Source: a virus (lineage: Duplodnaviria; Caudoviricetes). From it: a stretch of DNA of 31,356 nt. The notes beneath the pieces were generated by a model. That model saw only the letters and a program-made list of their open reading frames with translations, had not been told where the DNA came from and ran no database searches. The translations under genes were made by a program, and so were the position numbers. Below, piece after piece: positions 1 to 31,356 of this stretch. The first letter of the stretch is position 1, and each line of letters starts with the position of its first letter. The stretch covers positions 1 to 31,356 of the IMG/VR virus record IMGVR_UViG_3300020045_008438; one strand, 5' to 3'.

Positions 1-113
1 AACGAGCATATCCCAACGGGCTTCGCTTTGTCAATATTTTTTTTCAACTTTTTTTCATCTGTTTTTTCGAGGCGCGCCGACAAACGGGTTTGACAACAAA
101 TCTGTTTCATTTT
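1..113. repeat. Left copy of a perfect inverted repeat (partner 2718-2830); may extend beyond the window edge
   Basis: Reverse complement of 1-113 matches 2718-2830 base for base, including the T8, T7 and T6 runs; first mismatch at 114/2717. Confidence 0.97.
5..34 (-). promoter_or_regulatory. Sigma70-type promoter firing leftward out of the window
   Basis: On the - strand: TTGACA (34-29), 18 nt spacer, TATGCT (10-5), with upstream A-tracts resembling an UP element. Identical to 2797-2826. Confidence 0.7.
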
Positions 114-126
114 CTCCCCCTACCCC

Positions 127-492
127 CTAACGTCTAACGTTTTTTCCGTTTTGGTTTTCACCCCCTGACATGTGCCTCTCGATGGTTGTTATGCGACTGT
201 GACATGGCTTGCATAGGGCGCGCAGATTGTTCCAGTCGAGTCGAGCGCCGCCTGCACGCATTGCCTGCACATGGTGAACCTCCGTGGCGGGCGCAGACGC
301 ACAGGCCGAGCATAGCGGGTGCCGACGCAGATAGACTGCACGGCATCTCCGCCACGTCTCATCGTAGCCGAGTTTGCTGGGACTCTCGCGTGGGGCTTCT
401 GGTTTAAGTGTATGCTCTTGGCAATAAGAGCCGACCGTGATTAGGTTGCGGCATCCAGGGGCGGCACAGGCGTGAGGTGCTCTACTTGGCAT
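127..492 (-). CDS. HNH endonuclease, terminase-associated type (HK97 gp74-like)
   Basis: MPSRAPHACAAPGC..YCQEH N-terminal Zn motif, GYDETW, CSAC, EVHH, NLRALCKPCHSRIT. Start set at ATG 492 because the MP..P..C...GC start is typical of this family. Confidence 0.9.
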   Translation of the reverse strand: MPSRAPHACAAPGCRNLITVGSYCQEHTLKPEAPRESPSKLGYDETWRRCRAVYLRRHPLCSACASAPATEVHHVQAMRAGGARLDWNNLRALCKPCHSRITTIERHMSGGENQNGKNVRR

Positions 493-715
493 GTTGTGCG
501 TCAATAACCGCCTTGTAAGTCTGGGTGTTACCCCGCACATAGGCGCGTGGGTTAAACTCCAGTTGTTTGGCGTTAAGCCGCGCGTACTCTGCGTTGCGCT
601 CTGCGGCGCTTTGCCACAGTCCCAAATCGTCAATCACAAACACGATCAACATCAGGGTTAGAATTACGGCTAACAGCATGCTTGTTACAATTAGTTGTCG
701 GTCGGTTAGTTTCAT
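482..715 (-). CDS. Small protein with N-terminal transmembrane helix
   Basis: 77 aa; hydrophobic LIVTSMLLAVILTLMLIVFVI; stop overlaps the HNH start. Confidence 0.7.
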   Translation of the reverse strand: MKLTDRQLIVTSMLLAVILTLMLIVFVIDDLGLWQSAAERNAEYARLNAKQLEFNPRAYVRGNTQTYKAVIDAQHAK

Positions 716-722
716 GACCTAA

Positions 723-752
723 CACATACTCTCGCGCGCGCACTCTTGTCAA
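723..752 (-). promoter_or_regulatory. Candidate leftward promoter of a divergent pair
   Basis: - strand TTGACA (752-747), 18 nt, TATGTG (728-723), a few nt upstream of ATG 715. Confidence 0.45.
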
Positions 753-811
753 CCCAAACTTTCCCTTAACAATCACAACCGCACAGAAAGTTGCAAAACA
801 TAATTTATCTC

Positions 812-840
812 TTGACATTGCAAGCACCTCGTGATAAAAG
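812..840 (+). promoter_or_regulatory. Candidate rightward promoter for the HTH-replication operon
   Basis: TTGACA (812-817), 17 nt, TG-extended TAAAAG (835-840); TATACT also at 843-848; ATG at 849. Confidence 0.55.
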
Positions 841-848
841 GCTATACT

Positions 849-1118
849 ATGACAAACGATAAACCAAAACTTCATCCCGCAGTTCTTAAGTTCTTTCGCC
901 GTGCCGGTCGCAAGGGAGGCTTGAGCCGTAGCCCTGCAAAGGTAGCATCTTCGCGGCGCAATATCTTGAAAGTGAATCAGAAGATCGACCAAGAAATGGC
1001 TGACGCCATCGTCGATAAGTGGAGTGCTGGCAAAAAGACGATTGTCGAACTGGCTGAAGAGTACCGTGTCCATTGGCGCACAATCTACCGGATCGTTCGC
1101 AGAGGAAGAGAAGCATGA
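849..1118 (+). CDS. KGG-motif plus C-terminal helix-turn-helix DNA-binding protein (paralogue 1)
   Basis: GRKGGLSRSPAK..SRRN, then TIVELAEEYRVHWRTIYRIV (HTH); ATGA overlap with the next gene. Confidence 0.8.
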   Translation: MTNDKPKLHPAVLKFFRRAGRKGGLSRSPAKVASSRRNILKVNQKIDQEMADAIVDKWSAGKKTIVELAEEYRVHWRTIYRIVRRGREA

Positions 1119-2272
1119 CAAGACCAAGAAACCCGCACTACACTTATCGCAAAGTCTGCCCGATTGTCTGGATAGACCTGAGAGGCTTTAGCCAGGAAGA
1201 GAAGTTGGTTGCGCTGTACTTGCTATCATCCGACCAAAATAACCGAATCGGAATCTTCAACTTCTCTCCCGCCAAAGCGTGCGAACAGTTAGAGATGGAT
1301 TATGGGCGTTTCCTCGCCGCGTTTTCGCGTGTTTGTGAGTCGTTTGGGTGGCGTTACGATGCTCAATATCTCGTTTTATATCTCCCCTCTTGGTTCAAGT
1401 ATAACCAGCCGACGAACCCAAACGAGATGAGCGGAATCTTGCAAGATTTGAAGTCGCTTCCAAAACAATCTCCCTTGATTTCCGAGTTTATGCGGAACCG
1501 GAAACACATACCCCAAAGCCTTATACCCGTCTTTTCCGATGGGGTTAAAGGGTTAGGGGAAGCCTTACCCCAAGCCTTACCCATACCCTTGGGTGAAGGA
1601 AAGCCTTACCCTAAGCCTTGCCCTAAGCCTTGCCCTAAGCCTTGGGGTAACCAAGAACAAGAACAAGAACAAGAACAAGAACAAGAACAAAATATCTTTC
1701 CCCCTACCCCCAAACAGACAGAACAAACCAAAAAACCCGTCGATCCACAAAACGCGAACGACTCGACACCCTCGACGCAATCCAAACCGAAACCCAAACA
1801 GCCGCACGACCCCACATCCGAAGTAGCCTCAGCAATCGTCGAGTCGTATCGCGTCCGGGTTAGGCTCGGCGGGTCAAACCCTCGACGTCAGGACGGCGTG
1901 CAGCACGTGCTAACACTACTCCGAACCGGCGCGGCAACCACAGAGCAACTATATGCGTGCATCGAGCACGCCAAAACCTACCTCGACTCGATAGGGCGAG
2001 CCGTCGAATACCGGTGGATTGCCCCGAATTTTTTCTCACCGCGTAAAAACCTCTGGCGCGAGTATCTCGAACCGCCAGCCCCCGAGCCTGTCGCGCCGGC
2101 GGCGGCGGAGCTGGAGGTACGTCGAAACAACGCCCTAATCATGCCGACACGCCCACCGGTGCCCGAACCCGATGATGAATGGGAGGAGCCGCCAGAGCCG
2201 ACAGACGAGGAGATTCGCGCCGAATTCTACGCCTGTCACCCCGAATTTGCCCCACAGGAGGCCACGCAATGA
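1115..2272 (+). CDS. Phage replication initiator (replisome-organiser type)
   Basis: N-terminal YRKV..IVW.D..KLVALYLL..NRIGIF wHTH-like domain, central iteron and QEQEQE linker with PPTP, C-terminal domain; coupled ATGA start. Confidence 0.8.
   Translation: MTRPRNPHYTYRKVCPIVWIDLRGFSQEEKLVALYLLSSDQNNRIGIFNFSPAKACEQLEMDYGRFLAAFSRVCESFGWRYDAQYLVLYLPSWFKYNQPTNPNEMSGILQDLKSLPKQSPLISEFMRNRKHIPQSLIPVFSDGVKGLGEALPQALPIPLGEGKPYPKPCPKPCPKPWGNQEQEQEQEQEQEQNIFPPTPKQTEQTKKPVDPQNANDSTPSTQSKPKPKQPHDPTSEVASAIVESYRVRVRLGGSNPRRQDGVQHVLTLLRTGAATTEQLYACIEHAKTYLDSIGRAVEYRWIAPNFFSPRKNLWREYLEPPAPEPVAPAAAELEVRRNNALIMPTRPPVPEPDDEWEEPPEPTDEEIRAEFYACHPEFAPQEATQ
1560..1647 (+). repeat. Iterons of the putative replication origin
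   Basis: AAGCCTT(A/G)CCC at 1560, 1572, 1601, 1613 and 1625, partial copies at 1637 and 1516; 12-bp period; located inside the initiator gene as in lambda O. Confidence 0.8.
1652..1690 (+). repeat. (CAAGAA)6.5 purine-rich tandem repeat next to the iterons
   Basis: Perfect hexamer repeat encoding QEQEQEQEQEQEQ. Confidence 0.9.
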
Positions 2273-2724
2273 TTGACACCAACCCTGCACAGTGGATTCT
2301 CGCGATCGCGAAACTCCGCTCGTTAACACCGAACAACGCGCAGTATTTCGCCGACTCAGAACAGGTCTATCAAACATGGTTCGCCCCGCTGCGATACCTA
2401 CACCGCGACGGCAATACGATATTCCTCCGCGCCCCGCACGAATGCAGCGCGCGGCACATTCTCCGGAGATATACAGACGCAATTTGCAACGCATACGGCG
2501 ACGGAGTGGACGAACTGGATATTTTCTGGCCGGACGCAACCCCTGACAAATGCCCGCCACGGCGTTTTCGTCCGCCGGACGATATAATAAACCACGGGGC
2601 AGGCAGAGAAAATGCCGCCACGGGGCGCGGAGCCGTCAAAAACGAGACGTCTGGGGTGATGGCTGGAGGACATGACACTCCAGCAAGCACAGAACGGCCA
2701 AACCAGACACGGGAGATAAAATGA
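2269..2724 (+). CDS. Stand-alone DnaA N-terminal (domain I)-like protein
   Basis: W..AIAKL...YQTWFAPL....NTIFLRAPHE.SA..I.RRY...I matches the DnaA domain I pattern; AGGAGG RBS and ATGA coupling to the initiator; no AAA+ domain. Confidence 0.75.
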   Translation: MIDTNPAQWILAIAKLRSLTPNNAQYFADSEQVYQTWFAPLRYLHRDGNTIFLRAPHECSARHILRRYTDAICNAYGDGVDELDIFWPDATPDKCPPRRFRPPDDIINHGAGRENAATGRGAVKNETSGVMAGGHDTPASTERPNQTREIK

Positions 2725-2830
2725 AACAGATTTGTTGTCAAACCCGTTTGTCGGCGCGCCTCGAAAAAACAGATGAAAAAAAGTTGAAAAAAAATATTGA
2801 CAAAGCGAAGCCCGTTGGGATATGCTCGTT
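2718..2830. repeat. Right copy of the perfect 113-bp inverted repeat
   Basis: Exact reverse complement of 1-113. Confidence 0.97.
2797..2826 (+). promoter_or_regulatory. Strong sigma70-type early promoter
   Basis: A-tracts 2764-2794, TTGACA 2797-2802, 18 nt, TATGCT 2821-2826; followed by hairpin GGTCGAG-TCCCG-CTCGACC (2836-2854). Confidence 0.75.
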
Positions 2831-2891
2831 AATAAGGTCGAGTCCCGCTCGACCACACGGCGAAAACAGCACACAACAGGGGGACAGGACA

Positions 2892-3155
2892 ATGACAAAC
2901 GCAGAAAAAACCAACACAATCATCACATCACTACGTAACGCCACGCACGACGCTAACGACGTAATAGCGGTGGCGGCGAGTCAGATGTTGGACCAGACAT
3001 CCACAACGATTTACATCTGTACGAATGCGGAAACATTAGGCCTAACGGAGGCCGCCTATAACACATCCCTATACACCGATGTAACGGACATCGTGCACGC
3101 TGCTGGGCTCCAGTGGCTCTCTGCGGGCAGTTATGTGGACTGGCATGGAGGCTAG
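2892..3155 (+). CDS. Hypothetical early protein; frame stays open past its TAG to TAA 3284
   Basis: Purine-rich RBS (GGGGACAGGA) before ATG 2892; 87 aa to TAG; 42 further sense codons. Confidence 0.65.
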   Translation: MTNAEKTNTIITSLRNATHDANDVIAVAASQMLDQTSTTIYICTNAETLGLTEAAYNTSLYTDVTDIVHAAGLQWLSAGSYVDWHGG

Positions 3156-3290
3156 CTAAACAACGCTCGCCACATCGGATATGTCGCCACCCATGCCCCC
3201 GCGTGGCTGGTCTCCAATGATCTACTGTGCGATATGTGGGCGGCATTCGCGCGATCAATAAATGATGCAGGAGGCAACGTGTAAGGCTGC

Positions 3291-3656
3291 ATGACCAATG
3301 ACCACAAAAAAACACCTGTTAACCTGCCGCTCGACATCCGAGCCGTGTTTGCCGCGTGTGGGCGTCGCGGGGGGAGTGCCCGGAGCACGCGCAAAACACT
3401 CGCCGCCCGTCGCAACGCGCGGCGTGGCGGCAGACCCCCGCTCGCAGGGCGGCGCAACGCCACGGCGTCCATCGCGTGGCGGATAGTGCGGGCCTATGCG
3501 CGAGGCGTCGCGAGGCGCGAATTGGCGGCGAAATATAACGTGCATTACAGGACAATTTGCAGGCTGGTCGCTCATGCGAGCGGCAACCCGGACGGCGACG
3601 AATCCCGAGACGCGAAAACCACTCACTCTCCATCTCGTCGCCGTACCGGGCAATAA
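3291..3656 (+). CDS. KGG-motif plus HTH DNA-binding protein (paralogue 2)
   Basis: MTND start, GRRGGSARSTRK..AARRNARRGGRP, RRELAAKYNVHYRTICRLV. Confidence 0.8.
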   Translation: MTNDHKKTPVNLPLDIRAVFAACGRRGGSARSTRKTLAARRNARRGGRPPLAGRRNATASIAWRIVRAYARGVARRELAAKYNVHYRTICRLVAHASGNPDGDESRDAKTTHSPSRRRTGQ

Positions 3657-3676
3657 ACACGGAGGAGGGAAACAGG

Positions 3677-3925
3677 ATGCAAAATCTAAATCTGTGGCAT
3701 GTTTGTTATATGTTTGAGTCCGCGATTCCAGACCGGTGGGAACTGATCGACCTGTATGATAAATTGTTACAAGAGGCCATACAGTCTGACGCTGGCAAAA
3801 TTAGTGTGCTGTGTCTCAATTGCGTGGACACAGAATCATCATGGGTGCGTATTACGCTAACACAGTCCGAGATTCAGCAATTAATTGATAGAGATATTAT
3901 AGATCGAGAGGAGAACGCCCCATAA
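3677..3925 (+). CDS. Hypothetical protein
   Basis: GGAGGAGG RBS before ATG 3677; TAATG coupling to the next gene. Confidence 0.65.
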   Translation: MQNLNLWHVCYMFESAIPDRWELIDLYDKLLQEAIQSDAGKISVLCLNCVDTESSWVRITLTQSEIQQLIDRDIIDREENAP

Positions 3926-4269
3926 TGAACGACAAAAACGAGTTGACCCTCAGAAGCATCGTCGGGCTGGTCGAATCGGCTGATGCCGCGCTCGACAAAA
4001 TCATCAGAGACTGTATCTCCCGACCAGCCGACCAAACCCCTCGAACAATCGGAATCAAAATCGAGATTGTCCCCAACTCGCGCGCAGGTCGAAATGGGAT
4101 GCTCATCATGCCCGATTTCAAATTCACCGTTGAGTCCGGCATCCGTGAGCGAGATTCGGACTCCTGCCGCCTGATGATAACGGCGGCGGGAAACCACTAT
4201 ATTGCTACTCTGGTTTCGAGCGCCGACGATCCAGGGCAGATGACCATCGACGACGTCAGGGAGGACTAA
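3925..4269 (+). CDS. Hypothetical phage protein
   Basis: 114-aa ORF with coupled start, in operon orientation. Confidence 0.7.
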   Translation: MNDKNELTLRSIVGLVESADAALDKIIRDCISRPADQTPRTIGIKIEIVPNSRAGRNGMLIMPDFKFTVESGIRERDSDSCRLMITAAGNHYIATLVSSADDPGQMTIDDVRED

Positions 4270-4270
4270 A

Positions 4271-4372
4271 ATGAGTCTAAAAAAAATGTGGCAGACGTAT
4301 GACCCCCCGATATTTGCCGTGTTGTACATAGCGTGTTTTATGTGTGCCGCGATGATTATGAATTATTGTTGA
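4271..4372 (+). CDS. Small hydrophobic peptide (33 aa)
   Basis: Hand-translated MSLKKMWQTYDPPIFAVLYIACFMCAAMIMNYC; GGGAGG RBS; fills an intergenic gap. Confidence 0.5.
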   Translation: MSLKKMWQTYDPPIFAVLYIACFMCAAMIMNYC

Positions 4373-4386
4373 GAGGAGCGAGTGAG

Positions 4387-4575
4387 ATGGCTGATTTTAC
4401 GCGCAAACCAGCCGAGTTTGAGCTTATCGGATTGATCCTGATGTGGATCGGAGTGGCAGTTTTGGTCGCCTGTGCCTATCTCGCAAACTATTGGTTAGGT
4501 ATGTATGCAACCGGATTGGTTTTAATTTGGATCGGCAACGATTTGTCCGAACCGCGAAAACACTGGAGGTGCTAA
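4387..4575 (+). CDS. Small two-TM membrane protein
   Basis: GAGGAG RBS; LIGLILMWIGVAVLVACAYL and WLGMYATGLVLIWIG. Confidence 0.65.
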   Translation: MADFTRKPAEFELIGLILMWIGVAVLVACAYLANYWLGMYATGLVLIWIGNDLSEPRKHWRC

Positions 4576-4959
4576 ATGCAAATCATCGACATGCACAGAT
4601 CACACAATATCCGCTGGGCTGGGCTGCATCTGTATGGCTCGTATGCACGATGGAGTGCGGCAGCGGAATTGAGCCAAAGCGCCGTTCGCCGCGCGGGAGG
4701 GATAGAAAATCCCGAATGGTCTTACCGTATTACAAAAACGACCTGCAACAGGCTCATGGCGTCGCTCCTGCTCGACTCGTGGGACGATCTATCGCTGGAG
4801 CCGGAGGAGTTTCGCGCGTTGACTCTCGCGCGGGTTGCGGCAGAAATCCAACGTCGCAAATTGGCATTGCGGAAACCGTCGTTTTGGTGCAGATGCGTCA
4901 AATGGCTGGCGACAAAACTTGAAAACACAATCCCGAATGGAGGTGTGAAAAATGCTTAG
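4576..4959 (+). CDS. Hypothetical protein
   Basis: GGAGGT RBS; 127-aa ORF abutting both neighbours. Confidence 0.65.
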   Translation: MQIIDMHRSHNIRWAGLHLYGSYARWSAAAELSQSAVRRAGGIENPEWSYRITKTTCNRLMASLLLDSWDDLSLEPEEFRALTLARVAAEIQRRKLALRKPSFWCRCVKWLATKLENTIPNGGVKNA

Positions 4960-5164
4960 ACCGATAATTTTCAGAGCCTACGCGCTAACCCGCTGGGAGT
5001 TAGAGCAAATAAAAGCCGACGATATCCGGCGGTTTGCAGCCAACGTTTTCAGCATGATGATGATCGTACTGTTTCTCGCAATAATGGGACTCGCAGCGAC
5101 GGGCATTTCCGACGATTCCGAGCCTACAATCCACGAACGACAGGAGGTACAAACGAAATGGTAA
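4952..5164 (+). CDS. Small membrane protein
   Basis: GGAGGTG RBS; one TM segment VFSMMMIVLFLAIMGLAA. Confidence 0.65.
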   Translation: MLRPIIFRAYALTRWELEQIKADDIRRFAANVFSMMMIVLFLAIMGLAATGISDDSEPTIHERQEVQTKW

Positions 5165-5325
5165 CAGAACGGCAACTCGATGAATTGTGGTATGACTACA
5201 CCGCTGTTGGCAAAAAACGGGTAGCATGGAAAGCCGCCGAACGCGCCGAACGCGCCGCACGCCTCGAACAACAGCCCCGCGCGAACGCAGAAACGCAGGA
5301 GGATGCGGACAATGACAGACTTTGA
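5158..5325 (+). CDS. Hypothetical protein (55 aa)
   Basis: Hand-translated MVTERQLDELWYDY...; AGGAGG RBS; overlaps both neighbours. Confidence 0.55.
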   Translation: MVTERQLDELWYDYTAVGKKRVAWKAAERAERAARLEQQPRANAETQEDADNDRL

Positions 5326-6178
5326 AATCGTCACAAACCCAACGGTTATAGAACAGGCAACGCGCGCGGAGATTGACACTCAGATCGCAACGGCGAAACG
5401 GTATCCGATGCACTCCGACGGAGCAGGTATCGCGCGATTTACGCGGCAGGCAATGGCGATGGCGACACAATCAGAGGAGGTCGCCGAATCCTGTTTTTAC
5501 ACGCTGAAGCGGAGGGACGAGGACGGCACAATCAAACTAATCCAGGGGCCGTCGGTGCGACTCGTGGAAATTGCATGCGCGGCGTATGGAAATATCCGTC
5601 GCGCTAATCAGGTCAAGGAAATCACGGACTCTCACGTTGTAGCGCAGGGAGGATGTCACGACCTAGAAAACAACGTTGCCTATCAAACCGAGGTGCGCCG
5701 CCGCATAACGGGAAAATCAGGCAAACGCTACTCCGCCGACATGATCCTCGTCACTGCGAACGCAGCGTGCGCGATTGCCGGACGCAACGCCGGACTGGGC
5801 GTAATTCCCCGCTCTCTTATAATGCCGATCTACGAGGCTGCCGTCAAAGCCACGGTTGGCAACGCCGCCGTGCCCATTGAGGTGCGGAGGCAGAGAGCCA
5901 TTGATAAATTCACACTTTTGGGAGTGGATAAAGAGAGGCTTTTGCGGGAAATAAACGTGCCGACCGTTGACGCGCTAACGGTTGAACATCTATCCGGGTT
6001 AGTAGGGCTATACAACGCGATCAAGCAAGGCGAGACCACCGTTGACGAAGCGTTTCCCGTCGCCGCGCCCGTGCCGACCGCCGACCCGAAAGCCTTTGTG
6101 CCGATCCCCGAGGCGCCCGTCGATGACAAGAAGCGCAAACCCGCCGCTGCTCAGGAGGTGAACAATGAAAATCGATGA
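5312..6178 (+). CDS. Putative ssDNA-annealing/recombination protein (family often labelled RecT-like)
   Basis: RAEIDTQIATAKRYP, AESCFY, IQGPSVRL.E....YGN motifs; lies upstream of a PD-(D/E)XK nuclease. Confidence 0.6.
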   Translation: MTDFEIVTNPTVIEQATRAEIDTQIATAKRYPMHSDGAGIARFTRQAMAMATQSEEVAESCFYTLKRRDEDGTIKLIQGPSVRLVEIACAAYGNIRRANQVKEITDSHVVAQGGCHDLENNVAYQTEVRRRITGKSGKRYSADMILVTANAACAIAGRNAGLGVIPRSLIMPIYEAAVKATVGNAAVPIEVRRQRAIDKFTLLGVDKERLLREINVPTVDALTVEHLSGLVGLYNAIKQGETTVDEAFPVAAPVPTADPKAFVPIPEAPVDDKKRKPAAAQEVNNENR

Positions 6179-6395
6179 CTGCTATCTAACCGACGACCCT
6201 GTAACGCCAGTCTGCGCAAACGGAGCGTTTGAATTTGCAACGGATGAAATGAATAACACATTGGCAATGGCGATCCACCTTCACCAATCGCGCCATCTGC
6301 CAATGGACAGAGAGGTGATGGAGCTAATCGACATAATTCGCGCTTACGACGCAAAACTCTACGATCTATCGGAGCACGCAACATGGGACGAATAA
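6165..6395 (+). CDS. Hypothetical protein
   Basis: AGGAGGTG RBS; 76 aa. Confidence 0.6.
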   Translation: MKIDDCYLTDDPVTPVCANGAFEFATDEMNNTLAMAIHLHQSRHLPMDREVMELIDIIRAYDAKLYDLSEHATWDE

Positions 6396-6547
6396 CCACC
6401 GACAAACGCAACCGGCTCATTGCCGAGGAAATCGAACGGCGCGGACTCGACTGCGAGAGCGAAGCCGACGTTGAGGAAATTGAGTCCATCGCGGACGAAA
6501 TAGACGCGGCGGCGGAAAACGAGTGGGAGGCCCAGCATGACCACTAA
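6383..6547 (+). CDS. Small acidic protein (54 aa)
   Basis: Hand-translated MGRITTDKRNRLIAEEIERRGLDCESEADVEEIESIADEIDAAAENEWEAQHDH; GGAG RBS. Confidence 0.55.
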   Translation: MGRITTDKRNRLIAEEIERRGLDCESEADVEEIESIADEIDAAAENEWEAQHDH

Positions 6548-7667
6548 CTATCTCAGACCCAGCAACGCCACAATCGCGAACCGCTGCCCAGCATCGATTC
6601 CGCGCCAAGCGAAAGTCGCGCCGATGTTTCCGTCGGACAGCGAGGCGATGGAAACCGGGCGGCGCATACACGCGGAGATTGCGCGGCGATTGAACCCCGT
6701 CACACACACGCATGAGTTGACCATCAGCGCCGACGAGGCGGCTGTTGCGCGAATGTGTGCCGAGTTTGCCCAGGCGAAAATCCCCGACGGAGCAACCATC
6801 TATCCCGAACTCCAACTCTCCCTACCGTGTCTCGACAATCCCTGCACCTGCGATCTTGTTGCGATTTCTGGCTCCGATCTGATTATCATCGACTGGAAAA
6901 CCGGCAAAATCCCGATGGAATATGACGCCGCGCATGATCTGCAATTGTGGTTTTACGCCGTCGGAGCCTATCGCAAATTCGCGGCGGAGCGCACCATAGA
7001 GACCGTGACAGCCTATCGATTCCATCCCCGCGTCTGGGACGAGAGACGTGAGTCTATGGTGGCGTTCGAAGTTGGGCAGATGGGTGAGTACGAGTCCGCT
7101 CTGGTCGGACTGGCCAACAGAGTTAAACGCAATCCCGATCTGGCCTGTCCAGGCGAAATGCAATGCGCATGGTGTCGCGCCAAAACGACGTGCCCCGAAC
7201 ACCTCGAATGGGTCTCTCGCATGGAGTTCCCGCAGGTCTCGCTCGACAGCATGGACATGATTTCGCCAGAGCAGTTGGCGGGGATTCTGGCGCAACGCGA
7301 CCGGCTGAGCACGTACAACCAACTCATGGAGGATGCGGAGAATCTCGCGAGAACCTATCTCGCGGCAGGGGGCAGCCTGAGAGATTCAAACGGCAATGAG
7401 TACACGCTGAAAGAGGGAAGGAGGCTCAGAAGCGTCACCGACTACGAGGCGGCGAGGGCGATGCTTGCGGAACAGGCTCTCCCCACCGCCTCCCTCGACG
7501 CCGCGTCCGATTTCTCGCGTCCGAAACTCATTGCCGCAGCGGCGGTTGTTTGGAACTGCTCTCGCGCCGATGCGGAAGAGCGGCTCATGGGGGTTATAGG
7601 CGACTACGTTGAGGAGAAACGATCCAAGCCGAGCGTGGTTCAGAGCGCGGGGGAGCCGAGCGAATGA
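6537..7667 (+). CDS. PD-(D/E)XK exonuclease, DUF2800/Cas4-RecB-like
   Basis: LRPS....RCPAS, TG..IH, CDLV, IIDWKTG, QL..YA, C.WC....CP cysteine cluster. Confidence 0.85.
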   Translation: MTTNYLRPSNATIANRCPASIPRQAKVAPMFPSDSEAMETGRRIHAEIARRLNPVTHTHELTISADEAAVARMCAEFAQAKIPDGATIYPELQLSLPCLDNPCTCDLVAISGSDLIIIDWKTGKIPMEYDAAHDLQLWFYAVGAYRKFAAERTIETVTAYRFHPRVWDERRESMVAFEVGQMGEYESALVGLANRVKRNPDLACPGEMQCAWCRAKTTCPEHLEWVSRMEFPQVSLDSMDMISPEQLAGILAQRDRLSTYNQLMEDAENLARTYLAAGGSLRDSNGNEYTLKEGRRLRSVTDYEAARAMLAEQALPTASLDAASDFSRPKLIAAAAVVWNCSRADAEERLMGVIGDYVEEKRSKPSVVQSAGEPSE

Positions 7668-8632
7668 AAGCGCCTTTCCCATATTTCGGTGCAAAATCTG
7701 TAATCGCCTCTCGCGTCTGGGAGGCGTTAGGACAACCCGTGCACTATATCGAGCCGTTTTTCGGCTCCGGCGCGGTGCTCCTAAATCGCCCCGAATGGAC
7801 GCCGACAATGGTCGAAACAGTTTGCGACAAAGATGGTTTTCTCGCAAACGTTTGGCGTGCGTTGCAGCAAAACCCTGATGAGGTTGCGCGGTGGTGCGAT
7901 TGGCCTGTGAATCATGCGGATTTGACGGCGAGAAAAGCACGGCTCATCGGTAACGAAGAACGGCTCCTACAGAATCTGATTGCCGACGAAACATGGTTTG
8001 ACGCGAAACTCGCGGGTTATTGGATATGGGCCGCATCGTGTTGGATCGGTGCGGGGCTGACACGCCCCGGCCAGTTACCCCACGTCTCGGACGGCGGGAA
8101 GGGCGTCCACGCGACCGGCAAGAGACCCCACATCGCGCACGGCGGGACGGGCGTTACCGATCCGTATAATACTAATATCTACGCTTGGTTTCGCGAACTA
8201 TCCGAACGTCTCCGCTATGTCCGGGTTGTTTGCGGCGACTGGACGCGAGTGTGCGGCGGATCGTGGCAAGACAAGATCGGCTTGTGTGGCGTGTTTTTTG
8301 ACCCCCCGTATGGCGAGTCTGCCGGGCGAAACAACGACATATACCATCACGACTCCGGCTCAGTTGCGGCAGACGTGCGAAAGTGGTGTGTTGCACGCGG
8401 CGATAATCCCAAAATGCGCATCGTATTGGCGGGATACGCGGGCGAGGGACACGAGGCTCTTGAGTCGCTTGGCTGGCGCGTTGAGGCGTGGTCAGCGCCG
8501 GGAGGGTATGGCAATCAGGCGTCACGAAACAACAATCGGCACAAAGAGCGTCTTTGGTATTCGCCGCATTGCGCGCACGCAGCGCCAGACATGTTTAGCG
8601 AGATAGCCTCTCCCGTTGTGCATGAGCAATAG
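7664..8632 (+). CDS. DNA adenine (N6) methyltransferase, Dam/D12-like
   Basis: PFPYFGAKS, YIEPFFGSGAV (motif I), DPPY (motif IV). Confidence 0.92.
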   Translation: MKAPFPYFGAKSVIASRVWEALGQPVHYIEPFFGSGAVLLNRPEWTPTMVETVCDKDGFLANVWRALQQNPDEVARWCDWPVNHADLTARKARLIGNEERLLQNLIADETWFDAKLAGYWIWAASCWIGAGLTRPGQLPHVSDGGKGVHATGKRPHIAHGGTGVTDPYNTNIYAWFRELSERLRYVRVVCGDWTRVCGGSWQDKIGLCGVFFDPPYGESAGRNNDIYHHDSGSVAADVRKWCVARGDNPKMRIVLAGYAGEGHEALESLGWRVEAWSAPGGYGNQASRNNNRHKERLWYSPHCAHAAPDMFSEIASPVVHEQ

Positions 8633-8640
8633 GCGAGGCA

Positions 8641-8674
8641 GGGGCGGCGGTTTGTGGGAACTTTCCGCCGCCCC
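8641..8674 (+). terminator. GC-rich hairpin (terminator or mRNA processing/stabilising element)
   Basis: GGGGCGGCGG / CCGCCGCCCC 10-bp perfect stem in an intergenic gap; no U-tract on the + strand. Confidence 0.5.
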
Positions 8675-8699
8675 GACAAATAAAACAGGAGGAAACAAA

Positions 8700-8990
8700 A
8701 TGAAAAAACTAGTCGCGTTATCGATTCTACTCGCGTCGCTGTCGGGCTGTGGAATGATGGTCGGCAAGGATCGCGATGCTTGGTTCGTCTATTGCTCAGC
8801 CTTTCAGGAGCGTTCGTCGGGCGTCAAGACCGCGTCAGGTACTGATTTCCACTCAGCGAGTAGTTCGGCTCAGGGCGTCGAGGCATTCGCATCATTGGCG
8901 TCCACGGTCGAGCAGCTATCAGTTCTCGCGGCTCAATCTCAGGGCGTGCCCGTGCGCTCGAATGTCGTTGAGAAGGGGGTCCAGAAATGA
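8700..8990 (+). CDS. Lipoprotein
   Basis: AGGAGG RBS; MKKLVALSILLASLSG-C lipobox. Confidence 0.8.
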   Translation: MKKLVALSILLASLSGCGMMVGKDRDAWFVYCSAFQERSSGVKTASGTDFHSASSSAQGVEAFASLASTVEQLSVLAAQSQGVPVRSNVVEKGVQK

Positions 8991-9661
8991 CTCTCTGCTA
9001 TAAACTCACTGACGAAAACATGCAAACCCGCAACGGCTGTCAATGGGGAGAGGGTGTCGAGCATACCGCGCCGGGTAAAGGCAAACTCTGCACGAACGCA
9101 TACATCCACGTCTATTCCCACCCATTACTGGCGGTATTTTTCAATCCGATCCATGCCGATTTTGCGAACCCGATCCTCTGGGAATGTGATGGAGACATCA
9201 AGATAACCGACCACTGGCTGAAAGCAGGGTGTACGCGAGTCAAAACAATCAGACAGATTCCGTTGCCGGAGATTACGACGGAGCAGCGAGCAGAGATCGG
9301 ACTCAGTTGTGCTCTCGTGGTCTATCATGAGCCGTCGTTTGTCGCGTGGGCAAACCGGTGGCTTGACGGAAGCGATAGGAGCGAGGCTGCTGCGGATGCT
9401 GCTGCGGAGGCTGCTGCGAGGGCTGCGTGGGCTGCTGCGCGGGCTGCTGCGGAGGCTGCGTGGGCTGCGTGGGCTGCTGCGCGGGCTGCTGCGGAGGCTG
9501 CGTGGGCTGCGGAGGCTGCGGAGGCTGCTGCGAGGGCTGCGGAGGCTGCGTGGGCTGCGGAGGCTGCTGCGAGGGCTGCGGAGGCTGCGCGGGCTGCGCA
9601 AACCCCGCTCGATTTAGTCTCGATAATCAGGGGTGTCGTCGAGCGGGAGGTTGGGAAATGA
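8987..9661 (+). CDS. Phage protein with C-terminal AAW/AAR/AAE alanine-rich repeats
   Basis: N-terminal YKLTD...W.EG...LC...IH.Y..PLLA...NPIHA domain, WA..WL.G.DRS, then low-complexity repeat. Confidence 0.8.
   Translation: MTLCYKLTDENMQTRNGCQWGEGVEHTAPGKGKLCTNAYIHVYSHPLLAVFFNPIHADFANPILWECDGDIKITDHWLKAGCTRVKTIRQIPLPEITTEQRAEIGLSCALVVYHEPSFVAWANRWLDGSDRSEAAADAAAEAAARAAWAAARAAAEAAWAAWAAARAAAEAAWAAEAAEAAARAAEAAWAAEAAARAAEAARAAQTPLDLVSIIRGVVEREVGK
9383..9598 (+). repeat. Tandem 9/12-bp repeat (NNN GCT [GCT] GCG)
   Basis: About 20 units with invariant GCT/GCG Ala codons and a variable GAG/AGG/TGG/CGG/GAT codon. Confidence 0.9.
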
Positions 9662-9924
9662 GTTCCTTTAAGTGGGAGTGGGAAGAAAAAATTGTTGCCC
9701 TCAAATCCGAAAACGCCGCGCTGAGAGCCGAGATCGAAACGCTTAAACAGTCCTGCTTGCAATTCGGAATCGAGTTAGGCTGGGCGGAAAATAACGAGAA
9801 ACTGTACAGGTCCGAAATCGAGCGGCTGACGAACCGGCGCGAATTCGAGGTGATCGAGAAAGTAACTGGCAAGGACATTTCATTTGACGGCACAAAATTC
9901 AGATGGAAGGAGGCCGCCGAATGA
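9658..9924 (+). CDS. Hypothetical coiled-coil protein
   Basis: ATGA coupling; LKSENAALRAEIETLK heptads. Confidence 0.65.
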   Translation: MSSFKWEWEEKIVALKSENAALRAEIETLKQSCLQFGIELGWAENNEKLYRSEIERLTNRREFEVIEKVTGKDISFDGTKFRWKEAAE

Positions 9925-10085
9925 TCGACTGCACATACCGCCGCGAAATCGGCGACGAAACACAATGCACGTTATTCCACTATTATCTCACCGACCCCGA
10001 TTTTGAGTGCCGCCAGTGCATCGAGTCGGGAAATCGGGAGATGGAAATCAGGCATAATCAGGAGGTGCAACATGGACTGCGTTAG
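9921..10085 (+). CDS. Small Cys-rich protein
   Basis: AAGGAGG RBS, ATGA coupling; C..Y...CTLF...L...ECRQC. Confidence 0.55.
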   Translation: MIDCTYRREIGDETQCTLFHYYLTDPDFECRQCIESGNREMEIRHNQEVQHGLR

Positions 10086-11004
10086 ACCGTTCGGAGCCAA
10101 AGCGCCGTGGAACATTCCCGTTGCGGGGTTGGCGCGACACCCACAAGCAGATATGCTGCGAGACCGGTTTTGGAGGGACGCCGCGCCCATTTCGGGGCAA
10201 ATCGGTTGCATGTTCGAGCAATACACGTATCCCGTCTATGATGATACATATGCGACAACCGAAGCATGGGTCAAATCTGTACTCCCCTCGAATCTGCAAG
10301 ACACGCGAATCCGTTGGAATCCTGCATGGAAACCCGCGAGCGGTACGGACGGCCAAGCGATTGTTGTGGATTGTACAAACGGGCGCGAGTTCGATTTGCA
10401 CAAAGTCGTTTTCGACCGTGCCAAGCAAACGCTTTTCTGCAATAACGCTAATCTCGTAATGGCAGGCGCGACTCTCGCGTCAACCATACCCGGCGACTTC
10501 CACACCAAAGAAAACGGATTCCGTCCCTCGCGTGGTTGCGGCATTCAGTACTTGGCCATGCTGGTTCGCCCAGAAGAAGTCGCGCAGGGGCATATCGACC
10601 ACGCTTTGAGTATGCACATCCGCAATACCGACGGGTTTGTGCCGCCAGCGACCAAACTCGAATTCGACCGTGGCGGCGTCGGGATTCCTGAAGGCACGCG
10701 GTTCGCCCTCCAGATCACGGATGCCGCGATTGAGAAATGGCTTGCGACGTTACCGGTTAGTCCGCTCTGCCAACGCTCTACCCGCGTGATTGCCAAGGCG
10801 CTCCGTGACTATGGATGGATAATAACCGACACCGGCGGCGGGGCGAACCTGCAATTCGAGGATTATCTGAGTACGGGCGAGAAATGGGACAGGCTGGGGC
10901 TGAACAAGAGATTCATCGGAGGCAAAGAATTTCCGAGGCGGCTCCTTGAGGGGCTATTCACGCGGACGCGCATTTACGCCATCGTGCCGAGCGATCAATA
11001 CTAA
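10072..11004 (+). CDS. Conserved uncharacterised bacterial-type globular protein
   Basis: AGGAGGTG RBS; motifs RPF...PWNIP, DG.AIVVD, LVRPEEV..G.IDHAL, PEGTRF.L, AL.DYG..I.D.GG. Confidence 0.75.
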   Translation: MDCVRPFGAKAPWNIPVAGLARHPQADMLRDRFWRDAAPISGQIGCMFEQYTYPVYDDTYATTEAWVKSVLPSNLQDTRIRWNPAWKPASGTDGQAIVVDCTNGREFDLHKVVFDRAKQTLFCNNANLVMAGATLASTIPGDFHTKENGFRPSRGCGIQYLAMLVRPEEVAQGHIDHALSMHIRNTDGFVPPATKLEFDRGGVGIPEGTRFALQITDAAIEKWLATLPVSPLCQRSTRVIAKALRDYGWIITDTGGGANLQFEDYLSTGEKWDRLGLNKRFIGGKEFPRRLLEGLFTRTRIYAIVPSDQY

Positions 11005-11024
11005 ATGAGAGAGGAGTTTGTCGG

Positions 11025-11201
11025 ATGACTTGGAATAACGTGCTAACATTTCACCACCGCATTATGGCAAGGTTTCTGCGAAAACGCGGATGGGTTGTTT
11101 TCTATCTCGAAAAGCGCTCCCGCATTTGCGACCATAAGGCCGGGACTTGTTGGTTGCATTTGTACGAAGATCAACTACGCGCCGATGGGAGGGTGAGATG
11201 A
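11025..11201 (+). CDS. Hypothetical protein (58 aa)
   Basis: Hand-translated MTWNNVLTFHHRIMARFLRKRGWVVFYLE...; GAGGAG RBS; ATGA overlap with the next gene. Confidence 0.55.
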   Translation: MTWNNVLTFHHRIMARFLRKRGWVVFYLEKRSRICDHKAGTCWLHLYEDQLRADGRVR

Positions 11202-11431
11202 GTGAGTGGAAAGAAACCATTACGTGGTTGTGTAACTACGGCGCAGGTTTTCAAGGCACAATTGATAGAACGGTTGCCGGAGATGGTTCTACGCATTGGT
11301 ACGAATATCGTTGGCGTTTGACTCGCGATACTGGTTGGTTCGTGTCTGACATCGGAGAGCACTCATACTTAACCGTCGAAGAAGCCCAAGCGGCCTGCGA
11401 CGCGGCGGCGGAAAAGGAGGCGAGCAAATGA
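11198..11431 (+). CDS. Hypothetical protein
   Basis: GGGAGG RBS; ends T.EEAQAAC, typical of small phage proteins. Confidence 0.6.
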   Translation: MSEWKETITWLCNYGAGFQGTIDRTVAGDGSTHWYEYRWRLTRDTGWFVSDIGEHSYLTVEEAQAACDAAAEKEASK

Positions 11432-11637
11432 CTGAGACCTACTACATCCCAGCGATCATCAGGACAAAAACGAACGGGTTGCAATGCTCGAAGCGATGCC
11501 AGTTTTGGAATAATGGCTGGTGTATGTTTGATGTGCTACATGCCGAGAACGTCAAAAAGCAGCGTTCGGAAACGTGCAACATGCTCGCCCTGACGCTTGA
11601 CATGTCTCCCGACGAGAGAGGATACGGAAATGACTGA
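11428..11637 (+). CDS. Small Cys-rich protein
   Basis: AAGGAGG RBS, ATGA coupling; CSKRCQF...CMF...RSETC. Confidence 0.6.
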   Translation: MTETYYIPAIIRTKTNGLQCSKRCQFWNNGWCMFDVLHAENVKKQRSETCNMLALTLDMSPDERGYGND

Positions 11638-12181
11638 CGAAATCCGCAACGGCGACGTGCTGGCCGTACACACGATCACGAAATGGTATAAACCTCAAAC
11701 GTGGCTCTCGGCTAGAATCCGGCAGACTACAAAGAGCGAGTGGAACCATGTCGCGTTGATCGTCGAAAATGGCGACGGGCAATATGATGTTGTCGAGGCT
11801 CTATTCCTCGGTGGCGTCGTTCGGCGTTCGCTCATGGTCTATGCCGACGCCGCGAAATACAGAGTCGCGATCTATCGCCCACGAGAGCATGTGTTTGTTG
11901 TTTCGCCCGCCGTTATTGGTCAGGATCGCGTTGCGGAGTGGGCAATCCGGCAGGTCGGCGCGGCGTACTCGTGGCTGAATATCCTCAAAATCCGTGCGCT
12001 TCAGGTGCTATTTCGCAACGATCTTGTTGGCAAAATTCAAATCCCCGGAATGAGTGTCGAGCCAGGATTCATCTGCTCAGGACTCGTGACCCGCGCTTGG
12101 TGGCAAGTCGGCGTTACGCTGGGTGGCGAATTCGCCGACCCGCAAACCGTTATAGAGCACTGCGAAAGGAGGGTACTATGA
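11630..12181 (+). CDS. Permuted papain-like NlpC/P60 enzyme (YiiX/YebB, peptidase C92-like)
   Basis: GDVL, S.WNHVALI (His), VVEA, Y.W, ICSGLV..AW (Cys after His, the permuted order). Confidence 0.85.
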   Translation: MTDEIRNGDVLAVHTITKWYKPQTWLSARIRQTTKSEWNHVALIVENGDGQYDVVEALFLGGVVRRSLMVYADAAKYRVAIYRPREHVFVVSPAVIGQDRVAEWAIRQVGAAYSWLNILKIRALQVLFRNDLVGKIQIPGMSVEPGFICSGLVTRAWWQVGVTLGGEFADPQTVIEHCERRVL

Positions 12182-12393
12182 CCGACGAACCGAGCGACGA
12201 CCGGAGATTCGACGGGGAGTTTTGCACAACAGTAGAAGGCATTTCCTGCCCGTATTACAAGTGGCGATTCTGCCACAAGTTTCGCGTTCGTCTGTGTCTA
12301 ATCCCGCCGTCGGAAGAGGTTGACGATACATACATTCCGAATCGCTTATATCGTTGCGCCGCGTGTCGGAAACTGAAAGGGGAGAAAGAATGA
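12178..12393 (+). CDS. Small Cys-rich protein
   Basis: AGGAGG RBS, ATGA coupling; C...CPYY...CHKF...L...RCAAC. Confidence 0.6.
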   Translation: MTDEPSDDRRFDGEFCTTVEGISCPYYKWRFCHKFRVRLCLIPPSEEVDDTYIPNRLYRCAACRKLKGEKE

Positions 12394-12605
12394 TAAACGA
12401 TGACGGCAAACCAATTAGATGCCCGTACTGCAACGCGGATATTACCGAGGCCGCCGACACCGCAACGTGTGACGCGCCCGATGCGTGGCTGGACAGGGAC
12501 TACGCTGTTTCTATATGCCCCGCGTGCGCCAGAAAACTCAGTATCGTGTTTCATGCCGCTTATATCGAGGCGGACGGCTATGACGAAGAGACGGAAGGAG
12601 ATTAG
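12390..12605 (+). CDS. Zinc-ribbon protein
   Basis: CPYC...CPAC; ATGA coupling. Confidence 0.65.
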   Translation: MINDDGKPIRCPYCNADITEAADTATCDAPDAWLDRDYAVSICPACARKLSIVFHAAYIEADGYDEETEGD

Positions 12606-12607
12606 AC

Positions 12608-12865
12608 ATGAGAGACAGAATGTATATTGCTGTGGTTGTCGCCGCGCTGCTCATAGCGTTCGCAACAAACATCAGCGTCAACAGGATGTTGCACACCAAG
12701 ACCCATGCCGCCGCCGCCGCCGCTGCATCTGACCGCGCTGTTACACAGTCCGCCGCCGAACTCGCCGAGGCGAGCCTGATTCGCGTGCAACAGATCGAGC
12801 GACGGATGCAGCAGGAGGGATATATTGTGGTTCGCGAGATTGAGCCGAAGAAGGTCGCGGAATAA
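12608..12865 (+). CDS. Membrane-anchored small protein
   Basis: AAGGAG RBS; N-terminal YIAVVVAALLIAFA, then an Ala-rich helix. Confidence 0.65.
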   Translation: MRDRMYIAVVVAALLIAFATNISVNRMLHTKTHAAAAAAASDRAVTQSAAELAEASLIRVQQIERRMQQEGYIVVREIEPKKVAE

Positions 12866-12888
12866 GACGTCGGGAAAGGATAACCAAA

Positions 12889-13407
12889 ATGAAATTAGTT
12901 CAGGAGTTTTCGCTTGACCATCGACGCCTCGCTCCCTTGTGCCGTGCCGTGCTGGTCAACGCCGCCGAAAGCATGGTTGCGCCTGTCGAATTGCTTCCGG
13001 TTGTCGAATACGCAGAATTTCATGGTGTCGGAAAACGCGGGAAACCGCTGTCCAGAGTCAGCCGCAAATTCACCGGAGCAATCAAAACCAATAGGTTCTG
13101 GCCGACAAACCTCCAGCGATACTTACAAGACTACCTCTGGGCGCGGGATGACGACACAGACACAAACGCATTTAGTCTGCGGCAATGCTGCGACTGGACA
13201 GGGCTGCATTACGAGCGAGTGCGCGCGATGCTGATGAAAATGGGAGAAGATCGGACGCGGCTTGTTAACAGGCTCCGCAACAAAACCTTGCCGGAGATTT
13301 CCACGGTGAACGGGATCGAGGTTACGCCGACGCGGGAGCGTGTGATTGTTGTCCCGCGCGTTTTATTGCGCCGATACCGGTTTCCCGGCGGTGTCGGTTT
13401 GCGCTAA
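12889..13407 (+). CDS. Hypothetical protein, possible transcriptional regulator
   Basis: L.RAVL..A and FSL..CC..TGL.YERVR (HTH-like); last gene of the early arm. Confidence 0.55.
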   Translation: MKLVQEFSLDHRRLAPLCRAVLVNAAESMVAPVELLPVVEYAEFHGVGKRGKPLSRVSRKFTGAIKTNRFWPTNLQRYLQDYLWARDDDTDTNAFSLRQCCDWTGLHYERVRAMLMKMGEDRTRLVNRLRNKTLPEISTVNGIEVTPTRERVIVVPRVLLRRYRFPGGVGLR

Positions 13408-13410
13408 AAT

Positions 13411-13510
13411 AGGGCGGCGGCGTGAGGGCGGGATACGTGCGGGGGTGTTGTTGTACTTTTGGAGCAGGACGCTCTGAGGTTCGCATTGCGAAATGACACG
13501 CCACCGCCCT
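13411..13510. terminator. Structured convergent intergenic region
   Basis: 14-bp closing stem AGGGCGG(C/T)GGCGTG with one G-U pair on the - strand, two internal hairpins, ATTTT after the stem on the - strand. Confidence 0.5.
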
Positions 13511-14075
13511 AATATGCGGCTCGATTGAGCCAACCGTCAAGATACGGCTTATAGTTCGGGTTCCGCGCGACGCAGGCGCGATAGAAAACCTCCATCTGCG
13601 CACGAAACTCGTGGAGAAAAAACGACGGAGTGATTTCGTTGACCGCCGCCGCCGTTCGCCCGCCGAAAATCCCGTCCACCGCAAGCGGCACGATCCACTC
13701 GTGAGTTTGTTTGTACCACTCCTGAATGAGCGCGTTGATAGTACGCTGGACGATTTTGTGAGCCTGCATCCCGCCGGCGTTGACGGACAACGCGAGTATC
13801 CGCGCCGCCACGCCCTCTTCGGCGATAGCCTCATAGCCGAACCGCTCCCACCAAAACCGACGATAGATGTCGATTGCCTGAGACCGCGACAGTAGCCGCA
13901 CGTCCGCCGCGTCAATCACGCCGTTGCCATCCAGATCGCCCTCGATGGCTCCCAGTTCGGCAAGCACGGGGCGCGTGATTCCATATCGTGTTACACCGCC
14001 CGCGTCAACATCATCAGACTCGACACCCTCAAGCCATAGGACGTGCTCCACGGCATAGTCAAATTTCCGGCTCAT
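13509..14075 (-). CDS. Endolysin, glycoside hydrolase family 108 with peptidoglycan-binding C-terminus
   Basis: EG..SD..D.GG.T.YGIT, Y.RFWW, VNAG, VDG.FG.RT, GW.NR. Confidence 0.92.
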   Translation of the reverse strand: MSRKFDYAVEHVLWLEGVESDDVDAGGVTRYGITRPVLAELGAIEGDLDGNGVIDAADVRLLSRSQAIDIYRRFWWERFGYEAIAEEGVAARILALSVNAGGMQAHKIVQRTINALIQEWYKQTHEWIVPLAVDGIFGGRTAAAVNEITPSFFLHEFRAQMEVFYRACVARNPNYKPYLDGWLNRAAY

Positions 14076-14494
14076 GGCGTGCCCCTTGTTGTGATAATCA
14101 TTTTGATCGCCTCATAGAGCGCAACTACAACGGCGGATACTCCCGTCGCAACTCCCGCGCGGGATTTGAGCGCTGCGACTAACAGCCCAAGCAAATCCAG
14201 TTCGGTTTGCAGTTGTTTCACATTGCCGTTTGTTGTATCCGACCTCACGCCGTTTCGCGACGCAACTGCCGTAAGCCGTTCGTCAAGCCGCGCCCACAAA
14301 ACCGCATGGTCTTTGCACGGGAGAGAGTCGAATTTTGTCAGCATGAGATTCATCATTCTGCTCATCTCTGATAACTCCACTTGTATCGTGGAAACCAACA
14401 CTCGCAATTCAAGATTCTCCTCGCGGCGACGCTCTTCGCGTTCCTCACGGCTTGGGGGATTCATTGTCACAGTCTCCAGTTTATCATCAGACAT
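14072..14494 (-). CDS. Holin-like / lysis-associated membrane protein
   Basis: GAGGTG RBS; coiled coil then C-terminal hydrophobic segment; ATGA-coupled to the endolysin. Confidence 0.5.
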   Translation of the reverse strand: MSDDKLETVTMNPPSREEREERRREENLELRVLVSTIQVELSEMSRMMNLMLTKFDSLPCKDHAVLWARLDERLTAVASRNGVRSDTTNGNVKQLQTELDLLGLLVAALKSRAGVATGVSAVVVALYEAIKMIITTRGTP

Positions 14495-14506
14495 GGTATT
14501 CACCTC

Positions 14507-17500
14507 TCATGGGTGAGATGCTTCGAGCGCACTCAGGCGTGTGTCTATCGCGTCAACCTTGTTTTCAAGTTGGTTTATTCGTTTCTTCAGTTGCCGGTTT
14601 TCCCTCTCTGTCTCTCGCGCGAACTGCCACAGATACGGAATCAGCCGAGTATCAGAAAACAACAGGGTGGTTTCTGAGGTTTTGCGATCTGTGTGTGATG
14701 TCACGGCTTCGGGAATTACAGGCAACACCTCTTGCGCGATAAAGCCCTGAATTGTCTGGGATGTTGCGTCTCCGCGTCGCCAGTACTGGCGCATGGGAAG
14801 CGCACGGATTTTGTCAGCAGCAACAATGGTTGACGTAGTAATGCCCGATTTTGTTCGCGAGTCCGAAACCCTATTCCATGCTAACGCGCCATTGTCCCAA
14901 TAGCCGTAGCCGACAAGCCCGCCGTCGCCATCATAGACGTCGATGAAATTGTTGTCCTTCGTGGTCGTTTGCGCGGCCATGCCGGATTGTATTTTTATCC
15001 CCTGATACGCGAGCGAGCCAGAAGACGCCACGGAGTTTGAGAACGTCGCAACGTAGCCGGTGAACCCGCTCCCGCCCGTGCCGAGCGCCATAACCGGCGT
15101 ATATGCGTAGTTTGCGGACAGAGCAGACACCCCCGCGCTTGGAGTAACCGTAATTCCGCCGTTGCCCGTTACGGTAAGGGCGGCCTCAAGATCGACGGCT
15201 CCGACCAGATGAGACGTGCCTTTAACTTTGAAGTTTGTGCCGATTGTCTGCGAAGACAAAGCATCTATGCGCCCGTCGAATTTTGACGTGCCCTTATTTC
15301 TGAATCCGTTAGTGGACGGACTCGCCGGAGACAATGTCAGAGTAGTCATGTCGCACCTGCCCGCGACTTTCGCAGACCCGTTAATTTTGGCGTTGGACGT
15401 TGCTGTAACAGACGTGAGGTCGGATCGTCCGTCAACCTCCAACGTGCCGGACGTGGCGAGCGACCCGGACGCATTCAGAATGTTAAACATTGGCGAGTCA
15501 TAGGACGAATATACATCGAGCGTGTTGTTAGTGCCAGCGCGAGAATTATAGAGCGTCGATACCTGAGACGCCGAGACGGCATAGGGATAGCATCGGAAAT
15601 TATCCATCTTGCCATAGCCCCAACCCGTTGCTGCACTGAGAGTGCCAAGGAACCAGTTAGACCCGTTGGCCATGCTGCCGACAAAAGCGGCGTTGGTTGT
15701 TTGCAAAGACACTGCTCCGTCAACATACCATGTCAGAGTGGATCCGCTACGAGTCAGAACAAAGTTGTGCCAGAGATAGTCATTTATGTTGGTCAGAATT
15801 TTCGTGAACGTCACGCCCCCCGCATAGGCAGTTATGTTTATTCTGTCCTGCCCAGAAGCATGAATCTGATTTATATCGATCCCGTTATTAGCCGGAGACG
15901 TAACACGTTTGTACATGATGCGCCTGCCTGCCGCCGTGAAGGACGTGTTGTCCGTATTCCACCAAACCGACACGGTGAAATCGTGATTCGCTTTCAGAAA
16001 ATCTTCGCCGAAGTCCGCGCCAAGATTTACATAGTCATTCACGCCGTCGAACAAAAGCCCGTTGCCGATCAGACCCGTGGTTGTGCGCTCTTCGGCTGCG
16101 GTAGTTATGCCTGAAAATGTTTTCGAGGTTGCCGGATCGTTCCAGTGAAACGACGAATCCGTGAGGTTTTTTGATACCGAAGAAATGGTATCCTCGAATT
16201 TATAATATGCGTATTCAGTTTGTTTATGACCCCAGTCAAAAGCGTCCGGGTTGCTGACCGAGATGCCGCCACGGGGAATAATCAATTCACCTGAGTTTGT
16301 CAGCCTCATATTTGTGTTGGTTTTCGTTCCATCGAGGAACGTTGCGCAACCGGAACCGTAACCAGAGACACCAAACCAAAACCCGTTGCTCGACCCCTCT
16401 GCCTTGTATTGCGAGAGGTTTTGAGAGCCCGTCGTCTCCCAATACGCGATATTGTCATCGTCGGTAGATCGCACGTTGAGCACGTTGGATAGCGAAGAGG
16501 ATGTTGCACCAAGACCGAGTTTGCCCGCGAACGAGTTGGAGCCAGTGGCGCGAGAGGTAAATGTTCCCGTTGTGTCCACGTCGCCGCCTGCCGTTATCGT
16601 GGAGGTGGTGAAAAACGCTCCGACGAATTCCGCCGCCGAGACTTTGCCCGTGACATCGAGGTTGCCCGTTACGGTTGTGTCATCATCGATGATCGTTGTT
16701 CCGTTTATGCTGGTCGCCGATCCAGCCTGCCCGATCTCGACCGTTGTGGCGTTGGAGCCGACGGCAAGCGACGTTGCTGGGACGCTGATCGTTGCGGTCT
16801 TGACGCCGCCGGTCAGTGTCGAGAGTCCGGTAACTCCAAGGGTTTCGCCGATTGTCGTTGCAGAGGTTATCGCCACGTCGCCGCCGATGTTGACTTTGTC
16901 GAGAGAGGCGTCCACTTGCAGCATGTTGGTTATATGGTCAGAGGAAATTATCGTGTCATAATCCCCAGCGGAGACGTTTAGCCGCGTGCCCTGATTGACT
17001 TCGAACTGAGATGTAGGTGCGACTTTGCCGACGGCCATATTTCCGCCGATAATTGACATTGCGTTGTCGGCTGTTTCGGTTGTAGCCCCTACGCTGTTAA
17101 GCGAAATTTGCACTGAATTGTCTCCACCAACACGAGCCGCACGCCCTATGCCTATGGAGTAAGCGCCTTTTATTCTTGCCTCCGACCCGATAGCGACCCC
17201 ATACTGGCCGTCCACATCGTTACTATACCCCAGCGCTGTAGCCGCGTTTCCATCCGTGCTATTAAGATAGCCGATAGACACAGATTGAGATCCGGTAGAG
17301 TATGTTGTTCCTATCGCAACACTACTGCCGCCTCCCGCTATTGCCCCATTGCCGAGAGCGAACGACGGATTAGCGTTTGCTCGTGAGTTAAAACCGATAG
17401 AAACGGCATTGTAATTATCCGCGCGTGCGTTATACCCAATAGCCGCCGAATAATCATAGGGAGCCCAGGAAAGTTTTCCAACGGCGAATGAATACGGCCC

Positions 17501-18022
17501 GCTTGTATGGCAATCGTTGCCAAACGCAAATGACCCTAACCCGTTCGCGCTGCTCGATGTCCCCCCCGCGAATGCGTAATTTCCCGCCTCATTATACGCT
17601 CCGATTACCGCCGCGTAATCGTCGGATGTCCGGTTATTGTTCCCTGCGCGAAACGTGTAGTTATGCGTGTCCGTAGTGTGGTTCGACCCGAACAGCATCG
17701 AGCCGGTGTTGTCATCGAGCCGAGCCGACAGATCGCCGCCAATAATGCCCTCGTTGTTATATTGCAGCGTGCCGTGCGCCCCCGCTGCCGTTGCCGTGGA
17801 TAGCACGGTTCCAGCCGCGCCCGCCGCCAACTCTGCCAGCGTGATGCCCGTATTCGAGCCGTCGGAAAAAGTCATGTTGCCGGAGCCGACCCAGATTTCT
17901 CCAACTCCGGTGTTCGGCTTATTACCGTTCAGCATCGAGATTCCGCGCGTCCCTGTATCAATCGCATAGGCTATTCCACAAATGGCCACGATGCAGAGGA
18001 TAATTACAAGTTTTCTTTTCAT
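14507..18022 (-). CDS. Tail fibre/adhesin: signal peptide, YadA-like head repeats, LamG domain, C-terminal S74 intramolecular chaperone
   Basis: AAGGGAG RBS before ATG 18022; S.AIG....A 14-mer repeats (about 17700-17100); LFDGVNDYV, W..F.LTR...YVDG, G.MDNFR.Y LamG (about 16216-15545); SDSRTK..I, GFIAQEV..V.PEAV and coiled coil (about 14866-14507). Confidence 0.88.
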   Translation of the reverse strand: MKRKLVIILCIVAICGIAYAIDTGTRGISMLNGNKPNTGVGEIWVGSGNMTFSDGSNTGITLAELAAGAAGTVLSTATAAGAHGTLQYNNEGIIGGDLSARLDDNTGSMLFGSNHTTDTHNYTFRAGNNNRTSDDYAAVIGAYNEAGNYAFAGGTSSSANGLGSFAFGNDCHTSGPYSFAVGKLSWAPYDYSAAIGYNARADNYNAVSIGFNSRANANPSFALGNGAIAGGGSSVAIGTTYSTGSQSVSIGYLNSTDGNAATALGYSNDVDGQYGVAIGSEARIKGAYSIGIGRAARVGGDNSVQISLNSVGATTETADNAMSIIGGNMAVGKVAPTSQFEVNQGTRLNVSAGDYDTIISSDHITNMLQVDASLDKVNIGGDVAITSATTIGETLGVTGLSTLTGGVKTATISVPATSLAVGSNATTVEIGQAGSATSINGTTIIDDDTTVTGNLDVTGKVSAAEFVGAFFTTSTITAGGDVDTTGTFTSRATGSNSFAGKLGLGATSSSLSNVLNVRSTDDDNIAYWETTGSQNLSQYKAEGSSNGFWFGVSGYGSGCATFLDGTKTNTNMRLTNSGELIIPRGGISVSNPDAFDWGHKQTEYAYYKFEDTISSVSKNLTDSSFHWNDPATSKTFSGITTAAEERTTTGLIGNGLLFDGVNDYVNLGADFGEDFLKANHDFTVSVWWNTDNTSFTAAGRRIMYKRVTSPANNGIDINQIHASGQDRINITAYAGGVTFTKILTNINDYLWHNFVLTRSGSTLTWYVDGAVSLQTTNAAFVGSMANGSNWFLGTLSAATGWGYGKMDNFRCYPYAVSASQVSTLYNSRAGTNNTLDVYSSYDSPMFNILNASGSLATSGTLEVDGRSDLTSVTATSNAKINGSAKVAGRCDMTTLTLSPASPSTNGFRNKGTSKFDGRIDALSSQTIGTNFKVKGTSHLVGAVDLEAALTVTGNGGITVTPSAGVSALSANYAYTPVMALGTGGSGFTGYVATFSNSVASSGSLAYQGIKIQSGMAAQTTTKDNNFIDVYDGDGGLVGYGYWDNGALAWNRVSDSRTKSGITTSTIVAADKIRALPMRQYWRRGDATSQTIQGFIAQEVLPVIPEAVTSHTDRKTSETTLLFSDTRLIPYLWQFARETERENRQLKKRINQLENKVDAIDTRLSALEASHP

Positions 18023-18035
18023 GTTGTTTGCTCCC

Positions 18036-21000
18036 TTACAAAGAGGTTTCCCATATTCTGCCAACGTAAAGTTTCCCGTGGCTCTGCCAGTCTATCGCGC
18101 CGCCTTCGAGCTTCATCAGATACCTGTCGCCGCCATCCGCCGAAAACATGAGGTCGTTCCCGACCAGCCCAATAGGATCGCCCCCCTGCCCGCTGGCGGT
18201 CGGGAAATCCGATGACTCCGAGACGCCCCCGTAACATTCGAGCGACCCATTAGGTTTGAGTTTCGCGGCGATGTATGTCCCGGCACCGTAGGGCGGGAAA
18301 TCATTCGTCGCCCCAAACCATATCCCGCCGCCAATCTCATCATATTCAACCAAAAGCGGCAATGGTGAATCATAACCGGAGTCAGTCATTCTCGTTGGGC
18401 GTGGCAGGTTGCGCTCTTCTACCTGACCGCGCAGGCATAGGGTAGCCGCCGAAGCGATCGAGCCGCCAGACCAATAGGAGGTCATTTTGATTGACATGCA
18501 GAGAGTGCCGCCGATCCAGAAATTGAGGGCGTCTGTAGAGCCTCGAACATATTCGACGTATGTTCCATCGTTGAAATAGACGATCTTGCCTGAGACGCCG
18601 CCGGAGGCGGCTTCCACCGACGTTATTTTCTGCCAGTTCCGCGCCCGACCCGAAGCAATGCCAACCTGCAAGGCGAGCCTCGCTCCGGTTTCGTCGTACT
18701 CCAGCCCCATCACGCGGCCAACGGTTCCGTTCATGCCGCATAGCGGGTCGGTTATGCTGACCGAATCTACGCCGCATTCGAGTTCAAGCCCACGCCCAGC
18801 CGAGACAACATACGATGTGAGCGCAATCGGCCATGCAAACACGTTGCCGAGCCGCTCCGCAAGCGTGGCCGCGAGCGTTGCCGAAGAAAGCCACTTCGCG
18901 AAATACTCCGCGCGGCGCACACCCCAAGGCTGCTCTTGCGAAAACGTTTCATAGAGCGAAACCTTCTTGTTTGTGTTGTCTGAATTTATGTCATAGTAGA
19001 GGTCAATCTCGTTGGCGATCAAGCCGAAATCGGTTGCCTCTTCCGCTGGGATGTCATCGGCGATCCTATCCGCATACGTCAACGCGCGTTGCACGTCCGC
19101 CGCGTCGGATGATAGCCCAGCGAAAAATTTGATCTTTCCGGAGTCTATCGTCCACCTGATGCCCGCGTCCGTGACAGCCTCGGCCAGCAACGCGCCGAGA
19201 GTTATAGGCTGGTAAAGAATGCGCGAGAACACCCACGCCTCGCCCGCGTCCGTCTCCGCCTCATTTACCGCCGACGTGAGAGACGTTGTATCGTAATCAT
19301 CAGTAGTCAGATCGCCAAACCGTGTGGAGTCTGTGAGCAGCGTGGCGATTGTGGTATCGGAGGTCACACCCTGACCGCCGAGCCCAACGCAATCGAGCAG
19401 GAGTGTCGCGTCCTTGTCGCGCATCGGCGTAATGTCGGTCGAGACTTCTTCGACCTCAAAACCAATATCGTAAATGTTCAATTCAAGATTCTGTTCTTTC
19501 TTGGGGAATATCACGCCGACGTTTAGCGCCGCGTTGCCGGTGGAAAACAGATTCCATCCGTGCCGCCGCGCAATGTCGCTGATGTCCATTTTCTGGACGG
19601 CGCGAGAGGAAAGCGTTTTGATCTCGCCGTCAAGTGCGGTTGTCGCGCCAGGCAGGGCAACGGAGCCGCCGATAATGTGTAGTTTTAGCCGCGTTACAAA
19701 CACAAGGGCAGAATTTATTTGCTCCATCAAAGTGCCCATATCAAGACTGCCGTCAGTTTGCGCGACGGCATATGTTTCAACGTAGAAACGCGCAGCAAGT
19801 ATTTCCGACGCTGATAACGTTCTTGTAAATCGCTTAGAAATTGAGCCAAAAAATTCGACCGAAGGGTGTTCTTTGCGAGTAAAATCTGTCCGCCCTGTTA
19901 TGCCATTACCAAAATCATATGCGATAGCAATTCCGTGGCTGTAATACTCCCCAGTGCCGCCGAATTCAAATTGAATTGTTGTGTTCCCGTCAGGAACAGA
20001 AACATCAGCAACGGCCATGTTCAGACGCAGGGCGAGGGTTATCGATCTAACAACGCCCCCAATCACTTCTCCGTCAGACGCTCCATCGCTCCCGATAATA
20101 GAGTTGCCATCTGCCCCAAATGGGAATGCCCCGCCCTCTGATACCAGATAACAATTCGGCCACGATTGCACAATCGTTGTGTGATCTACGCCCCCGCTGC
20201 GTATGGTGTATTGCGTTGATCCTTCTCCTGAGACATAAGCGAGATCGTATGTGTTGTCAACTGTTTGGGCTGCATCTGCATCCTCAAACAACTCGCGCGA
20301 GTCATCCGTTGCCGGATTCCCGCCTTCGGGATAGAGTTTAGAATCGCCAGTTATATCGGTCGGCTCGGTGATGTACTCCGAAAATACTCGCACAACACGC
20401 CCACCAGTGCCCGCGCCCGTTCCGATTCCACCGTCCAAAGAAAAACTCGTGGCGTCAATTTTCGTTATCTGCCATTGAGAGTTTGCGGCATCGTTGCCGG
20501 TGACGCCTGTAATTTCGCAGAAATCCCCAGTCTCTAAATAATGCGCGGCGGTAGTGGTAACAACAATCGGATTCGCGTTCGTCGCCGTGGCAATAGGTAT
20601 CAGGCACGCGGAGTTGTTGCCCGGCACAACAGACCAAAACGGGCGAAACGTGCCGACTGGCCACACCTTGTTGGCCGGAAGCAACGCCGCGTACTTGAGA
20701 TATGCCAAGCATTTCTTTATAGTTCCAGTCCGACCCACCATGCTCGTGTTTGTGCGCACCGCAAGCACGCGCTTGGGGCCGGTAGTTGTCACATAGATAC
20801 CGACATAAGTTCCGCCGCCGGTATAAGCGCCGTTGCCAGTAGTGCCGTCGAGAGTGAACCGCTTATTGTCAACTTTGGTTATAACATGCGTTCCGTTTGC
20901 GTTTGTGCATCCACCAACGCCAGCGATTCGCACTGAGTCGCCGTCTGCCAGGCCGTGATTATCCGATGCCGTAACCAGTATCGGAGTCTGGTTTGTAACC

Positions 21001-22457
21001 GTCTCGATGTTTTTCGCCTCAAGGTCGATCGGCACCATTCGCCCGCCTGACGTGTAAGCCGCACCAAGTCCGTCGGATCCGTCGAGCGAAACGCGCTTAA
21101 CCGTATCGACGGTAACTGTCCACTCGCCATTCGCCGCCGTTGTACCAAGCACTCCAGACACAAGCACTTCGTCGCCTGTGGTAAGTCCATGCGGCGCCGC
21201 CGTTGTGATGTAGATCGGAGCCGCCGATGTTACCGCTGTAATTTTCTGGGGGTCAAGTGCGCCTTGCACTGTAGGATCACCAGCGGCGCCGGCAGGCTCA
21301 TCGTCATCGTATGATTCTGTGATAGGTGTGGAGTCGTCGCGAATGAGGGCAAACGTTGCATCCCGAGACGCGATGTCAGTATCGACAGCGTTTTCGGCGT
21401 CAGCAACAGTGTTCCAACGATTCCGCCGGAACTCCATCGGGGTTTCTGCGTCTTTTAGGTCTATTGTTTTAGCCGTTGCAGTTGCCGAGAGTTTGCCAGG
21501 CATCGAGCCGGATGGAACAGTGATGTATGTCGCAACAGTTCCATTCAGAGTAGGCTCTGTTTTCCACGCCGCGACATAGTCATACAAAGCGCCCTCCGCC
21601 GTGCGCACGTTGGTCACTGTGTCAATCGGGCAATCCGCCGCGACGAAAACCACATCGGCAATTTCCTCGACTACCGTACCCCACGGGTGAGACGTTGCCG
21701 CCGTACCCGCCTCGCCCCGCGTGACCGTGAGGGTGTCGACAGAGCGAGTGAACGAAACTTTTTCGGAGTCAATCCACGCGACGCCAGACGCCGATAGTTG
21801 CGAGCCGTCAGCAACCTCAATCTCTGTCTCTGTGTCCGTTATCGATTCATCGAGCGTCGTTTGCGGAGCCGACGATATTTTGATGGCCTGCAATGCGTCA
21901 ACCGCCCCGATCACCAACGGAATTGTTTTGCCGCATGACTCCGACGGGGCATTCGGAAGGATCGTTTTTTCGACCGCGCGTCCGATGATTTTGTCTGTTA
22001 TCGCGGCAAGCATATCAACCGCTTCAAACGTTACCGATTGCCGCCCGACTACAAAGCGCGAGATGCGATAGCGCCCCAGCGTCAACCAGTCCGCCGACGT
22101 TAGCGAGCCGGACGCGGGCTGAAACACTTTGTAAAACGTTACCGTCAATCCAACAGGCGTTATCGATTCCACGCGCGACTTGATATTCGGAATTTCATTG
22201 GCGTCGATTAGAAGTGAAAACTGCGCGGTTTGCGACGGGATTGTTTCGGCAAGCGAAAGATCGAGCCGTTTCGGAGCATCGGAAAACGAGAGAAGAGTTT
22301 TGGAGAAAGTCTTTGAAGCGTCGGGATTGAAGTCTTTTGCAGGATCGCGGTCGCAGTAATATCGCGTGGCGTCCGCCCACTCAATCGCAACGATGCGAAA
22401 TGCGGAATGTCCGGTTGCGGTTTTCTGCGCGGCTTGACCTGATGTGAGAGTCCGCAT
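18036..22457 (-). CDS. Large tail tip/hub protein with inserted beta-rich modules
   Basis: 1473 aa, two genes after the tape measure; GKTIPLVIG, IANEI.L.Y and S...WGVR tail-hub motifs; three E1-FCCH-like repeats. Confidence 0.8.
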   Translation of the reverse strand: MRTLTSGQAAQKTATGHSAFRIVAIEWADATRYYCDRDPAKDFNPDASKTFSKTLLSFSDAPKRLDLSLAETIPSQTAQFSLLIDANEIPNIKSRVESITPVGLTVTFYKVFQPASGSLTSADWLTLGRYRISRFVVGRQSVTFEAVDMLAAITDKIIGRAVEKTILPNAPSESCGKTIPLVIGAVDALQAIKISSAPQTTLDESITDTETEIEVADGSQLSASGVAWIDSEKVSFTRSVDTLTVTRGEAGTAATSHPWGTVVEEIADVVFVAADCPIDTVTNVRTAEGALYDYVAAWKTEPTLNGTVATYITVPSGSMPGKLSATATAKTIDLKDAETPMEFRRNRWNTVADAENAVDTDIASRDATFALIRDDSTPITESYDDDEPAGAAGDPTVQGALDPQKITAVTSAAPIYITTAAPHGLTTGDEVLVSGVLGTTAANGEWTVTVDTVKRVSLDGSDGLGAAYTSGGRMVPIDLEAKNIETVTNQTPILVTASDNHGLADGDSVRIAGVGGCTNANGTHVITKVDNKRFTLDGTTGNGAYTGGGTYVGIYVTTTGPKRVLAVRTNTSMVGRTGTIKKCLAYLKYAALLPANKVWPVGTFRPFWSVVPGNNSACLIPIATATNANPIVVTTTAAHYLETGDFCEITGVTGNDAANSQWQITKIDATSFSLDGGIGTGAGTGGRVVRVFSEYITEPTDITGDSKLYPEGGNPATDDSRELFEDADAAQTVDNTYDLAYVSGEGSTQYTIRSGGVDHTTIVQSWPNCYLVSEGGAFPFGADGNSIIGSDGASDGEVIGGVVRSITLALRLNMAVADVSVPDGNTTIQFEFGGTGEYYSHGIAIAYDFGNGITGRTDFTRKEHPSVEFFGSISKRFTRTLSASEILAARFYVETYAVAQTDGSLDMGTLMEQINSALVFVTRLKLHIIGGSVALPGATTALDGEIKTLSSRAVQKMDISDIARRHGWNLFSTGNAALNVGVIFPKKEQNLELNIYDIGFEVEEVSTDITPMRDKDATLLLDCVGLGGQGVTSDTTIATLLTDSTRFGDLTTDDYDTTSLTSAVNEAETDAGEAWVFSRILYQPITLGALLAEAVTDAGIRWTIDSGKIKFFAGLSSDAADVQRALTYADRIADDIPAEEATDFGLIANEIDLYYDINSDNTNKKVSLYETFSQEQPWGVRRAEYFAKWLSSATLAATLAERLGNVFAWPIALTSYVVSAGRGLELECGVDSVSITDPLCGMNGTVGRVMGLEYDETGARLALQVGIASGRARNWQKITSVEAASGGVSGKIVYFNDGTYVEYVRGSTDALNFWIGGTLCMSIKMTSYWSGGSIASAATLCLRGQVEERNLPRPTRMTDSGYDSPLPLLVEYDEIGGGIWFGATNDFPPYGAGTYIAAKLKPNGSLECYGGVSESSDFPTASGQGGDPIGLVGNDLMFSADGGDRYLMKLEGGAIDWQSHGKLYVGRIWETSL

Positions 22458-22468
22458 TCGGAAGTCCC

Positions 22469-23122
22469 TTACGTTGCAACATAAGCATCAGTATCTTCGA
22501 TCAAAAATTGAGCCGAGAACGAAATCATCATTTGGTCATAGTCCCTCGCCTCGATTGCTCCAACGAGACACAGTTTATCGACTTTATAGGTTGCGGTTGT
22601 TTTGTCGTACCACCCCATAGCCACGCGGTCAAGTCCGTCGCGCCGGTGCGATTCAAACAAGTGTACGAACGCCGCATAATCAGTAGGGTCACATTGCACA
22701 AAATCCAACAAGAGACTTTTCGCGGAGTCTTTGAATTTGTAAGGAATTCCGTCCGACGCGCCGGACACGAGATCGAGCACGCCGCGATCATACGTTCTTG
22801 TGATTCCGTCCGATAACCCGACGCCGTATTTTATGTATGCGTATTCGGTCGGCTCCCATATCCATAGCCCTGTTATCGGCGTTGTCTGCAACGGGATAGC
22901 AACGCTAATCCCCGCGTCGCTGGCCGCCGTGCAAAGTCCAAGAAACTGAATGTTGTTAAACGCCTCATCCCAACAAAATATAGGATCGTTAACTGCGAGC
23001 ACGCTGGACGTGTTGTCGAACACAAGCGCCGTGTCGCCCGCATCGGGTTTGCTGCCGCCCGCGAGATAATGCGTGTTTTCTATGCCGTATGCGAAAATAG
23101 GGGAGTGGGGAGAAACCGCCAT
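22469..23122 (-). CDS. Distal tail protein-like
   Basis: Position between tape measure and tail tip; 217 aa from ATG 23122. Confidence 0.6.
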   Translation of the reverse strand: MAVSPHSPIFAYGIENTHYLAGGSKPDAGDTALVFDNTSSVLAVNDPIFCWDEAFNNIQFLGLCTAASDAGISVAIPLQTTPITGLWIWEPTEYAYIKYGVGLSDGITRTYDRGVLDLVSGASDGIPYKFKDSAKSLLLDFVQCDPTDYAAFVHLFESHRRDGLDRVAMGWYDKTTATYKVDKLCLVGAIEARDYDQMMISFSAQFLIEDTDAYVAT

Positions 23123-23126
23123 AGTG

Positions 23127-24758
23127 CTACGCCGTCCCCGGCACCGCAAGGCCACCGCGTGTCATTTTGCCAGTTCGCCCAAGCCGCTCTATCGCGCCGA
23201 TTACCGACCGCTGCAACTGTTGCGGCGACAGCCCCGAACCGTTTATCGTTACGTTCACATTTCCGAAGGAGTTCCCAGCGGGAGCGGGCGAAGAGCCACT
23301 TGATCGAACAACAGATAATTCTTCTGACGGCGGCAAGCCAACGCCGCGAAAATTCATGACAGGCGCAGACCAGTTTTCTGTGGCGCGACTTTTCCAAAAT
23401 GCGTCCCATACTCTTTTGAAATCTTCGAAGGCCTTTCGACTTTTATTTATCGCAAGAACTATCGCGTCGAAAAACCAATCTATAGTTTTTCTATATGGTG
23501 GAAGTTTGTCAACAAGACGAGATAGCCAGTTGGTTGTCCAGTTCTTTTTGAAAAACATCTCGAACAAAGGCGTGAATGCCGCTGAAATAAGTATCAGGGG
23601 GGACTCCAGCAAAGCTAGCGCGGTTCCTATTGTGCCGAGAGTGACAACAAACGCGGCAATAACTTTTGACCACGGCTTAAATGATTCTATAAACTTCTGC
23701 CAGTGCCCCTTTACCTGTTTAATTATCTTTCCAAGATTTGTTTCCCATTCTTTTGTGCCGTCTAAGTTCGTTTTTATTGCGCCTTGTGTCAACCATTCGA
23801 GTTTGTCGGAAATCCATATAAGGGCTTGCGATGCAAATTCCTTGAGAGCCGTCCACGCCGGGCCAAGCGCCTCTTTTAACTCTAATCCGATAGCCTCCAA
23901 CGAGTTTTTTATTCTCGTCAAACTCGGCTCGTTTGTGTCGAGCCACTCGCGAAATTCAATAAGTTTTTCCTTAACCCATTTAAGGGCCTCTTTGAAGACT
24001 GGGCCAAAGATTGTTCCTATCGTGTTTGAAATTCCCTGCATCCCATCAAAGACTTCTTGCAGCGCGTCGCCAAGATCATCAGCGCCAGCCGCCGCCTCGT
24101 CCGACATGACAAGCCCAAGGTTACGCGCCTCTTCTGCGAGCGCGTCAAACCCTCCGCTTGCCTGCATGTCGCGCACAAGAGCCAGAATCTGCATACCACC
24201 GCGCCCGAAAATATCCGTTGCCAGCGCGGTTTGCGTCAACTCATCGCCGACGTTTCCAATCGCCGTCGCGATTTGCAGGAAGGCGGATTCCGGCGAAGCG
24301 CCGCTCAGTTTGCCAAGCGACAGCCCTAACCTCTCGATTGTGGCACCCGCCGTTGCGCTGCCGTTAGATGCGTCGGCTATTACGGACGCCATCTGCTTGA
24401 CGGCGGGAGTAATTGCCGAGAACTCTATCCCCGCCTGCTTCATGGCATACTGTAAAACCGAAAGCGTTTCCGCGCTAAAACCCGTTGCTACAGACGCATC
24501 GTGTATGCCGGATCCATAATCGGCAAAGGACTTTGTCGCCGCTGTGACGAACCCCACCAATGCGGTTCCGGCGGCGGCCATGCCAACCGCAGCGGTTTTT
24601 GCAAAGGACGTTACCGCGCTTGATATATTGCTGTACGCTTTATTGATGTACTTTTCGGCTTGTAGAATTTTCTTCTTGAGGGAATCGTCATCCCCTGCCA
24701 GCACCCACAGAGCGGTTCCGATGACGGTAGTTTTGCCAGTGTTGCGCCGCTTAGCCAT
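23127..24758 (-). CDS. Tape measure protein
   Basis: Ala/Gly-rich helical N-half (TG.SAE.LS.L.YA, A..IFGRGG, A..LGLVMS), Trp-periodic C-half; follows the tail chaperones. Confidence 0.9.
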   Translation of the reverse strand: MAKRRNTGKTTVIGTALWVLAGDDDSLKKKILQAEKYINKAYSNISSAVTSFAKTAAVGMAAAGTALVGFVTAATKSFADYGSGIHDASVATGFSAETLSVLQYAMKQAGIEFSAITPAVKQMASVIADASNGSATAGATIERLGLSLGKLSGASPESAFLQIATAIGNVGDELTQTALATDIFGRGGMQILALVRDMQASGGFDALAEEARNLGLVMSDEAAAGADDLGDALQEVFDGMQGISNTIGTIFGPVFKEALKWVKEKLIEFREWLDTNEPSLTRIKNSLEAIGLELKEALGPAWTALKEFASQALIWISDKLEWLTQGAIKTNLDGTKEWETNLGKIIKQVKGHWQKFIESFKPWSKVIAAFVVTLGTIGTALALLESPLILISAAFTPLFEMFFKKNWTTNWLSRLVDKLPPYRKTIDWFFDAIVLAINKSRKAFEDFKRVWDAFWKSRATENWSAPVMNFRGVGLPPSEELSVVRSSGSSPAPAGNSFGNVNVTINGSGLSPQQLQRSVIGAIERLGRTGKMTRGGLAVPGTA

Positions 24759-24987
24759 TGCCGTGCTCCGCCCTGTATCGTGCCGCCTCTTCGCGCGTCA
24801 TGCGCGGGATTGCCTCGCGTTTGTTCTTGCCGCCCTTGCCAGTGCCGCCCCCTGATTTCATAGCATCTGACTGTTTTTGTTTTCGATCCACAAACGCTTT
24901 CAGCATTATTTCAAGAAACTCTTCGCTCCATGTTTCGAGGATAACGCGCGGGTCTATGTGATACTCAGACGCGCACAACTCAAGCAC
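24751..24987 (-). CDS. Tail assembly chaperone, T segment (likely made as a G-T fusion by -1 frameshift)
   Basis: In the -1 frame relative to the upstream ORF, open from the slippery site at 25068 to 24751; directly precedes the tape measure. Confidence 0.65.
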   Translation of the reverse strand: MLELCASEYHIDPRVILETWSEEFLEIMLKAFVDRKQKQSDAMKSGGGTGKGGKNKREAIPRMTREEAARYRAEHGNG

Positions 24988-25001
24988 TCCAACGAACGCG
25001 C

Positions 25002-25466
25002 CTATTCCGTCGCGATCTTGCTTTGCGCGAACTGGAGCATCCGCGACCCGATCTTGAGAAACAAAGGGAATGTGATTGACAGCACCTCCAAAGCCGCCTC
25101 GATAATCTCATCGTCGGAGAACTCGTTTGATTCGTCGCGCAACTCCGGCGCGTAAGCCCACAGCAACTCGACAAGAGAATGCAAGCCGCGACCCAAAATA
25201 AACGGGGCGGTTTTTTTCAGGAACTCGACCGGATCGAGAGCAGAAGCCAATTCCGCAAGCGGTTCGTCAGATTCGCTGTCCCGCGCGCGTTGCACCATCG
25301 CGCGAATGTCCGAATCATAATTGTCGATGAGTTCCGCGAGCAGATCGCAAACGCGTTCGCGGAACTCGTCCATTGCCAGAATGCTCTTGACCCGCAAACG
25401 CCTTTTCTCTCCGGCAAGCGTGACCTCAAAATACTGGAGTACCTTCTGTTTTTCGGATCGCATCAA
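25002..25466 (-). CDS. Tail assembly chaperone (gpG-like)
   Basis: Acidic helical 154-aa ORF between major tail protein and tape measure. Confidence 0.75.
   Translation of the reverse strand: MMRSEKQKVLQYFEVTLAGEKRRLRVKSILAMDEFRERVCDLLAELIDNYDSDIRAMVQRARDSESDEPLAELASALDPVEFLKKTAPFILGRGLHSLVELLWAYAPELRDESNEFSDDEIIEAALEVLSITFPLFLKIGSRMLQFAQSKIATE
25062..25068 (-). other. Candidate -1 programmed frameshift heptamer C CCT TTG
   Basis: X XXY YYZ pattern in the correct phase near the chaperone 3' end; the -1 frame has no stop until 24751. Confidence 0.55.
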
Positions 25467-25475
25467 AAAGCCTTT

Positions 25476-26291
25476 CTACGCGGACGGCATGAGCCGCGCG
25501 ATTTCATCCCACTGCGTATTCGCCGTCGAATACTGTAGCACGATCCAGTCACTCAGTTTTGTCATAATCCAGTCGGCGCTTGGGTTTAGATGCAACTCGC
25601 CGGGTCCAGCCGCCTGATCGTTTAGGGTTATTGCAGCGGCAACCGCGTTTATTTGCAGCGTCAGCGTTTCGCCGTTTGTCAGGCTGGATCCGGTGATTGT
25701 GTCAAGCACGTCCGCAGCGGCGCCTTCGCCGATAACTTTATGGTAGTTACCCGTGCGCGTCAACACTCCGCTGGAAATCGTTGCAGTCACGTTGCCCGCA
25801 CCAAACGTGCTATAGACGCCGGACGCCGCGCCTTCGACGTTGAATTTCATAGTGAGCGGAGCGAGTTCGCGTCCAGAAAACGACTGCTTGGGCATTCCGT
25901 CAGTAGAGACGTACAACCAGTCGCGACGATATGCAGTGCCCGCAAGGTTTTCGCCGACAATCGCAAGCGAGATTTGCGACATCAATTTCGGTGTGGAGTC
26001 CATTGTTACGACCTGCCCGTTAGGCGTGACCCCGAATGCAATGCCCAGCAACGTCGCGTTGGTTTGCAGCGACGGAATTGTGATCGTGCCCTCGCGATGG
26101 GTGAGATAGGATCGCGTGCGATAATCAACGCCGTTGACCAAAATCGCCTTCGGTTCGGGGCCGTCCTCGACCTCGACAGCGTCCTCCTGCCGGATAAATC
26201 CGACAATGTTCGTTGCTGGCGTCCCAGCCGTCCCAACATAGACGGCCAGATCGCCAACCAATACCTCTGTGACGTCCTGTGTATAAGCCAT
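25476..26291 (-). CDS. Major tail (tube) protein with C-terminal accessory domain
   Basis: GGAGGTG RBS before ATG 26291; V.VG...VYVG start; position after the tail terminator; extra C-terminal domain of about 100 aa. Confidence 0.8.
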   Translation of the reverse strand: MAYTQDVTEVLVGDLAVYVGTAGTPATNIVGFIRQEDAVEVEDGPEPKAILVNGVDYRTRSYLTHREGTITIPSLQTNATLLGIAFGVTPNGQVVTMDSTPKLMSQISLAIVGENLAGTAYRRDWLYVSTDGMPKQSFSGRELAPLTMKFNVEGAASGVYSTFGAGNVTATISSGVLTRTGNYHKVIGEGAAADVLDTITGSSLTNGETLTLQINAVAAAITLNDQAAGPGELHLNPSADWIMTKLSDWIVLQYSTANTQWDEIARLMPSA

Positions 26292-26293
26292 CT

Positions 26294-26704
26294 TTACACC
26301 TCCATTAGCGCGTGATATGTTCCCTGCACGGCAAAGAGGCCGTCTATGGGATCGATGTATAACTCCTCGCCTCCCGATTGATCTACCATGCACATTCGGG
26401 AGTCGCTTACCGCCAATGATTTTGTGCCCGCTATCGCGTCATGCACCGTGCCCCAGAGCGATCGCGCCGCGTCTTGATCCGCCGCCCAGCACCGAACGAG
26501 CACATAACGATCTTGCAGGTTTGGGGCGTTGGAGTCAGACGTTGACGCCGGGCCGACGGAGCCGCCGGCAAGCACGTCAAAACTGATAGCCGGAAATGTC
26601 GGCGTCTCTGGCAGTGGGTGTTCGTAAATGCGCGTTGAAACCACCGCCGTTATTGTGGATTTGCCAAGAAGAAAGTTCCGCCAGTATTTTACAAACGATT
26701 TCAC
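26294..26704 (-). CDS. Tail terminator/completion protein (DUF3168/SPP1 gp17-like)
   Basis: V.TRIY...LP....FPAI, V.CWA.....A..L...V..A pattern. Confidence 0.8.
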   Translation of the reverse strand: MKSFVKYWRNFLLGKSTITAVVSTRIYEHPLPETPTFPAISFDVLAGGSVGPASTSDSNAPNLQDRYVLVRCWAADQDAARSLWGTVHDAIAGTKSLAVSDSRMCMVDQSGGEELYIDPIDGLFAVQGTYHALMEV

Positions 26705-27165
26705 GGCTTTATATTCTCCCGCTTGCCAGGCATGTTTTGCACAAACAGATCGACTATTTGATCGCTGCTATCCTCGACGCCGCTGTAAATAAAACCGCCC
26801 TTGGGGTCTCCGCCTATCGGCTTGACGAATCCGGTTCCGGTGCCGCGCTTTACGATTTTGCGCGAAAACTTTCTGCCATGTTTGTCAGTCGCATTGACCA
26901 TCGTTCGTTTGCCGCGCGTCTTATGCCCAAAGGATTCTTGGAAAGCCGGGAATGCCATCTCCACCGCCCACCCCTCAGCCTCGCGTTTCCCGGCTGTAAT
27001 ACCGCTCGCCGTCTGCATGGTCTTGTTGTGGGGCGCAAGCCGGGCTCTGATGTTGCTGGCCATTATCTGAGCGCCTTGGCGCAATGTATCGTCCGTCGCC
27101 GTTTTTACCATGCGCAGAAACGATGCTCCGTTGGATGCGTGATGTATTGCGACGCTTGCTTTCAT
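26701..27165 (-). CDS. HK97 gp10-like neck/tail completion protein
   Basis: Basic 154-aa protein between head closure and tail terminator; FQE.FGH and terminal F...V motifs. Confidence 0.65.
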   Translation of the reverse strand: MKASVAIHHASNGASFLRMVKTATDDTLRQGAQIMASNIRARLAPHNKTMQTASGITAGKREAEGWAVEMAFPAFQESFGHKTRGKRTMVNATDKHGRKFSRKIVKRGTGTGFVKPIGGDPKGGFIYSGVEDSSDQIVDLFVQNMPGKRENIKP

Positions 27166-27497
27166 TCTGCGATGGTCACCGTTGCCGCCTTGAATTTTAC
27201 CGCCCCATTTGCCGTAGGCGTATCGACGCCATTAACGACATAGGTTTTACTGTTCAGTAATACTCGATGTTGATCCGTGATCGTTGTCTCAGGCAGAAAG
27301 AAAATCTTCAGCGTTCGCACGGATATAAGACGGTCGTTGTAATACTCCGCCGCACCGCTGCTTCCACTCAGTTTGCACTTCACATTGTCCGTGAGCGTTG
27401 CCCAATTCGCCGGGGCACTGTGTCCGCTATCGCCCGCAACCGCAGCCGAGTTGTACTGGATCGTGCAAACATCGGTCAATAGAGAATCAATGCTCAT
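27162..27497 (-). CDS. Head closure / head-tail adaptor (SPP1 gp16-like)
   Basis: L...CTIQ, W.T....V.C.L, I....RV......Y.V..V pattern. Confidence 0.8.
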   Translation of the reverse strand: MSIDSLLTDVCTIQYNSAAVAGDSGHSAPANWATLTDNVKCKLSGSSGAAEYYNDRLISVRTLKIFFLPETTITDQHRVLLNSKTYVVNGVDTPTANGAVKFKAATVTIAE

Positions 27498-27499
27498 TT

Positions 27500-28321
27500 T
27501 CAAAACATCCTGATGTACTGCGACAACATATTCTTGTCGAGTAGCCGCTCTACGTCGGGCGTGAACCGTGAACGGCGATAATCGCCGATGCCTTCGCTGG
27601 CATATGTCTCGCCAGTCTCACGGAAATAACGCCCGGCAATCTGTTGGCAAGCCGCGCAAACGAGCGATGGATAAACCGCCGTGTAAATAGTTTTTGCGCT
27701 GTGAGTTGCCGCCGTTGTGCCGTTGACGCCACGAACTACCGTAGCCGACGTGGTTGTTACGGACGAGACATACATCTGCTCCGACTCGACCAGTATGGTT
27801 GTTCCGGCCGTAATGCCCGCCGAAACACTAATCGTCAACGTCAAACCGTCTGTTGTGGCAACCGTTCCGGTAACCGCTGTTGCCAGCCACGGACTCGAAC
27901 CAGTACCGTCTCCATATCCGAACGTCCCTGTTATTTTGACGTAACGCACCGTGTTTATGGGAAATGTTTTGCCGCCGAACGGTGTTGCTTGGACATAGGT
28001 TTTCGGCCATCGGTTGTCTGGAGCGAGCCAATAGTCCGTATTCTGCGTCCATGTCTCGCCGTCGTAAGTGCCGTCGGCTTCCGAATCAGTTACGAACCCG
28101 CTTACCGTCAGCACGTCCTTGCTTAGCAACAAAACCCCGCTGTCACTGCCAGTGTCAAAATAATTTGAAGCCGTCTCGACATAGAAGGGTCTATGGCAGA
28201 TCGAGTCAATATAGCGGCTCGCGCGTTCGAGAGATTCCTCGATTTGCGAATCGTATGAAGTCCCGCTTAGATTGAGACGGCTTCGCATTGTGGCAATCGG
28301 CAGATAGAGGTTAAGCGGCAT
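27500..28321 (-). CDS. Head-tail connector (HK97 gp6 / SPP1 gp15-like) with inserted beta module
   Basis: ASR.ID..C.R.F, DY.L.P, V.ITG.FGY, P.LV..AC.QIA, SE.IGDY. Confidence 0.82.
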   Translation of the reverse strand: MPLNLYLPIATMRSRLNLSGTSYDSQIEESLERASRYIDSICHRPFYVETASNYFDTGSDSGVLLLSKDVLTVSGFVTDSEADGTYDGETWTQNTDYWLAPDNRWPKTYVQATPFGGKTFPINTVRYVKITGTFGYGDGTGSSPWLATAVTGTVATTDGLTLTISVSAGITAGTTILVESEQMYVSSVTTTSATVVRGVNGTTAATHSAKTIYTAVYPSLVCAACQQIAGRYFRETGETYASEGIGDYRRSRFTPDVERLLDKNMLSQYIRMF

Positions 28322-28322
28322 T

Positions 28323-28787
28323 TTACGGCCTCGTTAGGAGCCTGATGGTTAGGTTGTTTGTCGGGCCTGCGTTGTCTACGCGAAGCGTCAGTGCACCGTA
28401 TGCGGTGATCGGTATGCTTGTCGCTCCGTCGCCGATCATCGGAACAAACGTTTTCGCTGCCGCAGAAGAGCAGTTATATCCAAGACTCTGGAATACGTCC
28501 ACCCCGTCAACGTCGGTTAGCGTGACATCGTAGAGATTCGTCGGCGCAAGCGCGCTGCTTGTGTTCGGCGCAAGCGTCACGCGCAGGATTTGACCAAAAA
28601 ACTCTTTGGTTGTCGCCAACACATCGCCGTTGTTGTCCGTAGTACAGGCAAGGCTGATTAGCGTATGCCCACTCTGGCTTTGGTTGCGCCGAGTTACCGT
28701 GCCCGTCGAGACCGTATCCGTTGCCGACGCAATACCCATGCACAAACAGAGCAACACCGCGAGGCTAATAACCGTTTGCGTTTTCAT
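28323..28787 (-). CDS. Putative head accessory (spike-base/decoration-like) beta protein with signal peptide
   Basis: AAGGAGG RBS; MKTQ-TVISLAVLLCLCMG-IASA leader; PT.LYDVTL.D.DG.D motif; located in the head module. Confidence 0.6.
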   Translation of the reverse strand: MKTQTVISLAVLLCLCMGIASATDTVSTGTVTRRNQSQSGHTLISLACTTDNNGDVLATTKEFFGQILRVTLAPNTSSALAPTNLYDVTLTDVDGVDVFQSLGYNCSSAAAKTFVPMIGDGATSIPITAYGALTLRVDNAGPTNNLTIRLLTRP

Positions 28788-28798
28788 GGCTTGCCTCC

Positions 28799-29269
28799 TT
28801 ATGGCTTGGCGATGAACATGTACTGCACCGTCGCCGTGGTTGCCGCGGTCGATTTAATCTGAAACCTATTCGCGGCGCGAACAACGTAAAGCGCAACAGC
28901 CGCCGCCGGATCAGGATCGGCAGACGTTATCAGCATGATGTCGTTCGTGTCGGCTCCGGTCAAGGCAACGCTTTTCGTGGCCGAGTTTATTAGCGACGCC
29001 GTGCCGAGCAGCAATTGGGTGAAAGTAGTGCCGCTTGCGCCGATCTTGAGATCACCGGCAAGCGCCACGTCAGAGCCGGACGCGCCTGCGATGTTGCCGC
29101 CGCTCGCCACGGTTTGGGTGCCGCCACTGGCAATCGTGAGCGCGCTACCGACCACCCAAGACGCGCCTCCCTGAGCCATGTAGTTTGAGGTATTGTACTG
29201 CGCCCAGGCAAAGGTCAAGGCTATCACGACCATCAGCGGGGCAAGTACGATTGCGAATTTGATTTTCAT
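28799..29269 (-). CDS. Head-fibre-like protein with signal peptide
   Basis: MKIK-FAIVLAPLMVVIALTF-AWA leader, then QYNTSNYMAQGG..WVVG..L.I..G, resembling the YN.KNY.EQGG...VIGG.L start of siphophage head fibre proteins. Confidence 0.7.
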   Translation of the reverse strand: MKIKFAIVLAPLMVVIALTFAWAQYNTSNYMAQGGASWVVGSALTIASGGTQTVASGGNIAGASGSDVALAGDLKIGASGTTFTQLLLGTASLINSATKSVALTGADTNDIMLITSADPDPAAAVALYVVRAANRFQIKSTAATTATVQYMFIAKP

Positions 29270-29460
29270 TATGTAACCCTCCTCGGTTTTTTCGTTGCCG
29301 TCTCGTATTTCTTGGGCGAATCGTCAACGCGGATAATAACAGGCTCGGCTTGATCGGTATCAATCAAGCGTTGCGCGTAAGCATCGTCAACCTCGACGAT
29401 TTCACCATAGCCCCAGTTTGCTTCCGGGGCAGAAATGGACGTTTTGAGTTTGATTCTCAT
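29269..29460 (-). CDS. Small conserved post-capsid protein
   Basis: GGAGG RBS; MRIKL..S....GEIVEVDD..A.RLI...AE...ETA..K pattern common directly after HK97-type capsid genes. Confidence 0.7.
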   Translation of the reverse strand: MRIKLKTSISAPEANWGYGEIVEVDDAYAQRLIDTDQAEPVIIRVDDSPKKYETATKKPRRVT

Positions 29461-29473
29461 CGTGTTACCCTCC

Positions 29474-29502
29474 ACGGGGCGGGCGAATTGAACCCGCCCC
29501 GT
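29474..29502. terminator. Hairpin downstream of the capsid gene
   Basis: ACGGGGCGGG / CCCGCCCCGT 10-bp stem; T-rich tail only on the + strand. Confidence 0.55.
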
Positions 29503-29526
29503 TGTTTTGTTGTGTCGCACGGTCGC

Positions 29527-30708
29527 TTAGAGCATCGTCAGCACGCGGACGGCGCTTGTATCGACCAGATCGCCATCGCTGCGGGCGGTGCCCTTGTAAC
29601 CGATCATGTCATAGTCGGCGTACAATTCGGTCAGCACCTGCAACTCAAACCCCTTGCGCTCGACGATGTAATAACCGCCGACCCATCCGAACAAGATTGC
29701 ATCAAGTCCGGCTGTCGCGGCTGGGGCGTCGGGCGAGATATAGACGGGGCGTCCCAGGATGAGGTCGGGCTGAGCCGCCTGCAAACCAGGCTGCCAGAGA
29801 TATTGACCCTGACCGTCTTTGAGTTTGCGAACCAGTTTAAGCGTCGCATCCTTCATTATCCAAGAGGCATCGCGGCGATAGTAATTGCCAACCGAATGGT
29901 AAAGATCGATTACCTCGTCGGCTGTTATCGCGGTTGCGGACGCGGCAGTCACGCCAGTCGTGGCGGCGGTGAATATGCCGTTGTGCTGGCTAGAACCGGT
30001 GCCGGAAACACAGAGTGCCTCTTCCTTGACGGCAATCGAACGCGCGAGTTTGCGAAGCAGATACCCCGTGAAGTCCATCGTCGAGTCGTTCGCGAGTTCC
30101 GCCGACTCCTTGATGATGCGCCCTATTTTGTAGGGACTAAACTGCACGCGGGTGATCGTTTCCTTGGCAACCGCAATCTGCGAGTTTTCGCCATAGACGC
30201 TGGCCGCGCCTTCGACAGACTCAGCCGCAACGTTCATCGTGCCGCTGTTCGAGGTAATGATGGTTGCGAGTTGACGCATGATTGACACGTCGTGGCGCAA
30301 CTCAACAATCGTGTTGTACCATTCGTCGGGAACAGCGTAGCCGCCATCGCCTGCCGTGCCGATGGTTTGCGGGTCGGTTGTCGCACGCAACTCAGCCGCG
30401 GCGATTCCGGTTCGAAGGTAATCCTCAAACGCGCGGACGTAAGGCGCTTTCTGAGTAGTCTTGCTTGCGGACGCGCCAGCACGCAAGTCGCCGCTGGTGT
30501 CGCTGGCAAGCACCCTCGCTTCGCGTTCGCGTTCCTCGACCTTCTTTGCGCGTTCGATGCTTTCGGTCAACTGCTCGAACCGCTGCTCCATCTTGCCATA
30601 CTTCTCGGCATCCTCGGCGCTGAGAGGTTTTTCGCCGTAGGACTCAAGCAGATCGCGCTGCTCTTTCAGGATCGACGCGCGGGCGTCGTACATCTCTTGC
30701 ATTCTCAT
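29527..30708 (-). CDS. Major capsid protein, HK97 family
   Basis: AAGGAG RBS; coiled-coil delta domain, GGYAVP, S.ELANDS, G.G..Q..GI, KLKDGQGQYLWQP, ILGRPV, R.DG.L. Confidence 0.97.
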   Translation of the reverse strand: MRMQEMYDARASILKEQRDLLESYGEKPLSAEDAEKYGKMEQRFEQLTESIERAKKVEEREREARVLASDTSGDLRAGASASKTTQKAPYVRAFEDYLRTGIAAAELRATTDPQTIGTAGDGGYAVPDEWYNTIVELRHDVSIMRQLATIITSNSGTMNVAAESVEGAASVYGENSQIAVAKETITRVQFSPYKIGRIIKESAELANDSTMDFTGYLLRKLARSIAVKEEALCVSGTGSSQHNGIFTAATTGVTAASATAITADEVIDLYHSVGNYYRRDASWIMKDATLKLVRKLKDGQGQYLWQPGLQAAQPDLILGRPVYISPDAPAATAGLDAILFGWVGGYYIVERKGFELQVLTELYADYDMIGYKGTARSDGDLVDTSAVRVLTML

Positions 30709-31355
30709 GTTTCGCACTCCTTAACTCTGAGGTTTAGTCGTCTCAACAAAACGCTGGCGGGCGTTCCGGCGAGTGGTTCAGTGAGTGCGCCTTGCGCGGC
30801 TCGGCTGTCTCCGGCTTCATCGGTCTTGCCTTGCTCCGGCTCTTGAGACTCCGGTTTATTTTCAAGCGCGGACTCAAGGTCTCGCGCAGTAACACTTGTT
30901 CCCGAATATGCTGGCATCGGCACGGGCGAAACCTCGTACAGTTTCACCTCTGTAATCTCGCGCAAGGAAACCCCGCCTATCGTTTCCGTGCGCGACTGCT
31001 TGATTATGTCGAAACCGAAACTCATCTTGTCCACGTATCCGCCACGGATAAGGTTGCGCACCTCTTGCGCCGTCGGCGTATCCGGCGGCTGAATTGTAAC
31101 ATGTAGCCCGTGACTGTCCTCGCGCAGTTGCAACGTCTGGTTTTTCGTGCGCCCAAGAACGGCTCCGGTGTCGTGATTCCAGAAAGCATAAATATCGGGA
31201 TTTTCGGAAATCGTCTTTGTGAACGCGCCCCGGCGGATGACTTCCTTTGATCCCCAGAAGTCCGCTTCTTGATCGAAGACCGCCGCGTATCCGGTAATCT
31301 CGCCGGTCTCGTCGTTCGAGCGCAGTTCGGAAACTGGAAACTCTCGGGTTTCGTA
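30705..31355 (-). CDS. HK97-family prohead protease (peptidase S78), 5' truncated by the window
   Basis: Hand-extended frame: ITGYAAVFD, E.I..GAF, NHD...LGRT, MSFGF, LYEVS.V..PAY..T.V.AR. Confidence 0.95.
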   Translation of the reverse strand, partial: YETREFPVSELRSNDETGEITGYAAVFDQEADFWGSKEVIRRGAFTKTISENPDIYAFWNHDTGAVLGRTKNQTLQLREDSHGLHVTIQPPDTPTAQEVRNLIRGGYVDKMSFGFDIIKQSRTETIGGVSLREITEVKLYEVSPVPMPAYSGTSVTARDLESALENKPESQEPEQGKTDEAGDSRAAQGALTEPLAGTPASVLLRRLNLRVKECET

Positions 31356-31356
31356 T

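Follow-up and report, generated by a model that had tools for sequence, protein, structure and literature searches.

The window analysed here, a stretch of 31,356 nucleotides from IMG/VR record IMGVR_UViG_3300020045_008438, carries late genes of an HK97-type, long-tailed phage whose capsid protein is 35–38% identical to its nearest annotated counterparts and whose host probably has a two-membrane envelope (Table 1). Within the neck and tail block, PHROG matches identify the adaptor, closure, terminator and tape measure, while a gp10-like gene, a probable tube, chaperones, a Dit-position gene and a 1473-aa tip were assigned by position. The lysis genes comprise an endolysin with GH108 and PG_binding_3 domains and a holin-position gene without a family match, and the long fibre is the sole fibre-type gene between them and the tip. 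The phage additionally encodes an ordinary lipoprotein.

Table 1 Late-gene layout and predicted leaders in the window.
Feature	Coordinates	Strand	Basis or detail
Ordinary lipoprotein	8700-8990		
Holin-position gene + endolysin, both leaderless	13509..14503	-	
Long fibre, 1171 aa	14507..18022	-	Pfam matches, YadA-head matches, relative P0007
Long fibre leader, residues 1-20	17963-18022	-	Predicted cut between AYA and ID
Neck + tail genes, leaderless	18036..28321	-	PHROG matches + position
Tape measure, leaderless	23127-24758	-	PHROG match
SP2, small jelly-roll beta-sandwich, 154 aa	28323..28787	-	AlphaFold model + family HMM
SP2 leader, residues 1-22	28722-28787	-	Predicted cut between ASA and TD
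SP1, head-fibre-type protein, 156 aa	28799..29269	-	phrog_12102 match
SP1 leader, residues 1-23	29201-29269	-	Predicted cut between AWA and QY
DUF7302 gene, 63 aa, leaderless, translationally coupled to SP1	29269..29460	-	
HK97-type major capsid protein, leaderless	29527..30708	-	PF05065 E 5e-67; phrog_10
Prohead protease, truncated by window end	30705..31356	-	PF04586 E 4e-46

A sequence-only reading had assigned signal peptides to three virion-module proteins, here SP1, SP2 and the long fibre, and none to the core capsid, neck, tube, tape measure and tip proteins; both observations are borne out. We called leaders with an n/h/c heuristic (basic n-region, uncharged hydrophobic h-region, small residues at −3/−1), by which all three proteins have the n-region, h-region and −3/−1 residues of Sec/SPI signal peptides. 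The heuristic picks exactly these 3 of the 17 late genes in the window (the portal and terminase lie outside it, and the protease start lies beyond its end), compared with 3 of 889 distinct control genes surrounding leaderless head-fibre loci. The top 11-residue hydropathy is 3.0–3.7 in the three leaders and does not exceed 2.0 in any of the remaining 14 late genes. The starts are also supported as that reading had proposed: SP1 has AGGAGG and a TAATG overlap with the stop of the upstream gene, SP2 has AGGAGG 7 nt upstream, and the long fibre has GGGAG 8 nt upstream, whereas no such ribosome-binding site precedes internal in-frame starts within the first 45 codons of the three ORFs. The ORF list offers a longer fibre ORF with a TTG start at 18064; we prefer the start at 18022 because the relative P0007 (50% identical to the long fibre, leader present) starts at the same Met. 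Chance or a wrong start was rejected as the source of the leaders. By sequence reading, none of the three leaders has a lipobox or a twin-arginine motif, and lipoprotein and Tat signals were discarded. In the one close relative found, all three proteins retain their leaders; compared with the following 40 residues, the leader is not less conserved in SP1 (16/23 versus 23/40), less conserved in SP2 (8/22 versus 23/40) and barely less conserved in the long fibre (11/20 versus 26/40).

Residues 24–88 of SP1 align with positions 2–63 of phrog_12102 (E 4e-5), and the mature N-terminus, QYNTSNYMAQGG..W, bears the family motif NYxxQGGxxWxVG, which a motif HMM detects with an E of 1.9e-12 (its seeds include the window's own sequence). 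As expected for the family, the SP1 gene lies within a few genes after the HK97-type capsid gene. A Pfam search gave no match in SP1 to the C-terminal segment of PF11133 (Phage_head_fibr), which is carried by other family members (L020 and L039), and 'head fibre' is a putative name for the family, taken from gene position and the Pfam match in those members. Sequence searches of solved structures yielded no match to the motif, and a predicted complex of three capsid proteins with three mature SP1 N-termini scored 0.22 against a mark of 0.32. Wanderer gp07 (YP_010080228.1; phrog_12102), from a Paenibacillus phage, shares with SP1 the N-terminal motif and the slot just after the capsid gene, and this leaderless homologue begins at the position of SP1's mature N-terminus. 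Leaderless NYxxQGG proteins differ from SP1 in lacking the leader and in their C-terminal domain, with Bacillota members carrying PF11133.

Across the family, 116 distinct leaderless members begin 5–10 residues ahead of NY, and 35 leader-bearing members have a predicted cut 3–7 residues ahead of it, all 35 keeping the N-terminal motif with the same spacing. Since the leader of SP1 sits exactly where other phages' versions start, the outer parts encoded by the three genes likely mature outside the cytoplasm. One might instead propose that the strongly hydrophobic h-regions act as uncleaved or slowly cleaved anchors, parking the appendages at the inner membrane's outer face, with particles collecting them, possibly with membrane, at a membrane-bound site of assembly or release. 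Such an anchor would need neither an Ala-x-Ala site nor a particular residue after it, but the spacing between this site and the motif is constant in 35/35 leader-bearing members and Gln occupies +1 in 32/35, 21 of which had been selected for Gln; we consider this proposal improbable. Among the leader-bearing members not picked by the pattern AQNxxNYxxQGG, Gln is at +1 in 11/14. Of the true family members picked solely by that pattern, 20/20 carry a complete leader with that Ala as its last residue (3 additional matches were due to chance and set aside).

For SP2, an AlphaFold model (pLDDT 80.6) shows a jelly-roll-like beta-sandwich; an earlier fold from 2 sequences had a pLDDT of 35 and was of no use. 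Residues 27–154 match 127/131-aa viral clusters in the Atlas (TM 0.74–0.75), and the model's Z values against cement proteins of BPP-1 (7.7; 3j4u) and KHP40 (7.3; 7dou) are no better than those against many unrelated beta-sandwiches. With 11 bits and an E of 0.008 against a family-only HMM, SP2 ranks top of 403 window ORFs, and it likely belongs, as a remote member, to a leaderless family of ~120-aa proteins mostly encoded in head modules, the predicted fold and the family link being weak or unspecific. No close SP2 relatives were found in the viral contigs or annotated phages searched. SP2 has a pair of cysteines, C48 and C106, and Cys is absent from both columns in 58/58 leaderless rows of the family alignment. 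One other SP2-family protein (L411) likewise has a grafted leader; a leader-bearing gene after the head fibre at another locus (L130) was rejected, as its membership of the family was undetectable.

Cysteines distinguish leader-bearing from leaderless head-fibre-family members more broadly, and so do neighbouring ligase genes. At least two Cys occur in the mature part of 21/35 leader-bearing versus 2/114 leaderless members (1/42 among leaderless members with the same neighbour gene), and a Wzy_C-like (O-antigen-ligase-family) gene, identified by Pfam, lies at most 4.5 kb downstream at 6/25 leader-bearing versus 0/100 leaderless loci, counts that are not independent because the loci are related. 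Cys numbers in the 35 leader-bearing members are even in 21, odd in 3 and zero in 11, and the even counts are spread over 7 of 13 C-terminal clusters. Conceivably, each gene gives two products, a cytoplasmic form made from an internal start or by escape from export that decorates the virion, and an exported form that is a by-product or serves another function. In-frame Met codons at SP1 31 and fibre 30, and the fact that leaderless forms suffice in most relatives, speak for this; however, neither Met is preceded by a ribosome-binding site, SP1 Met31, which falls within the conserved motif, is not itself retained among leader-bearing members, and the paired cysteines fit an oxidising compartment. 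We judge two products per gene very improbable.

In the window's own phage the benefit of export is unexplained, given that SP1 is free of Cys, no Cys pair of the long fibre is conserved in P0007, the window holds no Wzy_C gene and neither D-S/T nor N-x-S/T-with-acid motifs are in excess in the three proteins. The leader is found in 0/23 Bacillota records; head fibres without a leader are known from two-membrane hosts too (Hyphobacterium, Gemmataceae), so that export is optional. On a FastTree capsid tree of 70 proteins (24 leader-bearing and 46 leaderless, left of 122 once near-copies were thinned out), there are at least 8 changes of leader state (13 on the best tree), and a single special clade was rejected on this basis. 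Gain of the leader is indistinguishable from loss on this tree. Judged by eye, leader-bearing tail-region genes occur in 3/4 leader-type phages versus 1/12 controls, and in one tail-region pair with 58% identity the alignment begins at residue 3 versus 23. Of the suggestion that the leader might be an add-on in a clade, the first half agrees with these comparisons, in that leaders appear to have been added to mostly leaderless families, with the predicted head-fibre cut at the ancestral N-terminus; the second half fails, as predicted leader grafting recurs scattered across HK97-type phages and is not one clade's peculiarity.

The long fibre consists of the leader, YadA-head-like repeats (it matches YadA-head proteins), a laminin-G-like domain (PF02210, below cut-off) and a C-terminal S74 chaperone (PF13884, E 6e-7) with SDSRTK at 1053, an SDxxxK motif. 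The name 'tail fibre' given to it earlier is putative, drawn solely from position and domain content: the slot between tip and lysis genes and the S74 domain favour it, whereas a tail-docking domain is not recognised, the N-terminal region expected to dock on the baseplate having no Pfam or PHROG match and residues 21–125 no homologue, leaderless or other, among the fetched loci. We weighed whether the three proteins are exported and never join the particle, their appendage genes having taken on new roles in the periplasm or at the cell surface (as adhesins, receptor maskers or decoys for rival phages), with the long fibre acting in the manner of a Bdellovibrio bacteriovorus MAT fibre. MAT fibres, as described in PMC10769870, form an S74 subfamily that resembles the long fibre in size (~1000 aa), signal peptide and C-terminal S74 domain with SDxxxK; they are chromosomal surface adhesins sharing a ~130-aa beta-rich domain after the leader, unlike the long fibre, whose gene sits in a phage late operon. 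Several bacterial exported proteins combine similar leaders, YadA-head repeats and S74 domains, and the phage's lipoprotein gene also counts in favour. Against such repurposing, the genes lie where head-decoration and tail-fibre genes canonically do and are coupled to late genes, no second fibre-type gene contests the long fibre's slot, leader-bearing proteins retain the N-terminal motif of leaderless forms, and the proteins have neither membrane anchor nor beta-barrel. Leader-bearing proteins are moreover annotated as virion proteins from MS/MS in Cellulophaga phage phi18:3 (gp085, gp086 and gp087; NC_021794). These share signal-peptide-like N-termini with the window's proteins and have Gln at +1; phi18:3 (Pachyviridae) is an unrelated Bacteroidota phage, the likeness shown lies in the leaders, and its record is silent on export. 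Overall, we regard repurposing as unlikely for the set, and equally a MAT-like role for the fibre, although the receptor-blocker or adhesin alternative raised in the sequence-only reading retains weight, mainly for the long fibre.

We favour, as the probable account, that the three genes encode outer-appendage-type proteins that are exported by Sec, cleaved, folded outside the cytoplasm and docked on finished particles at lysis. Export of the three predicted proteins is very likely because of the family-wide leader, cut-site, Cys, ligase and distribution patterns, and this part of the earlier proposal is well supported by the add-on leaders, cysteines and ligase genes; for docking, which is an inference, the grounds are the family, the place of the genes and the phi18:3 proteins, with the capsid as presumed docking surface. 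The three genes would be co-expressed late with the capsid, and SecYEG would export their products for cleavage by signal peptidase I, regenerating a free N-terminus a few residues ahead of NYxxQGG. In the periplasm of a two-membrane host, SP2 could form its disulfide and S74 could drive trimer folding of the long fibre, with glycosylation in relatives that have a ligase gene, and the appendages would mix with heads and tails once the inner membrane breaks at lysis.

A partial parallel to SP2 and SP1 is the RcGTA head spike, which pairs a small jelly-roll base (Rcc01079) with a fibre (Rcc01080) held by its extreme N-terminus; its docking motif, IALGLGLGL, is absent from SP1, and the sections of PMC7296036 consulted do not describe export. 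We found no description of exported tailed-phage appendages in the literature searched.

Filamentous phage coat proteins such as M13 pIII and pVIII have leader peptides and use host membrane-targeting machinery, but they remain anchored in the membrane and are extruded as the particle assembles, with no lysis, unlike the window's three anchorless proteins in a tailed phage released by lysis. In the textbook view, tailed phages complete assembly in the cytoplasm before lysis. Our data raise the broader prospect, which in our view could equally prove right or wrong, of a widespread second assembly compartment for tailed phages. Heads and tails would be made in the cytoplasm, and head fibres, decoration proteins and tail fibres sent through Sec, with ancestral N-termini, disulfides and, in some lineages, glycosylation by phage O-antigen-ligase-family enzymes, would be loaded at lysis, the leader being toggled repeatedly. 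Each such toggle would gain or drop 20–35 residues. The head-fibre family offers a clean natural experiment, its motif occurring with and without a leader and with matching Cys and ligase signatures, and phi18:3, a cultured phage for which virion proteomics exist, makes the key test cheap. If true, disulfide bonding and periplasmic glycosylation would be open to phage host-recognition parts, and discarding signal-peptide proteins as non-structural would be an annotation error.

The window is a fragment (31,356 bases) of an HK97-type long-tailed phage whose minus-strand late operon runs from a prohead protease, cut by the window end, through the major capsid protein, neck, tube, tape measure, tip protein, long fibre and a holin-position gene to a GH108 endolysin. 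Portal and terminase are absent from the fragment, and no spanin-like genes were recognised close to the endolysin, whose type we take to point to a two-membrane host. The capsid protein shares only 35–38% identity with the nearest annotated ones. As the sequence-only reading had claimed, the head-fibre-type protein, the small jelly-roll protein and the long fibre carry Sec signal-peptide-like N-termini (leaders). Our own n/h/c heuristic flags exactly these three of the 17 late genes, and, as a control, three of 889 distinct genes in the surroundings of head-fibre loci without a leader. The proposed starts also hold: a strong ribosome-binding site precedes each Met1 and none precedes internal starts; a second, cytoplasmic product from these genes appears very improbable. 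All three leaders recur in P0004, P0002 and P0007 of the sole close relative, a contig of 27,387 bases, and only in the jelly-roll protein does the leader drift more than the mature part.

Features of the window and of loci (L-numbers) with a head-fibre-type gene bearing the family motif
Locus	Position	Strand	Feature
Window	1073-2272	plus	DnaD-like replication protein with PCPK and QE repeats
Window	5303-7667	plus	phrog_3657 and DUF2800 nuclease
Window	7664-8632	plus	D12 adenine methyltransferase
Window	8700-8990	plus	96-aa protein with lipoprotein signal (LSG/C) and strong ribosome-binding site, in the non-structural arm; no Pfam match; possible superinfection-exclusion candidate
Window	8987-9661	plus	DUF7666 protein; long Ala-Ala-Trp/Glu/Arg repeats; repetitive frames open on both strands
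Window	10003-11004	plus	No family match
Window	11597-12181	plus	C92 papain-like amidase
Window	14072-14503	minus	Holin-position gene; no family match
Window	14507-18022	minus	Long fibre, leader-bearing
Window	18036-22457	minus	1473-aa tail-tip protein; repeated E1_FCCH / phrog_584 segments; 14 cysteines; leaderless
Window	25476-26291	minus	Probable tube protein (271 aa), seemingly extended at its C-terminus
Window	27500-28321	minus	Head-tail adaptor (273 aa; another of this length in L248); insertion at residues 142-223 resembling tail-fibre segments
Window	28323-28787	minus	Small jelly-roll protein, leader-bearing
Window	28799-29269	minus	Head-fibre-type protein, leader-bearing
L002	9110-9883		Conserved 226-263-aa gene directly 5' of leader-bearing head fibre, as in L086, L011, L410 and L416 (alphaproteobacterial-type phages); no Pfam match; possibly a modifying enzyme
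L086 (alphaproteobacterial prophage)	2386-6947	minus	About four more leader-bearing genes clustered amid neck genes
L248	6346-8781	minus	812-aa leader-bearing head fibre, then a 666-aa portal-looking gene, outside the usual order
L415	4597-8571	minus	Two tandem O-antigen-ligase-family genes and a further leader-bearing gene directly 3' of head fibre
L418	7080-7931	minus	Sulfotransferase gene in head-tail module, three genes past leader-bearing head fibre

The mature head-fibre-type protein begins where its leaderless homologues begin: the phrog_12102 profile, whose family shares the N-terminal motif NYxxQGG, matches it from profile position 2, and its first residues align with those of Paenibacillus phage Wanderer gp07. 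The C-terminal Pfam Phage_head_fibr domain occurs in some Bacillota family members, not in this protein. The motif was sought in viral contigs, genomes and metagenomes, which yielded at least 300 loci with at least 152 distinct N-termini. Among the matches listed (152 distinct N-termini), 116 are leaderless and start 5–10 residues ahead of NY, 35, the window included, have a leader cut 3–7 residues ahead of NY, and one was assigned to neither; the 35:116 ratio is inflated because a scan selecting Ala-Gln ahead of the motif supplied 21 of the 35. That scan gave 23 distinct matches (20 true family members and three chance ones), and all 20 members have a complete leader ending at the selected Ala; Gln also stands at +1 in 11 of the 14 leader-bearing members not so selected. 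That the leaders are uncleaved anchors seems quite improbable. In named genomes the leader occurs in a short contig from Kiritimatiellia and in two prophages of Alphaproteobacteria, but in none of 23 Bacillota records; forms lacking it extend to Alphaproteobacteria, Planctomycetota and Chloroflexota as well. On the capsid-protein tree, where the window's sister (L130) has identical gene order and two leader genes, leader state changes at least eight times; the leader is an add-on at the leaderless start, not the property of one clade.

Two independent signatures accompany the leader. Among the matches listed, the mature part contains at least two cysteines in 21 of 35 leader-bearing versus 2 of 114 leaderless members, and an O-antigen-ligase-family (Wzy_C) gene lies just downstream in 6 of 25 versus 0 of 100 loci with 500 or more bases of sequence on that side; both counts draw on related loci, so that rows are not independent trials. 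Cysteine numbers in the 35 are even in 21, odd in three and zero in 11, over seven of 13 C-terminal clusters. The Pfam cut-off for Wzy_C, a family that includes periplasmic protein O-oligosaccharyltransferases, was passed in L005, L150 and L415 (twice); L279 fell below it, and the truncated L423 and L431 were matched by our own HMM alone. The window's own head-fibre-type protein has no cysteine, and no ligase gene lies within the window. A leaderless 140–157-aa gene, a candidate vertex base protein, neighbours the head fibre in 26 of the 35 leader-bearing members and in 42 of the 116 leaderless ones among the matches listed (including L002, L004, L005, L006, L010, L150 and L279); the window has no such neighbour.

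With 59 further rows added, the jelly-roll protein was modelled as a confident jelly-roll-type beta-sandwich (pLDDT 80.6). Its fold matches are unspecific: GOLD and carbohydrate-binding domains outrank the capsid cement proteins among them, 3j4u (Z 7.7, rmsd 3.0, 101 aligned) and 7dou (Z 7.3, rmsd 3.6, 103 aligned). The protein probably belongs, as a remote member, to a family of ~120-aa proteins whose genes mostly lie in head modules; the HMM of that family scores it best of 403 window ORFs (11 bits; Atlas TM 0.75). All 65 full-length genes of this family in an unbiased scan lack a leader, and so, judged by length, does the copy in cultured Microcystis phages. Beside its leader-bearing head fibre, L411 encodes a family member whose leader is cut where the leaderless proteins start. 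Two cysteines shared with P0002, its counterpart in the close relative, occupy columns that are cysteine-free in 58 leaderless rows.

The long fibre combines its leader with YadA-head-like repeats, a laminin-G-like domain and an S74 chaperone. It is the strongest case for the alternative that the proteins are exported yet non-virion factors: no docking domain was recognised in it, and Bdellovibrio MAT adhesins (PMC10769870) and bacterial proteins among its matches share the leader and S74 build. However, it is the sole gene of fibre type lying between the tip and the lysis genes, and we regard this alternative as unlikely, if worth weighing. Among other phages with a leader-bearing head fibre, leader-bearing tail-region genes occur in three of the four whose fibre region was read (G001, G004/G006 and G005, not G012), compared with one of 12 leaderless controls (G020). 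The gene calls were noisy and were assessed by eye; a 13th control ended short of the region. A 490-aa leaderless gene of G001 is 58% identical to a 494-aa leader-bearing gene of G005, aligned from residue 3 versus 23.

Filamentous-phage coat proteins carry leader peptides. In Cellulophaga phage phi18:3, gp085-087 have signal-peptide-like N-termini and are annotated in the record as virion proteins from MS/MS; none of nine other MS-annotated, translated proteins was flagged. According to PMC7296036, residues 2-10 hold the RcGTA head fibre, a precedent for the importance that a cut at the ancestral N-terminus would have, although the RcGTA motif differs from NYxxQGG. For mycobacteriophages, PMC11256854 mentions phage glycosyltransferases that glycosylate virions.

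As the most likely mechanism, in which we have moderate confidence, the three proteins would be expressed late and exported by the Sec pathway, signal peptidase would remove the leaders, the mature proteins would fold and be modified in the periplasm, and the folded appendages would dock onto particles at lysis. The export half of the sequence-only reading stands as highly probable by itself, and virion loading is the uncertain step. The literature searched, mostly outside subscription journals, yielded no description of export of tailed-phage appendages. Exported S74 fibres, like the protein families concerned, belong to known kinds; exported appendages docking at lysis may be a categorically new assembly route.
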